This document shows positions 1 through 64,000 of a DNA stretch of 64,000 nucleotides, in pieces (the first letter of the stretch is position 1; the number at the start of each line of letters is the position of its first letter). The notes below the pieces were generated by a model. It saw only the letters and a list, made by a program, of their open reading frames with translations, ran no database searches and was not told the DNA's origin. Source of the DNA: a plasmid. Made by a program: the position numbers and the translations under genes. The stretch is from sequence record NZ_CP044080.1, one strand, 5' to 3'.

Positions 1-2
1 AT

Positions 3-377
3 CTTGCGGCGAAAGCCTGCGGCGTCAGCGCCGAGACGCTGCTTGCGCAATGGAAGCAGCTGGATACCCAGACATCGACGATGGCGAACACCTCGGTCGC
101 CGCCGATGCCGCCGATCTTGCGCCCGTGGCGGCGCCGGACGATACCCAGAAGCAGGCGGGCGTCGGTGCCGATGCGGCGGAAACAAAGGATGCCGCCCAT
201 GGCGACGGCAACCCGGTCGCCGCCGCTGCCGCGCCCCAGGCCAGCGCGGCGGCCAACCCCCAGGACGCGCTGGACGGGTCCGCCGCCCCGACCGAAGGCA
301 CCGCGCTCTCCAAGGCCGCCGTCTGCGAAATCGACGCGCAAAAGGCCGGCGCGCTTGGCATCAAGGTGCCCGGCTGA
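3..377 (+). CDS. 3' end of a gene running in from before the window; Ala/Pro/Asp-rich low-complexity C-terminal tail; function unknown
   Basis: Frame 3 is open from position 3 (LAAKACGVSAETLLAQWKQLDTQTSTMANTSVAADAADLAPVAAPDD...) and stops at the TGA at 375-377. The tail is low-complexity. No family recognised. Confidence 0.3.
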   Translation, partial: LAAKACGVSAETLLAQWKQLDTQTSTMANTSVAADAADLAPVAAPDDTQKQAGVGADAAETKDAAHGDGNPVAAAAAPQASAAANPQDALDGSAAPTEGTALSKAAVCEIDAQKAGALGIKVPG

Positions 378-381
378 CGTG

Positions 382-2070
382 TCAGGGCCGGGGCGTGCCG
401 CCGATCCCCGGGTTGAACCGCGCCAGCGGGTCCAGGCTTTCGTAAAAGGCGGCAAGCTGGGGCTTGGCGTGATACAGATGGCCGACGTTGTGTTCGGCCG
501 GGTATTCGGCGCCCTCGGCGTCGAGCATCGCCAGCATGGCCTTTTTGAACGCCAGGGGGTCGGCGCCCTTTTTCAGCACATAGTCCAGATGAAAGACGTG
601 GCACAGGAAATGGCCATAGGCCAGCGTCGCCGCGACCTGCCCCGCCTGGGCCGGCGGGACGGGCTTGATCCAGTCGCGGTCGTTGCGCCGCAGCGCCACG
701 TCCAGCGCCACCAGCCCGCCGGTGCGGCGGCGGTTCATCGCCTCGTAGCGGACGGCGGCGCCGGCCACGGCAAAGCGATGCAGCAGCGCCTTGGACCCCT
801 CGGCCGGGGTGCAGCGGAACCAGCCGTCGGGGCCGACCGTCTCGTCCAGGATGCGCTCGGCCAGGTCGGCAGGCGTTTCCACCTTCAGGATCAGGTGATG
901 TTCGAACCGGTCGCGGAAATCGCGCATCCGCCGGGGCAACCGGCCCGGCGCCAGCTGCCCCGCAAGCTGCAGAAAGCGGTCGCTGAGATCAGATGTCATC
1001 GGGACCCGCCGCAGGCGCGCGTCGGCCCAGCCCTTCAGCGCGAACAGCGCGGGCATCCGGGCGGTGCCGAACCATTCGATGAACAGGCGGGTGTCGCGGC
1101 CAAAGCGGGCAGCCATGTCCCAGGCCTCGCGGTGGATGTATTCGCCGACGATCGGCAGCGGGTCCAGTTCGGTCAGCAGCCGCCGGCGCAGCGTGGCCAG
1201 AGCCTCGGGGCTGTTGGTGCCGACATACAGCACCTCGGTCGCGGCCGGGCGGGCAAAGGTGTCCAGCCGCACCGCAAAGACGGCCAGCCGCCCGGCGCAA
1301 CCCGATGCCTCGTGCAGGCGGCCCGGATCGGCGTTGAAGCGGCCGGGCGTTAGCGCATCGACATCGCGCACGCGCGCGGCATAATCGTGGTCCGACGCCG
1401 CCCCTGCCCGGGCCTCCACGTCATCCGGCCCGATCTTGCCTGCGTCCAGGCGGCGCAGGATGGTTTCGGGGTCGTCGCCCAGCCGCAGGCCCAGGTTGTT
1501 CACCAGCCGCAGGGTGCCGTCCGCGTCCAGCCGGGCGAACAGCGCAAGCTCGGTATAGGCGGGGCCGCGCCGGACCAGCGCCCCGCCCGAATTGTTGCAG
1601 ACCCCGCCCACGACCGAGGCGCCGATGCAGCTTGACCCGATCACCGAATGCGGATCGCGCCCCAGGGGTGCAAGCGCCTGCTCCAGCCCATAAAGCGTCG
1701 CGCCGGCGTGGCAGACGACCTGGGTGCCGTCCAGGATCAGGTGGATCTGCGCCAGCCGCAGCGTGCTGACGATCACCACGGACTGGCCGTAGCTGCCCTT
1801 GGGGGTCGAGCCTTCGGTCAGCCCGGTGTTCGCGGCCTGGACGATCACGATCCGTCCCGCCTGCACGCAAAGCTGCAGCACGCGCCACATGTCCAGCAGG
1901 GTGCCGGGGCGCACGACCGCCTCGGCCTCGCCGCCGCCCGAGCGGTATCCGGTGCGGAACCGTTCGGTGTCCTGGGGACGGGTCAGCACATGCGGGGCCC
2001 CGACAACGGCGCGCAGCGCATCAAGAAAGGCGGCGGCGGGCGAAACATCCGTCCCGGATCGCTGTGTCAT
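382..2070 (-). CDS. dld: FAD-binding, quinone-dependent D-lactate dehydrogenase
   Basis: Protein-level similarity along its length to E. coli Dld, including motifs QAANTGLTEGSTP, VIGSSCIGASVVGG, CNNSGGALVRRGPAYTE and NVGHLYHAKP. Start chosen at the internal Met MTQRSG (2068-2070); the ORF upstream of that is GC-rich read-through. Confidence 0.75.
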   Translation of the reverse strand: MTQRSGTDVSPAAAFLDALRAVVGAPHVLTRPQDTERFRTGYRSGGGEAEAVVRPGTLLDMWRVLQLCVQAGRIVIVQAANTGLTEGSTPKGSYGQSVVIVSTLRLAQIHLILDGTQVVCHAGATLYGLEQALAPLGRDPHSVIGSSCIGASVVGGVCNNSGGALVRRGPAYTELALFARLDADGTLRLVNNLGLRLGDDPETILRRLDAGKIGPDDVEARAGAASDHDYAARVRDVDALTPGRFNADPGRLHEASGCAGRLAVFAVRLDTFARPAATEVLYVGTNSPEALATLRRRLLTELDPLPIVGEYIHREAWDMAARFGRDTRLFIEWFGTARMPALFALKGWADARLRRVPMTSDLSDRFLQLAGQLAPGRLPRRMRDFRDRFEHHLILKVETPADLAERILDETVGPDGWFRCTPAEGSKALLHRFAVAGAAVRYEAMNRRRTGGLVALDVALRRNDRDWIKPVPPAQAGQVAATLAYGHFLCHVFHLDYVLKKGADPLAFKKAMLAMLDAEGAEYPAEHNVGHLYHAKPQLAAFYESLDPLARFNPGIGGTPRP

Positions 2071-2197
2071 CGGCCAGGCCCCCCTGTCTTGGCCAGCAGG
2101 ACGGTGCCCTGCCCGTTGTCCCTGAGCCAAGAATACCATGCCCGGCGATCGCCCGTCCACTTCCGCGCCCCGCCCCGGCGGCCGCGCGGGCCCCCGG

Positions 2198-3229
2198 TCA
2201 GGAAGCCGCCTGCCGGTCGGGCCGGGACAGTTTCTCGAACCGCGCCTGGCTGCGTATCTCGCTGGGGCGCAGCTTATAGAATTCCTTGAACCATTTCGAG
2301 AAATGCGAGGTCGAGGCGAAACCCACGGCGACCGCGATGTCGATGACGGGCTGTTCGGAATAAAGCAGCATCTCGCGCGCGCGGTCGATGCGCAGCGACA
2401 GGTAATAGCGCGCCGGGTTCATGCCCAGATGGCTGCGGAACTGCCGTTCGAGCTGGCGCGCGCTGATCCCGGCGGTCGCGGCCAGATCCTCGATCTGCAG
2501 GGGCGTTTCCATGTTGGCTTGCATCAGGCGGATGACGCGCTGCATGGTCAGCGGCAGGGCGCCGATCTGCTGCAGCCGACCGCCCTGCTGGTCCTCGTGG
2601 GCGTCGCGGATGCGTTCGTGGTGGAACTGGTTGGCGACACCCCGCGCCAGGTCCATGCCGTGCCGGTCCGCGATGATGTGCAGCATCAGGTCCATCGCCG
2701 CCGTCCCGCCCGAACAGGTCAGCCGGTTGCGGTCGATTTCGTAAAGCGTGCCGGTGATGGTCAGATGCGGGAAATCCTCTTCGAAGGCGGCGCGGTTTTC
2801 CCAGTGGATGGTGCAGCGATAGCCGTCGAGCAGCCCGGCCCGCGCCAGCAGATAGCTTGCCGTGGACAGCGCGCCGATGGCGCGTCCGCGATGGGCGGCG
2901 CGGCGCAAGGCGCCCAGATAGGGGCGTTCGTGCCGGGGGTTCACGCGCACGCCGCCGCAGACGAACAGCGCGTGGCAATCCTCGAGCGCCTGATCGACGG
3001 GGCGCGCGGAAAACGGCATCCCGTTCGAGGCGATCACCGGCGCGCCGTCCAGGCTGCACAGGTCCCAGCGAAAGGCCTCGCGCCCCAGGAGCCGGTTGGC
3101 CGAACGCAGCGGCTCGGTGGCCGAGGCCAGGCTCATCATTGACATGTCGTCGATCATCAGAAAGGCGAAGCGCAGGGGTTCGCCGACATTATGGTAGAAC
3201 ATCACAGGGTCCTGCTTGCGATGTGCCAT
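2198..3229 (-). CDS. GlxA/GbdR-family transcriptional regulator (N-terminal DJ-1/PfpI-like domain plus C-terminal AraC-type HTH)
   Basis: N-terminal half matches a class-I glutamine amidotransferase-like/DJ-1 fold (LFVCGG, ALSTASYLLARAGLLDG). C-terminal half carries an AraC HTH signature (IEDLAATAGISARQLERQFR...ASTSHFSKWFKEFYKLRP). Start at MAHRKQDPVMFYH. Confidence 0.75.
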   Translation of the reverse strand: MAHRKQDPVMFYHNVGEPLRFAFLMIDDMSMMSLASATEPLRSANRLLGREAFRWDLCSLDGAPVIASNGMPFSARPVDQALEDCHALFVCGGVRVNPRHERPYLGALRRAAHRGRAIGALSTASYLLARAGLLDGYRCTIHWENRAAFEEDFPHLTITGTLYEIDRNRLTCSGGTAAMDLMLHIIADRHGMDLARGVANQFHHERIRDAHEDQQGGRLQQIGALPLTMQRVIRLMQANMETPLQIEDLAATAGISARQLERQFRSHLGMNPARYYLSLRIDRAREMLLYSEQPVIDIAVAVGFASTSHFSKWFKEFYKLRPSEIRSQARFEKLSRPDRQAAS

Positions 3230-3266
3230 GATGGGCCGCCCCGCGCGCGCGCCGCAAGACGGATCG

Positions 3267-4424
3267 TCAGACGGTCGCAAGGCCGCCCGGCAGCCAGCCC
3301 TGCAATGCCGCCCAATCGGGCTCCAGCCGGCTGAAGCGGTCCAGCCGCAATGATCCGAGGTCGGCAAAATCGCAGGCGCCGTCAGTCACCAGCTGCGCCA
3401 GCGCCCGCCCGCTGGCCGGCGACAGGCCGAAGCCCACGCCCGACAGCGTCCCGACCGTCAGGTTCGCCCAAGGGGCGGGGCGGTCCAGCACGGGGCGGCC
3501 GTCGGGCGTGTTCTCGATGATGCCGGCCCAGCTGCGGATCACGCGGGCATGGGCGGCCTTTGGCAAAAGCTGCGCCAGCCGCCGGGCGATGCTGCCTGCC
3601 AGCGGGGTCGAGGGGCGGGGACCGCCGGGCACGTCCTCGGTTTCCACCCATTCGTGCGGGCCGCCGCCATAGGCCAGGTTGCCGCGCAGGGTCTGGCGGC
3701 CGTAAAGCCCGTTGCCGTCGATGCCGCCCAGGGGCATCGGCGGCAGCGGTTCGGTCACGATCATCTCGGCCCGCGCGGCGCGCATGGGAATGTCCACGTC
3801 CAGCAGCGCGGCCAGCCGGCTGGTCTGCGGGCCGGCGGCGATGACCAGATGGTCGCAACCGAAGCTGCCCTGGTCGGTCTGGACCGCCGTCACCCGGTCG
3901 CCCGAGCGGGCAAAGCCGGTGACGGTGACGTGCTGGCGCACCCGGCCGCCACGGTCGCGGATCGCCCAGGCATAGGCCTGCACGGTGCGATGCGGGTTCG
4001 CATGGCCGCCGAAGTGATAATAGTGCCCGGCATGGACGTTGTCGCCGGCCAGCGGCACCAGCTCGCGCACCTGCCGTGCGTCCAGTTCGTCGGCGCGAAA
4101 GCCCTGCCTGCGGGCGTTGGTCACGGCGCGGCTGTAAAGCGTGTACTGTTCGGGCGACAGCGCGATGCGGATGCGGTTCGGCACGAATTCCGTTGGATAG
4201 CCCAGCAACTGGTCCATCATCGGCCACAGCCGCTGCTCCTCGGCGAACAGCGGGCTGTGGTGGTGCGAGCAGCCCCCGCCATTGCGGCCCGACGCCTCCC
4301 ATCCGACGATGCCGCGTTCCAGCACCAGGACGTCGACGCCGGCCTCGGCCAGCCAGAAGGCAGTGGAAAGCCCGGTGACCCCGCCGCCGATGACGACGAC
4401 CGAGGCGCCCTTATTCGCTGACAT
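3267..4424 (-). CDS. FAD-dependent oxidoreductase, beta subunit-like (opine oxidase OoxB / HcnC / sarcosine-oxidase-beta family)
   Basis: N-terminal GxGxxG dinucleotide fold ([21 protein letters not shown]) and DAO-family architecture. Overlaps the upstream alpha-like gene by 14 nt. Start at MSANKGAS. Confidence 0.75.
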
Positions 4425-5997
4425 GTTCTTTCTCCGTGGCAAGGGCTGCGACCGTGTATTGCGGCTCGACATCCCAGAAGGGCACCCATTGGCGCGGCAT
4501 CCCGAACCAGCTGTCCCAGACTTCGGCGATGGCGGGGTCCTCGGGCGCGGTCGCCTCGGCCAGGGTCATCGGCCGCACCGGGCTGCGATAGCCGGCCAGG
4601 GGCACCGCCCCCAGCGCCAGGTCCTCTTGCAGCGCCAACAGGGCCTGGATCTGTTCGCGGCAGCGCCGGCCCTGGCACGGGCCCATGCCGGCCCGGGTCA
4701 GGCGCTTGACCTGGTCGGGATCGGGCGGGCCGTCGCCCAGGATCTGCACGAGGCTGCGGGTTTCGTTCGCGATGGGCGGCGTCTTCAGATAGCGCGGCGG
4801 ACGAACCTCGAGGATCTCGCGCGCCGTCACCTCCTCGCACTGGCAGACGGGCATCTCGGCGATGGCCTCGACGACCGAGGCGCGGACCCAGTCCTTGCGA
4901 TACTGGCCCAGGTCGGGGGCAACCGGCGGACTGGACAGGACGGCCGGGTCCGCATCCGCCGCACCCAGCCCCAGCGCGGCCAAGGCGGCGGCGGCGGCGG
5001 TCTCGCCTTCGGCGCGGGCGATGGCCTCGTCGGCGGATTTCGTCGCCCAGATGCCCGCGCAATCGCCTGCCGCGCGGATGCCTTGCAGCGTGCTCTGCAT
5101 GGCCGCGTCCAGCACCGGAACAAAGCCGCTGCGGTCGTTGTCAAAGGCGCAGCGCGCCCCGGCGGCCTGGATCAGGTCGATCATCGGCACCGCCCCCACG
5201 CCCAGCAGGACGCAATCGCAGGCGATCTGCCGGTCGCGCAGGGTCAGTCCCGTGACCCCTGCCGCGTCGGACAGGATGCCGCGCGGCGCGTTGGAGCAGA
5301 GGACCTCGACACCCCGCGCCTGCAGTTCGGCGGCAAGCGCGGGGTCCAGCGGCGTTGCCGCCTGTTCGACCACCGCCGCGATCTCGACCCCCGCCGCGAT
5401 CAGGTCCTGCGCGGCCAGCAGCGCCTCGGCGCCCGACCCCAGCATCACCGCGCGCCGGCCCTCGAAGGCGCCGTAAAACCCCGCCAGCACCACCGCGGCC
5501 GAGGCGCCCAGCACGCCGGGCAGATCCCAGCCCGGAAAGGCCAGTCCCATGTCGCGCCGGCCCGCCGCGACGATGACCTGCTCGGCGCGGACCAGATGGC
5601 TGCCCTGGTCGTCGTCGATCAGCCCGGCCACCAGCCCCGGCATCCAGCCCAGGTTCGGCTGATTGGCGAACAGACCCCAGCAGGCTGTGCCCAGGCGCAC
5701 GTCCACGCCTTTCTCGAACAGATCGGCCAGATCGGGCCGCGCCTCGAGCATCCGTTCCATCATGGCGTTGCGGTTGCGGATCTCGGCACCCATGCGGCCG
5801 CCCCAGATCTGCGGAACGCTTTCGCTCATCACCTCGAAGGGCACGGGGTTTTCGTCGACCAGCATTACTTGCGCGCCGCCCGCATGCGCGCGGCGCGCGG
5901 CGGCAATGCCTGCCGGGCCGGCGCCGACGACCAGAACCTGCGTCTGATGCGCGATTTCAAGGCGCTTGCCGGCAACCGAGTGCGGGTCAATCGTCAT
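4411..5997 (-). CDS. FAD/NAD(P)-binding oxidoreductase, alpha subunit-like (OoxA / HcnB family)
   Basis: Two Rossmann-type motifs ([14 protein letters not shown]; [14 protein letters not shown]), a Cys cluster (CQCEEV...CQGRRC) and a pyridine-nucleotide-disulfide-oxidoreductase-like layout. Forms an operon pair with the beta-like gene. Confidence 0.7.
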
Positions 5998-6460
5998 CGG
6001 TGATCCTTTCCTTGGCTAAGGCGGCGCATGGCGCGTGCCCGACGGCTTTGGCCCAATCCTTGACGAGGCCGCGCTGCGCCAAGGCTAGGCTTCCGACCTT
6101 GGACGCAAGAAAAGCGACATTGCGCAGCGTCGGGAAATTGATGTCGCACATTCCCCGTCCTGCTGCCTCTACAGGCCGGCACCGAACAGGCGCCCGGGAA
6201 AGCGCGGGGCCTTGCCACATACCGACGTATTATCAATGGATTGATCATGCTCTCACGCTGCGGCAAGCGCCCCCGGTCGCCGCGAATCCGCCTCCGACCC
6301 CCGGTTTTCGACGGTTTTCGGGCGATGTCGAAAAGCTTTCTCTGCGTGTCGGAAATCGGTAGAGCGTCGCGGGGCATCTGTGGCTGTAATCGGGTTGTGG
6401 GTGCCCCTGACCCATCCATTCGCCACCGGCCAACCGCCCCGGAAGCTTTCGGAGAGACTG

Positions 6461-7117
6461 ATGGAGACGCTTCGGTTCGCGCTCGACAACCTGCCGCAGA
6501 TCATGGACCGCACCGTCGAGCACGTCTCGCTGGTGGGCGCGGCCATCCTGATCGCGATCGCGACAGGCGTGCCCATCAGCATCGCCATCACCCAGAACGC
6601 AACCGTCGCCCGACGCGTGCTTTACGTCGCGGCGATCATCATGACGATCCCGTCCATCGCCTTCTTCGGCATCCTGATCCCGATTCTGTCGCCCTTTGGC
6701 CATGGCATCGGCTATCTGCCGGCGCTGATCGCGCTGGTGTTCTATTCGCAGCTGCCGATCATCCGCAACACCTACACGGCGATCATGAACATTGACCCGG
6801 CGCTGCGCGACGCGGCGCGCGGCATGGGCATGACCGCCCTGCAACGGCTGTGGCAGGTCGAGATTCCGATGGCCATGCCCGTGATCCTGAACGGGGTGCG
6901 CAACGCGGTCGTGCTGACCATCGCCATCGCCGCCATCGCGACCTATATCGGCGCAGGCGGGCTTGGCACCTTCATCTCGCGCGGGATTTCCCAGACCGAC
7001 AGCCGCCAGCTGATCACCGGCGCGGTCGCGGTCAGCCTGCTAGCCATTACCGCCGATCTTTTCCTTTTGCTGCTGCAACGGCTGCTGACCTCGCCCGGTC
7101 TGCGCACCCGCCACTGA
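6461..7117 (+). CDS. ABC transporter permease (OpuCB/ProW-like, glycine betaine/choline/carnitine type)
   Basis: Multi-TM protein with the EAA-like loop of betaine ABC permeases (NIDPALRDAARGMGMTALQRLWQVEIP). Start at METLRF. Confidence 0.8.
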   Translation: METLRFALDNLPQIMDRTVEHVSLVGAAILIAIATGVPISIAITQNATVARRVLYVAAIIMTIPSIAFFGILIPILSPFGHGIGYLPALIALVFYSQLPIIRNTYTAIMNIDPALRDAARGMGMTALQRLWQVEIPMAMPVILNGVRNAVVLTIAIAAIATYIGAGGLGTFISRGISQTDSRQLITGAVAVSLLAITADLFLLLLQRLLTSPGLRTRH

Positions 7118-7133
7118 ACCACAGGACAAACGC

Positions 7134-8240
7134 ATGATCCGTCTGGAAAACGTCACCAAGACCTTCGAGACCTATCTGGCCGTGGACAATGTCAGCTTCG
7201 AGGTCCCCGAGGGCGAGATCTGCGTGCTGCTGGGCCCATCGGGCTGCGGCAAGACCACGACCATGCGCATGATCAACCGCCTGACCGAACTCAGCTCGGG
7301 CCGCATCCTGATCGGCGGCCGCGACATCATGGAGGTCGGCGCGACCCAGCTGCGACGGGGCATCGGCTATGTCATCCAGCAGATCGGCCTGTTCCCCAAC
7401 AAGACGATCGAGGACAACATCTGCACCGTGCCCGACCTGCTGGGCATGGACCGCAAGGCCTCGCGCAAGCGCGCGCACGATCTGCTGGAGATGGTGGCGC
7501 TGGACCCCGCCGTGTTTGCCCGGCGCTATCCCAAGCAGCTGTCGGGCGGCCAGCAACAGCGCGTCGGCGTGATTCGGGCCCTGGCCGCCGATCCGCCGGT
7601 CCTGCTGATGGACGAGCCTTTCGGCGCCATCGACCCGATCAACCGCGCCGTGATCCAGGACGAGTTCCTGAAGTTGCAATCGACGCTGAAAAAGACGGTG
7701 ATCTTTGTCAGCCACGACATCGACGAGGCGGTCAAGATGGCCTCGCGCATCGCCATCTTCAAAAGCGGCCGGCTGGTGCAATACGACACGCCCGACAATA
7801 TCCTGGCCCATCCGGTGGACGATTTCGTGGCCGATTTCGTCGGCGGGGACCGCACACTGAAACGGCTGCAACTGGTCAGGGTGGCCGATGCCATGCAGCC
7901 CGACCCGCCCCGCGTGCTGGCCGAAACCCCGGTGGCCGAGGCGCTGACCCTGATGCAGCGCAACGACCATCAGTCGGTGGTGATGACCGGGCCGCGCGGC
8001 CGGGTGCGCGGGCTGGTCCGGCGGGCGCAGCTGCAGGGCGCGGCGGGCACGGTGGGCGATCACTACGAACGCATTCCCTGCACCATCCATGTCGACGACA
8101 CGCTGCGCAACGCCGTATCCTTGATGTTTTCCAACGACCAGACCTGGCTCGCTTGTGTGGACCGGGACGGGTTCTATCGCGGCTACCTGACCCAGCGCGG
8201 CATCACGCACCTGCTGGGTGCGACCTATCGAGACGCATGA
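7134..8240 (+). CDS. ABC transporter ATP-binding protein with C-terminal tandem CBS domains (OpuCA/ProV-like)
   Basis: Walker A (GPSGCGKTT), ABC signature (LSGGQQQRV) and Walker B (LLMDEPFGAIDP), followed by a CBS-pair region. Confidence 0.85.
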   Translation: MIRLENVTKTFETYLAVDNVSFEVPEGEICVLLGPSGCGKTTTMRMINRLTELSSGRILIGGRDIMEVGATQLRRGIGYVIQQIGLFPNKTIEDNICTVPDLLGMDRKASRKRAHDLLEMVALDPAVFARRYPKQLSGGQQQRVGVIRALAADPPVLLMDEPFGAIDPINRAVIQDEFLKLQSTLKKTVIFVSHDIDEAVKMASRIAIFKSGRLVQYDTPDNILAHPVDDFVADFVGGDRTLKRLQLVRVADAMQPDPPRVLAETPVAEALTLMQRNDHQSVVMTGPRGRVRGLVRRAQLQGAAGTVGDHYERIPCTIHVDDTLRNAVSLMFSNDQTWLACVDRDGFYRGYLTQRGITHLLGATYRDA

Positions 8241-8983
8241 CGATGACGGGCGCGCATCTGTCGAATGTCGTCATGCAGGCGCTGCGGCTTGCGGGCTACG
8301 CGCTGATCTTCCTGGCCGGCATCTGGTTCCACTCCAGTGGCGCCATGGCCGCGATGGGCGAATATGCCGAGGACATCCGCTATCTGACCGTCCAGCACCT
8401 GCAGCTGACCGCGATCTCGGGGGCGCTGGCGATCCTGATCGGGATCCCCATCGGCGTGCTGCTGGCGCGCCGGTCGCTGGGCATCCTGGGGCCGGTGGTG
8501 GCGCAGGTGGTGAACCTGGGCACGACGATCCCGACGCTGGCGATCCTAGCGCTGGCCATGACGGTGATGGGCCTTGGCACGCCGCCCGCGATCTTTGGCC
8601 TGACGGTGCTGACGCTGCTGCCCATCGTCCTGAACACCATCGCGGGCATCAAAAGCGTGCCGCCCGCGCTGATCGACGCGGCGCGCGGCATGGGCATGAC
8701 CGGCTGGCAGATCCTGTGGAAGGTGGAACTGCCCTATGCGCTGTTCGTAATCTTCGCCGGCATCCGCACGGCGCTGGCGATCAACATCGGCACCGTGCCG
8801 CTGGCCTTCCTGATCGGCGGCGGGGGCCTGGGTGAGCTGATCTTTACCGGCATCGACCTGATGGAGCCGGGCCTGCTGCTGGCCGGCGCGATCCCGACCG
8901 CGGCGCTGGCCGTCGCCGTCGACCTGCTGGGCGCGCAGGCCCAGTACTGGCTGGTGCCCAAGGGCATCAACCCGCTGCGCTGA
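8237..8983 (+). CDS. ABC transporter permease (OpuCD-like)
   Basis: Second permease, paralogous to 6461-7117 (IDAARGMGMTGWQILWKVELP). ATGA overlap with the ATPase stop. Confidence 0.8.
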   Translation: MTMTGAHLSNVVMQALRLAGYALIFLAGIWFHSSGAMAAMGEYAEDIRYLTVQHLQLTAISGALAILIGIPIGVLLARRSLGILGPVVAQVVNLGTTIPTLAILALAMTVMGLGTPPAIFGLTVLTLLPIVLNTIAGIKSVPPALIDAARGMGMTGWQILWKVELPYALFVIFAGIRTALAINIGTVPLAFLIGGGGLGELIFTGIDLMEPGLLLAGAIPTAALAVAVDLLGAQAQYWLVPKGINPLR

Positions 8984-9011
8984 AACCATAAAACCAACAG
9001 TGGAGAGAAGC

Positions 9012-9893
9012 ATGACCCTGAAACGCCTTTTCGCCAGCGCCCTTGTCGCGCTTGGCCTGGCCCTTCCTGCCGCCGCGGCGCCCCTGGTCGTGGGCGGCAA
9101 AAACTTCACCGAACAGCAGCTGATCGCCGAGATCACCACCCAGCTCTTGAAATCCAAGGGCTTCGAGGTCGACAAGCGTGCAGGCCTTGGCACCGCGCCG
9201 CTGCGCCAGGCGCTCGAGGCCGGGCAGATCGACCTTTACTGGGAATATACCGGCACCTCGCTCATCACCTTCAACAAGATCGAAGAGAAGATGGACGCCG
9301 ACCAGACCTATGCCAAGGTCAAGGAGCTTGACGGCGAAAAGGGCCTGGTCTGGCTGAACCCGTCCAAGGTGAACTCGACCTATGCCATCGCCATGCGCGC
9401 GGCAGATGCCAAGGAAAGGGGCATCGCCACGATCTCGGATCTGGCGGCCAAGATCAACGGTGGCGAGGCGCTGACCTTCGGCAGCAACGCCGAATTCTAC
9501 GCCCGGCCGGACGGGCTGAAGCCGCTGGAAAAGCTGTATGGCTTTGAATACGGCCGCGCCAACGTTAAGCGCATGGACACCGGACTGGTCTATCAGGCGC
9601 TCAAGGACGGGCAGGTCGACAGCGGGCAGGTCTTTGCCACCGACGGACGCATCCCGGCCTTCGACTTCGTGGTCCTCAAGGACGACAAGGGGTATTTCCC
9701 CAGCTATGCAATGACCCCGGTCGTGCGCAAGGACATCCTGGACGCCAACCCGCAGTTGGCCGACCTGCTGAACGACCTGTCGGGCCGCCTGGACGACGCG
9801 GCGATGATGGCGCTGAACAGCCAGGTGGACGTGGACAAGAAATCGGTCGAAGCGGTGGCCTCGGACTTCCTCAAGGCCCAAGGCATGATCTGA
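9012..9893 (+). CDS. Osmoprotectant/quaternary-amine ABC substrate-binding protein (OpuCC/OsmX family) with signal peptide
   Basis: Signal peptide MTLKRLFASALVALGLALPAAAAP. Conserved betaine-binding-protein blocks (LVVGGKNFTEQQLIAE; DLYWEYTGT). Confidence 0.8.
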   Translation: MTLKRLFASALVALGLALPAAAAPLVVGGKNFTEQQLIAEITTQLLKSKGFEVDKRAGLGTAPLRQALEAGQIDLYWEYTGTSLITFNKIEEKMDADQTYAKVKELDGEKGLVWLNPSKVNSTYAIAMRAADAKERGIATISDLAAKINGGEALTFGSNAEFYARPDGLKPLEKLYGFEYGRANVKRMDTGLVYQALKDGQVDSGQVFATDGRIPAFDFVVLKDDKGYFPSYAMTPVVRKDILDANPQLADLLNDLSGRLDDAAMMALNSQVDVDKKSVEAVASDFLKAQGMI

Positions 9894-9954
9894 TCCCGCT
9901 TCGGGGCCTGCGTTTCGTCGCACAGGCCCCCTCTTTTTTGCCGAAAGTCCCGCC

Positions 9955-10788
9955 ATGTCCTGCCTGACCGTCGCCGCCGCGCAGATCGCCTGCGAACCGG
10001 GCGATATTGCCGCGAACCTTTCCCTGCATCTTGATGCCATCTCGGACGCCCGGCGGCGCGGGGTGGGGCTGCTGGTTTTCCCGGAACTGTCGCTGACCGA
10101 CTACCTGTCGCGGCCCGACACGGGCCGGCTGGCCCGGCGGCTGGACGATGCCGAGCCTGCCGCCATCGCCCGCGCGGCCGGCGACATGGCGGTGTCCTTC
10201 GGCATGATCCTGGCCGAGCATGGGGCCGTCTTCAATGCACAGGTGCTGGTTGGCACCGGCGCCGCGCCTGCGGTCCATCGCAAGCTGAACCTGCCGCATT
10301 ACGGCAATCTTTACGAGGCAGATCATTATGATGCAGGCCAAAAGCTTGATGTTTTCGAGACCTGCGTCGGGCGCCTTTCGACGCTGATCTGTGCCGACAG
10401 CTGGAACCCGGCGCTGGTCTGGCTGGCCGCGCATCAGGCGCCGGACCTGTTGGCGCAGCCCATCGCCTCGGCCCGCAGCGCGGTGGGGGGCGAGTTCGAC
10501 AACCCCGCCGGCTGGCGCATCAACCTGCGCCATACGGCGATGACCTATGGCCTGCCGACGATCATGTGCAACCATTGCGGCACACGCGGCGGGCTGGAGT
10601 TCTGGGGCGGCTCGCGCGTCCTCGATCCCTTCGGGCGCGAGCTTGTCGAACTGGACGATGGCCCTGGGCTGGCGGTGGCCGAGGTCGATGCCGCAGCGAT
10701 GGCCCGCGCCCGCGCGCTGCTGCCGACGGTGCGCGACGCGAACCCGGCGCTGATCGCCACGCTGATGCGGGCTGGCGGGCTGACCTAG
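9955..10788 (+). CDS. Carbon-nitrogen hydrolase (nitrilase-superfamily amidohydrolase)
   Basis: Catalytic-triad context of the CN-hydrolase fold (VFPELSLTDY Glu; LSTLICADSWNP Cys). Confidence 0.7.
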   Translation: MSCLTVAAAQIACEPGDIAANLSLHLDAISDARRRGVGLLVFPELSLTDYLSRPDTGRLARRLDDAEPAAIARAAGDMAVSFGMILAEHGAVFNAQVLVGTGAAPAVHRKLNLPHYGNLYEADHYDAGQKLDVFETCVGRLSTLICADSWNPALVWLAAHQAPDLLAQPIASARSAVGGEFDNPAGWRINLRHTAMTYGLPTIMCNHCGTRGGLEFWGGSRVLDPFGRELVELDDGPGLAVAEVDAAAMARARALLPTVRDANPALIATLMRAGGLT

Positions 10789-11807
10789 GCCAGCACCACC
10801 GCGATATCCGACAGGGCGCGGCTGGAGCAGGCAAGGATATAGCCCTGGGCTTGCTCCTCGGGCGTGATGCCGCCATTCGCAGCCATCACTACCTGGCCCG
10901 AGACCAGCTTGACCATGCAGGTGCCGCACATGCCTTCGCCGCAGCCGCAGGGGATGATGACGCCGTGGCGCAGGCTGGCTTGCAGCACGCTTTCGTCGGG
11001 GCGGATCGCCACGTCGCGGCCGGCGACCGTCATCGCGAAAGCCGGGCCGTCTTGGGCCACGGGGGCCGGGGCCGCCACGGGAACCGGCGCCCCGCCAAAG
11101 CTTTCGGTATGGAACTGTGCCTTGTCGCCGCCCTCGGCCGCGTGGATCAGCTGCGCCTCGGTCATGAAGCCCTGGGGCCCGCAGCAGAACACCTCGCGCC
11201 GCCCCAGATCGGGCAGGGCAGCGGCCAGCAGGGTGCGCGAGATGCGGCCGCGATAGCCGAACCAGCCGGGCGCCGGTCGGGTGACGCTGACCGCCACGCT
11301 GAGGTTTGGCATCCGCGCCTGCAATTCGGCCAGTTCGGCGGCGAACAGCACCTCGGCCGGCGCGCGGGCGGCGTGGAACCAGGCCACATCGGCCAGCGGC
11401 TCGGTCGCCGCAAGATGGCGCAGCATGGCGATCATCGGCGTCGCCCCCGACCCGCCCGAGACGAAGGCCAGCCGGTCATGGCATCGCAGCGCCAGCGTGA
11501 AATGGCCGCGCGGGCTGCGCGCCTGGACCCGCGCGCCGGGGGTCAGGTTCGCGTGCAGCCAGCGCGTCGCGCCGCCCTCGGCCTGCGCCTTGATCGTCAG
11601 TGCCAGGTCGCCATCCGTCCCGCCCGAGATGGTGAAGCTCCGCCAGACCGGCCCGCCGGGCAGCGGCACCCGCAGCACCAGCGCCTGGCCGGGGACAAAG
11701 CCCACCGGCGCCGCGCCGCGCAGCCGAAAGCTGCGGATCGTCGGGGTTTCATCCGCCACGCCGACACAGGTCAGCTCCAGCAGTCCGGCGTCGCCTGGCA
11801 TGGTCAT
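10785..11807 (-). CDS. Oxygenase reductase component: FNR-like FAD/NAD(P)-binding domain plus C-terminal plant-type 2Fe-2S ferredoxin (GbcB-like)
   Basis: RxFS flavin-binding motif (RSFTIS), NAD-binding region (AFVSGGSGATPM) and a C-terminal 2Fe-2S Cys cluster (CGCGEGMCGTCMV...C). 4-nt overlap with the upstream Rieske gene. Confidence 0.75.
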   Translation of the reverse strand: MTMPGDAGLLELTCVGVADETPTIRSFRLRGAAPVGFVPGQALVLRVPLPGGPVWRSFTISGGTDGDLALTIKAQAEGGATRWLHANLTPGARVQARSPRGHFTLALRCHDRLAFVSGGSGATPMIAMLRHLAATEPLADVAWFHAARAPAEVLFAAELAELQARMPNLSVAVSVTRPAPGWFGYRGRISRTLLAAALPDLGRREVFCCGPQGFMTEAQLIHAAEGGDKAQFHTESFGGAPVPVAAPAPVAQDGPAFAMTVAGRDVAIRPDESVLQASLRHGVIIPCGCGEGMCGTCMVKLVSGQVVMAANGGITPEEQAQGYILACSSRALSDIAVVLA

Positions 11808-13036
11808 TCCGCCGCCATCCGCGCCGCCGGTCCGCCGATGTGATCGGCCATCTTGCCCGCATACCAGTCCGAGAAGTTCCGCAGCATGAATTCGGAGGGC
11901 GCATAGGGGCCGGGCTTGTAGGCGCGGGACAGGATGCCGCGATGGTTGTTCTCGGCCAGGATCCGGTCCTCGTCATTGGTGGCGGTCCAGACCTCGGTCA
12001 GGCGCTGGATGTCGTAATCGACGCCCTCGACGGCGTCTTCGTGGACCAGCCAGGTCGTCCTGACGGCGGTGCGGTTGGCCGACAGCGGCAGGACGCGGAA
12101 GTGGATGATGTGGTCGGACAGGAAATGGTTCCAGTTGTTCGGCACGCGGAACATCCGCACCGAGCCAAGGTCGGGTTCGGTGAAGTCGGCGAGCAGCTTG
12201 TTGCAGGCGAGCCCCCCGTCCATGGTGAAGGACAGGCAGTTTTCGTTGAAGGGCAGACGGATGCAGCGGAACTCCAGCCCGCCGTCGGCCGGCTTGTGCG
12301 GCAGGCCCAGCCGGTCCCAGCGGTCGGTCGAACGGCCCATCAGCCCTTGGAACTGCGCCGCCACCAGCGGGTCGTCGGGCAGCGCGAATTCGACCAGCGT
12401 GACCAGCAGTTCCGGGTGGTTGCCCGCGCAATGATAACATTCGCGGTTGTTTTCGATCACCAACTTCCAGTTCGCTTCCTCGACGATAGTGGTCGAAAAG
12501 GCGACCTTGGTGCGATCGGGCCTGTGCGGTTCGATATAGGGCGTGACGCCCGCGCGGAACGCGGCCAGCGACGGCGGCTGGTCGGCGATGCAGACATAGA
12601 CCATGCCGCAGATCACCTCGACATGGACCGGGGCAAGACCATGCGCGGCCTTGTCGAAACCCTCGGGCATCTGGCGGGCGTTGATCAGCCTGCCGTCCAG
12701 TTCATAGACCCACTGGTGATAGGGGCAGACCAGCCGGTTCGCGCGACCCTGTTCCTTCTGGCAGATCAGCGATCCGCGATGGCGGCAGGTGTTGTGGAAT
12801 GCCGCCACCGCGCCGTCGCGGTTGCGCAGCACAACGATGGGATTGTCGCCGATCTGCAGGGTGACATAGTCGCCCGGGCGCGGGATCTCGGCCAGGTTGC
12901 AGGCGAACAGCCAGTCGGTTTCGAACACCGCCTTCATGTCGGCCCGAAAGATCTCCTCATCGACATAGAAGTCGCGCGGCAGCGAATGGCCGGGTTTGCG
13001 GTCCTGCAAGAGCTGGGCGATCCTGTCGTTCAGCAT
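11804..13036 (-). CDS. Rieske 2Fe-2S non-heme iron oxygenase, quaternary-amine N-demethylase family (GbcA / Stc2 / CntA-like)
   Basis: Rieske motif CRHRGSLIC...CPYHQW and a mononuclear iron site (NNRECYHCAGNHPEL). Lies beside a betaine-type ABC transporter and a GbdR-like regulator. Confidence 0.8.
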   Translation of the reverse strand: MLNDRIAQLLQDRKPGHSLPRDFYVDEEIFRADMKAVFETDWLFACNLAEIPRPGDYVTLQIGDNPIVVLRNRDGAVAAFHNTCRHRGSLICQKEQGRANRLVCPYHQWVYELDGRLINARQMPEGFDKAAHGLAPVHVEVICGMVYVCIADQPPSLAAFRAGVTPYIEPHRPDRTKVAFSTTIVEEANWKLVIENNRECYHCAGNHPELLVTLVEFALPDDPLVAAQFQGLMGRSTDRWDRLGLPHKPADGGLEFRCIRLPFNENCLSFTMDGGLACNKLLADFTEPDLGSVRMFRVPNNWNHFLSDHIIHFRVLPLSANRTAVRTTWLVHEDAVEGVDYDIQRLTEVWTATNDEDRILAENNHRGILSRAYKPGPYAPSEFMLRNFSDWYAGKMADHIGGPAARMAAE

Positions 13037-13316
13037 GTCGATGTCCTTCGCGTGGGCCTGTCGGGCGGATGGGCGCGTATCCCCCGATCTTGCATCCGGG
13101 CCCGCCCGGCGCAGGGCAGGAAACCGTCATTTCGGGTCAGGAAGCCGTCGCGGGCCGCTTGGCCAGGTCACGAAAGAAATGCAAAAGAAATGAAAATTGC
13201 ACGCAATACCCTGTGTTTTCAGTCAGGTCCGGCGGAAAAGAGGCTTGACCCACGGCGCCGTCGCTCCAAACTTTGATGATGGAGATGCGAATTTCGATCA
13301 ACCCGACGTCGATGGT

Positions 13317-13700
13317 TTCATGATGGACACCTATCTCTCTGCCGCGCGCGATCTGGTGGTCGAGGGGATGCGCGAAAGCCAGGTCGCCTTGTCGTCCGAC
13401 CTTGAATTCCACCTGGCGGCGACGCTGGCGCGCTATATGCACCGGCCGATCGCGCCGGACCAGTTGACGGTTCGGCTGATGGATGCCGCCCAAAGACAGG
13501 CCCGCAGGGGCGAGTCGCGCCAGATCGGCGATGCCTGCCTGATATCCTGCGCCTTTTTCGCGGCGCGGCTGACGCGGACGGGCGGCAGCGTCGTCCACTA
13601 CGCCGGGCTTGGGCAGACGGCCTATGAAATCGCGGGCATGCCGGAGGTGGCCCACGGCTTTCCCGACATGCTGGACGTCCTGCAAGCCAGCAGCCCGTAG
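13317..13700 (+). CDS. Hypothetical protein
   Basis: Open frame with plausible start MMDTYLSAARD. No recognisable motifs. Convergent with the RiPP-like operon. Confidence 0.3.
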   Translation, partial: FMMDTYLSAARDLVVEGMRESQVALSSDLEFHLAATLARYMHRPIAPDQLTVRLMDAAQRQARRGESRQIGDACLISCAFFAARLTRTGGSVVHYAGLGQTAYEIAGMPEVAHGFPDMLDVLQASSP

Positions 13701-13789
13701 ATCGAGGAACGGACCCTGCCCCACCGCGAGGCGCCGCAGGCCGAGGGCAGCGACGGAAAGTTCCTGTTCATCTCGTCCCGCTTCAGGCA

Positions 13790-14377
13790 CTAGCGAGATC
13801 GCTCCAGCCGGCGCAGCATGTCGTGCGACCAGGCATAGGCCGGATCAAGGCTCAGGGCGTGGCGAAAGGCGGCGCGGGCCTCGTTCCGGCGCCCCAGCGC
13901 GGTCAGGCACATGCCCAGGTTGTGGTGCACGACCGCCCGCCTGGCATCCAGCGCCAGCGCACGGCGGTAAAGCGGCAGCGCCTTGGCAGGGCGGTCCATG
14001 TCGTAAAGGACGTTCGCGGCCTCGTTCCATGCGGGTTCATAGGCCGGGTCAAGTCCCAGTGCCACGTCGAAGGCCGCCAAGGCCGGCACGAACCGCCGCA
14101 GGTCGCGTAGCACCAGGCCCAGATTGCCCCAGTTCATCGCACGGCGCGGCCCCAGCCGGATGGCGGCGGCAAAGGCCTCGTGCGCCTCGGCCATCCGGCC
14201 CTGGGTCCACAGCACCGAACCCAGGCCACGCCAAGCGTCCTCGCCCGCCAGTTGCGCACGAAATGCCGCCTCGGCCGCGTCCAGCCGGCCCGCCCGCCAC
14301 AGATCGAAGGCGTGGGCCAGGCCGGGGTCGGCGGGGCGCCAGCCCTCCCACGCCGTGGGCGGTCCGTCAGCCGGCAA
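13790..14377 (-). CDS. Tetratricopeptide-repeat protein (last gene of the RiPP-like operon)
   Basis: Several 34-residue TPR-like units (W/LG/Y spacing, AxxAFxxALxLDPxY). 11-nt overlap with the upstream gene. Confidence 0.6.
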   Translation of the reverse strand: MPADGPPTAWEGWRPADPGLAHAFDLWRAGRLDAAEAAFRAQLAGEDAWRGLGSVLWTQGRMAEAHEAFAAAIRLGPRRAMNWGNLGLVLRDLRRFVPALAAFDVALGLDPAYEPAWNEAANVLYDMDRPAKALPLYRRALALDARRAVVHHNLGMCLTALGRRNEARAAFRHALSLDPAYAWSHDMLRRLERSR

Positions 14378-15005
14378 CGTGAAAGCACCCCGCCAGCATC
14401 ACCAGCCGTTCCCCGGCGGCCAGCGGCGGACGCAGATGCGCATGGCGCGAACCGAAGATCGCCGCCGCGCGATTGCTGCGCGCGGTCAGCCGCATCGCCA
14501 GTCCCGTGGCCGAGTTGTCGCCCCGAAAGATGAACAGCTGCATGCCGGGGCTGGGCTCGACCCCGTCGGGCCAGGCCGCGTCCAGATAGGTCAGCAGGTT
14601 GTATTTGCAGCTGTCGGCCTTGTCGCAATGCTCGCCCATGTGTTCGGAGGGGCCGGTGTATCGCGTGTAGCAGGTCGCGCTCCAGGACGGGGCGAGGCGT
14701 TCGCCGGTCAGCGCGTGCAGCCAGGCCACGACGGCGTCCGAGGACAGATAGCCCCGCGCGACGGGGCCCAGATGGGCGCGGCGGTTGTCCTGCGCGATCT
14801 CGCCCCGGTCGCGGCTGCCGGTCAGCTGCCAGCTTTCGGCATCAAGCTGACCCAGCGCTTCCTCCAGCAGGGCGCGGTGCAAGGCGGCGTTCAGCGCAGG
14901 GGGCCCAAGGACCGTGACGCCGGTGGCGCGGAAGGCGTCGACATGCGCCGGCCCAAGCGCGGAGGGGTCGGCGAAGACGGCGTCGGCAATGGGGGCGTCA
15001 GGCAT
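14367..15005 (-). CDS. Hypothetical protein, possibly a 2OG-Fe(II)-oxygenase-like (HxD...H) tailoring enzyme
   Basis: Candidate facial-triad residues (GEHCD...FGSRHAH). Translationally coupled to its neighbours by 8-nt and 11-nt overlaps. Confidence 0.4.
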   Translation of the reverse strand: MPDAPIADAVFADPSALGPAHVDAFRATGVTVLGPPALNAALHRALLEEALGQLDAESWQLTGSRDRGEIAQDNRRAHLGPVARGYLSSDAVVAWLHALTGERLAPSWSATCYTRYTGPSEHMGEHCDKADSCKYNLLTYLDAAWPDGVEPSPGMQLFIFRGDNSATGLAMRLTARSNRAAAIFGSRHAHLRPPLAAGERLVMLAGCFHVAG

Positions 15006-16194
15006 GGGCGGTCTCCTTCGGCAGGGCCTCGACGGCTTGGCGCAGGTCCTCCATCAGCCCGGCGCCGGCCGGGGTGGCGGTGCCGTTGTCGGACAGCACC
15101 CGCCAGCCCTGGCGCGTGTTCGCCGCCTGCCGGGCCAGCACCCCGCGCGCGAAGCGGGCCGAGGCCCCGCCCCGCGCCGCAAGCCGGTCATACCAGGCGC
15201 AGACGTTCAGAAAGGCGTGCACGCCCAGCAGCAGCCCGTCCAGCGGGCGCTTGTCGCTGCGCCAGGGGCTGTCAAAGCCCGCTGCCTCGGCTGCAGGGTC
15301 GGTCGCAACCACCAGCGGATCGACGGCCTTGGCCCAATGCATCCGCACATGGCTGGATTCGTGGCACAGGAGGTCGCCCACCGTTTCCGGCGCCCCCGCC
15401 GTCATCATGATCGTGCCGCAGAGCGATTGCGGCGAATGGCTGCGCTCATAGCCGCGCGGCGCCAGCAGGACCAGGCCCCGGACATGCCGCGCCAGCGTCT
15501 CGGCCGCCGCGGGCCAGACCTGCGCCATCAGCGCAAGGCCAGTCGCGATGCGGGCCATGGCGGCATGCAGCACCTCGCCCTCTGCCAGAGCGAAGGGCGC
15601 CAAGGCCGCCCGCACCGCAGGGTCGGCGTTCAGCACGTCAAGGCCGCCGATCCGGGGGGCTGCGTGGAACAGGGCGTTCCCGGTTCCGGGCGGTGCGGGG
15701 ATGCCGGTCGCGAAGGTTGCCGATACGCCGTCGTCGCGCATCAGCCCGACGCGGCCGCCGCTTTGGCGCAGGGCGATGACCCGCGCGCCGGGGGCGTGCA
15801 GGACGATGCGCAGATGCGGCAGCATCAGATCCGCCGCCAGATCGCCGCCGGTGAACACAAGGGTCAGATCCTCGATATCCGGGGCGCCGATCAGGTGGCG
15901 GGCCAGGGCTGCGCGTCGCTCGGCCAGGCTGCGCGGGTCCTTGACCCCGTCCGGCGCCGTGACCCCGGTATCGAGCGAGGCGAGCGGATGGCCAAAGACC
16001 CGCAGCCGCGCCGGTTCGGGGCAGGCCTTCAGGGCGCGCGCGACCTCGACCGCGCAGGGCTCGTCCGCGCCCTCCAGCATGTCCGCCGCGCGGCGCGCGC
16101 AATCCCGGGCCCAGAGCGCCTGCAGGTGGTCGATGCCCTGGCCGGGGGGGCCTGGAAAGACCAGCCCTGTCAGGTCGGATACCGGGCCGGTCAT
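14998..16194 (-). CDS. HExxH-motif peptide-modification protein (family that co-occurs with FxsB-type radical SAM/SPASM maturases; alphaKG-HExxH beta-hydroxylase-like)
   Basis: Single HExxH (LLCHESSHVRMHW). About 400 aa. ATGA overlap with the radical SAM gene stop. Confidence 0.65.
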   Translation of the reverse strand: MTGPVSDLTGLVFPGPPGQGIDHLQALWARDCARRAADMLEGADEPCAVEVARALKACPEPARLRVFGHPLASLDTGVTAPDGVKDPRSLAERRAALARHLIGAPDIEDLTLVFTGGDLAADLMLPHLRIVLHAPGARVIALRQSGGRVGLMRDDGVSATFATGIPAPPGTGNALFHAAPRIGGLDVLNADPAVRAALAPFALAEGEVLHAAMARIATGLALMAQVWPAAAETLARHVRGLVLLAPRGYERSHSPQSLCGTIMMTAGAPETVGDLLCHESSHVRMHWAKAVDPLVVATDPAAEAAGFDSPWRSDKRPLDGLLLGVHAFLNVCAWYDRLAARGGASARFARGVLARQAANTRQGWRVLSDNGTATPAGAGLMEDLRQAVEALPKETAHA

Positions 16195-17759
16195 GCCGCC
16201 ACCCGCGCGGGCGTGAAATCGTGCTGGAACCGCACGCCGCCCCCTTCGAAATAGGAACAGCGGTTCAGGTGGTCGAACGCCGCCGCGTCAAAGGACAGAA
16301 GATGCATCAGCCAGGGATAAAGCGTCTTGTAGAACGCACATTCCGGCGTCTTGTGGCGCACGGTCCCATAGCTTTCCCAGGCCTGCGCCGAACAGCCCGA
16401 CTGGCAGAGCTGCCGATAGGGGCAGACCGCACAATCGTCGAAATCCGCCGGCCGGCGGGACCGGATCTCGGCGATGCGGGCAGAGCGGCGGGCCGGCTGG
16501 GACAGGCTCTCGATGCCGTCGTCGAAGATGTTGCCCAGCCGCAAGCCCGGCGATTGCGTGGCCCGCCCGCAGGGATAGATATCGCCGTTCGCCGCGACGG
16601 ATTGAAAGCTGTCGCCCGCCCCGCACTCGGCCCGCATGCAGCGGGTGCGGCGCTGCTTGCTGGTCAGAAAGCGGCACATGGAATGGATGTTATCCTCAAG
16701 CAGCAGGTCGCGCCGTGCGATGACGCCGCGCAGCAGGGCCTGGAAGAACGCGATGATCTGGTCCTGGGTCAGCCCCACCCGGTCCCAGTTCTTGCGCGCG
16801 TCGCCCAGATAGGCGACCGGGTTCACCCGAAAGCCGTGGATCGCGTGCCCCAGCATAAAGGACACCAGCCCGTCGGGATCGCCGATGTTCATGCGGTTCA
16901 GCACCACGAGGCCCCCGAAGGGGACGCCGCCCTGCTGAAGCAGCTCGATCCCACGCATCAGCGCCGGAAAGCTGGCCTTGCCGTTCACCATGGGCCGCCC
17001 GCTGTTCTGCGCCTGCGCGCCCCCGTCCAGCGAGATGCCCACGCGGATGTCATTGTCGCGCAGCCAGTCCACGCGTTCGGGCGTCAGCAGCGTGGCATTG
17101 GTCTGGATCGACAGGAACACCGTCCGCCCGCTGGCCCCCGGGTGGTTGCGGATATGATCCACCAGCCGCTGCATGATCGCGAATTTCAGGAACGGCTCGC
17201 CCCCGGCGAATTCGAATGCCAGCACCCGCGCCTCGGTCATGGCAAAGGCCAGGTCGACCGAACGCAAAGCGATGGTTTCGTCCATCGCGGGCATCTTCTG
17301 GTTCGCGCCCGCCAGGCAATAGGGACAGGCGAGATTGCATTTCTCGGTCAGCAAAAGCTCGACCAGGTGGCCCTCGTCATAGTTCGGCCCGTCGGCGAAC
17401 ATCCCGGCATCGACCGCGCGGGCACCGTTCAGCGCGATCAGCCCGCGCCGCCACAGATGCGCCGCGAAATCCAGCGCGGCGTCGGCGCTGTCCATCCGGG
17501 CCGCCAGGGCGCCGAAATCCCGCCCGTCCATCCAGCGGTGCAACGCGGCCTCGTCCGGGTTCAGGAACGCCCATGAGGCGCTTTCGGGATGGATCGCCAG
17601 GGTCTCGCCCTGGACCCGGACCTGATCGACGCCCTCGGTCGACAGTCTTGTGTCAGGACGCAGCGTGACCTGGCCGAAGGGGGCATAGGTCTTGCCCTGG
17701 GTCGCGCCCAGCCAAGGCGCCTCGGCCGCGTCGCGAGAGGGACAAAAGACATAGCGCAT
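16191..17759 (-). CDS. Radical SAM/SPASM-domain peptide maturase (FxsB / three-residue-cyclophane-forming-enzyme-like) with a ~130-aa N-terminal extension
   Basis: CxxxCxxC (CNLACPYC), a G-rich SAM motif (FEFAGGEPF) and a C-terminal SPASM Cys cluster (CGAGDSFQ...YPCG...CAVCPYRQLCQSGCSAQ). Start MRYVF at 17757-17759 overlaps the stop of the upstream gene by 1 nt. Confidence 0.85.
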   Translation of the reverse strand: MRYVFCPSRDAAEAPWLGATQGKTYAPFGQVTLRPDTRLSTEGVDQVRVQGETLAIHPESASWAFLNPDEAALHRWMDGRDFGALAARMDSADAALDFAAHLWRRGLIALNGARAVDAGMFADGPNYDEGHLVELLLTEKCNLACPYCLAGANQKMPAMDETIALRSVDLAFAMTEARVLAFEFAGGEPFLKFAIMQRLVDHIRNHPGASGRTVFLSIQTNATLLTPERVDWLRDNDIRVGISLDGGAQAQNSGRPMVNGKASFPALMRGIELLQQGGVPFGGLVVLNRMNIGDPDGLVSFMLGHAIHGFRVNPVAYLGDARKNWDRVGLTQDQIIAFFQALLRGVIARRDLLLEDNIHSMCRFLTSKQRRTRCMRAECGAGDSFQSVAANGDIYPCGRATQSPGLRLGNIFDDGIESLSQPARRSARIAEIRSRRPADFDDCAVCPYRQLCQSGCSAQAWESYGTVRHKTPECAFYKTLYPWLMHLLSFDAAAFDHLNRCSYFEGGGVRFQHDFTPARVAA

Positions 17760-18622
17760 CAGGAGCTTCCTTGTAGAACAGGGACGAGGATGCGAACGCG
17801 GTCGCCATCGTGCCGAGGGCCGGGATGCCATCCGTCGGGGCCCAGGGCGATGTCGCGGCGCATCCGCGCCTCGATCCCGGCCAAAAGCGCGGGGGCCGTC
17901 CGCGCCAGCCCCCCGGCCAGACGCCGCGCGCGGGCAAGGCTGGTGGCGCAGGTCCAGGAACAGGGGAAATGTTCGGTCAGGACGGGACCGGCGTAGCGGG
18001 CAAAGACGTTCAACTCCCACGGCATCTCTGCCCCCTCCGGCCCCAGCCGCATCCGGCCCAGATCGCCCGCGCAATGCGTCACTGCCTGCGGCCAGTCGCG
18101 CAGGAACGCCTCGATGCAGCAGGGCGGATATCCCAGCGCAAGGCCCATGACCCGGTCCCAGCCCCGCGCCTCGGCCAGCCACAGCAGCCAGGCCAACGAC
18201 GCTGAGGCCGAGACGGCGACCGCCCGCCATTCCCCCGCCGCGCCGCTTGCCGGCACCCGCGCCGCGGCAAGGTTCGCATAGCCCCCCAGGCCCGCGTCCC
18301 GCTGGGGCAGGAAGGCCCAGGCCGAGGGCATGGCGGTCAGCGACCGCCGCCGCGCCCAGTCGCAGACGCCGGCGATCCAGGGCTCGGGCCCGTGCAGCAG
18401 GACTGCCGGCCGCAAGCCGGCGGCCAGCATCTCAAGCTCAGCCACGGTGCCGATGGGGGCGCCGGGCCCGGCCGCGGGGATGGCCGGGCCCGGCAGCTCG
18501 TCCTCGGGCCCATCCGGGATCGCGGCCAGCAGCGCGTCGGGCAGTCCCAGGGCCTGGGCACGGGCGCGCACCGACAGTCCCCCTTCGCCGGACCTTGGCG
18601 AGGGCGCTTTGGCGCGGTGCAT
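17759..18622 (-). CDS. Conserved hypothetical Cys-rich protein in the RiPP-like operon (candidate partner/peptidase/scaffold)
   Basis: Open frame between the precursor stop (7-nt gap) and the radical SAM start (1-nt overlap). Motifs GYPPCCIEAF, HCAGD and FPCSWTCATS. Confidence 0.5.
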   Translation of the reverse strand: MHRAKAPSPRSGEGGLSVRARAQALGLPDALLAAIPDGPEDELPGPAIPAAGPGAPIGTVAELEMLAAGLRPAVLLHGPEPWIAGVCDWARRRSLTAMPSAWAFLPQRDAGLGGYANLAAARVPASGAAGEWRAVAVSASASLAWLLWLAEARGWDRVMGLALGYPPCCIEAFLRDWPQAVTHCAGDLGRMRLGPEGAEMPWELNVFARYAGPVLTEHFPCSWTCATSLARARRLAGGLARTAPALLAGIEARMRRDIALGPDGWHPGPRHDGDRVRILVPVLQGSS

Positions 18623-18629
18623 GGGCGGC

Positions 18630-19256
18630 CTAGCGCCGGATGCGGGTGCCGCGCACCGTCATGTCAAAGGCCCCGGTCGCGGGCACATCGACGCGCAACC
18701 CGCCCGGCAGCGTGACCCGGGTCAGATCGCGGCCGGGGTTGAGGACCGTCGAGGGGTCGAAATTGGCATGCCCGCCCCCGTTCACGAAGCCCGGCGGCCC
18801 CGAGTTCACATGCGAGCCCGCAATCGAGCCGGGGTCGAAATTCGCGTGCCCGCCGCCGTTCACGAAACCGGGTGGGCCGGAATTCACATGCGTTCCCGTG
18901 CCCCCCGAGGGGTCGAAGTTCGCATGGCCCCCGCCGTTCACGAAGCCCGGAGGCCCCGAGTTGACATGCACCCCGGCAATCGAGCCGGGATCGAAGTTCG
19001 CGTGCCCGCCGCCGTTCACGAAACCGGGTGGGCCCGAATTGACATGCGCCCCCGAGATGCCGCCCGGATTGCGGATCGCGCCGATGGCGCTGGCCACCTC
19101 GGTGCGCAGGATCGCGGTCAGGTCCTTGAGCGAAAGATCCGCCAGCTTGGTCTCGGGCGCAAGCGACCTGCCTTGGGATGCAGGGCGGTCGGCCTCGGGA
19201 TCACTGCCTGGGGTCGTCGATTGGCCTTCCTTGGAACCCTTGGGTTCTTGTGCCAT
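18630..19256 (-). CDS. Putative multi-core RiPP precursor: ~68-aa leader, four tandem 26-aa core repeats (HVNSGPPGFVNGGGHANFDP) and a ~40-aa C-terminal tail
   Basis: GGAGA Shine-Dalgarno 8 nt upstream of the ATG. Four ~78-bp DNA repeats (18750-19052) differ mainly at synonymous positions, so the peptide repeat is conserved. Immediately upstream of the maturase genes. Confidence 0.6.
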   Translation of the reverse strand: MAQEPKGSKEGQSTTPGSDPEADRPASQGRSLAPETKLADLSLKDLTAILRTEVASAIGAIRNPGGISGAHVNSGPPGFVNGGGHANFDPGSIAGVHVNSGPPGFVNGGGHANFDPSGGTGTHVNSGPPGFVNGGGHANFDPGSIAGSHVNSGPPGFVNGGGHANFDPSTVLNPGRDLTRVTLPGGLRVDVPATGAFDMTVRGTRIRR

Positions 19257-19416
19257 GACTGAGTCTCCGTTTGCTTCAATAGAAAGTCCCAGATGTCGGA
19301 TGGATCTGGGCAGAGTCTTCCAGTCGAAAAATCACTGCAAACAGTTCGTTCAGATTACCCCAGAACAGGGATTCGAACAATCCCGCATCGCAGGCGCAAA
19401 GGCTTGCGCAGCGCCC

Positions 19417-20616
19417 CTATTGCCCGGCCGGGATCAGGGACGGATCGGCGGCCAGCGTCGTTCCGGGACTGGGCTGGGGCTCGGCGCCCTCTTCGAGTAC
19501 GCGGGCCGGCGCCGTCACCACGGCGCCCAGCGTGTGCAGCGTGCCGGCCGCGACCATGAAGATGCTGCCTCCAGAGCCGTTGTCGCTGGTCAGCCGCTGG
19601 CCCTGTGCCAGCTTGCGCCCGATCAGCCGCACGATGTCGGGGCTTTCGGCAAAGCGCGAATGGTGCGTGCCGCCCGGCACGTCGATCTGGCTCAGGTCGA
19701 TGGCGTCGATCCCCGCCTGCAGCAGGGCGGTGCGATAGGGTTCGCGCGAGGGGTCGATTTCGCCCACGCGCTCGACCCGACCCGCGATCAGCCGCGACAG
19801 ACCCAGTGCGCGGTCGTCCTTGGCCATGAAGATGGTGAAATGCGGGCGCGGGGCGGCCATTTCAATGAACTGGCGGGAAAACACCTCGATGTCGATATCG
19901 GGCGAGGCGAGGACCACGTCACGGATCTTGGGATTCACGGGGCCGCTGCGGATGCTCATCTGGCGCAGCGATTCCATGGTCAGGAAGGCGCCCATGGAAT
20001 GGGCCAGGATGGTGATCTGCGTGACCGAGGAGTCGTCCGCCAGGATTCGCAGCGACTGTTCCAGCGCGGTGCGGGAATAAAGCGCGCTTTCGCGGTCATA
20101 GTTATAGCCGACGGGGCTTCCACGCGACGGCCAGGTGAACAGGATCGGTGTCGCCGCCACATCGCCGTCATGCGCGATCTGGGCCAGCCGATAGACCGCC
20201 TCGCCATAGGTCGTGTTGAACCCGTGAACGAACAGCAGCACATGGCCGCCGACGCGGTGCTGGCGCATCCAGGCCCGGCCCTGCGCCACCGAACTGATGT
20301 CCTGCACCTGGCGGACGTGGAAATCGGTCGTCGGCTGGGGCGGACGGGTGCGCGGCCACTGGATCGTGCCACTGGGGCGGTTCGCGGGGATCCCCACCTT
20401 GACCGCGTCGAGATGCAACTGCGGGTCGCGCCGGCCGCCGTAACGCTCGGCCCGGTCGGTCAACATCTGGCGGTTGGTGGCCACCAGAACATCGACCGCA
20501 GGGCCGGTCTCGACCGGGGCCACGACCGGCTGCATCAGCCCGGTCGGCCGGGGCGAGCAGGCCGACAGCATTCCCGTCAGCAGGACCAGAAGGATCGCCA
20601 GCCGCACCGGCATCAA
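19417..20616 (-). CDS. Alpha/beta-hydrolase-fold lipoprotein (DUF900-type serine hydrolase)
   Basis: Lipobox (LLTGMLSAC), nucleophile elbow (LAHSMGAF) and the alpha/beta hydrolase order. Confidence 0.65.
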   Translation of the reverse strand: MMPVRLAILLVLLTGMLSACSPRPTGLMQPVVAPVETGPAVDVLVATNRQMLTDRAERYGGRRDPQLHLDAVKVGIPANRPSGTIQWPRTRPPQPTTDFHVRQVQDISSVAQGRAWMRQHRVGGHVLLFVHGFNTTYGEAVYRLAQIAHDGDVAATPILFTWPSRGSPVGYNYDRESALYSRTALEQSLRILADDSSVTQITILAHSMGAFLTMESLRQMSIRSGPVNPKIRDVVLASPDIDIEVFSRQFIEMAAPRPHFTIFMAKDDRALGLSRLIAGRVERVGEIDPSREPYRTALLQAGIDAIDLSQIDVPGGTHHSRFAESPDIVRLIGRKLAQGQRLTSDNGSGGSIFMVAAGTLHTLGAVVTAPARVLEEGAEPQPSPGTTLAADPSLIPAGQ

Positions 20617-20889
20617 GGCGACCCTGGTGGCAGCGGGGCGCAGCCGTGAAAGGTAAGGAAGGCGCGCCGGGGATGTGGGCCGCCAGGGGAAGCGGCCAGG
20701 GGGAGATCGCAGGGATGGCTGGTCACGGGCCGCCTCGAAATGGAAACAGTTGCCGGTGCTGTGGCCGGTCGCGGGGTCTTGCGCCCGGAGGTTACGTCAG
20801 GCTCGGCCGGTCCGTCCAGTCCCGGCGTGCTTGCGGGAACCGCGGTCCCGGACCCGGTTTTCGCTGCGACGCGCGTCCAGGCCCGCCGA

Positions 20890-21300
20890 TCAGACGGCGG
20901 CCTGCCGCGCGCTGTCCCGCGCGCGCCCTTGGCTGACCGCAAAGACCAGCATCGCGAGGGCCGATACGGCAGCCGGAATCGCGAAGATCAGGAAGTTCTG
21001 GCCCAGCGGCATTCCCCAGGCCAGCAGCACGCCCCCGAAGGTCGGCCCGGCGACGGCGCCGATCCGACCCACCCCAAGGCCCAGCCCAGGCCCGCCCCGC
21101 GTACCGACAGGGTGTAAAGCTGCGCCACGCTGGCATAAAGCAGGATCTGCGTGCCGATGCTGGTGGCGCCCGCCACGAAGACCAGGGCGAACAGCAGCCA
21201 CGGCGAAGGGTTGGCGCCGATCAGCGCGATGGCCAGCGCGGCGGCGGCGAAGAAGCCCACGACGACCCTGGGCAGGCCAAAGCCTCCCTGTTGTCGTCAA
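20890..21300 (-). pseudogene. MFS transporter remnant: C-terminal ~4 TM helices only, internally frameshifted
   Basis: Two overlapping minus-strand frames carry an MFS C-terminus (LLFALVFVAGATSIGTQILLYASVAQLY... and ...PTFGGVLLAWGMPLGQNFLIFAIPAAVSALAMLVFAVSQ) with a frame switch near 21075. No N-terminal half is present. Confidence 0.45.
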
Positions 21301-21305
21301 TGCCG

Positions 21306-21670
21306 TCAGCCCAGATCGTCGCCCGCCACGGGCAGGCCCGAGCCGGTGATGTAGGACGCCTCGTCCGAGGCCAGGCATAGGATCGGCGCGGCCTGTTCCC
21401 GAATGCCGCCATAGCGGCGCATGAAGGCCGAATGCTTGACCTGTGCGACCACCTCGGCCATCCAGCGTTGCTCGTCGGAGCTGCCGCCCTCGGCGTTTCG
21501 GGAGACGCGGCGGGGCGGGGCCTCGGTCCCGCCCGAAGACACGTTGACGATGGTCCCGCCGCCCCGGGCCGTCAGATGCGGCAGGACCGCCCGGCAGCAA
21601 CGATCTGGGCGGGTTCGAATTTGGCGAAGGGCCTCATTCGGATCGCGCCGCGGACATTATTGATGAGGGC
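21306..21670 (-). pseudogene. Short-chain dehydrogenase/reductase remnant: 5'-truncated and frameshifted
   Basis: SDR C-terminal motifs lie in two different frames (NALINNVRGA...; GTIVNVSSGG...; CLASDEASYITGSGLPV). No N-terminal Rossmann region, because the next gene ends at 21723. Confidence 0.45.
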
Positions 21671-21722
21671 GTTCGGACCTGCGTTGCCGGGTGATCGACG
21701 ACGACCCGGCGGCATCGCCCGG

Positions 21723-22958
21723 TCAGGACGGGCCGGCCGGTGCGAGCTGCCGGGCAATCTGCGCGCCCGCCGCGCCCCAGCGGGCATGCAGGGCCGGGGC
21801 GCCGCCCTGCTGCCAGGACCGCCAGGCCTCGGCCGCCGGGATGCTGCCGAACCAGCCGATGCCCTGCGGCGCGGCGGGGGTATGCAGCACCTCGCGCTCG
21901 ACCAAAAGGCCGTCCTCGACCAGGATGGTGCGAGCGATGCGCGGGCGCTCGGGCGGTGGCAAGGCGGGCAGGTCGTCGGGAAAGTCCCGCCGCGCTGCCC
22001 AGAAGGGCTCGGCGCGAAAGCGTGGCTCGGCACGCAGGAAATCACGTCCGATCCGCGCCTGGTGCAGGCTGGTCTGCAGCGCCCGTTGCGTAAGGAAGCG
22101 GCGGCAAAGGGATTGCGCGCCGGGCCGGGCCGCCAGCGTGCGGCGCACGGCCGCGACGGCAAGCGCACTCGACACCGCCCAGAACTGGCCGTGGCCCGAA
22201 AGCGGGTCCATGGCAGCCAGGGCATCGCCGACGCGCAGCAGGTCCAATGCCCCGACCGGCCCGGGCAGGCGCGGCGCCGCCTCGCGCACCAGAGGCTGGC
22301 CGGAAAGCGGCGCATGAGCCAGCGCCGGCTCGGCCGCGGCCATGGCGGCTTGCAGCCGGCCAGCCGGGCTGCCGTCGCCGGCGGCGTCCAGCACCGCCTG
22401 GATCCAGACCCGTCCATCGGGCAACGCCACCCGCCACAGCCAGCCCTGCGGCAGCGCCACCAGCCGAATGCCGGGAGGCAGGTTGGCCCGCACCCAGCCG
22501 GACAGCGCCACCGTGGCCGGCGCCTTGCCGATGCTTGCACGCGCGCGGCGACCTCGCGCGTCGATGACCATGGGCGCGCGCAGTCTGTCGCTGCCCAGCC
22601 ACACGCCGCCCGGCTCGGGCCGGCCGCTGCCGATGGCCAGCCGAGCGCCAGCAGCCTGGGCGCAGCGGCGCAGATGGGCGTCCAGCGCAGCGCGCTCAAC
22701 CACATGTTCGGCATTGCTTTCGCTGACGCCCGCCCAGTCCACCTGCCGCCTGAACGGGCCGAAAATGCCGGCAAACCCGTCGATCAGCCCCTGGCCCGCC
22801 AGCCAACGGTGCAGGCGCGGGCTGAGCCCCTCGAGCCTCGGCCGGTCACGGGCGGGATCGATCAGCAGCACGCGCAGCCCGTCGCGCGCCGCAAGCCAGG
22901 CCGAAACCGCGCCTGCCGGCCCACCTCCCAGCACGATCAGATCGGCATCCGCGCCCAT
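21723..22958 (-). CDS. FAD-dependent oxidoreductase/monooxygenase (flavin halogenase / geranylgeranyl-reductase-like fold; QhpG-like candidate)
   Basis: N-terminal GxGxxG (DLIVLGGGPAGAVSAWLAARDG). About 411 aa. Divergent from the cytochrome/radical SAM pair. Start at MGADADLIV. Confidence 0.6.
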   Translation of the reverse strand: MGADADLIVLGGGPAGAVSAWLAARDGLRVLLIDPARDRPRLEGLSPRLHRWLAGQGLIDGFAGIFGPFRRQVDWAGVSESNAEHVVERAALDAHLRRCAQAAGARLAIGSGRPEPGGVWLGSDRLRAPMVIDARGRRARASIGKAPATVALSGWVRANLPPGIRLVALPQGWLWRVALPDGRVWIQAVLDAAGDGSPAGRLQAAMAAAEPALAHAPLSGQPLVREAAPRLPGPVGALDLLRVGDALAAMDPLSGHGQFWAVSSALAVAAVRRTLAARPGAQSLCRRFLTQRALQTSLHQARIGRDFLRAEPRFRAEPFWAARRDFPDDLPALPPPERPRIARTILVEDGLLVEREVLHTPAAPQGIGWFGSIPAAEAWRSWQQGGAPALHARWGAAGAQIARQLAPAGPS

Positions 22959-23160
22959 GCGCCGTTCCCTTTCCTTACCCTGCCTTGCCTGAATGAAAGG
23001 CACCTTGCGCCGGATTGCCGCCCGCGAACCTGACATTTGCGGCCAAAGCCACAGGGCGCGCGACGATGCGTCGCGACTCTGGCCGGGAATGACAAGAACC
23101 TGCCCGCCGCTGGCGCTTTTCTGGACCTCATCGCGATCGGGCCATTCCCGACAAGCCACA

Positions 23161-24129
23161 GGAAGCCGCCAGATGAAGCCACTGACCCGAACCGCCCTGG
23201 TCTCTGCCGCCGCCCTTGCCGCCGCCCCGGCGCTGGCGGTCAGCGGCGAGGACGTCCTGCAAAACGCCTGCGCCGCCTGCCACGTCAAGCACGAAGACGG
23301 CCGGTGGGAACGCATCGACGCCGTCCGCAAGACGCCCGAGGGCTGGGACATGACGGTGACGCGGATGATGCGCAATCACGGCGTCGCGCTGGAACCGCAA
23401 GAGCGGGCGGCTGTGGTCCGCTACCTGTCCGACACCCGCGGTCTGACGCCCGAAGAAGCCGAGGGGCGCCGCTATATCCTGGAACGCGAACCAGTGGCCT
23501 TCGACGAGGGTCCCGATACGCTGATGACCCAAACCTGCGGCCGATGCCATTCCTATGCCCGCGTCGCCCTGCAACGCCGCACGCCCGAGGATTGGGCGCA
23601 TCTGGTGAACTTCCACCTGGGCCAGTTCCCGACGCTGGAATACCAGGCGCTGGCGCGGGATCGCGACTGGTGGGGCATCGCCCAGGCCGAGATCATTCCC
23701 TTCCTCGCCAAGACCTATCCGCTGGGCGAGGCGCCGCCCGCCTTTGCCGGCGACGCTTCGGGCGACTACGTCCTGGCTGGGCGCCAGCCGGGGCGTGGCG
23801 ACTATACCGGACGGCTGGCGCTGACGAAAGCGGGTGACGATTACGCCGTGACCATGACGCTGGACTTCGCCGACGGCAGCGCAAGCTACAAGGGCACCGG
23901 CCGCATCCTGGGCGCCGGCGAATGGCGCGCGACGCTGAGCGACGGCAAGACCGGGATCCGCCAGGTCCTTGTTTTTCACGACGGCCGCTTCGACGGGCGC
24001 TGGTACCACGCCGACAGCGACGTGATCGGCGGCAGACTGGCGGCGGTGACGATGCGGGGCTTTTTACGCCAGGCGACGCCGGGCCGAACCCGGAACGCCC
24101 GATGCAGACCAACAACGCGGGCAACCTGA
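23161..24129 (+). CDS. Diheme c-type cytochrome with signal peptide (QhpA-like alpha subunit of quinohemoprotein amine dehydrogenase; probably frameshifted near the 3' end)
   Basis: Signal peptide MKPLTRTALVSAAALAAAPALA. Two CxxCH motifs (CAACH, CGRCH) about 90 residues apart. The apparent authentic C-terminus continues in another frame to 24227. Confidence 0.55.
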   Translation, partial: GSRQMKPLTRTALVSAAALAAAPALAVSGEDVLQNACAACHVKHEDGRWERIDAVRKTPEGWDMTVTRMMRNHGVALEPQERAAVVRYLSDTRGLTPEEAEGRRYILEREPVAFDEGPDTLMTQTCGRCHSYARVALQRRTPEDWAHLVNFHLGQFPTLEYQALARDRDWWGIAQAEIIPFLAKTYPLGEAPPAFAGDASGDYVLAGRQPGRGDYTGRLALTKAGDDYAVTMTLDFADGSASYKGTGRILGAGEWRATLSDGKTGIRQVLVFHDGRFDGRWYHADSDVIGGRLAAVTMRGFLRQATPGRTRNARCRPTTRAT

Positions 24130-24204
24130 AGGTCATCGCCACCGTGGACACGGGTGGCGTGCCGCTGACCGCCGAGGCGCATCTTTACGCCACGGTTCAG
24201 CGCT

Positions 24205-25584
24205 TTGTCGACGCGCCGATCCGGTGACGCCATGGGAGCCCTGACCCTGATCCGCCACAATGCCCGCCGGGTCGATGTCGACGGCCATGCCATGCTGATG
24301 TATGTGCCGACGACCAGCCTGTTCGAGCTCGACGGCGTGGCGCGCGACGTCTATGACCTGTTCCGCAGCGCGCCCGCCGTAGACCCAGACCTGATGCGGG
24401 CGCGGCTGGGCCGGCACAGCCCGGACACGCTGGCCGACTGCCTGCACAGCTTCCTGGCGCTCGACATCCTGCGTGACGCCGATGCGGCGGATACCCCCCG
24501 CCCGATCACGAAGGTCGAGGGGATTCCGCTGTCCACGATCATCCTGAACGTGAACACCGGCTGCAACCTGGCCTGCACCTATTGCTACAAGGAGGACCTG
24601 ACCACCCCCGCCAAGGGCCAGAAGATGGGCTTTCACACGGCGCGCGCCAGTTTCGAGCTGCTGCCGAAGCAGGCCCATGCCCGCGACCGGGTGAACGTGG
24701 TGTTCTTTGGCGGCGAGCCGCTGTCGAACATGCCGCTGATCCGCGAAGTGGTGGCCTATGCCCTGCCGCGCGCGGCGGAGCTGGGCAAGACGGTCGATTT
24801 CTCGCTGACCACCAATGCGACTCTGCTAATGCCCGACCTGGTCGACTGGTTCGACGCGCATCGCTTCGCGCTGACGGTCAGCATGGACGGGCCCAAGGTG
24901 CTGCACGACCAGAACCGCAAGACGGTGGGCGGCAAGGGCACCTATGACCTGGTGGCGCGCAATGTGCGCATGCTGCTCGCGCGCTATCGTTCGCGACCGG
25001 TCGGCGTACGGGTGACGCTGACGCGCGGCGTGACCGACGTCATCGGCATCCACGACCACCTGAAGAACGATCTCGGCTTCCACGAGGTCGGCTTCGGCCC
25101 GGCGACCTCGGGGCCGATCGCGGTATTCAACCTGGATCAGCAGGCGCTGCAAGCCGCCTTCGAGGACATGAAGACCCTGGGCCGACGCTATGTCGAGGCC
25201 GCCTGCCGGGGCGAGAATATCGGTTTTTCCAACATGCACCAGTTGCTGACCGACATCGCCCAAGGCACCAAGAAGGCCGTGCCCTGCGGCGCCGGGCTGG
25301 GAATGCTTGCCGTGGACAAGGAGGGCGATCTGCACCTCTGCCACCGCTTCGTCGGCTCGAACCAGCCGACCTATGGCAATGTCGCGCAGGGCATCGACGT
25401 GCCGGGGTCGTCGTATCGCGCCTTGGCCCGGCTATTCCCTGTTGCTGCCGACTTTAGCACAGGCGGGCCGCGACCTCTCAAAAAGCTGCGCCTTGGCGGC
25501 CCGGCCGGTGCGACGTCGCGAAGCCCTTGCGAATACGACAGTTTTGCGACGGATCGCGGCGATGGACGCCCGAGACGAACCTGA
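24205..25584 (+). CDS. Radical SAM protein, anSME/QhpD-like; the distal SPASM half appears degenerate
   Basis: CxxxCxxC (CNLACTYC), GGEP motif and the start of a SPASM domain (PCGAGLG...GDLHLCHRF). No further Cys cluster follows in any frame. Alternative start MGALT at 24232. Confidence 0.6.
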   Translation: MSTRRSGDAMGALTLIRHNARRVDVDGHAMLMYVPTTSLFELDGVARDVYDLFRSAPAVDPDLMRARLGRHSPDTLADCLHSFLALDILRDADAADTPRPITKVEGIPLSTIILNVNTGCNLACTYCYKEDLTTPAKGQKMGFHTARASFELLPKQAHARDRVNVVFFGGEPLSNMPLIREVVAYALPRAAELGKTVDFSLTTNATLLMPDLVDWFDAHRFALTVSMDGPKVLHDQNRKTVGGKGTYDLVARNVRMLLARYRSRPVGVRVTLTRGVTDVIGIHDHLKNDLGFHEVGFGPATSGPIAVFNLDQQALQAAFEDMKTLGRRYVEAACRGENIGFSNMHQLLTDIAQGTKKAVPCGAGLGMLAVDKEGDLHLCHRFVGSNQPTYGNVAQGIDVPGSSYRALARLFPVAADFSTGGPRPLKKLRLGGPAGATSRSPCEYDSFATDRGDGRPRRT

Positions 25585-25646
25585 CATTTCCGGCCAGATT
25601 TCCGGCCCCTGTCCCAGACTCGCCAGAAGGGTCCAGGAGGGGTGAG

Positions 25647-27050
25647 ATGACCGAATACAGACTGCTGATCGATGGAAAGCTGGTGCACGGCGACATGACC
25701 ATGGCGGTCGTTAACCCCGCCACCGAACAGGTGCTGGCCCGGGCGCCGCGCGCGTCCAGGGGGCAGCTCGACACCGCGGTGGCCGCGGCCAAGGCAGCCT
25801 TTCCGGCTTGGGCCGCACGCCCGATCAATGATCGGCGCGCGCTGATCCTGCGGATCGCCGACCAGCTTGAGGCACGGGCCGAGGAATTCGCCCGGCTGCT
25901 GACGCAGGAACAGGGCAAGCCCCTGCCCGAGGCGCAGGCCGAGATTGCCTACACCTGCGCCTTCATCCGCCACCTTGCGGGCTACGACCTGCCTGTGAAG
26001 GTGATCGAGGACAATGACAACCGGCTTGTCCGGCAGTTCCGCAAGCCGCTGGGGGTGGTGGGGGCGATCATCCCGTGGAACTTCCCGGTGCTGATTGTGG
26101 CCTTCAAGCTGCCGCTGGCACTGCTTGCCGGCAATACGATGGTGGTGAAGCCCGCACCGACCACGCCGCTGACCACGCTGAAGCTGGGCGAGATCATCGC
26201 CGAGATCCTGCCGCCGGGCGTGGTCAACATCGTCACCGACCAGAACGACCTGGGCCCGGCGCTGACGGCACACCCCGACGTTGCCAAGATCAGCTTCACC
26301 GGCTCGACCGCGACGGGGCAAAAGATCATGGCCAGCGCGGCATCAACCATCAAGCGGCTGACGCTGGAACTGGGCGGCAACGACGCGGCCATCGTGTTGC
26401 CGGGCGCCGATCCGGCCAAGGTTGCGCCGGGACTGTTCGCGGGCGCCTTCATGAATGCCGGACAGGTCTGCCTGGCGATCAAGCGCGCCTATGTCCACGG
26501 CTCGATCTATGACGAGGTCTGCGCCCGGCTGGCCGAACTGGCCGAAGCCGCCGTGGTCGGCGACGGCCTGCAGCAGGGCACCACCATCGGCCCGCTGCAA
26601 AACCGCATGCAGTTCGACAAGGTCAAGGCTCTGCTCGACTCGGCCCGCGCTGACGGTCGCATCATCGCGGGTGGCACACTGCCCGACGGGCCAGGCTATT
26701 TCATCCGCCCCACCATCGTCGCAGACGTCGCGGACGGCCATCGCATCGTGGACGAGGAACAGTTCGGTCCGATCCTGCCGGTGATCCGCTTCGACGATGT
26801 CGAGGCGGCCGTCGCCAGCGCCAACGGGCTGGACCTTGGCCTTGGCGGCTCGGTCTGGGGCGAGGACCATGACCTGGCCCGGAGCGTGGCCGAGCGCATC
26901 GACAGCGGCACGGTCTGGATCAACAAGCACCTGGATTTCGGACCGAACATCCCGTTCGGGGGTGCCAAGCAATCAGGGCTTGGCGTCGAGTTCGCCGAGG
27001 AGGGCCTGGCCGAGTTCACCCAGGTCCGCATCGTCAACGAGGCGCGCTGA
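25647..27050 (+). CDS. NAD(P)-dependent aldehyde dehydrogenase
   Basis: ALDH motifs (ELGGNDAAIV catalytic Glu; FMNAGQVCLAIKR catalytic Cys). AGGAGG-like RBS before the ATG at 25647. Confidence 0.85.
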   Translation: MTEYRLLIDGKLVHGDMTMAVVNPATEQVLARAPRASRGQLDTAVAAAKAAFPAWAARPINDRRALILRIADQLEARAEEFARLLTQEQGKPLPEAQAEIAYTCAFIRHLAGYDLPVKVIEDNDNRLVRQFRKPLGVVGAIIPWNFPVLIVAFKLPLALLAGNTMVVKPAPTTPLTTLKLGEIIAEILPPGVVNIVTDQNDLGPALTAHPDVAKISFTGSTATGQKIMASAASTIKRLTLELGGNDAAIVLPGADPAKVAPGLFAGAFMNAGQVCLAIKRAYVHGSIYDEVCARLAELAEAAVVGDGLQQGTTIGPLQNRMQFDKVKALLDSARADGRIIAGGTLPDGPGYFIRPTIVADVADGHRIVDEEQFGPILPVIRFDDVEAAVASANGLDLGLGGSVWGEDHDLARSVAERIDSGTVWINKHLDFGPNIPFGGAKQSGLGVEFAEEGLAEFTQVRIVNEAR

Positions 27051-27088
27051 GCGCCGGGGATAGGCGCAAGGCACCAGAGGCCTGCCCC

Positions 27089-27565
27089 TTATACCCGCGC
27101 CGGCACCACGCCGCCTTCGTCCTTGAGCGTTTTCAGCACGATTTCCGAGCGGACCTGCGACACCTGGGGGTGCGGCAACAGATGGCGATGGACGAAATCG
27201 GCAAAGGCCTCAAGGTCGCGGACCCGCACGTCCAGGATGTAGTCTGCATCCCCCGACACCGAGAAGGCCGAGCGGATCTGCGCATGGCTGGCGACGAAGC
27301 GGGCGAAGTCCTGTTCGTTCGTCTGGCCATGGGCGGACAGGTTCACCCGGATGATGGCCCGCATCCCGACGCCCAGCTTGGCGGCGCTGAGCCGGGCCGA
27401 ATAGCCCTCGATCACGCCCGCCTCTTCCAGCGCCGCGCGCCGGCGCGAGCATTGCGAGGCCGACAGGTTCACCAGCCCGGACAGCGCGGCGTTGGTCAGC
27501 GCACCGTCTCGCTGCAACGCGGCAAGAATCGCAATATCGAAACGATCCAGTTCCATTTCGTGCAT
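27089..27565 (-). CDS. Lrp/AsnC-family transcriptional regulator
   Basis: N-terminal HTH (LDRFDIAILAALQRDGALTNAALSGLVNLSASQCSRR) and a C-terminal RAM domain. Divergent from hppD. Confidence 0.8.
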   Translation of the reverse strand: MHEMELDRFDIAILAALQRDGALTNAALSGLVNLSASQCSRRRAALEEAGVIEGYSARLSAAKLGVGMRAIIRVNLSAHGQTNEQDFARFVASHAQIRSAFSVSGDADYILDVRVRDLEAFADFVHRHLLPHPQVSQVRSEIVLKTLKDEGGVVPARV

Positions 27566-27683
27566 CTCTCGGCTGAACACGCATGAATCGTGCACAGACT
27601 GGGCAGATCGCTGCCGTTTCGCAAGCTCCGTGCATGGGCTGCGTGGCAATCTTGGCCAAGACGCCCGCGAACAGGAGGAGCCC

Positions 27684-28793
27684 ATGGGTCCGTTCCCGCA
27701 CGATGCCCCGAAGGCCACGATCAGCCCGGCAAACCCCGCCGGCACCGACGGCTTCGAATTCGTCGAATTCGCCCATCCCAACTCTGCGGTTCTGGACCGG
27801 GTCTTTCGCCAGATGGGCTTTGTTCCGGTCGCCCGGCACCGGACCAAGGACATCACGCTGTATCGCCAAGGCGACATCAACTATCTGCTGAACGCCGACC
27901 CGGACAGCCATGCGGCCGGCTTCGTCGGGGAACACGGGCCCTGCGCGCCGGCCATGGCCTGGCGGGTGGTCGATGCGCAGGTCGCGTTGAAACGCGCGCT
28001 GGACCTGGGCGCCACCGAATACACCGGCCCCGGCAAATCCATTGGGGCGCCCGCCGTCTACGGCATCGGCGGCTCGCTTCTGTATTTCATCGACAAATAT
28101 GGCGCCGAAGGCAGTGCCTATGAGGCCGATTACGCCTGGCTGGACGAGGTGAACCCCCGCCCCGAAGGCTTTGGCTTCTACTACCTCGACCACCTGACGC
28201 ACAATGTCATCCGCGGCAACATGGACACCTGGTACAGGTTCTACCACGACACGTTCAACTTCCGCGAGATCAAGTATTTCGATATCAGGGGCAGGCAGAC
28301 CGGCCTGGTCAGCCGGGCGCTGACCTCGCCCGACGGCAAGATCCGCATCCCGATCAACGAATCCACCGACGACCGCAGCCAGATCGAGGAGTACCTGCGC
28401 AGGTACAAGGGCGAGGGCATCCAGCACATCGCCATCGCAACCGAGGACATCTATGCCGGCACCGACCGTATCGCCGAAGCCGGCATGACGTTCATGCCCG
28501 GCCCGCCCGACACCTATTACGAAATGTCGCACAAGCGGGTGAGGGACCATCAGGAACCCGTCGAGCGCATGAGGAAGCACGGCATCCTGATCGACGGCGA
28601 AGGTGTGGTCGGCGGCGGCGAAACCCGCATCCTGCTGCAGATCTTCTCGAAGACGGTGATCGGCCCGATCTTCTTCGAGTTCATCCAGCGCAAGGGCGAC
28701 GATGGCTTCGGCGAGGGCAACTTCCGCGCGCTTTTCGAATCGATCGAGGAGGACCAGATCCGTCGCGGGGTCCTGAAGGCCACCACTGCGTGA
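27684..28793 (+). CDS. hppD: 4-hydroxyphenylpyruvate dioxygenase
   Basis: HPPD hallmarks (GFEFVEFAHP; HIAIATEDIY; IFFEFIQRKGDDGFGEGNFRALFESIE). AGGAGG RBS at 27673-27678. Confidence 0.85.
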   Translation: MGPFPHDAPKATISPANPAGTDGFEFVEFAHPNSAVLDRVFRQMGFVPVARHRTKDITLYRQGDINYLLNADPDSHAAGFVGEHGPCAPAMAWRVVDAQVALKRALDLGATEYTGPGKSIGAPAVYGIGGSLLYFIDKYGAEGSAYEADYAWLDEVNPRPEGFGFYYLDHLTHNVIRGNMDTWYRFYHDTFNFREIKYFDIRGRQTGLVSRALTSPDGKIRIPINESTDDRSQIEEYLRRYKGEGIQHIAIATEDIYAGTDRIAEAGMTFMPGPPDTYYEMSHKRVRDHQEPVERMRKHGILIDGEGVVGGGETRILLQIFSKTVIGPIFFEFIQRKGDDGFGEGNFRALFESIEEDQIRRGVLKATTA

Positions 28794-28865
28794 TACGTGT
28801 AGAGCCCAAGAAGCCTTTATAGGCGCCCTTCAGCGCATCAGCAATCAGCGGTCGGTATCGGACGC

Positions 28866-30161
28866 TCAGCACGTATCGCGCAGATGGCACTGCAACTGAT
28901 CGGCGAACCAGATGTTTCGCATGGGGTTCATACCCCATGATTGCATGTAGAAATGCGCGATATGGGACGGAATCCGGGTCCCGTCGCTGACCACAAGTTG
29001 CGCGGCCAGGGCACCCCCGGGGCTAAGCTGGTCCGCATAGGCAAGGCTGTCGCGCAGATAATCCATATCGCTGTCGGAGCGGCCATCGGGAAGGTTTCCC
29101 TTGCCGATCTGCGCCCGCTGGCAGGCTTCGCTAAGCGGCTTGCCACCTCGAACATAGGGAAGAAAGGCGATATCTGGCCGAGGTTCTCGTTTGAGGCAGG
29201 CGTTGACATAGGAAAGGCTGTTGGTGATGTAGCCGAATTGAGGCCCTTCCGCTCCTGAACCGTTGATGGTGCGGGTCGCATTCCAGAGGTGCCTGCTGCG
29301 ATCACGAAACAGCGCGGGGTCCTCTGCAACAAGCGCATAAGGATAATCGATCACGATTTCCGATATGGTGACAGAGTCCGGGCTGTCGGTCTGCAGCTTG
29401 GAAAAGGCAGTTAGGACGTCGACAAGATCCACGCTTGTGCCGCCGCCGCGTCTGGGCAGGCCTCGCAGTCGCCAGTTTGGAAGATTGACCACAAGCCGCA
29501 ATTGCGGAGGGGTGCCGTTATTTGCCTTGGTCACCAACTCGCGCATTTCGACCAGGTAAGAATGAACCGTCCGTACCGTCGTGTCGATATCGAAGCTTTT
29601 CTTGACCTTCAAACAACCGGCCTGCTTCGTTGATCCTTCGATCAAACGCAGGAAAGGGCCATCGACGTTCAGCGCAAGGATAGAAATCCCGGCGTTGGAC
29701 AGGCGCTGCAAGGATTGGTCGAACTCTTGCCGAGCCGCATGCCGACCCCGTTCCTCGGGCGAGAAACCCTGCCTGCACGCATCACCAGACAGGCCCGCCC
29801 CCGCCTCGTAACTGATCGAAAAGCCAAGATCGCGCTGCAGCCGGGCCAAGGCATCAAGATCGGCCTGCCGCAGGTAAGTCTCCTCTGGGCGGGAAATATA
29901 GGTCCCGTTCTCATTCCTGCCAAACCGCAGTTCGCTTTTCATCAGGAACGTGCCATTCAGTAGGATTTCCTGGACCCCAGCCTCATGCAGGTTCCTCCAT
30001 ACCGGTACTGTGTCGGCGCCAAACAGCGTCTGATTGTCAAGCGCGCGCGGACTCGGGCCAAACACGATGTCGGCTTCCGCCCGCGCTGGCACTGCCGACA
30101 GCACCGCCAGTGACAGGGAAAGAGCCAGCGACTTTGCCCAAGTCCGCACGGGAGCCATCAT
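28866..30161 (-). CDS. Secreted hypothetical protein (signal peptide) in a lower-GC polysaccharide-related island
   Basis: Signal peptide MMAPVRTWAKSLALSLSLAVLSAVPARA. 4-nt overlap with the upstream glycosyltransferase. GC is lower than the genome background. Confidence 0.5.
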   Translation of the reverse strand: MMAPVRTWAKSLALSLSLAVLSAVPARAEADIVFGPSPRALDNQTLFGADTVPVWRNLHEAGVQEILLNGTFLMKSELRFGRNENGTYISRPEETYLRQADLDALARLQRDLGFSISYEAGAGLSGDACRQGFSPEERGRHAARQEFDQSLQRLSNAGISILALNVDGPFLRLIEGSTKQAGCLKVKKSFDIDTTVRTVHSYLVEMRELVTKANNGTPPQLRLVVNLPNWRLRGLPRRGGGTSVDLVDVLTAFSKLQTDSPDSVTISEIVIDYPYALVAEDPALFRDRSRHLWNATRTINGSGAEGPQFGYITNSLSYVNACLKREPRPDIAFLPYVRGGKPLSEACQRAQIGKGNLPDGRSDSDMDYLRDSLAYADQLSPGGALAAQLVVSDGTRIPSHIAHFYMQSWGMNPMRNIWFADQLQCHLRDTC

Positions 30162-32443
30162 GAAATGGGCTCATCTTGCTTGCCGCAATGACGCGACAGC
30201 ACAGTCAGGTACAGGTCCTCATATTTCATGCTTGGTTCCAGCATAGCCTTTTCGGCCCATTCGTTCCAAGCGTTGATGAACAGTTCGTGCCGATAGGATT
30301 GAGCCAAGGCTTTTTCCCGGAGCGTCCGGAGCCAGAGGTTAAAGGACGCGGGGTTCGCTCCCAAGGCGATATGTGCGTCTTTCCCGCGTCGTGCGGTATT
30401 GTCCCAGGACGGCATCACCCCCCGGATGGTATTGGGCGGAAGAGCCCTTGAATATTTGTCCGAGACGGACGTCTGGGCAATCCTGTTGTAATCGTAAACA
30501 AGGCCCGAGAACTCGCCCTGCATCCCGCGCTCCAGAACGTTCCCCTTGGGTCCGCCAAACAGATAGTCGTCCCCTTGGACCAGACCATGCGGAGGCATTT
30601 CGATCCAGAAATCGAAGCAGTCCTGGCGGTGATCCTTGTCGCGGTCCAGATGGAACAGGACGGCACCGATTTCGACCTCGCCTACGCCATTGCGCCTCCA
30701 GGCCTGCCGAAGTCTCTCGACCGACGCCGCGGCATCGGGCAAATCGCTCGGCCGATAGATGACGAACCGCGGCCGGACGCCATCGGGGCGCTGATATCTT
30801 TCGTCGCGCATATAGGGCGCGCAATCGTCGGCAAAGGCGGTTTCAAATCCTTCCAGGTAGCTTTGCTCCAGAAGAACCGTGCCCGACATGCCATCCCAGT
30901 TCCGGCGCCAGCTTTCGTTCGCCCAGCACAGATAGAAGGGAAAGTCGATATCAGGACGCTTCAACAGATTATCCAGCGGCTGTTCCAATATCCGGCGGCC
31001 GTTGAACCAGTAGTGATAGACGCAAAAGGCATCGATCCCCGCCTTCCGCGCAAGCTCTGCCTGACTGCCCATCACCTCGGGCAGGCGCAGGTCGTAAAAT
31101 CCCAGATCCAAGGGAAGCATGGGTTGGGTGTGCCCTTCGAAGGAAGGCTTCGCAGTCACCACATTCCGCCACTCGGTGAAACCCTTGCCCCACCAGCGGT
31201 CATTTTCCTTGGTGGGATGGAATTGAGGCAGGTAGAAAGCACTGACATAGCGCGGCTTTCTGGACGACGTGGTTTCGTGGCCAGCAGTCTCCAACTCGGA
31301 CGTCTGGACGATCCTGTTGCCGAAAGCCTTGCACAGCGGCCCCATAGCCCGTTCAAAGCCATGAGCCACCGTCCCGTCGACCTGGCCATATTCGATGTCA
31401 AAATCGTTGGCGTTCAGCTGCAGCGCCTTGATCATGGCGATCATGTCGGATTTCAGCCAGTACATCGAGCCTGCGGGAAAGCCGCAATTCGCCCGGTCCA
31501 GCTCGATTTCCACCCTGTGCAGGATCTGCCGGGTTATTTCATAATTCGAACCCCACCATTTCGTGTCTTCATAGTGCTGTCCGTCGGACACCCAAACGGA
31601 CGCCCTGTCGTCGCACATGAAATTGTCGAGCCGATCGGGAAGGCTTTCTGGAGACAACAAGCCTTCGATCAGGTGCCGCCTCCAGATATCGCCGTCCAGT
31701 CGGTGGGGCGACTTCTTGGTGTGGATCTTGCAGATCGCCTTGTATTTTGACAGAAGCCCAGCATTCACCAAGCTGACGAAGGGCAGAATATCGCGGCCAC
31801 GGTTTTCCATCTGAACCACCACGGCATCGGGGAACGCTTCGGACACAAGGCGCTGACATTCGTTGGTAGCCTTTCCCCGATAGGTCAGGGTGACATACAG
31901 GTCAAAGTCGATGGTCAGGCTTTTCAGGATCTGTTCAAATTCGGGCCATAGCTCCGGATAATAGACGTGAACTACAACGGCATAGGGATTGACCGCTTCC
32001 TTTTTCAGCGCACCGATGTTCGGCGTCTTTTCAGGCGGTATCCGCTCGACCTCTGGCAGATCCTTGTAGAGTCGGTTCTCAAATCGGCCGGTCTTTGCAT
32101 AATGCAGAAGGGGAGAAATCCCCGCCGCGCGCACATCGGCATTGTACTTCAAGTAGGCGAACGGGGAAAAGTCCGGATTTGGCCGGAAACCACTGCTCTC
32201 GCCATAAACCGCGTAATGCCTGAGCGGGAACTTCTTGAACAGAGGATGAATATGGGGATAAGCGCCAAGGTAATATGTCTTGTCGAACAGATTTTCCGCC
32301 TTCGCGGCGCGGATCAGGGCCTTCTCCGAACTGCGAAGATTGAAGATCCGGAGAAATCTGAAAGCCCGTTGAGTGGTGGAAGCGGTTTGCTGGACCGAAC
32401 TCTTATACATTCTTGCAGTCCTGACTTCAAATTTTGTCGACAA
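30158..32443 (-). CDS. Two-domain glycosyltransferase: rhamnan-synthesis RgpF-like N-terminus fused to a WbsX-like (AFYLPQFHP) C-terminus
   Basis: N-terminal region has RgpF-type features (VVHVYYPELWPEF). C-terminal half opens with the WbsX signature (YVSAFYLPQFHPTKENDRWWGKGFTEW). 761 aa. Confidence 0.6.
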   Translation of the reverse strand: MSTKFEVRTARMYKSSVQQTASTTQRAFRFLRIFNLRSSEKALIRAAKAENLFDKTYYLGAYPHIHPLFKKFPLRHYAVYGESSGFRPNPDFSPFAYLKYNADVRAAGISPLLHYAKTGRFENRLYKDLPEVERIPPEKTPNIGALKKEAVNPYAVVVHVYYPELWPEFEQILKSLTIDFDLYVTLTYRGKATNECQRLVSEAFPDAVVVQMENRGRDILPFVSLVNAGLLSKYKAICKIHTKKSPHRLDGDIWRRHLIEGLLSPESLPDRLDNFMCDDRASVWVSDGQHYEDTKWWGSNYEITRQILHRVEIELDRANCGFPAGSMYWLKSDMIAMIKALQLNANDFDIEYGQVDGTVAHGFERAMGPLCKAFGNRIVQTSELETAGHETTSSRKPRYVSAFYLPQFHPTKENDRWWGKGFTEWRNVVTAKPSFEGHTQPMLPLDLGFYDLRLPEVMGSQAELARKAGIDAFCVYHYWFNGRRILEQPLDNLLKRPDIDFPFYLCWANESWRRNWDGMSGTVLLEQSYLEGFETAFADDCAPYMRDERYQRPDGVRPRFVIYRPSDLPDAAASVERLRQAWRRNGVGEVEIGAVLFHLDRDKDHRQDCFDFWIEMPPHGLVQGDDYLFGGPKGNVLERGMQGEFSGLVYDYNRIAQTSVSDKYSRALPPNTIRGVMPSWDNTARRGKDAHIALGANPASFNLWLRTLREKALAQSYRHELFINAWNEWAEKAMLEPSMKYEDLYLTVLSRHCGKQDEPIS

Positions 32444-33401
32444 GGCGGCGCGACAGTTGGACCCAGTACGCCGGAGTCAGTGAATCTCTGAAGACCACGT
32501 TATTTTCCTTCGGAAAAGCGCCGATTTCCACTCCACCACTCCTATCCTGGAACTGCCTGTTCAGGGGGCCGAATACATCTTTGAGCCGTTGATATTCGTC
32601 CTTGGTGAAGATGGTTGTTTTCATCCCGTCCTTGCCAATGTCGTCCAGCGCAACCCTTGCTGTTTCCAGAAGCCATGACTTGAACGGCCTGCCTCCAAGG
32701 ACATGCGCCACAACCCATGTTCCCAGCGGATCGGGAGAGACGTTGCTGTTTCCGGCAGGCAGGTCTTTCAGCGCACCGGCAAACTGGGGTAAGCCACATT
32801 CCGTCATCATGCGGCCGATGATGCCGTGACTTTCGCGCGCCTCGCGCTCGTATGAGAAAAAGGAAATTTCTTCTGGCGAGAAGGCAGTTTCCAGATAGTC
32901 TTTCAGATCGTTGTAATCCAGAAACAAGCCCGTGGCCATCTTGGAGGAAGCCGCGCCTTCAAAGAAGTTTCCCCAATGAATATTCACGCCGCTCTTGACG
33001 ACCTGCAGATATATGGATTGCAGGAATGAAATCTGGTTCCGCAGAAAGCAGACGACCTTTACTTCGTCAAAGTCAGACAGCATGTCTCGCAGTTTTCGCA
33101 TGTCGACCCGCGAATTCGGGTTTCCGCGCGAGAGTTCCTCGGTGCTGATCAGAACCGTGCGATCCGATTTCGCGTGGTCCCTTGCCAGCTTGGCCCATGC
33201 CGCTTGCGCGGTGGTGTCCAGATGGTAGGCTTCGGGCAGCTTTATCCAGTCCATTACCAAACCGTGCTGCCCACTCGCCTTTCCTATTTCCGGGAAGACA
33301 AGACCTTTTTCGGAAAGAAAACTCCTGTTCAATGCAAAGGTGTCTTGGATCGTCGTTGTGCCGGTTTTATGGGTACCGATATGCAGGATCACCTTGGACA
33401 T
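32427..33401 (-). CDS. Sulfotransferase-family protein (putative PAPS-dependent)
   Basis: N-terminal 5'-phosphosulfate-binding-like loop (ILHIGTHKTGTTTIQ). Operon with the glycosyltransferase via a 17-nt overlap. Start at MSKVILH. Confidence 0.5.
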   Translation of the reverse strand: MSKVILHIGTHKTGTTTIQDTFALNRSFLSEKGLVFPEIGKASGQHGLVMDWIKLPEAYHLDTTAQAAWAKLARDHAKSDRTVLISTEELSRGNPNSRVDMRKLRDMLSDFDEVKVVCFLRNQISFLQSIYLQVVKSGVNIHWGNFFEGAASSKMATGLFLDYNDLKDYLETAFSPEEISFFSYEREARESHGIIGRMMTECGLPQFAGALKDLPAGNSNVSPDPLGTWVVAHVLGGRPFKSWLLETARVALDDIGKDGMKTTIFTKDEYQRLKDVFGPLNRQFQDRSGGVEIGAFPKENNVVFRDSLTPAYWVQLSRRLVDKI

Positions 33402-33834
33402 TGCAGCTCTTGTTTTCTTGTGGCGTTTTGGGGCTCTTATCATGCGGGGACGGCGCTACACAACTGCGGTTCTGGCGCGCCAGATGGCGGCCGGCTGCAA
33501 CCCGCCCGGGCTTGACCGGAGCGTGAGTGCAAAGCTTTGTAATCAAGCTTCTGACAATGACGGATTCCCAAATTTTCCTTTAAACCCATAGTTGAAGCTT
33601 GAGGGCTGCGTGCAATGAAAAGCCTGCTGGATCAGCCTCTCACTTGGCCCGGAAGGCCGCGCCGCGTCAGCGGCGGCCTGTCGGGACCGGGGGTTGCCGT
33701 TGCAATGACCACGTTCACATAGTTGTGGACGTCATTTCTGGCCCGGCGGATCGGGCGGCGTGAACGGTGTCCTGGTTCAGCAAACGACATGGCGGACGAT
33801 CCCTCCATGCAGCCCAGACAAACGCGCAGAAAGC

Positions 33835-33862
33835 AAAGGCTGGCCCCGAAAGGCCAGCCTGC
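33835..33862 (-). terminator. Candidate stem-loop terminator downstream of terC
   Basis: Inverted repeat AGGCTGGCC-ccgaa-GGCCAGCCT about 30 nt past the terC stop. The minus-strand trailing sequence is only partly T-rich (TTTGCTTTCT). Confidence 0.3.
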
Positions 33863-33891
33863 AGCACCCGCGATCAAATCGGAACGAACGA

Positions 33892-34512
33892 TCAATGCGC
33901 CATGCAGAGCGCGGGAAGGATGCCGGCGCAGGCGACTTCTTCGCTGCCTTCATAGATCATGCGCAGCGCGACGAACAGGATCACGGCAAGGCCGATCCAG
34001 GCGATGAAGCGATACTTGTTCAGCACCCGCGCGATCAGCGTGGCGGCCGCCCCCATCAGCACGACCGAGATGAGCAGCCCGATCACCAGCACGCCCACAT
34101 GTTCGCGCGCCGCACCGGCCACCGCCAGGACGTTGTCGAGCGACATCGACACATCCGCGATGATGATCTGGATCATCGCCTGCCAGAAGCCCTTCTTGGG
34201 CGCGCGCTCGGCGTCGGACAAGGCGTCGTCGGCGTTGTTATGTTCGCGGATCTCGCGATACATCTTCCAGCAGACCCACAGCAGCAGGATCCCGCCGGCC
34301 AGTGTCAGGCCGACGATGGCCAGCAGTTGCACGGCGATCAGAGCGAACAGGATGCGCAGGACGACGGCGCCGCCGATGCCCCAGAAGATGACGCGGCGGC
34401 GGATCGACGGATCGACCCCCGCGGCCGCCATGCCGACGACGACGGCATTGTCGCCAGCCAGGACGACGTCGATGAAGAGCACTTGCAGCAAGGCATAGAA
34501 CTCTGCGGCCAT
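33892..34512 (-). CDS. TerC/YjbE-family integral membrane protein (putative Mn2+/metal efflux)
   Basis: TerC-family repeat motifs (LAGDNAVVV...; SLDNVLAVAGAA). Start at MAAEFYALL. Confidence 0.8.
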   Translation of the reverse strand: MAAEFYALLQVLFIDVVLAGDNAVVVGMAAAGVDPSIRRRVIFWGIGGAVVLRILFALIAVQLLAIVGLTLAGGILLLWVCWKMYREIREHNNADDALSDAERAPKKGFWQAMIQIIIADVSMSLDNVLAVAGAAREHVGVLVIGLLISVVLMGAAATLIARVLNKYRFIAWIGLAVILFVALRMIYEGSEEVACAGILPALCMAH

Positions 34513-34766
34513 AAAGGATTCGGTCAAGGCGAGCACCCGTCGTTATCAAGGACAAGACATCCGCAGACTGAGCCTGCTGCGCACACCCTGTCGAGCGATT
34601 TCCTGCGACGGGGCGCCGCACCTGCCGACCAGCGCGGGAACGTGGCGGGGATGAGCCAAGATCCCGTGAAGGTCAAGGTCCGCCGTGCGCGTCAGCCGGA
34701 ATGGGACGCGCGGCCGTCCGCCGAATCGGGGCGGCAACTGCCCCCTGCTGACAGCAAGGGCCGCGC

Positions 34767-35321
34767 TCAGGACGCGAAACCCAGCCAGCCCTCCAAGGCC
34801 TCCCAGCTTTGATCCATGGGCCATGCCGCGGTATGGGGAATGGCGATATGGCCGTAACGGAACGAGATCTGGCGTTCCGCCGCCTTTTCATCGTGGTCCA
34901 GGTCGGCCAGCAGCAGGGCGGAGGCCAGCCCGGTACGGTCCGCCCCCGACAGGCAGTGGATCAGGACCGGCTTGGGCACGGAGCGCATCAACGCGACCAG
35001 GGCGGCCGCGTGGTCGCGGTCCAGTTGCCGCCCGGCCGACATGCCGAAGTCGCGGTGCATGATGCCAAGCGCGCGCGAGGCGGCGATCTCGGCGTCGTAC
35101 CAGGCCGCGCCGTCGTGGCGCCCGCGCAGGTTGATGACGCTGCGGATGCCGTGGTCCGCGACCCATCGCGCCAGATCGTCGGCACTGGGCTGGGCGGAGC
35201 GATAGGCGATGCCTTCGACCACCGTGTGAAAGTTTCCGCGCAGTTGCAGGGTGGCGAGATATCCCCCCGGCAGGGCAAGGCAGGCGAAGGCGGCAAGGAC
35301 AAGGCGAAGAAGGGTTTTCAT
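34767..35321 (-). CDS. Secreted protein-tyrosine/dual-specificity phosphatase-like protein
   Basis: Signal peptide MKTLLRLVLAAFACLA and a CX5R P-loop (HCLSGADRTG). Confidence 0.6.
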   Translation of the reverse strand: MKTLLRLVLAAFACLALPGGYLATLQLRGNFHTVVEGIAYRSAQPSADDLARWVADHGIRSVINLRGRHDGAAWYDAEIAASRALGIMHRDFGMSAGRQLDRDHAAALVALMRSVPKPVLIHCLSGADRTGLASALLLADLDHDEKAAERQISFRYGHIAIPHTAAWPMDQSWEALEGWLGFAS

Positions 35322-35518
35322 GGGCAACCGTGGCAGTGGATCTGCCCACCCGTCGCGCCCCAACCTGACGCCAACCTGAGCATTGGCGGAAGGCGTGCAG
35401 TCTCTAAGCCTCGGCCCGGGGGCCGGTGCGGATAATGGTAACCAAGGATGATGCATCGCGGGACCGGTCCGCGATGCGGATGGTCAGCACAGGTCCATAC
35501 GCCCGGGTCGTGCGCCGG

Positions 35519-36160
35519 TCAAAGCCCCAGGTCGCGCGCTTTCAGGGCGGCCTCGACGCGGTTTCGGACCTGCAGCTTTTGTAGGATATTGGTCATGTAG
35601 TGCTTGATGGTCTTTTCCTGCAGATCCAGTTCGCGCGCGACCTCCTTGTTGCTGAGGCCGGTGGCGACCAGCCGCAGGATGGCGGCCTCGCGCTGGGTCA
35701 GGTCCTCGCTGGCAGCCTGCATGCCTTGGGCCGGGCGCGCCTGCATCGCCGCCAGAACCCGCGCGGCCAGCGAAGGCGAGACATAGGATGCGCCGCCTGC
35801 CACGCTTTGCAGAACCTCGACCAAGTGCGGGGCGGACACGCCCTTCAGCACATAGCCCCGCGCGCCCGCCTTCAGCGCGGCCATCAGGTCGTCGTCGGAT
35901 TCCGACACCGTCAGCATCACGATCGCCACAGCCGGAAAGCGCCGCGCGATTTCCGCTGCTGCGTTCAGCCCCGATCCGGGCATCGAGATGTCCAGCAGCG
36001 CCAGGTCGGGCAGGTGCGTTTCGACCGCCGCGACCGCTTCGGCGGCGGTGCCGACCTGCGCCAGCACGTCGAAACGGCCGTGTTCCTGCAAGGACAGCAC
36101 CACGCCGCCGCGCAGCAGCGGGTGGTCGTCGGCGACAATGATCTGGATCCGGTCGGTCAT
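35519..36160 (-). CDS. NarL/FixJ-family response regulator (REC plus LuxR-type HTH)
   Basis: Receiver Asp context (IVADDHPL...LALLDISMPG) and a LuxR HTH (LTQREAAILRLVATGLSNKEVARELDLQEKTIKHY). Confidence 0.85.
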   Translation of the reverse strand: MTDRIQIIVADDHPLLRGGVVLSLQEHGRFDVLAQVGTAAEAVAAVETHLPDLALLDISMPGSGLNAAAEIARRFPAVAIVMLTVSESDDDLMAALKAGARGYVLKGVSAPHLVEVLQSVAGGASYVSPSLAARVLAAMQARPAQGMQAASEDLTQREAAILRLVATGLSNKEVARELDLQEKTIKHYMTNILQKLQVRNRVEAALKARDLGL

Positions 36161-37575
36161 GCAAAGGCCTCGGCGGCAAGGGTGATGGTCAGGCGGATGC
36201 CCTGCCCGGGGGCGGTGCGGATGTCGAATTCGCCGCCGATGCTTTCGACCCGTTCGCGCAGGCCGGGCAAGCCAAGGCCCTGCCCGTTCAGCGCGGCGGG
36301 GTCAAAGCCCGGGCCCTTGTCTTCGATCGCGACCTGCAAGCGCCCGTCGGCGGTCAGTTCGCAGGACATGGTGACGGGCGCGCCCGGGGCATGGCGCCAT
36401 GCGTTCATCAGGGCCTCCTGGGTAAAGCGATAGGCGCAGATCAGGATGGGGTGCGGTGCGGCGCGGTCAAGGCGAATGTCGCCCGAAAACCGCCGCTGGA
36501 CCGCGCTGCCGGTGCGGCGTTCGTGCGCGCCGATGGCCATGTCCAGCGTATCGGCCACGCTGCGCCCTTCCAGCGCGGGCAGCGTCAGGCCCCGGCACAG
36601 GTCGCGCACATCGACCATCGCCTCGTCCAGCGACGCGCGCAGGTCGCGCGCCTCGGGGCATCGGGCGCGACGCCGGCCCGGCACATCAGTGCATCCAAGC
36701 CGCAGCGAGGTCAGCGCCTGCGCCTGCGCGGGGCCGTCATGCAGTTCCGCGCTGATGCGGCGCATATAGCGTTCGTTCGTCTCGCTGACCCCGCGCGAGG
36801 CGGCCTGCACCCGTTCCCGCAAGGCCTTGTTCTGGCCCGAGACGCGCGCCAGTTCCGCGATGCGCCCAGTCAGTTCGCGGTTCTGCGCGTCGATGGTGCG
36901 GCTGCCCGCGCGCACGATCCCGAACAGTGCGGCAAAGGTCAGCGCCATGACCGATGCGACCGCTATCCAGGCGCGGGCGTGGGCCGCGCGCAGGTCGGCC
37001 CGCAGTTCAGAGGCTTCCAGATAGAACTCGGCGACCGCGATGACCTTGCCGGTGACGATCGAATGGATGGGATTATAGACCTCCAGCAGCGGCACGCCGG
37101 TCATGCGCTCGCGCAGGTTCTCGTCGTCGTCCAGGTCGTCGAACGAGGCGCTGAGTTCGCCCGCCCAAGCGCGCCGCAGCTTGTCGCCGGGTTCGAGCAT
37201 CTTGCCGATCAGGTCGGCATCGCTGCTGAAGGCGATCAGCCCGCCCTGGCGCCAGATCTTGGCGGACAGGATGCGCTCGGACAGGGGCGGTTCGTCCAGC
37301 AGGGCGCGCATCCGGTCGATGCTGGCGGGCGACAGAGTGCGGCTGTCAGCCAGTTCCTGCGACATCGGTGCGACGAAGCTTTCCATATAGACGGTGCTGG
37401 ACAGGGCCGCGTTACGCACCACGCTGTTTTCGATGCTGTCGCTGACCAGGCTGCCCACGACCAGCATGCCCGGCAAGGTGACCAGGCTGCCCGCCAAGGC
37501 AAAGCGGTGGTGCAGGGGCATTGCCGCCATGCGCCGGCGCCAGGCCGCCAGTCGCGTTTCGGATTTGGCCGTCAT
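36157..37575 (-). CDS. Sensor histidine kinase (NarX/UhpB-type HisKA_3 plus HATPase)
   Basis: H-box (RISAELHDGPAQ) and ATPase G-boxes (DKGPGF; GQGLGLPGLRERVESIGG). 4-nt overlap with the response regulator. Start at MTAKSE. Confidence 0.8.
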   Translation of the reverse strand: MTAKSETRLAAWRRRMAAMPLHHRFALAGSLVTLPGMLVVGSLVSDSIENSVVRNAALSSTVYMESFVAPMSQELADSRTLSPASIDRMRALLDEPPLSERILSAKIWRQGGLIAFSSDADLIGKMLEPGDKLRRAWAGELSASFDDLDDDENLRERMTGVPLLEVYNPIHSIVTGKVIAVAEFYLEASELRADLRAAHARAWIAVASVMALTFAALFGIVRAGSRTIDAQNRELTGRIAELARVSGQNKALRERVQAASRGVSETNERYMRRISAELHDGPAQAQALTSLRLGCTDVPGRRRARCPEARDLRASLDEAMVDVRDLCRGLTLPALEGRSVADTLDMAIGAHERRTGSAVQRRFSGDIRLDRAAPHPILICAYRFTQEALMNAWRHAPGAPVTMSCELTADGRLQVAIEDKGPGFDPAALNGQGLGLPGLRERVESIGGEFDIRTAPGQGIRLTITLAAEAFA

Positions 37576-38022
37576 GCTGTCATCCCGATTTGGGCGGATT
37601 GTTGCTGAACAAGCCGCCGCCGCCAAGGCCGGAACGGAGTTTCGGACCTTGGTCCGAGGCGCTGTCGGACCCCCGGGGCAAGGGCCGCGCCCTTCAGGCC
37701 CGATGCCCCGCCGCAAGGGTCGGGCCGGGCTGGAGCAACGGCAGGACAGGGTGTCAGATGATCCTGCCCGAGCCAAAGACGCCCGCAACCCGGAGGAGAT
37801 CATCATGAAGACCCTGACCTGCCTGCCCTTGATCGCCGCACTGTCGCTACCGGCTTCGCGCCCGGCATCGCCGCCGCCGCGCTCTCGCCCGCCGACACCC
37901 GGCCCGCGGCGACCGCGGTGGCACCGAAACCCATCTTACTGGCCCGCCATGGCCACCGCGGCGGGAAGGGCCGGGGTCGGGGCCGCGATGACGGCCCGCG
38001 CCACGGGTGATCGGAGGGGGCC

Positions 38023-38574
38023 ATGAAAACGCTGACGACGCTTGCCGCGCTGGCACTGTCCGCCACCTCGGCCTTCGCCCAACCCGCGATGGTCGCCAAG
38101 ACCGACAAGGGTGAGGTGCTGGTCGATGGCCGGGGCATGTCGCTTTACACCTTCGACAAGGACAGCGACGGGAAATCGGTTTGCGAGGGCAAATGCGCCG
38201 CGAACTGGCCGCCGCTGGCCGCCAAGGCCGGCGACACGCCCCAGGGCGGCTTCGCGCCCATCTCCCGGCCCGACGGCTCAGCCCAATGGAGCTACAAGGG
38301 ACAGCCGCTTTATGGCTGGGTCAAGGACCACAGGCCCGGCGATGTGACGGGCGACGGGGTGAACGGGGTCTGGCATCTCGCCCGCCCTGAACCGCAAAGG
38401 CCGGCCCGTTCCGGAAAATGGACAGGCCTTTGCGTCAGACCGCAATGCCGGCAAGGGGCAGCCTCGGATCCAAAGCACATGATGCAGGGGGAATTTCCAG
38501 CCGAGCGGCAGAACTCGGAAACACAATACAGGGCCGCTCGGCTGATGGGCTTATCTAGCGGAATGTTGACGTGA
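38023..38574 (+). CDS. Secreted/lipoprotein of the COG4315 family; C-terminal ~60 aa look non-native (possible lost stop)
   Basis: Signal peptide MKTLTTLAALALSATSAFA. Repeats of the DGxxLYxF/KD and WP(P)L type (MSLYTFDKDSDGKSVCEGKCAANWPPL...GQPLYGW). Confidence 0.55.
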   Translation: MKTLTTLAALALSATSAFAQPAMVAKTDKGEVLVDGRGMSLYTFDKDSDGKSVCEGKCAANWPPLAAKAGDTPQGGFAPISRPDGSAQWSYKGQPLYGWVKDHRPGDVTGDGVNGVWHLARPEPQRPARSGKWTGLCVRPQCRQGAASDPKHMMQGEFPAERQNSETQYRAARLMGLSSGMLT

Positions 38575-38693
38575 ACGGCAACTTGTCCTTTTGGTCAGTT
38601 CGTCGCCTTCGCGGGTTGGACGCAGCCTTGCGCGATCCCGGGACGAACGCCTCTCAGCCCTTGTCCGCTGTCGCTTGGCGCTGCGTCTTCCCC

Positions 38694-41057
38694 TCATTCC
38701 AGCGCATAGGCGATGAAATAATCCCCGATCGGCGTCTCCATGAAGTCATGGCCTCCTGCGTTGATGACCAGGAACTGCCGGCCCCCCGCCTCATAGACCA
38801 TGGGCCCGGCCTGGCCGCCGGCGGGCAGCACGTCCTGCCACAGGACCTTGCCGCTGCGGATGTCGATGGCGCGGATCAGGTCGTCGGTGGCGGCGGCGAC
38901 AAAGACCAGCCCGCTTGCGGTCACGACCGAGCCGCCGTTGTTCGGCGTCCCGATGTCAAAGGGCAGCATCGAGGGCAGGCCGAAGGGTCCGTTGCGGCGC
39001 GCCGTGCCCAACGGCCGGTCCCACAGGACCTGGCGCGTCCGCAGGTCGATCGCCGTGATCCCGCCATAGGGCGGCTGGGTACACAGCACGCCGGTCAGCG
39101 GCGCGCGCCAGCCCGGGTTCAGTCGGATGGCCCAGGGGGTGTCGCCCTGGGGGTTGATGTTCTCGGGCGTTTCCTGCCCCGGCTCCAGCTGGTCGATGGG
39201 CGCGGCCCCCAGGGCGTCGGCCTTTTCGCGCGGTATCAGCTGGTTGCGATTGGCGGTGATGTTGTAGTTCGCGACCATGATGCCGCGCGCCGGATCGACC
39301 GCAACCCCGCCCCAGTCCGAGCCGCCGTTGTAGCCCGGGAACTGGATCCAGGGGCGCTCGGCCGAGGGCGGCGTATACATGCCGCGATAGTCCGAGCGGC
39401 GGAACTCGATGCGGCACCAAAGCTGGTCCAGGGGCGTCGTGCCCCACATGTGGCGCTCTTGCAGGTCGGGCTTCAGCACATTCGGGAAATCGGTGACGAA
39501 GGGTTGGGTCGGGGACAGGCGGTCCGGCTCGACCCCGCCCTGGGGAACCGGGCGCTCCTCGGTTTCGACCAGCAGGGCGCCGGTGCGGCGGTCGAAGATC
39601 CAGAACATGCCCTGCTTCGTCGGCAGGATCAGCGCCGGCACTGGCCCGTCCTGGGTCGGAAAATCGACCAGCGTCCCTTGGGAGCCCAGGTCATAGTCCC
39701 AGACGTCATAATGCACGGTCTGGTAATGCCAGACCACATCGCCGGTCGTCACGTCCAGCGCCACCAGCGCGGTGGAATAGGTGTTCTCGGCCTCGGACCG
39801 CAGGCTGCCCCAGTAGTCCACCGCCGAATTGCCCAGGGGCAGATAGACCTGTCCCAGCGCGTCGTCGCCCGAGGCGATGGTCCAGATATTCGGCGTGCCG
39901 CGGGTATAGGTCTCGCCCTCGGGCGGCAGGCCCTTTTCTCCGGGCCGGCCCATGTCCCAGGCCCAAAGCAGCGCCCCGCTTTGCACGTCATAGCCACGCA
40001 CCACGCCCGAGGGCGCGTCGCGGCGCTGGTTGTCGCGCACCTGGGAATGGACGACCGCGACATTGCGCACCACCGTCGGCGGAGAGGTCGGCGCGTACCA
40101 GCCGGGCACGGTATGCCCGATGCCCTGGGTCAGATCGACGCTGCCCCCCTGGCCGAAATCGGCGCAGGGCTGGCCGGTGCGGACGTCCAGCGCGATCAGC
40201 CGCGCATCCAGCGTGTTCATCAGGACCCGCTGGGCGCAGACGCCATCGGCCTGGGGCGCCGCGTGATAGGCGAGCCCCCGGCAGGTGGCGTTATAGGGGA
40301 TGGCGTCGGTCGAGACCTGCGGATCATGGCGCCAGTTCTCGCGCCCGGTGGCGGCATCCAGGGCGATGACCTTGTTCATCGCCGAGCAGATCAGCAGCTG
40401 GTCGCCGATCTTCAGCGGCGTGTTCTGGTTGGAAAAGCGCTCGTCCCCGGCAGGCATGTCGCCGGTGCGGAAGGTCCAGACCGGCCTGAGGCCCGCGACA
40501 TTCTCGGGGGTGATCTGGCTCAGGGTGGAATAGCGCCGCGCCTGGTGCGTGCCGCCATAGGCGGGCCAATCCGCCCCGGCGTCCGGTGCCGATTGCGGGG
40601 CAAGGGGCTCGGGTTCGACCGCCGCAACGGCGTCGCCGCGCCCGCCGGCAAGATAGGCAAGCGCACCTCCGCCCAGCAGCGCCAGAGCGATCCCCGCAAG
40701 CCACGTTCCGCGCCGGCGCAAGCCCGGCGCGGCCAGGATCACCAGCACCAGGACGACCGTCGGCGCGACCAGCCGGGGCACCTGCGCCCAGCCGTTCAAC
40801 CCCGCCTCCCACAGGGCCCAAAGGACCGTCGCCCCATAGACCAGCAGATAGACCCACAGCGCGCCGCCCCGTCCCCGGAACAGCAGCCAGGCCGTGACGA
40901 TCAGCCCGATCCCCGCCGGCAAATAGTACCATGAGCCTCCAAGCAGGATCAGCCACAGCCCGCCCGCGGCAATGGCCGCGCCGAACACCCCGATCAGCGC
41001 CGCGACAAAGGCCTGCCACCAGAACCATGATCCTCTTGCAACCTGTCCTTGCGGCAT
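38694..41057 (-). CDS. gcd: Membrane-bound PQQ-dependent glucose (aldose) dehydrogenase
   Basis: Five N-terminal TM helices, then an 8-blade PQQ beta-propeller with W-motif repeats. 787 aa, colinear with E. coli Gcd. Confidence 0.85.
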   Translation of the reverse strand: MPQGQVARGSWFWWQAFVAALIGVFGAAIAAGGLWLILLGGSWYYLPAGIGLIVTAWLLFRGRGGALWVYLLVYGATVLWALWEAGLNGWAQVPRLVAPTVVLVLVILAAPGLRRRGTWLAGIALALLGGGALAYLAGGRGDAVAAVEPEPLAPQSAPDAGADWPAYGGTHQARRYSTLSQITPENVAGLRPVWTFRTGDMPAGDERFSNQNTPLKIGDQLLICSAMNKVIALDAATGRENWRHDPQVSTDAIPYNATCRGLAYHAAPQADGVCAQRVLMNTLDARLIALDVRTGQPCADFGQGGSVDLTQGIGHTVPGWYAPTSPPTVVRNVAVVHSQVRDNQRRDAPSGVVRGYDVQSGALLWAWDMGRPGEKGLPPEGETYTRGTPNIWTIASGDDALGQVYLPLGNSAVDYWGSLRSEAENTYSTALVALDVTTGDVVWHYQTVHYDVWDYDLGSQGTLVDFPTQDGPVPALILPTKQGMFWIFDRRTGALLVETEERPVPQGGVEPDRLSPTQPFVTDFPNVLKPDLQERHMWGTTPLDQLWCRIEFRRSDYRGMYTPPSAERPWIQFPGYNGGSDWGGVAVDPARGIMVANYNITANRNQLIPREKADALGAAPIDQLEPGQETPENINPQGDTPWAIRLNPGWRAPLTGVLCTQPPYGGITAIDLRTRQVLWDRPLGTARRNGPFGLPSMLPFDIGTPNNGGSVVTASGLVFVAAATDDLIRAIDIRSGKVLWQDVLPAGGQAGPMVYEAGGRQFLVINAGGHDFMETPIGDYFIAYALE

Positions 41058-41212
41058 CGGCTTTCCTTTCGCGATTTCGGTGGCTGTTCCATCGGAACAG
41101 CCCCTGGCCGGGATGGTTCCGACCGAACGTCATTCCTTAGCCTGTCGCAGGGCCCGCGCATGGAACCATCCGCCCCCGCAAGTCATTCATCCCCCAGAAC
41201 AAAGGGCGGACC

Positions 41213-41920
41213 ATGCAGCAAGGCCAGATAACGTATTGCGGTCCCGCGCCGCTGCCGGGGGAACTCTGGACGGCGTGGAACGGCGATCCGTGGCTGATCG
41301 CGGCGCTGGTCCTGGCGGCGCTGGCGGGCTGGCGGGTGCCGTCGCGGGCGGCATGGCTCGCGGGCGTGGCGGTGCTGGCGGTCGCCTTCATCTCTCCGCT
41401 TTGCGCCTTGGCCAGCGCGCTTTTTTCGGCCCGGGTGCTGCACCATGTCCTGATCGTCGCCGTCGCGGCGCCCTTGCTGGCCCGGGGCGCGGGCTGGCAG
41501 GCGCGGGCCGGGGGCGCCGCCTTCCTGGCCCATCTGGGCGCCGTCTGGCTGTGGCATCTGCCCCAGCCCTATGCGGCGGCGCTGGCCTCGGTCCCGGTCT
41601 ATTGGCTGATGGAGATCACGTTGCTGGCCAGCGCCCTGTGGCTGTGGTCCGCGATGCTGCATGCCGCGCGCGCGGGCCAGGCGGTGGCGCTGGCCCTGGG
41701 AACGCTGCTGCAGATGGGCATGCTGGGCGCGCTTCTGACCTTTGCCCGCCGCCCGCTGTATGAGGCGCATTTCGCCACCACCCAGCCCTTCGGCCTGACC
41801 GCGCTGGCCGACCAGCAGCTTGCCGGCCTGATGATGTGGGTGCCGGCGGCGCTGCCTTATCTGGGGCTCGCGCTCTGGCGCCTGACGGGGCATCTGCTGC
41901 CCGCCGGCGAGCGCGCATGA
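41213..41920 (+). CDS. ctaG: Cytochrome c oxidase assembly factor CtaG (caa3-type, PF09678-like) membrane protein
   Basis: Polytopic membrane protein with the conserved WLW/HLP core (LAHLGAVWLWHLPQPY). Immediately upstream of the coxB/coxA genes. Confidence 0.6.
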   Translation: MQQGQITYCGPAPLPGELWTAWNGDPWLIAALVLAALAGWRVPSRAAWLAGVAVLAVAFISPLCALASALFSARVLHHVLIVAVAAPLLARGAGWQARAGGAAFLAHLGAVWLWHLPQPYAAALASVPVYWLMEITLLASALWLWSAMLHAARAGQAVALALGTLLQMGMLGALLTFARRPLYEAHFATTQPFGLTALADQQLAGLMMWVPAALPYLGLALWRLTGHLLPAGERA

Positions 41921-42414
41921 TCGAGATCCTCAAGGCCCTGCACATCGCCGCCATTGCCGGATGGAGCGCGGGCCTGCTGTGCCTGCCGTCGCTTTACGTC
42001 CAGCGTTGCCACGTCGGCAGCCGGGACGAACTGCACCGCCTGCAGGCACTGGTCCGCTTTGCCTATATCAACCTGGTCTCGCCCCTGGCCTTCGTCGCCG
42101 TCGCCAGCGGCACGGCGCTGATCTTCGCCCGCTCGGTCGTGGCGCCCTGGTTCGCGCTCAAGCTGGCGCTGGTGCTGGGCATGAGCTTTCTGCACGTCCT
42201 GACCGGCCTTGTGGTGATCCGCCTGTTCCGCGAGGGCGAGCGTTACCCCACCTGGCGCTTCGTGCTGGCCACACTGGTCGCGGCGGCGCTGGTCCTGGGC
42301 ATCCTGTGGCTGGTGCTGGCCAAGCCCGCCCTGCCCCCGGCACCGGCCGCGTTCTTTCGGCCCGGCGCGCTGCAGGATCTGCTGGCCCCCCTCAATCCTT
42401 GGGCGACACCATGA
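41917..42414 (+). CDS. HemJ/CopD-family membrane protein
   Basis: N-terminus MIEILKALHIAAIAGWSAGLLCLPSLYV resembles the HemJ signature (KA-H-I...W-AGL..LP-L). ATGA overlap with ctaG. Confidence 0.5.
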   Translation: MIEILKALHIAAIAGWSAGLLCLPSLYVQRCHVGSRDELHRLQALVRFAYINLVSPLAFVAVASGTALIFARSVVAPWFALKLALVLGMSFLHVLTGLVVIRLFREGERYPTWRFVLATLVAAALVLGILWLVLAKPALPPAPAAFFRPGALQDLLAPLNPWATP

Positions 42415-42955
42415 GGCCGATGCCGTGATCGAAGATCAGCTTGCCGCCATGCCAGCCCGCGATGGCCGTCGTCAGCACCCCCACGACCGACAGGGCCAGC
42501 CCCTGGGGCAGCACCGCCTGCGGATCGGCCAGCCGCAGGCCCCAGTTCGCTCCCGCGATGGCGACCAGGGTCATGCCGGCGATGCCATGGGCCCAGCTGG
42601 CCGCGCGCGCCCGGATGCCGGGCACGGCCAGCAGCTCGACCGTGCCGACCACCGCCGCCCCCGCCCCGGCCACGAAGGTTCCGCCCGAGGACCACAGCCC
42701 CACCCGCAGCCAGAACGGATCGCCCCCCCACCAATAGATCAGGTCGACCCCCAGGGTGCAGATCATCAGCGCGATGGGGAAATGCACGGCCATGGCGTGC
42801 AGCGGATGGCCGGCGACCGCGATGGCCGAGTCGGTGGACTTTTCCTCGACCTTGGCGATCACCGGGTTTTCGTCGCTGCCATGGGTCTCGTCCGCGATGT
42901 CGCCAAGGGTGCTCCCGCGTTCCTCGTCGGTGTTCCCGGTCGTCTCGCGGCTCAT
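42392..42955 (-). CDS. DUF2231-like membrane protein
   Basis: Acidic N-terminal segment followed by about 4 TM helices. Start at MSRETTGN. Antisense to a spurious long plus-strand ORF. Confidence 0.5.
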   Translation of the reverse strand: MSRETTGNTDEERGSTLGDIADETHGSDENPVIAKVEEKSTDSAIAVAGHPLHAMAVHFPIALMICTLGVDLIYWWGGDPFWLRVGLWSSGGTFVAGAGAAVVGTVELLAVPGIRARAASWAHGIAGMTLVAIAGANWGLRLADPQAVLPQGLALSVVGVLTTAIAGWHGGKLIFDHGIGLMVSPKD

Positions 42956-43006
42956 GGCGGCCCCCTTGTTGGCAGATGCGTTCCCCTGACAAGGCCGGGC
43001 CGGGCG

Positions 43007-43660
43007 TTGGGGTTCCTTGGGCTGCTGCTGGCCCCGAACCTTGCGGGCGCGGCCGACCTGTCTGTGCTGGCCCCCGCAGGCCCCGCGGCACGGGGCATCG
43101 CGACGCTCTGGTGGTGGATGTTCTGGGGCGCGGCGGCAATCTTTGCCGGGGTGATGGCGCTGTTCCTGCTGCTGCTGTCCCGCCCCGAGGCGCTGCGCCG
43201 CACCAGCCCGCGCCTGTGGCTGCTGGGCGGCGGTGTGGTCTTTCCGTTGCCCGTCGTCACCGTGCTGACCCTTGCCGCGCTGGTCCAGGGCGGCACCCTG
43301 CTGGGCGACAGCCTGACCGGCGCCACCCCCCTGCGCATCGAGGCCGAGGCCCGCATGTGGGAATGGCGCTTCCGCTATCCCGACACCGACATGCCCGAGA
43401 CGGTGAACCGCCTGCACCTGCCCGTCGGCCGCGATGTCGAGATCCGGGTGACCAGCCTCGACGTCATCCACAGCTTCTGGATTCCGCGCCTGGGCGGCAA
43501 GATCGACGCCATTCCGGGCCATGACAACCGCATCCTGCTGCATGCCGACCAGGCGGGGGAATTCGGCGGCGTCTGTTCGGAATACTGCGGCATCGGCCAT
43601 GCCGAGATGCTGTTCACCGCCCAGGCGCATGACGCATGGCCGGCGGACCTGCCCCAATGA
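43007..43660 (+). CDS. coxB: Cytochrome c oxidase subunit II (short form; CuA cupredoxin domain)
   Basis: CuA site (HSFWIPRLGGKIDAIPG...CSEYCGIGHAEM). Two TM helices. No in-frame ATG; TTG at 43007 is the proposed start, so the start is uncertain. Confidence 0.6.
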   Translation: MGFLGLLLAPNLAGAADLSVLAPAGPAARGIATLWWWMFWGAAAIFAGVMALFLLLLSRPEALRRTSPRLWLLGGGVVFPLPVVTVLTLAALVQGGTLLGDSLTGATPLRIEAEARMWEWRFRYPDTDMPETVNRLHLPVGRDVEIRVTSLDVIHSFWIPRLGGKIDAIPGHDNRILLHADQAGEFGGVCSEYCGIGHAEMLFTAQAHDAWPADLPQ

Positions 43661-46095
43661 CGGAACGCCCCATGACCCCTGCGCCGCCACCCCTGTCCCC
43701 CATCCGCCGCCACAAGCAGCTGGAACGCATCTGGGCGACGGCGCCCGGCTGGGGGCGACTGGCGGCGGTGAACCATACCGTGATCGGTCGGCGCTTCATG
43801 GCGGTGGCGCTGGTCTTTTTCACCATCGGCGGGCTTCTGGCGATGCTTCTGCGCACGCAGCTTGCCTCGCGCGCCAGCCCCTTCATGGAGCCGGGGACCT
43901 ATGCGCAGGTCTTTACCATGCACGGGACGGTGATGATGTTCCTGTTCGCCATCCCGTTCTTCGAGGGGCTGGCGATGTATTTGCTGCCAAAGATGCTGGG
44001 CACCCGCGACATGGCCTTTCCGCGGCTCTCGGCCTATGGCTTCTGGTGTTACCTGTTCGGCGGCCTCATCCTGATCGCGGCCCTGCTTCTGGGCGTCGCG
44101 CCCGACGCGGGCTGGTTCATGTACACGCCGCTGTCCTCGGGCACCTACAGCCCCGGGATCAACGCGGATGTCTGGCTGCTGGGCATCACCTTCGTCGAGA
44201 TCTCGGCCCTGTCCGCCGCCATCGAGCTGATCGTGACCATCCTCAAGTCCCGCGCCGCGGGCATGTCGCTGGACCGGATGCCGATCCTGGCCTGGGCGAT
44301 GCTGGTCGTGGGCGGCATGATGCTGCTGGGCTTTCCGCCGCTGATCCTGGGCTCGATCCTGCTCGAGGTCGAACGCGCCTTCGGCCTGCCCTTCTTCGAC
44401 CCGACGCGCGGGGGCGATCCGCTGCTGTGGCAGCACCTGTTCTGGCTGTTCGGCCACCCCGAGGTCTATATCATCTTCCTGCCCGCCGCCGGGGTGCTCT
44501 CGACCGTCATCCCGGTGTTCTCGGCCCCACCGGGGGCACGCCAGCCGCTGGTTGGATACCGGGCGGTGGTGGCCGCGATGGTGGCCACGGGCTTTCTGTC
44601 CTTCGGCCTGTGGGTGCACCACATGTTCGCCACCGGCATCCCGCATCTGGGACTGGCAGTGTTCTCGATCGCCAGCGCCCTGATCGCCGTGCCGACGGCG
44701 GTGCAGCTTTTCGCCTGGCTTGCGACCATGGCGGCGGGGCGGCCGCGCTTTTCCATTCCGATGCTGCATGTCGGCGGCTTCATGGCCGTCTTTGTCTGCG
44801 GCGGGCTGACCGGGGTGATGCTGGCCATGGTGCCCTTCGATCTGCAGGCGCACGATACCCATTTCGTGGTCGCGCATCTGCATTACGTCCTGATCGGAGG
44901 CTTCGTCTTTCCGATGATGGCCGCAGCCTATTACTGGCTGCCGCACCTCAGCGGCCGCCAGCCCATCTGGCACCTGTCCCATGCCGCCTTCTGGACCGTC
45001 TTTGCCGGAATCAACATCACATTCCTGGGGATGCACCTGACCGGGCTCTGGGGCATGACGCGGCGGCTTGACCGCTATACCGACCCGGGGTGGGAGGTGC
45101 TGAACTTCATCTCGTCGATGGGCGGCTTCGTCACCACCATCGGTTTCGCGCTGGTGGCGCTGGACCTGATCCTGCTGGCGCGCTTCGGCCGCCCCTTCCG
45201 CCGCGATCCCTGGGGCGCGGGGACGCTGGAATGGGCGATGCCAACGCCGCCGCCCTCCTATGCCTTCGCCGCGGTGCCCGTGCTGGGGCCGAACGGCGCG
45301 CTGCCCTCGGGCCGGGCACTGGCGGCCGGCCAGGGCCTGCTGGCCCAGCCGCGCGGCGAGATGGAGATCCTGGGCGTCGACCCGCTGTCCGGGGCACCGC
45401 GCCAGATCATCATCCTGCCGAAGCCCACCTTCCTGCCGCTCTGGACCGCGCTCGCGACCGGGGGGTTCTTCCTGTGCCTGCTTTTCAAGATCTACGCTCT
45501 TGCGCCGCTGATGGTGCTGGCGGTGACGGCGCTGTTCCTGCGGTGGACCCGGACCACGCCCGCGCCCGCGACGCTGGACGCGGGCGGCGGGCTGATGCTG
45601 CCGAACCACGTCGCCAGCGGCGATGCCCCCTCGCTTTGGGCCATGCGGCTGGCGATCGCGGCGGATGCGACGGCCTTTGCCTCGCTGGTCTTCGGGGCGG
45701 CCTTCCTGGCGCTGTCCGCCCCCGGCTGGCCGCCGCCCGCATGGCCCCAGCCGGGCTGGCCGGCGCTGCTGCCGGGCGCGCTTGCCCTGCTGGTCCTTCT
45801 TCTGCCGGCCGAGCGCGTGGCGATCCCCGCCCAGGCCCTGATCCTGGCGCTGTTCGCCTGGGTGCTGTGGCAGACCACCGGCACGACCCGGCACGCCGCG
45901 CCGGCGGCGCTGGCGGCGGTCTGGGCCTATGCCGCGATCCATGCGGGCCTGGGCCTGGTCCTTGCCGGCTGGGCCAGCCGCGTGCCCCCGGACCAGCGCC
46001 ACCTGTCCCGCCTCTGGCAACGCTACGCCGCGCTTCTGACCCTGGCGGCGGCGGGTTTTCCCACGGCGCTGCGCCTGCTGGCCGAGGTCGCCTGA
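43657..46095 (+). CDS. coxA: Cytochrome c oxidase subunit I fused to a subunit-III-like C-terminal domain
   Basis: Heme-copper oxidase subunit I motifs (GHPEVYIIFLP; WVHHMF; HDTHFVVAHLHYVL), followed by ~280 aa of additional TM helices. ATGA overlap with coxB. Confidence 0.8.
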   Translation: MTERPMTPAPPPLSPIRRHKQLERIWATAPGWGRLAAVNHTVIGRRFMAVALVFFTIGGLLAMLLRTQLASRASPFMEPGTYAQVFTMHGTVMMFLFAIPFFEGLAMYLLPKMLGTRDMAFPRLSAYGFWCYLFGGLILIAALLLGVAPDAGWFMYTPLSSGTYSPGINADVWLLGITFVEISALSAAIELIVTILKSRAAGMSLDRMPILAWAMLVVGGMMLLGFPPLILGSILLEVERAFGLPFFDPTRGGDPLLWQHLFWLFGHPEVYIIFLPAAGVLSTVIPVFSAPPGARQPLVGYRAVVAAMVATGFLSFGLWVHHMFATGIPHLGLAVFSIASALIAVPTAVQLFAWLATMAAGRPRFSIPMLHVGGFMAVFVCGGLTGVMLAMVPFDLQAHDTHFVVAHLHYVLIGGFVFPMMAAAYYWLPHLSGRQPIWHLSHAAFWTVFAGINITFLGMHLTGLWGMTRRLDRYTDPGWEVLNFISSMGGFVTTIGFALVALDLILLARFGRPFRRDPWGAGTLEWAMPTPPPSYAFAAVPVLGPNGALPSGRALAAGQGLLAQPRGEMEILGVDPLSGAPRQIIILPKPTFLPLWTALATGGFFLCLLFKIYALAPLMVLAVTALFLRWTRTTPAPATLDAGGGLMLPNHVASGDAPSLWAMRLAIAADATAFASLVFGAAFLALSAPGWPPPAWPQPGWPALLPGALALLVLLLPAERVAIPAQALILALFAWVLWQTTGTTRHAAPAALAAVWAYAAIHAGLGLVLAGWASRVPPDQRHLSRLWQRYAALLTLAAAGFPTALRLLAEVA

Positions 46096-46161
46096 CGCCG
46101 GCCATGGAAAAAGGGGCGCGACCCGCCGGCCGCGCCCCCTTGTTCGTCACCGCACCCTGCC

Positions 46162-48521
<2,360 letters not shown>

Positions 48522-49460
48522 ATGATGAACATTACCCTCAGGCAGTTGCGCTATTTCGATGCGCTGGCGCGGCACGGCCATTTCGGACGCGCCGCCGACG
48601 ACTGCGCGATTTCCCAGCCGGCCCTGTCCATGCAGATCAAGGAGCTTGAGGAATCCGTCGGCGTACCCCTGTTCGAACGCGGCGGCCGCCGGCTGCGGAT
48701 GACGGCCTTTGGCGAGCTTTTCGCCGAACGCGCCCGCGACATCCTGCGCGGCATGGACGAATTGCACGACCTGGCCCGGACCGCGCGCGTCCACCTGACG
48801 GGGCGGCTGCGCATCGGCATCATTCCGACCATCGCCCCCTATCTGCTGCCCGGGATCATCGCCAAGCTGACGGCGCGCTTCCCCTATCTGGAACTCGGCC
48901 TGCGCGAGGCGGTGACGACCCGCCTGCTGGACGAACTGCGCGAGGGGCAGCTTGACGCGGTGATCCTGGCGCTGCCCATCTCGGACCCGGGCCTGACCGA
49001 AGTGCCGCTGTTTGCCGAACGCTTCGTCCTGGTGCGCCCCGACAGCGACCGCGACAAGCCGGTTCCCAGTCGCGACAAGCTGCACGAGATGCGGCTTTTG
49101 CTGCTTGAGGAGGGGCACTGCTTTCGCGATCAGGCGCTGTCCTTTTGCAACATGCGCCCGGCCCGCCCGCGCGAACTGCTGGACGGCAGTTCGCTGTCCA
49201 CGCTGGTCCAGATGGTCGGCGCGGGCATCGGCGTGACCCTGATCCCGGAAATGGCGGTTCCGGTCGAAACCCATTCGGCCCCGGTGTCGGTCGCCCGCTT
49301 CCCCGATCCCCAGCCCGCGCGGACCATCGGGCTGATCTGGCGCAAGACGAACCCGTTGGCCGGACGGCTGGCGGAACTGGCCGAGGTGGTGCGCGAGGCG
49401 GCCGAGGCGCAGGGCCTGGCGGCGCGCGGTCCCGTCCGGGACCCGGCGGACACGCCCTAG
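48522..49460 (+). CDS. oxyR: LysR-family hydrogen-peroxide-responsive regulator OxyR
   Basis: LysR HTH (LRQLRYFDALARHGHFGRAADDCAISQPALSMQIKELEE) and the redox Cys pair (EEGHCFRDQALSFC). Divergent from katG. Confidence 0.85.
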   Translation: MMNITLRQLRYFDALARHGHFGRAADDCAISQPALSMQIKELEESVGVPLFERGGRRLRMTAFGELFAERARDILRGMDELHDLARTARVHLTGRLRIGIIPTIAPYLLPGIIAKLTARFPYLELGLREAVTTRLLDELREGQLDAVILALPISDPGLTEVPLFAERFVLVRPDSDRDKPVPSRDKLHEMRLLLLEEGHCFRDQALSFCNMRPARPRELLDGSSLSTLVQMVGAGIGVTLIPEMAVPVETHSAPVSVARFPDPQPARTIGLIWRKTNPLAGRLAELAEVVREAAEAQGLAARGPVRDPADTP

Positions 49461-50182
49461 CGGGCCAGCCAGCCCCCGTCCACGTTCAGGACCGCGCCGT
49501 TGACATAATCCGAGGCGGGGGCCGCCAGATAGACGGCGCTTTGACCGATATCCTCGGGCCGGCCCCAGCGGCCGGCGGGGATGCGGTCGAGGATGGCGCG
49601 CGACCGATCCGGGTCGGCGCGCAGGGCCTCGGTGTTGTTCGTCTCGATATAGCCGGGGGCGATGGCGTTCACGTTCAGCCCCTTTGCGGCCCATTCGTTG
49701 GCCAGCAGCTTGGTCAGCCCGGCCACGCCATGCTTGCTGGCGGTATAGGACGGCACCCGGATGCCGCCCTGGAACGACAGAAGGCTGGCGATGTTGACGA
49801 TCTTGCCACGCCCGCGCGGGATCGCAGCGCGGGCGAAGGCCTGGCAGGTGAAGAACACCGCCTTCAGGTTCACGTCCATCACCGCGTCCCAGTCGGCCTC
49901 GGTGAAATCCACCGCATCGTCGCGGCGGATGATGCCGGCGTTGTTGACCAGGATGTCGATGCGTTCGGCGGCAAAGACATCCCGCGCCGCCATCGGGTCG
50001 CTGAAATCCAGCCGCAAGCCGCGCCCGGACCCCATCAGCGCCAGCGTCTGATCGCAGTCGCGGCGGCCTGCGGCGATGACCTCGGCGCCGGCCTGGGCCA
50101 TGGCGACGGCGATGGCCTGGCCGATCCCGGTGTTCGCGCCCGTGACCAGCGCCACCTGCCCCTGCAGCGAAAACGGGTTCAT
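49457..50182 (-). CDS. kduD: 2-dehydro-3-deoxy-D-gluconate 5-dehydrogenase-type SDR (KduD-like)
   Basis: TGANTGIG Rossmann motif, NNAG, and the YxxxK catalytic pair (SYTASKHGV). Sits in the uronate operon. Confidence 0.8.
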   Translation of the reverse strand: MNPFSLQGQVALVTGANTGIGQAIAVAMAQAGAEVIAAGRRDCDQTLALMGSGRGLRLDFSDPMAARDVFAAERIDILVNNAGIIRRDDAVDFTEADWDAVMDVNLKAVFFTCQAFARAAIPRGRGKIVNIASLLSFQGGIRVPSYTASKHGVAGLTKLLANEWAAKGLNVNAIAPGYIETNNTEALRADPDRSRAILDRIPAGRWGRPEDIGQSAVYLAAPASDYVNGAVLNVDGGWLAR

Positions 50183-51003
50183 CGCAGATCCTCCGGCTGG
50201 ACGAAGTCCATGTCCGTGTAATCCACGTTGTCGCCCGCCATCGCCCAGATGAAGGTATAGCCGCCGATCCCCGCCCCCGCATGGATCGACCAGGGCGGAG
50301 AGATCACCGCCTGTTCATTGGCGACGAAGACGTGGCGCGTCTCCTGCGGCTCGCCCATCAGGTGCAGGACGCGGGCCTGCGGCTCCATGCCGTGGTAAAG
50401 ATAGGCCTCCATCCGCCGGTCGTGGACATGGGCCGGCATGGTGTTCCAGACCGACCCATCCTCAAGCGTGGTATAGCCCAGGACCAGCTGGCAGCTTTCC
50501 ATGACCAGCGGATGGATGAACTGGCGGATCGTGCGCTTGTTCGAGGTCTCGACCGCGCCGGTCTTCATCTCCTTGGCATCGGCCACGGTCACCAGCCGCG
50601 CGGGCAGCGCCCGATGCGCCGGGCAGGAGGTGATGTAGAACCGCCCCTGCCCCGAGAACGTCACCGGCCCCGCGCCCATGCCCAGGTAAAGCACGTCGCC
50701 CTGCGCCATGTCCCAGCCCTGTCCCCCGGCCTCGACCCGGCCGGGGCCGCCGATGTTGACGACGCCCATCTCGCGCCGCTCCAGGAAGGTGGCGGTCTTC
50801 GTCTCGGCGATCCGATCCAGCACCAGGGCCGCGCCGTCCGGCACCGCGGCCCCGACGACGAAACGGTCGTAATGGGTATAGACCAGCCGGATCTCGCCGG
50901 GGGCAAAGATGCCCTCGGCCAGGAAATGGCGGCGCAGGGCGGCGGTGTCCATCGCGCGGGCATGATCGGGATGGACCGCCTGGCGGGTTTCGACATGGAT
51001 CAT
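50179..51003 (-). CDS. kduI: 5-dehydro-4-deoxy-D-glucuronate isomerase (KduI)
   Basis: KduI-family bicupin, 274 aa, N-terminus MIHVETRQAVHPD. Confidence 0.8.
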   Translation of the reverse strand: MIHVETRQAVHPDHARAMDTAALRRHFLAEGIFAPGEIRLVYTHYDRFVVGAAVPDGAALVLDRIAETKTATFLERREMGVVNIGGPGRVEAGGQGWDMAQGDVLYLGMGAGPVTFSGQGRFYITSCPAHRALPARLVTVADAKEMKTGAVETSNKRTIRQFIHPLVMESCQLVLGYTTLEDGSVWNTMPAHVHDRRMEAYLYHGMEPQARVLHLMGEPQETRHVFVANEQAVISPPWSIHAGAGIGGYTFIWAMAGDNVDYTDMDFVQPEDLR

Positions 51004-51014
51004 CTTGGGGCCTT

Positions 51015-51296
51015 TCACAGGAAATCGTCGCGGCGGGGCGTGAAGCTGTCGATCAGCGTCCCGGCCTCCAGGCATTCGCAGCCATGTTCGGCGCCCGAGA
51101 GGATGACGAACGCATCCCCCGGGCCCACCTCAAGGCTGCGGCCGTCCACCGAAAAGCGGTAGCGCCCGGATTGCACATAGGTCGATTGCACATGCGGGTG
51201 GCTGTGCAGATCGCCCCGGTCGCCGGTCCGGAAATCAAAGCGGACGACCATCAGGTCTGGCGCGTGGGCCAGCACGGTGCGGACAGGCGCGCTCAT
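51015..51296 (-). CDS. Small cupin (KdgF-like candidate) in the uronate operon
   Basis: Cupin metal-site motifs (HSHPHVQSTYVQSG...GAEHG). 93 aa. ATGA overlap with the dctM stop. Confidence 0.55.
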   Translation of the reverse strand: MSAPVRTVLAHAPDLMVVRFDFRTGDRGDLHSHPHVQSTYVQSGRYRFSVDGRSLEVGPGDAFVILSGAEHGCECLEAGTLIDSFTPRRDDFL

Positions 51297-52573
51297 CGGA
51301 ACACCCCCGGCAGCCACAGCGACAGGGCGGGGATATAGGTCACCATCAGCAGCACGACCAGCCCGGCGGCATAGAACGGCCAGACGCTGCGCATCGCCTC
51401 CCAGATCGAGATGCGGGCGACGGCGGCGGCGACGAACTGCACCGGACCCAGCGGCGGAGTGTTCAGCCCGATCCCCAGATTCAGGATCATGATGACGCCG
51501 AAATGCACCGGATCGACGCCGAAGGCGCTGACGACGGGCAGGAAGATCGGCGTGGTGATGATGATCAGCGGGCTCATGTCCATGAAGGTGCCCAGGACCA
51601 GTAGCACGATGTTGATCATCAGCAGGATCACGAAGGGATTGTCCGAAACCGACTGCATCCAGTTCAGCGAGATCTGCGCGACGTGCAGATAGGCCATCAG
51701 CCAGCCGAAGGCCCCGGCCATGCCGATGATCAGCAGGACCATGGCGGTGGTGCGCACCGCCTGCTGGGTGGCGTGGACGAAATCGCGCCAGGACATGCTG
51801 CGATAGACCAGCGCCGTGACAAGCAGCGCATAGACCACCGCCACGCAGGAGCTTTCCGTCGCCGTGAACATGCCCGAACGCACGCCGCCGAAGATGATGG
51901 CGATCAGCAGCATCCCGGGCAGCGATTGCAGCAGGTAATAGCCGACGCGGCCGAAACCCGGAAACGGCTCGGTCGGATAGCCGCGCTTGCGGGCGACCAG
52001 CCAGGCGGTGATCGACAGCGCCAGCGCCAGCAGCAGGCCCGGGATGATCCCCGCCGTGAACAGGTCGGCAATCGAGATCCGCCCCCCGCCCGAGATCGAA
52101 TAGATGATCATATTGTGGCTGGGCGGCAGCAGCAGCGCGATCAGCGCCGCCATCGATGTCACGTTGACCGCGTAATCGGCGCCATAGCCGCGCGCCTTCA
52201 TCTGCGGGATCATGATGCCGCCGACCGCCGCCGCCTCGGCCACGGCGGATCCCGAAATGCCGCCGAACAGGGTTGATGCGGCGATGTTGACCTGCCCCAG
52301 CCCGCCCCGGACATGCCCGATCAGCGAGCCGGCAAAGGCCACGATCTTGGCCGCGATGCCTCCGCGCACCATCAGGTCGCCCGCGAAGATGAAGAAGGGG
52401 ATCGCCATCAGCGTAAAGACCGAGATCCCGGCCGACACGCGCTGGAACACCACCAGGGGCGGCAGGCCCAGCCAGGCCACGGTCGCGAGGCTCGAGATGC
52501 CGAGGCAAAAGGCGATCGGCGTGCCGATCAGCATGAGCGCGGTGAAGACGCCGAACAGGATCAGGTATTCCAT
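51293..52573 (-). CDS. dctM: TRAP transporter large permease DctM
   Basis: 426-aa polytopic DctM-family protein. Confidence 0.85.
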   Translation of the reverse strand: MEYLILFGVFTALMLIGTPIAFCLGISSLATVAWLGLPPLVVFQRVSAGISVFTLMAIPFFIFAGDLMVRGGIAAKIVAFAGSLIGHVRGGLGQVNIAASTLFGGISGSAVAEAAAVGGIMIPQMKARGYGADYAVNVTSMAALIALLLPPSHNMIIYSISGGGRISIADLFTAGIIPGLLLALALSITAWLVARKRGYPTEPFPGFGRVGYYLLQSLPGMLLIAIIFGGVRSGMFTATESSCVAVVYALLVTALVYRSMSWRDFVHATQQAVRTTAMVLLIIGMAGAFGWLMAYLHVAQISLNWMQSVSDNPFVILLMINIVLLVLGTFMDMSPLIIITTPIFLPVVSAFGVDPVHFGVIMILNLGIGLNTPPLGPVQFVAAAVARISIWEAMRSVWPFYAAGLVVLLMVTYIPALSLWLPGVFR

Positions 52574-52576
52574 GGT

Positions 52577-53113
52577 TCAGGCCTCGCTCATCAGGACGTC
52601 TTCGGCGTCGGGGGCTTCGTCGGCGCGCGCCCGCCCGGTCAGCCTGTTCAGGACATGTTCGGTGATGAACAGGGTGATCAGCACGCCGCCCACGAACAGC
52701 GGCATGTAGCCGAAGCCCCCGGGCAGGCGGATCACCGGCAGGGTCGTGCCCCAGGTCCTGGACATCAGCTGCCAGCCATAGACCGTCATGCCGACGCCAA
52801 AGACCAGCACGGCCAAGTCCGAGCCGAGGCGCAGCCATTTTCCCGCCCCCTCGGGCAGGAAATGCAGCAGCACGTCGAAGCCCATGTGGAAATTCTCGTG
52901 CACGCCGACGGCCGAACCCAGGAAGATGAACCAGCTCATCAACAGGATGGCGGTGGGCTCGACCCACAGCAGGCTGTGGTTCAGCACATAGCGCGCAAAG
53001 ACCTGCGCAAAGACGATGACGGTCATGGCGATCAGCCCGGACCCGGCCAGCCACAGGCTGGCGCGGGACAGCAGGCGGTTCAGCCGGGACAATGCGGCAA
53101 TGCTGCGACGCAT
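52577..53113 (-). CDS. dctQ: TRAP transporter small permease DctQ
   Basis: 178 aa with four TM helices, located between dctP and dctM. Confidence 0.75.
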   Translation of the reverse strand: MRRSIAALSRLNRLLSRASLWLAGSGLIAMTVIVFAQVFARYVLNHSLLWVEPTAILLMSWFIFLGSAVGVHENFHMGFDVLLHFLPEGAGKWLRLGSDLAVLVFGVGMTVYGWQLMSRTWGTTLPVIRLPGGFGYMPLFVGGVLITLFITEHVLNRLTGRARADEAPDAEDVLMSEA

Positions 53114-53177
53114 GGCGGCGCCCCCTCCTTTTGTCTCAAGGAACCAAGGCCCGCGGACGATGCCGCGGGCCGGGCGA

Positions 53178-54161
53178 TCACTGGGTTTCCTGGATGCGCT
53201 TGACCAGGTCGCGCGCCTCGGGGGTGGTCACGTATTTCTCATAGACCGGGGCCATCGCCTCGATGAAGGCGGTCTTGTCCACGTCCTTGATGATTTCCGC
53301 GCCGGCGGCGGCAACCTTGTCCTCGCTGGCCTTTTCCTGCTCCGCCCAGAGCCTGCGTTGCAGCGTGGCCGAGTTCTGCGCCGCTTCGCGCATGATGGCC
53401 TGATCCTCGGGGGAAAGCTTCTCCCAGCTGGTCTTGGCCACGGCGACCAGCTCGGGCACCATCAGGTGCTGGTCCAGCGTGAAATACTTGGCGACCTCGG
53501 CGTGACCCGAGCTGTCGTAGCTGGGAAAGTTGTTTTCCGCCCCGTCGATCACGCCGGTCTGGATCGAGGAATAGACCTCGCCATAGGGCATTGGCGTCGC
53601 CGTGGCGCCAAGCGCCGTCATCATGTCCACGAAAACGTCGTTCTGCATGACGCGGAACTTCAGGCCCTTGAGGTCCTCGACCGTCTTGATCGGCTTCTTG
53701 GCGTTGTAGAAGCTGCGCGCGCCGCCGTCGTAATAGGCCAGCGGCACCAGCCCGTGCTCCTCGAAGCCCTTGGCGATTTCCTGCCCGATGGGGCCGTCCA
53801 TCACCTTGTGCAGGTGCTCGTCGGATTTGTACAGATAGGGCAGCGACACCGTCTGCGTAATCGGCACGATATCGTTGAACGACCCGAAGCTGGCGCGGAT
53901 CATGTCGATCACGCCGAACTGGGTCTGTTCGATGGTGTCCTTTTCCTCGCCCAGCTGGGACGACGGAAAGACCTCGATGCAGATGCGACCCTGGGTCTTT
54001 TCCTTGACCTCGGCTGCCATCGCCTTGACGCCCTCGACGGTCGGATAGCCGTCGGGGTGGGTGTCCGAGGACCGCAGCGTGATTTCGCATTCCGCGCTGG
54101 CGGCACCGGCCAGCGCGGCGGTGGCCAGCAGGGCGGCAAGGGTGGTCTTCAGCACTCTCAT
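53178..54161 (-). CDS. dctP: TRAP transporter solute receptor DctP (uronate-type)
   Basis: Signal peptide and the DctP-family fold. The carboxylate-binding Arg context is conserved. Confidence 0.85.
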
Positions 54162-54182
54162 TTCATCCTCCCCGATGAAAGT

Positions 54183-55583
54183 TCAAAGGTTATAGGCCCT
54201 CTTGACGAGGCCGTAGGTGAGTTCGTGGGCCAGTTCGGGCGCCTCGTCCGCGTCCAGCCGGCCAGTGGCGACCAGCGTGGCGAGAAAGGCGCAGTCCACC
54301 CGCCGCGCCACGTCATGGCGCGCCGGAATCGAGCAGAAGGCGCGGGTGTCGTCGTTGAAGCCGACGGTGTTGTAGAAGCCCGCCGTCTCGGTCGTCATCT
54401 CGCGGAACCGGCGCATGCCCTCGGGGCTGTCGTAAAACCACCAGGGCGGCCCCAGCCGCAGGCAGGGATAGACCCCGGCCAGCGGCGCCAGTTCGCGGGC
54501 ATAGGATGTCTCGTCCAGCGTGAACAGGATCACGGTCAGGTCGGGCCGCATGCCCACCGCGTTCAGCAGCGGGCGCAGCGCCGCGACGTAATCGGTGGGG
54601 CCCGGGATGTCGAAGCCCTTGTCGCGGCCGAACATCGCCATGACCGGGTCCGAATGGTTGCGCCGCGCGCCGGGATGGATCTGCAGGACCAGCCCGTCCT
54701 CCAGGCTCATCCGCGCCATCTCGGTCAGCATCTGGCCGCGAAACGCGTCCGCTTCGCCAGGCGAGCAGGCACCGCGCAAGGCCTTCTGGAACAGCGCCGC
54801 CGCCTCGGCCTGCGGCAGGTCTTCGGTCCGGGCGCTGGGGTGGCCGTGGTCGCTGGAGGTCGCGCCGAACTCTTTGAAATACGCCCGCCGCGCCCGATGC
54901 CCGTCCAGATAGCCCGCCCAGGTCGCGGTGTCGAACCCGGTCTGCTGGCCCATCAGGGCGACGTTCCCGGCAAAGCCCGCCATCTCGGGGTCGATCACCC
55001 CGTCGGGGCGATAGGCCGTCACCACCCGGCCCCGCCAGCCGCTGTCGCGGATCATCCGGTGCCAGCGCAGGTCGTCGGTGGCGGGTTCGGTGGTGGCGAT
55101 GACCTCGATGTTGAAGCGTTCGTAAAGCGCCCGGGGCCGGAACTCGGGCCGCGACAGGCAGTCGGCGATGTGGTCGTAATACCAGTCCGCCGTATCCGGC
55201 CCCAGCCGGCGGTCGATGCCGAAGACGTGGTGAAAGCTGTGGTCCAGCCACAACCGCGAGGGCGTCCCCCGCAGCAGGTGGTAATGCCGCGCGAACAGGC
55301 GCCAGATCCTGCGCCCGTCCGTCTCGGACGGCCCGCCGTCGGCGCGCGGCACGCCCAGATCCGCCAGCGCCACGCCCTGCGAACACAGCATCCGAAAGAC
55401 ATAATGATCCGGCGTCACGAACAGCTGCGCGGGGTCGGGAAACGGCTGGTCCTCGGCGAACCAGCGCGGGTCGGTGTGGCCGTGCGGGCTGACGATCGGC
55501 AGGTCGCGGACGCCGTCGTAAAGGCCCCGCGCCAGATCGCGCAGGGCAGGTTCGACGGGAAACAGCCGGTCCTGGTCCAACAT
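54183..55583 (-). CDS. uxaC: Glucuronate isomerase (uronate isomerase)
   Basis: UxaC motifs (IVSPHGHTDP; amidohydrolase-like fold). 466 aa. Confidence 0.85.
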   Translation of the reverse strand: MLDQDRLFPVEPALRDLARGLYDGVRDLPIVSPHGHTDPRWFAEDQPFPDPAQLFVTPDHYVFRMLCSQGVALADLGVPRADGGPSETDGRRIWRLFARHYHLLRGTPSRLWLDHSFHHVFGIDRRLGPDTADWYYDHIADCLSRPEFRPRALYERFNIEVIATTEPATDDLRWHRMIRDSGWRGRVVTAYRPDGVIDPEMAGFAGNVALMGQQTGFDTATWAGYLDGHRARRAYFKEFGATSSDHGHPSARTEDLPQAEAAALFQKALRGACSPGEADAFRGQMLTEMARMSLEDGLVLQIHPGARRNHSDPVMAMFGRDKGFDIPGPTDYVAALRPLLNAVGMRPDLTVILFTLDETSYARELAPLAGVYPCLRLGPPWWFYDSPEGMRRFREMTTETAGFYNTVGFNDDTRAFCSIPARHDVARRVDCAFLATLVATGRLDADEAPELAHELTYGLVKRAYNL

Positions 55584-55668
55584 GCGTCGCCCCTCCCCGA
55601 ATCGCGCTTGTCACGTTGCTGATGATCTAATATGCTAGATTACTAGCTTGTCAACGCAAAGGTGAACC

Positions 55669-56364
55669 ATGATCCCGACCCCCGCGATTTTGCCGACGCT
55701 TGACGATGCCCGCCCGCCCAGCATCACCGATCAGGTCTATGAGGCGCTTTACGACCGGGTGGTGAACCTGACCCTGCCACCCGGCGCCCGCCTGTCCGAG
55801 GCCGAGGTCGCGGCCCAGATGGGCGTGTCGCGCCAGCCGGTGCGCGACGCCTTCTATCGCCTGTCGCAGATGGGATTCGTGCTGATCCGGCCGCAGCGCG
55901 CCACCACGGTCACGCCGATTTCCGAACAGGCGGTGCTGCAGGCCTATTTCATCCGCTGCGCGCTTGAGGAACGCTGCCTGCGCCACGCCACCCACCGTCT
56001 GTCGGACCAGCACCTGGACGCGCTGGATGCGCTGATCGCGCGCCAGGACCAGGCGGTTCGGGCCGATGACCGCAGCCTGTTCCACGCGCTGGACGACCAG
56101 TTCCACCACGACATCTGCCATTATGCGGGGCTGGGCTTCGTCTGGGCCCTGGTCAAGGAAAACAAGGGCCACATGGACCGCGCCCGGTTCCTCAGCCTCA
56201 GCTATAACGGGGCCAGCGCGGTGCGCGAGCATCGCCAGATCCTGCTGGCGCTGCGCCAGCGTGACAGCGATGCGGCCGTGGCCGCGATCCGCCACCACCT
56301 GGCCCAGATCGAGGGGATCATCGCCCGCGTCCGCCAGGAGCGGCCGGGCCTGTTCGGCGAATAG
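55669..56364 (+). CDS. GntR-family (FadR/FCD subfamily) transcriptional regulator; candidate uronate regulator
   Basis: N-terminal winged HTH (LSEAEVAAQMGVSRQPVRDAFYRLSQMGFV) and an FCD domain. Divergent from uxaC. Confidence 0.8.
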   Translation: MIPTPAILPTLDDARPPSITDQVYEALYDRVVNLTLPPGARLSEAEVAAQMGVSRQPVRDAFYRLSQMGFVLIRPQRATTVTPISEQAVLQAYFIRCALEERCLRHATHRLSDQHLDALDALIARQDQAVRADDRSLFHALDDQFHHDICHYAGLGFVWALVKENKGHMDRARFLSLSYNGASAVREHRQILLALRQRDSDAAVAAIRHHLAQIEGIIARVRQERPGLFGE

Positions 56365-56448
56365 CCGGGTTTGAAAGCAAGCGGCGGAGTGCGGACACCC
56401 CAGGTTCGCGCCATAATGGCGGGGCGAACCAGCGAAAGGGCCGGACCG

Positions 56449-57495
56449 ATGCCGCAGACCACCGCACTTGACCCCCGCTGGCAGGCCGTGCTGGACCGCA
56501 GCCCGGCGGCGGATTTCGTCTTTGCCGTCCGCACCACCGGCATCTATTGCCGCCCGTCCTGTCCGGCACGCCGGCCTCGGCCCGAAAACGTCAGCTTCCA
56601 CGCCAATGCGGCCGAGGCCGAGGCACAGGGCTATCGCCCCTGCCTGCGCTGCCATCCGACAGGGATCGCGCCCGCGCAGGCCAATGCCGATCTGGTGGCG
56701 GCGGCCTGCCGCATCCTCGACAGCGCCGATCCGGTCCCGACCCTGCCCGAACTGGCCCGCCGCATCGGGCTGAGCCCGTCGCATCTGCACCGGCAGTTCC
56801 GCGCCGCAACCGGCCTGACGCCGGCCGGCTGGGCCAGGGCCGCGCGCGCCCGGCGGCTGCGGGCCGGCCTGGGCGACGGGGCTTCGGTCACCCAGGCCAT
56901 GCATCAGGCGGGCTATGGATCGTCCAGCCGGTTCTATGAGCGCGCGGACGAGGTGCTGGGCATGGCCCCCCGCGCCTATCGCGACGGCGGACGCGGAATG
57001 GTGATCCGCCATGCGCTGGACCGCTGCTCGCTGGGGCTGGTTCTGGTCGCCCAAAGCAAACGCGGCATCTGCGCCATTGCCCTGGGGGACGATCCACAGG
57101 CGCTGGTCCGTGACCTGCAGGCGCGCTTTCCCCAGGCTACCCTGATCGCCGAGGACGCAGCCCTGGCCGCCGTCCTGGGCCAGGTGGTCGCCCTGATCGA
57201 AGCGCCGGGCGCGGGCCTGGACCTGCCGCTGGACCTGCGCGGCACCGGATTCCAGCAGCGCGTCTGGCAGGCGCTGCGCGGCATTCGTCCGGGGCAGACG
57301 GTCAGCTATGCCGAGCTCGCCCGCCGGATCGGCGCACCGGGGTCGGCCCGGGCGGTGGCCGGGGCCTGCGCGGCGAACCCCGTGGCGGTCGCCGTGCCCT
57401 GCCACCGCGTCCTGCGCGGCGACGGCAGCCTGTCGGGCTATCGCTGGGGCGTGACGCGCAAGCGTGCGCTGCTGGATCGCGAATCCCAGGATTAG
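56449..57495 (+). CDS. ada: Bifunctional Ada regulator / O6-methylguanine-DNA methyltransferase
   Basis: N-terminal Ada zinc domain (FVFAVRTTGIYCRPSCP...CLRCHP), an AraC HTH and a C-terminal MGMT active site (PCHRVL). Confidence 0.8.
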   Translation: MPQTTALDPRWQAVLDRSPAADFVFAVRTTGIYCRPSCPARRPRPENVSFHANAAEAEAQGYRPCLRCHPTGIAPAQANADLVAAACRILDSADPVPTLPELARRIGLSPSHLHRQFRAATGLTPAGWARAARARRLRAGLGDGASVTQAMHQAGYGSSSRFYERADEVLGMAPRAYRDGGRGMVIRHALDRCSLGLVLVAQSKRGICAIALGDDPQALVRDLQARFPQATLIAEDAALAAVLGQVVALIEAPGAGLDLPLDLRGTGFQQRVWQALRGIRPGQTVSYAELARRIGAPGSARAVAGACAANPVAVAVPCHRVLRGDGSLSGYRWGVTRKRALLDRESQD

Positions 57496-57513
57496 ACTTG
57501 CAGATACAGTATA

Positions 57514-58329
57514 TTAATAAGACTTCCCAGATTTCCTCGAGGTTCGAAAATACTGCGAGCCTGCGGCGGCCTCGGCCAATTCCGCCGCCGCGGCCTGAAG
57601 CAGAGGGGCCAGGTCCCGCATCCGCGCCGGTGTCAGGCGCACGGCAGGCCCCGCGATCGACAGGCACCCCAGCGCGGCACCCCCGTCCGGCGGACACAGT
57701 GGAACTGCCATCGCCGCCATGCCGGGGATATAGCTGTCCACGGCCAGCGCGTAGCCGCGGTCCCGCGCCTCGGCCAGCACCTGGGGCAGGCCGGTCAGGG
57801 AAACGGGCGCCGCCCCGGGACGCGCCTCTTGCCCGGTTTCGTCCCGTTGCTGGGCGGCGGCCAGCGCCAGGGCGCGGTCGTCGTCCAGGCTGGAGAGCCA
57901 GGCCAGCCCGCTGGCGGAACTCGCCAGCCCCGCCACCACGCCCTGCTCCTGCCCGGGATCATAGCGCAGCCCGCCCCTGGCCCCCTGCGCCACCGCGACC
58001 CAGACCAGCGTGTCGCCATCGGCCACCGACAGCCGCACCAGCTCGCCGGTGTCGGCGGCCAGCCGGTCCAGCACCGGCTGAGCGACGTCGGTGATCCCGG
58101 CCCGGCCCAGAAAGCCCAGGCCCATCGCAGGCAGCTTGATGGTCAGCCTGTAGTCGCCCTGCGCCTGGACCTGCCGGACATAGCCCAGCCGCGCCAGTTC
58201 CCGCAGCAGGCGGTGCACGCCGCTGGCCGGCTGGCCCAGCCGTCCGGCAAGGGTCGACACCGACAACCCTTCGGGGTGCCGGGCCAGCAAGGCGATGACG
58301 GCAAGGGATTTCTCCAGAAGGCTGCTCAT
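57514..58329 (-). CDS. IclR-family transcriptional regulator
   Basis: N-terminal IclR HTH (LEKSLAVIALLARHPEGLSVSTLAGRLGQPASGVHRLLRELARLGYV) and a C-terminal effector domain. Confidence 0.8.
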   Translation of the reverse strand: MSSLLEKSLAVIALLARHPEGLSVSTLAGRLGQPASGVHRLLRELARLGYVRQVQAQGDYRLTIKLPAMGLGFLGRAGITDVAQPVLDRLAADTGELVRLSVADGDTLVWVAVAQGARGGLRYDPGQEQGVVAGLASSASGLAWLSSLDDDRALALAAAQQRDETGQEARPGAAPVSLTGLPQVLAEARDRGYALAVDSYIPGMAAMAVPLCPPDGGAALGCLSIAGPAVRLTPARMRDLAPLLQAAAAELAEAAAGSQYFRTSRKSGKSY

Positions 58330-58401
58330 GGTCCGGGCTCCGTGACGGCACACCCAGATGCCGCGACGAGGGACCAAAGGTCAACAGCGACGGACCCTGC
58401 C

Positions 58402-60756
58402 TTACTTCGGCACCGGCTGCGCGGTCGTCGCCGAATTCTCCTCGGTCTCGCTTTCCTCGGGATGCTCGGCCGCGTCCTCGCCGGTGATCAGGGCGGCCAC
58501 GTCGTCGGCCATGTCGCGCAGCAACTCCATCTCTTCCTCCTCGAGCGCGCGGGGCTGGGTGTCGAGCAGGCACAGAGCCCCCAGCACCAACCCGTCGGCC
58601 GTGCGCAGCGGCGCGCCGGCATAGAACCGGGTGCGCCACATGGTGATCGCGGGCAGATCGGCAAAGCGCGGGTCGCGGCGCGTGTCCTTGATGACCAGCG
58701 TGCTGTCGGTCGAAATGACATGGTCGCAGACCGCGTCCTCGCGCGGCAGGGTGATCATGTTGGTGCCGTCCTGGGTCACCTCTCCCGGCAGCTCCATGCT
58801 TTGGCCGATGATGAATTCATGGTCGGCATCGATGGCGGTGATGACGGCGAATTCGACGTCGAAGACCTCGGCGGCGCGGGCGGCAAGGGCATCCAGTTCC
58901 TCGCGCGCGTGGCCGTCCAGCACATTCGTGGCCTCGAGCGCGGCCACGCGTTCGGCGTCGTTTTCCGGGCGCGGCGCGGTCTGGCGTTCGCGGGCAAGGT
59001 CGGGGGTCAGCATCTGTTCGATGCGCTGCACCGCCTCGGACATCGAGGCCACGACGGCATCGGCCCCCCATTCGCGTGCCTTGTCGTTCCCGGTCAGGTC
59101 GTCCGGCGCGTTCCACAATGCCAGCACGATCTTCACCTCGGGCCAGCGGTTGCGCAGCCGGCGGCAGAAGGATCGCGCCGACAGCATCGGCTCGCGGCTG
59201 AAATAGCTCAGGCAGACCAGTTCGACCCCCTCGAGATCCAGCTTGTCCACATAGCGCGCGGTCAGCACGCCGGCCGGGCGCTGGCTGGCCGCGATGCCGC
59301 CAAAGGCCAGGGCATGGACCATCATCTCGCAGGCGACGTTGTCGATTTCCCACTTGCCGCCGATGCAGGCCACGCGCGGCGGGCCCTGGGGCGGATCGGG
59401 CGGGGTGTAATCCTCGCGCAGGTCGTCCAGCAGCACGTCCATGCCGTTGACCACGCGCAGCCGATGTTCGGCCCGCGCCTGGGTCAGGAAGTCGACGCTG
59501 GCCTGGCGCAGCACCTCGATGCCGTGGCTGTCATAGAATTCGATCACCGAACTGTCGTCGATGGCTTCGCTGGCGATCTCGATCGCTTCCTGAGGATCGT
59601 CCGCGATCAGCCGCTGGTAGATGCGCGTCGGCACGTCCAGGACCGGGGTCGAGCCGAGCAGCGTGTCCAGAAACTGCAACTGCGGCAGGTTGCGCCCGAT
59701 GACCAGCAGGCAGACGGTCAGGGGCGTGGACAGGATCAGCCCCACCGGACCCCAGAGCGCGGTCCAGAAGGTCGCGGCCGCGATCAGCGACAGGGCTGAA
59801 AGACCCGTCGAGGTGCCGTAAAGCACGGGCTCGACGATATTGCTGCTGATAAGTTCCAGGATGACGACCAATGCCAGGGTCAGCAGGACCATGTTCCAGC
59901 CCGGATCGACCGCAAAGGCCAGCGCCAGCGGAAAGACCGCCGACAGGACCGGCCCGACATAGGGGATGAAGCGCATGACCGCGGCCAGCGTCCCCCACAG
60001 GATCCAGCCCGGCACGCCGATCAGCCACAGGCCCGCAGCCATCGGGATGGCATAGGTCACGTTCACGACCAGCTGCATCAGCAGATATTTCGAGATGCGG
60101 CTGCCCGCCTCTTCCATGGCATCGGTCGAGCGGTGCAGGTTGCCGCCCAGCATGCGGATCAGCCGGTCGCGCAGGTCGCCCCGGTCGAGCAGCGCCAGAA
60201 ACACAAAGACCAGCACAATGCCCGCGGTGGCCACCGGCGCCAGCACCGGGACCAGCCAGGCCACCGCCGTGCGGAACGGGCTTTCGGGCTGGGCCACGAC
60301 CTGCACGCGTTCGGCGGGCAGGCTTTCCTCGTTCTGGGCAATGGCCTTCTCGACCTCTTCCTGGACGGTCGTGACCATCTGCCAGGCGCCGTCGAAGATG
60401 CCCGGGCCGCGCATCGAATCGCCCAAGGCATCGATCTTGTCGCGCACCGTGCTTTGATAGGTCGGCAGCTGCACCGCCAGCAGCCTGACCTGGGACCCGA
60501 CCAGAACGCCAAGCCCCAGGATCACCGTCACGACCGTCGCCATGACGACGATCACGGACAGGACCCGGGGCAGGCCGCGCCGGCACAGCCAGACGACCAG
60601 CGGGCTCAGCGCAAAGCTGATGAGGAAGGCGATGGCCAGCGGGATCAGGACGTCCTGGCCCAGGTAAAGACCCGACAGGATGGCGGCCGCCGTGACGAAC
60701 CACGCGGCCAGCCGGACGATATCGGGCTGCGGCCCCGGCGTAACCGGACTTTCCAT
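58402..60756 (-). CDS. AI-2E-family (PerM-like) transporter fused to a long cytoplasmic C-terminal region ending in a GAF domain
   Basis: N-terminal ~360 aa with 7-8 TM helices typical of AI-2E transporters. C-terminal GAF-like module (VITAIDADHEFIIGQ...FYAGAPLRTADGLVLGALCLLD). Confidence 0.65.
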   Translation of the reverse strand: MESPVTPGPQPDIVRLAAWFVTAAAILSGLYLGQDVLIPLAIAFLISFALSPLVVWLCRRGLPRVLSVIVVMATVVTVILGLGVLVGSQVRLLAVQLPTYQSTVRDKIDALGDSMRGPGIFDGAWQMVTTVQEEVEKAIAQNEESLPAERVQVVAQPESPFRTAVAWLVPVLAPVATAGIVLVFVFLALLDRGDLRDRLIRMLGGNLHRSTDAMEEAGSRISKYLLMQLVVNVTYAIPMAAGLWLIGVPGWILWGTLAAVMRFIPYVGPVLSAVFPLALAFAVDPGWNMVLLTLALVVILELISSNIVEPVLYGTSTGLSALSLIAAATFWTALWGPVGLILSTPLTVCLLVIGRNLPQLQFLDTLLGSTPVLDVPTRIYQRLIADDPQEAIEIASEAIDDSSVIEFYDSHGIEVLRQASVDFLTQARAEHRLRVVNGMDVLLDDLREDYTPPDPPQGPPRVACIGGKWEIDNVACEMMVHALAFGGIAASQRPAGVLTARYVDKLDLEGVELVCLSYFSREPMLSARSFCRRLRNRWPEVKIVLALWNAPDDLTGNDKAREWGADAVVASMSEAVQRIEQMLTPDLARERQTAPRPENDAERVAALEATNVLDGHAREELDALAARAAEVFDVEFAVITAIDADHEFIIGQSMELPGEVTQDGTNMITLPREDAVCDHVISTDSTLVIKDTRRDPRFADLPAITMWRTRFYAGAPLRTADGLVLGALCLLDTQPRALEEEEMELLRDMADDVAALITGEDAAEHPEESETEENSATTAQPVPK

Positions 60757-60837
60757 CACGTTCCCCCTGACACGCGATCCGGCCTTGGCGCCGCACGGCA
60801 AGGGAACGCGGCGCGGCGGGGGCGGTTCCGGGGGAAC

Positions 60838-61980
60838 CTAGCCCCAGCGCCAGTCGCCCGCGCCCAGGGCCGGGGCGGCGCGGGCCGTGTCCAGCGTGCT
60901 GCGCGAGAACAGGATCGGCGTGCGCAGGCCCGCGATGCCTTCGGGCGCGATGCGCAGGCCGCGGGCGGCGATCTGCGGATCGGCCAGACCTTCGGCCACG
61001 TCGTTGACGGGTCCGACCGGCACCCCGGCCGCGTCCAGCGCGGCGATCAGCGCGGCTCGGGTCATCCGGCCCGTGGCCTGGGCCAGCAGCGGCACCAGCG
61101 CCGCGCGATTGGCGACGCGGGCGGGGTTCGTGGCGTAATCGGGGTCCTGCGCCAGCCCGTCCAGCCCCAACACCCGGCAGAGCGCCGCGAATTGCCGGTC
61201 GTTGCCGCAGGCGATGATCGCGTGCCCGTCGGCGGTGGGAAACAGCTGATAGGGGACGATATTGGGATGCGCATTGCCCAGCCGGTGCGGCACCGTCCCG
61301 CCCAGCAGATAGTTCGTCGCCTGGTTCGCCAGCACCGCCGTGCCGCAATCCAGCAGCGACAGGTCCAGGTGCTGGCCGCGGCCCGAACGCGCACGCTCGG
61401 CCAGCGCTGCCTGCACGGCGATGGTGCCGTAAAGCCCGGTGAAGATGTCGATCCAGGCCACGCCGACCTTCTGCGGCTCGCCGGACGGGTCGCCGGTCAG
61501 GTCCATGATGCCGCACATGCCCTGGATCAGGAAATCGTATCCGGGCTGGCTGGCGCGCGGCCCGTCCTGGCCGAAGCCCGTGATCGAGGCGTAGACCAGC
61601 CCCGGATTGTCCGCCGCCAGCGTCGGATAGTCCAGCCCGAAGCGGGCCAGCCCCCCGACCTTGAAATTCTCGATCACCACATCCGCGTCGCCGACCAACG
61701 CGCGCAGCCGTGCCAGATCCTTGGCATCGTTGAAATCGCAGGTGACCGAGGTCTTGCCCCGATTGGCCGCGTGGAAATAGGCGGCGACGCGCTCGGCCGT
61801 GCCGTCTGGCCGGGGCCGGTCGATGAAGGGCGGGCCCCAGCGGCGGGTGTCGTCGCCCTCGGGCGCCTCGACCTTGATGACCTGGGCGCCAAGGTCGGCC
61901 AGGGTCTGGCCGATCCAGGGCCCGGCCAGGATGCGGGCCAGTTCGACCACCCGCAGCCCCTTCAGCGGCGGCTCAGCCAA
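60838..61980 (-). CDS. CaiB/BaiF family-III CoA transferase (candidate glutarate/succinyl-CoA transferase)
   Basis: Family-III CoA-transferase motifs ([31 protein letters not shown]; catalytic Asp context). Confidence 0.8.
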
Positions 61981-63172
61981 AGGCCTGGTGCCCGGTCTGC
62001 GCGCGGCCCAGGATCAGGGCGTGCACGTCATGGGTTCCTTCGTAGGTGTTCACCGTCTCCAGGTTCTGGGCGTGGCGCATGACGTGGTATTCGATGGAGA
62101 TCCCGTTGCCGCCGTGCATGTCGCGGGCCATGCGGGCGATCTCCAGCGCCTTGCCGCAGTTGTTGCGCTTGACGATGGAAATCATCTCGGGCGCGAAGCG
62201 CCCTTCGTCCAGCAGCCGCCCGACGCGGAGGGAGGCTTGCAGGCCAAGCGCGATTTCGGTCTGCATGTCGGCCAGTTTCTTCTGGAACAGCTGTGTCGCG
62301 GCCAGCGGGCGGCCGAACTGCTGGCGGTCCAGCCCGTATTGGCGGGCGCGGAACCAGCAATCCTCGGCCGCGCCCATCGCGCCCCAGCTGATGCCATAGC
62401 GCGCGCGGTTCAGGCAGCCAAAGGGACCGCCCATGCCCTCGACGCCAGGCAGGATCGCATCCTCGGGGAGTTCGACATCCTCCATCACGATCCCACCCGT
62501 GACCGAGGCGCGCAGGCTCAGCTTGCCCTCGATCCTGGGGGCGCTGAGGCCGGGCGTGCCCTTGTCCAGCACAAAGCCGCGGACCTTGCCGCCATGCGCG
62601 TCCGATTTTGCCCAGACCACGAATACATCGGCGATGGGGGCGTTGGTGATCCAGGTCTTGGTGCCCGACAGCACATAACCGCCATCGACCTTGCGGGCCC
62701 GCGTCCGCATCCCGGCCGGGTCGGAGCCGGCATCTGGCTCGGTCAGGCCGAAACAGCCGATCCATTCGCCGCTGGCCAGCCGGGGCAGATAGCGGCGCTT
62801 CTGCGCCTCGCTCCCATAGGCTTCGATCGGGAACATCACCAGCGACGACTGGACCGAGGCCATGCTGCGATACCCGCTGTCGATGCGTTCGATTTCGCGC
62901 GCGACCAGCCCGTAGGCCACATAGGACGCGCCCGCGCCGCCATGTTCGTCGGCCACGGTGACGCCCAGCAGCCCCGCCTGTCCCATTTCGGGAAAGATCG
63001 CGGGGTCGGTCGTTTCGTGCAGATAGGCGTCCTTGATGCGCGGGGCCAGCCGCTCGGCGGCAAAGGCGGCCGCGCTGTCGCGGATCATCCGCTCTTCCTC
63101 GGTCAGCTGATCCTCAAGCAGAAACGGGTCGGCCCATGAAAACGGCGCGCCCTTGTATGATCCGGTCGCCAT
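61973..63172 (-). CDS. gcdH: Glutaryl-CoA dehydrogenase
   Basis: Acyl-CoA dehydrogenase fold with GcdH-like N-terminus ([24 protein letters not shown]) and catalytic Glu context (YEGTHDVH). Confidence 0.85.
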
Positions 63173-63270
63173 CGCGGCCTCCCTTCCTGTCCTGTGCTCG
63201 GGTCATGCAATACCAGCTTTCCCTTGCCCCGAAAAAGCGGATAATCCGCATGACTTGATGCATAGGATGC

Positions 63271-64000
63271 ATGAACATGCGGCAACGGCGCTACCTGCCG
63301 GGCCTTGGCCTGCTGACGGCCTTCGACGCGGTGATGCGCACCGGATCGGTGACGCGGGCGGCCCAGGACCTGGCGCTGACGCAAAGCACGGTCAGCCGTC
63401 TGGTCCAGACGCTCGAGGCACAGTTGGGCCAGCCCCTGTTCCTTCGCCGCCGCAAGCGCCTGCACCCGACCGAGGCCGCGCTGCGCTATCATCGCGACAT
63501 CGCGGCGGCGCTGGACAGTATCCAGCGCGCGACCATGGCGCTGGTCGCCAATCCCGACGGCGGGACGCTGGATCTGGCCGTCCTGCCGACCTTCGGCACG
63601 CGCTGGCTGGCGCCGCGGCTGCCCGATTTCCTGTCGGCCAATCCGGGCGTCACGGTGAACCTGACGACCCGCTTCACCCGCTTCGACTTTGCCACGGAAC
63701 GCTTTGACGCGATGATCTATTATGGCAGCGACGACTGGCCGGGGGCGGCGCATCTGAAACTGTTCGACGAACGCCTGACGGCCTGCGCCAGCCCCGCGCT
63801 GCTGATGGCCCATCCCGTCGCGGGCCCCGCCGACCTGCACGGCATGGTGCTGCTGCAACTCGCGACCCGGTCCGATGCCTGGGCGGCCTGGTTCCGGGGA
63901 CAAGGGGCGGCGCCCCCCGCCCGGATCGACGGGATGGTGATGGACCAGTTTTCCATGATGGTGCAGGCGGCGATCTCGGGGCTGGGGGTGGCGTTGCTGC
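63271..64000 (+). CDS. LysR-family transcriptional regulator (GcdR-like), 3' end beyond the window
   Basis: LysR HTH (LLTAFDAVMRTGSVTRAAQDLALTQSTVSRLVQTLE). Divergent from gcdH. Frame still open at 64000. Confidence 0.7.
   Translation, partial: MNMRQRRYLPGLGLLTAFDAVMRTGSVTRAAQDLALTQSTVSRLVQTLEAQLGQPLFLRRRKRLHPTEAALRYHRDIAAALDSIQRATMALVANPDGGTLDLAVLPTFGTRWLAPRLPDFLSANPGVTVNLTTRFTRFDFATERFDAMIYYGSDDWPGAAHLKLFDERLTACASPALLMAHPVAGPADLHGMVLLQLATRSDAWAAWFRGQGAAPPARIDGMVMDQFSMMVQAAISGLGVALL

Follow-up and report, generated by a model that had tools for sequence, protein, structure and literature searches.

A 64-kb stretch of plasmid DNA (hereafter the window) almost certainly carries the qhp locus of a Paracoccus yeei-type strain, a locus for quinohemoprotein amine dehydrogenase (QHNDH) that was inactivated via deletions. 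Between positions 21723 and 27050, qhpG is intact, qhpA is broken, qhpD is truncated, and an aldehyde dehydrogenase gene (aldh) is intact (Table 1). The original prediction, that an amine dehydrogenase operon had decayed through deletion and frameshift, was borne out by alignment to intact relatives, which revealed a 481-bp out-of-frame deletion and a 4,973-bp deletion. The locus represents ordinary, recent gene loss and not a new or smaller system; the qhp operon itself was already known, and its remnant in the window holds nothing novel.

Table 1. Features of the degraded qhp locus, in coordinates of the window
Feature	Position	Strand	Details
qhpG, flavin-dependent monooxygenase (CTQ biogenesis)	21723..22958	-	intact, 411 aa + stop; NF049967
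Inverted motif pair	23026..23094	.	qhpG-qhpA divergent promoter region; conserved ~15-20 nt
qhpA 5′ fragment	23173..24048	+	codons 1-292: signal peptide, di-haem domain I, domain II
Deletion junction 1	24048	.	481 bp missing vs FDAARGOS_252 (L086 12084-12563/4)
Junction 1 carriers	24048		contigs L083-85, L087, L088, L089, L090, L092
qhpA 3′ remnant	24051..24227	+	final 58 codons + stop, out of frame with 5′ fragment
qhpD 5′ fragment	24232..25404	+	codons 1-391; TIGR03906
Deletion junction 2	25404	.	4,973 bp missing vs FDAARGOS_252 (L086 13921-18892)
Junction 2 carriers	25404		contigs L081, L082, L083-85, L087, L088
qhpR-aldh intergenic remnant	25405..25646	+	second motif copy 25577-25596 + 52-bp deletion
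Aldehyde dehydrogenase (aldh)	25647..27050	+	intact, 467 aa; PF00171 9e-152

The products of qhpA, qhpD, and qhpG all score above their NCBIfam equivalog cut-offs, with partial profile coverage for QhpA and QhpD. QhpG (21726-22958, minus strand) matches NF049967 over its full length (profile positions 2-420 of 423, 404 bits against a cut-off of 240) and is equal in length to WP_080620245 of P. yeei FDAARGOS_252, with 99.3% amino acid identity and a pN/pS of 0.10. The FAD enzyme had been described as divergent and compatible with QhpG-type enzymes; it is indeed QhpG, but an ordinary, intact member of its family. The diheme cytochrome is likewise present, with a signal-like N-terminus, CAACH at residue 33, and CGRCH at residue 122 (a spacing of 89 residues), but it begins at 23173 and not at 23161 as first proposed. 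Exact-protein look-ups with this start, and with the qhpG start at 22958, returned many contigs.

The QhpA 5′ fragment matches PF09098 (2e-87), PF14930 (8e-28), and TIGR03908 (positions 6-288 of 510, 345 bits), and it shares 99% amino acid identity with residues 1-292 of P. yeei PeaA. Past codon 292 the open frame adds 26 out-of-frame codons and terminates at 24127-24129. The 3′ remnant matches PF09100 (9e-21) and TIGR03908 positions 442-510 and is 100% identical in amino acids to the PeaA C-terminus. A full-length QhpA, comprising the di-haem domain plus domains II, III, and IV over about 510 TIGR03908 positions, is lacking in the window, with positions 289-441 deleted. The radical SAM gene directly after the cytochrome gene is qhpD, as expected of a qhpA-qhpD pair, and its product (24232-25584) matches TIGR03906 with 600 bits over profile positions 1-384 of 467. 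The profile searches suggested in the original prediction thus placed both proteins in the anticipated families, each with a partial match. QhpD retains the radical-SAM CX3CX2C motif (C111/115/118) along with C325/352/370; after codon 391 its frame stays open for 59 codons of what used to be intergenic sequence and ends with the stop codon at 25582-25584. Where the P. yeei gene is intact, QhpD has 484 aa, and C408/411/417/421/440 of that protein, including CxxCx5Cx3C, are all missing in the window. A search of the window's QhpD with the SPASM profile (PF13186) gave no match, in agreement with the reported lack of a second SPASM half; a QhpD with a complete SPASM domain and its auxiliary Fe-S cysteines is absent from the window.

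Descent from an intact locus is evident from three complete P. yeei plasmids: FDAARGOS_252 unnamed1 (NZ_CP020441.2), TT13 pTT13-1 (NZ_CP024423.1), and CCUG 32053 pYEE1 (NZ_CP031079.1). All three bear a full locus, in which leftward qhpG is followed by rightward qhpA-D-C-B-E-F, leftward qhpR, and rightward aldh. Gene order and orientation are shared with the window, the DNA is ~97.5-98.6% identical, and the flanks are the same, namely a rSAM/HExxH cluster, an alpha/beta hydrolase, Lrp/AsnC, and hppD. Collinearity between the window and the FDAARGOS_252 plasmid extends from 13146 to past 29379, more than 16 kb, at 97.5-97.7% identity, and the only breaks are three deletions: 481 bp in qhpA, 4,973 bp from the qhpD 3′ end to qhpR, and 52 bp upstream of aldh. 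Comparison by blastn with the nearest relatives in the genome collection (Paracoccus species) gave two gaps, of 481 bp and ~4.98 kb, and the same 481-bp gap appears against Paracoccus loci L001, L003, and L004. It is implausible that the intact P. yeei alleles arose by insertion, judging from the gene order, which is the same across Paracoccus.

The first deletion puts qhpA out of frame and takes away codons 293-452, the coding region for domain III and the N-terminal half of domain IV. The second removes the last 93 codons of qhpD, the whole of qhpC, qhpB, qhpE, qhpF, and qhpR, and 59 bp upstream of qhpR. Searches by tblastn with P. denitrificans QhpC (at E<=1e-3), QhpB, QhpE, and QhpR found no match anywhere in the 64-kb window, and QhpF gave only a weak match (25% identity) to an unrelated ABC protein at 7191-7760. 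The window therefore offers neither a gamma subunit gene, qhpC, for the peptide that bears the CTQ and thioether bonds, nor a beta subunit (qhpB), protease (qhpE), exporter (qhpF), or regulator (qhpR) gene, and the earlier statement that no gamma- or beta-subunit gene follows extends to its entire length. All five missing genes fall inside the segment deleted relative to the P. yeei reference.

In this lineage, the 481-bp event excised part of qhpA and broke its frame. The 4,973-bp event joined codon 391 of qhpD directly to the DNA between qhpR and aldh, and with it went the SPASM auxiliary-cluster cysteines of QhpD, the CTQ-bearing gamma subunit and the beta subunit, QhpE (leader protease), QhpF (exporter), and QhpR (activator). 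As for mechanism, each of the two large junctions has one base (G) in common with both parental arms of the conspecific reference, which suggests illegitimate, end-joining-like recombination and disfavors homologous or IS-mediated events. Longer microhomologies of 3-6 nt ('TGA', 'GCCGGG') seen in alignments to other species were reduced to 1 nt against the conspecific reference. Deletion mediated by mobile elements or repeats was set aside, as inspection of the junction sequences found no IS ends or long repeats. The third deletion has its junction somewhere in 25601-25605, with a CCGG direct repeat on its flanks, and this 52-bp loss would fit slippage at the 4-bp repeat. It occurred later than the large deletion, since the metagenome contig L081 carries the 4,973-bp deletion and still keeps the 52 bp.

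The 481-bp and 4,973-bp junctions recur, at 99.4-100% identity, in at least 10 other read sets and metagenome assemblies. Logan contigs from SRR8991243-5 are 100% identical across both junctions; junction 1 is collinear in contigs from ERZ22666027, ERR1009409, ERR12726375, ERR14830253, and ERZ22666132, and junction 2 in contigs from ERZ27141859, ERZ11425653, ERZ22666027, and ERR1009409. Junction 1 had 0 exact matches in the JGI metagenome collection; the assemblies that contain it come from ENA and Logan. The junctions mark a circulating P. yeei sublineage, and their occurrence in several metagenomes, from sewage and other sources, makes the two convenient lineage markers.

The surviving fragments have no extra stops and show pN/pS values of 0.10-0.14 against the conspecific plasmid, the same as intact neighbors, and the loss is therefore recent on the scale of within-species divergence, yet old enough to define a sublineage in many samples. 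Pairwise NG86 dN/dS of the remnants against five or six Paracoccus species gave no signal of relaxed selection, nor did variants within the deletion lineage, where diversity is low. Lineage-unique amino acid changes in qhpD number 13, compared with 0-7 in relatives, at most a weak excess, and the sequences give no cause to claim decay beyond the deletions.

The aldehyde dehydrogenase gene, whose start at 25647 was correctly predicted, is a conserved neighbor of the qhp operon in Paracoccus (pN/pS 0.10), and its orthologue adjoins qhpR in loci L001 and L003-L006 and on each of the three P. yeei plasmids. Two metagenome contigs whose DNA differs from the window's, L081 (99.6% over 11.4 kb) and L082 (99.4% over 1.9 kb), encode an identical protein. 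The intact enzyme is probably still in use. A conserved motif is found both upstream of aldh and between qhpG and qhpA, where the two inverted copies read GAACCTGACATTTGCGGCCA (23026-23045) and TGGCCGGGAATGACA (23080-23094). The 20-mer occurs twice in the window against 0 expected, and the inverted pair stands ~47-49 bp apart upstream of qhpA in most Paracoccus loci examined. The TGACATTTsCGGCCA pair may be the operator for QhpR, a regulator of the AraC type, and the motif's presence before qhpA and aldh offers a cheap lead toward that operator. The 52-bp deletion eliminated the partner half-site of the second motif copy, and one half of the conserved inverted repeat before aldh was thereby lost after the 4,973-bp segment.

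This arrangement raises the question of whether selection favored QHNDH loss in a sublineage associated with humans or sewage, with the 52-bp deletion rewiring aldh to QhpR-independent expression. The deletion haplotype is present in many samples, including sewage metagenomes, and the smaller deletion, which postdates the big one, hits exactly the partner half-site and moves the remaining one from ~103 to 51 bp upstream of the start of an aldh that has stayed intact. Against this, diversity within the deletion lineage is too low to reveal selection, a neutral deletion can hitch-hike as a clonal lineage expands, and the motif's function is putative, so adaptive change is unlikely; if true, it would offer a modest case, open to dating, of regulation rewired in the wake of operon loss. 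Less probable still is that a second, intact qhp operon elsewhere in the genome made the plasmid copy dispensable. Paracoccus genomes are multipartite, gene duplication between replicons occurs, and the window gives a view of 64 kb of the genome, but it contains no second qhp copy, and a search confined to plasmids found, for each of three complete P. yeei strains, one qhp-bearing plasmid, in the same context.

That the operon is intact in the organism, with gaps and frameshifts created by mis-assembly, has next to no probability: the region is GC-rich (~0.67-0.71) and coverage dropouts are possible in principle, with nothing specific pointing to them, but the junctions recur base-for-base in independent contigs, and in L081 the haplotype around junction 2 differs slightly. 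The resequencing of these regions that had been advised is in effect supplied by identical junctions in many independent assemblies. Equally negligible is a divergent, smaller but functional system of short cytochrome, short radical SAM, and flavoprotein operating with neither gamma nor beta subunit, the hedge left in the original prediction. Three ORFs are indeed uninterrupted, and several samples share these truncated proteins exactly. Yet the short proteins match the corresponding parts of their full-length P. yeei counterparts at 97-99% identity before entering out-of-frame or intergenic sequence, the C-terminal 59 codons of qhpA (including the stop) persist out of frame, QhpD has lost all five C-terminal cysteines, QhpC, the substrate and cofactor carrier, is gone, and what is missing corresponds precisely to segments that conspecific DNA of ~97.6% identity still has.

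Loss by deletion in a P. yeei lineage has mainly consequences for annotation, and beyond these the qhp remnant is of little consequence. The qhpA and qhpD ORFs should be annotated as pseudogenes and qhpG as an orphan, and the ORFs should not be taken for a new minimal amine-dehydrogenase system or a new RiPP-like rSAM pair. We infer relic status for qhpG and for what remains of qhpA and qhpD; for qhpG, which shows no decay in its own sequence, this follows from the loss of QhpC, its only known substrate. The P. yeei lineage with these deletions is predicted to be unable to use n-butylamine-type primary amines via QHNDH. A literature search for P. yeei together with amine dehydrogenase gave no match.

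Another close known system is that of P. denitrificans, whose qhpABCDEFGR genes underlie a QHNDH with a CTQ/thioether-crosslinked gamma subunit (Nakai et al. 2014; PMC7876137). Its qhpG, qhpA, qhpD, and aldh are orthologous to those of the window (71-92% amino acid identity by tblastn), and the synteny comparison proposed at the outset found the same arrangement in strain DSM 413, where the missing genes could be named, with QH_beta, QhpE, and QhpR assigned by NCBIfam and QhpF called by position for an ABC exporter with no specific NCBIfam match. Every qhp gene is needed for the periplasmic enzyme to be produced in response to amines, as described by Oozeki et al. 2021 (PMC7876137) with reference to Nakai et al. 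2014. Because all are reported necessary, production of QHNDH from the window's locus should be impossible: relative to the P. denitrificans set, five genes are absent and two are broken.

High G+C content around the qhp (quinohemoprotein amine dehydrogenase, QHNDH) locus of the window (~65-72%) crowds mechanical ORF lists there, and the real genes were picked out by profile searches. The matches, together with the heme motifs of QhpA (CAACH at residue 33 and CGRCH at residue 122), bear out the original prediction of a degenerate qhp locus with a diheme cytochrome and a truncated radical SAM protein; these are QhpA and QhpD, each partial. The cytochrome assignment stands, with its start moved from 23161 to 23173. 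The flavoprotein had been called divergent, but it is a full-length QhpG. Profile searches gave no SPASM match in QhpD, and tblastn with Paracoccus denitrificans DSM 413 proteins located qhpC, qhpB, qhpE, and qhpR nowhere else in the window.

Features at and around the qhp locus, in window positions
Feature	Position	Strand	Evidence
aKG-HExxH-type peptide beta-hydroxylase	15001-16194	minus	TIGR04267, 89.6 bits
Radical SAM/SPASM maturase	16194-17759	minus	below all NCBIfam cut-offs; best DynA, 151 bits vs 450
287-aa protein	17762-18622	minus	no family
208-aa protein	18633-19256	minus	4-5 tandem repeats of ~HVNSGPPGFVNGGGHANFDP; no family match
MFS transporter C-terminal fragment, frameshifted	~20890-21330	minus	PF07690
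Short-chain dehydrogenase C-terminal fragment	~21330-21690	minus	PF13561 positions 187-231
qhpG, full-length	21726-22958	minus	NF049967, 404 bits (cut-off 240), positions 2-420/423
Motif copies	23026-23045, 23080-23094, 25577-25596		
QhpA N-terminal 60%	23173-24129		PF09098 at 2e-87, PF14930, TIGR03908 positions 6-288/510
481-bp deletion	junction 24048		vs FDAARGOS_252 plasmid
QhpA C-terminus	other frame, end 24227		PF09100; TIGR03908 positions 442-510
QhpD	24232-25584		TIGR03906, 600 bits, positions 1-384/467 only
4,973-bp deletion	junction 25404		vs FDAARGOS_252 plasmid
52-bp deletion	junction within 25601-25605		CCGG direct repeats both sides; vs FDAARGOS_252 plasmid and ERZ27141859 contig
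Aldehyde dehydrogenase (aldh), intact	25647-27050		

Megablast against PLSDB returned three complete P. yeei plasmids at 97.5-98.6% identity (strains FDAARGOS_252, TT13, and CCUG 32053), all with a complete annotated qhp locus (peaA/qhpA, peaB/qhpD, qhpC, peaD/qhpB, subtilisin, ABC transporter, AraC regulator, and aldehyde dehydrogenase; both qhpD and qhpC are annotated) in a neighborhood identical to that of the window, with an HExxH protein, radical SAM protein, 208-aa repeat protein, and alpha/beta hydrolase upstream and Lrp/AsnC and hppD downstream. From 13146 to beyond 29379, the window aligns unbroken with the FDAARGOS_252 plasmid at 97.5-97.7%, save for exactly three interruptions, all deletions. 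The proposed deletion decay of an amine dehydrogenase operon is thus supported by the two large gaps relative to intact P. yeei plasmids, and the alternative of a divergent, smaller functional system is excluded, since the missing parts are deletions in the same alignment. At each large junction the parental arms have just one base (G) in common, so the deletions probably arose by an illegitimate, end-joining-like process rather than by homologous recombination.

An assembly artefact is rejected, as both junctions recur in independently sourced contigs. Logan contigs of SRR8991243, SRR8991244, and SRR8991245 encode precisely this 450-aa truncated QhpD and match window 22568-26387 at 100% identity across both junctions. 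The exact 318-aa truncated QhpA is present on contigs of ERZ22666027, ERR1009409, ERR12726375, and ERR14830253, and an ERZ22666132 contig (Copenhagen sewage metagenome) found via QhpG likewise has a 318-aa QhpA gene; all five are collinear with the window across the 481-bp junction. The 4,973-bp junction is covered by contigs of ERZ27141859, ERZ11425653, ERZ22666027, and ERR1009409. The deletion haplotype is thus the signature of a genuine P. yeei sublineage in circulation. On the ERZ27141859 contig the 4,973-bp deletion is present but the 52-bp segment is retained, so the large deletion is the older of the two and its allele has diversified afterwards. The short ERZ11425653 contig is nearly identical to the window except at its end, where an 85-bp span of the qhpD fragment (window 25224-25308) holds seven synonymous differences; this cluster may reflect recombination with another allele or a chimera at the contig end.

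Against the conspecific P. yeei plasmid, pN/pS was 0.10 for qhpG, 0.13 for the qhpA fragments, 0.14 for the qhpD fragment, and 0.10 for aldh, with other flanking genes at 0.00-0.48; between-species dN/dS and lineage-unique counts gave no decisive selection signal. Variants within the deletion lineage are few, and the qhp remnants contain no further stops or frameshifts. The simplest reading is that the loss is recent and that the genes still functioned while most of the ~2.4% divergence built up.

The window contains exactly two copies of the 20-mer GAACCTGACATTT[C/G]CGGCCA, where none would be expected by chance; one lies 147 bp ahead of qhpA, the other 51 bp ahead of aldh. Across loci L001-L014 (qhp loci of Paracoccus and relatives) and the FDAARGOS_252 plasmid, an inverted pair, TGACATTTsCGGCCA / TGGCCGGsAATGACA, with a spacing of ~47-49 bp, precedes qhpA in most operon-bearing Paracoccus loci and aldh in several genomes. 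It fits a candidate operator of QhpR, an AraC-type regulator. In the window, both members of the pair are present on the qhpA side. The aldh-side partner half-site (TGGCCGGATTTGGCA) was inside the deleted 52 bp, and this deletion halves the motif-to-start-codon distance at aldh. Loss of this half-site may be one more step in the decay of an orphaned putative operator; re-tuning of aldh expression is improbable.

Directly upstream of the qhp locus, four minus-strand genes (15001-19256), kept in all three P. yeei plasmids, form a RiPP-like cluster, probably an uncharacterized multi-core precursor with maturases and possibly of greater interest than the qhp relic. Its radical SAM protein is 100% identical in amino acids to the FDAARGOS_252 counterpart, despite 19 synonymous differences. 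The two gene remnants at ~20890-21690, between the alpha/beta hydrolase and qhpG, predate the qhp deletions because they are collinear with FDAARGOS_252, whereas CCUG 32053 has a LysR fragment in their place; gene fragments seem to collect preferentially in this intergenic interval. At ~28000-34000, G+C falls to 0.55-0.60, compared with ~0.67-0.72 elsewhere, and the region encodes a sulfotransferase-like protein, a 750-761-aa RgpF/WbsX-type glycosyltransferase, and a 431-aa protein without a family; it may be a polysaccharide-modification island gained by horizontal transfer.

The two large deletions account for the broken proteins. QhpA keeps codons 1-292, followed by 26 junk codons and a stop; the deletion takes out codons 293-452 (domain III plus half of domain IV) and leaves the last 59 codons out of frame. 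In QhpD, codons 1-391 survive, with CX3CX2C at 111-118, and the frame continues through 59 codons that used to be qhpR-aldh intergenic DNA; C408, C411, C417, C421, and C440 are lost, and with them the CxxCx5Cx3C SPASM motif. The genes qhpC, qhpB, qhpE, qhpF, and qhpR are wholly deleted. QhpC is the substrate of QhpD, QhpE, and QhpG (PMC7876137, Oozeki et al. 2021), and a passage of the same paper, citing Nakai et al. 2014, states that amine-induced synthesis of this periplasmic enzyme depends on every qhp gene. Because several are lost or broken here, the locus is predicted to be unable to make QHNDH.

Scanned against one genome per species, the QhpD fragment has its nearest relatives in Paracoccus (91-93% aa identity). 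The P. denitrificans DSM 413 order is qhpG(-), qhpA, qhpD, qhpC, qhpB, qhpE, qhpF, qhpR(-), aldh; NCBIfam identifies QH_alpha, QH_beta, QhpE, QhpR, and QhpG there, and QhpF is named from position because its matches are to generic ABC-exporter families, all below cut-offs. By blastn, the window is collinear with the loci of these Paracoccus relatives apart from two gaps (481 bp at 24047-24049 and ~4.98 kb at ~25400-25410). The operon and its proteins are already known, and the mode of loss is ordinary.
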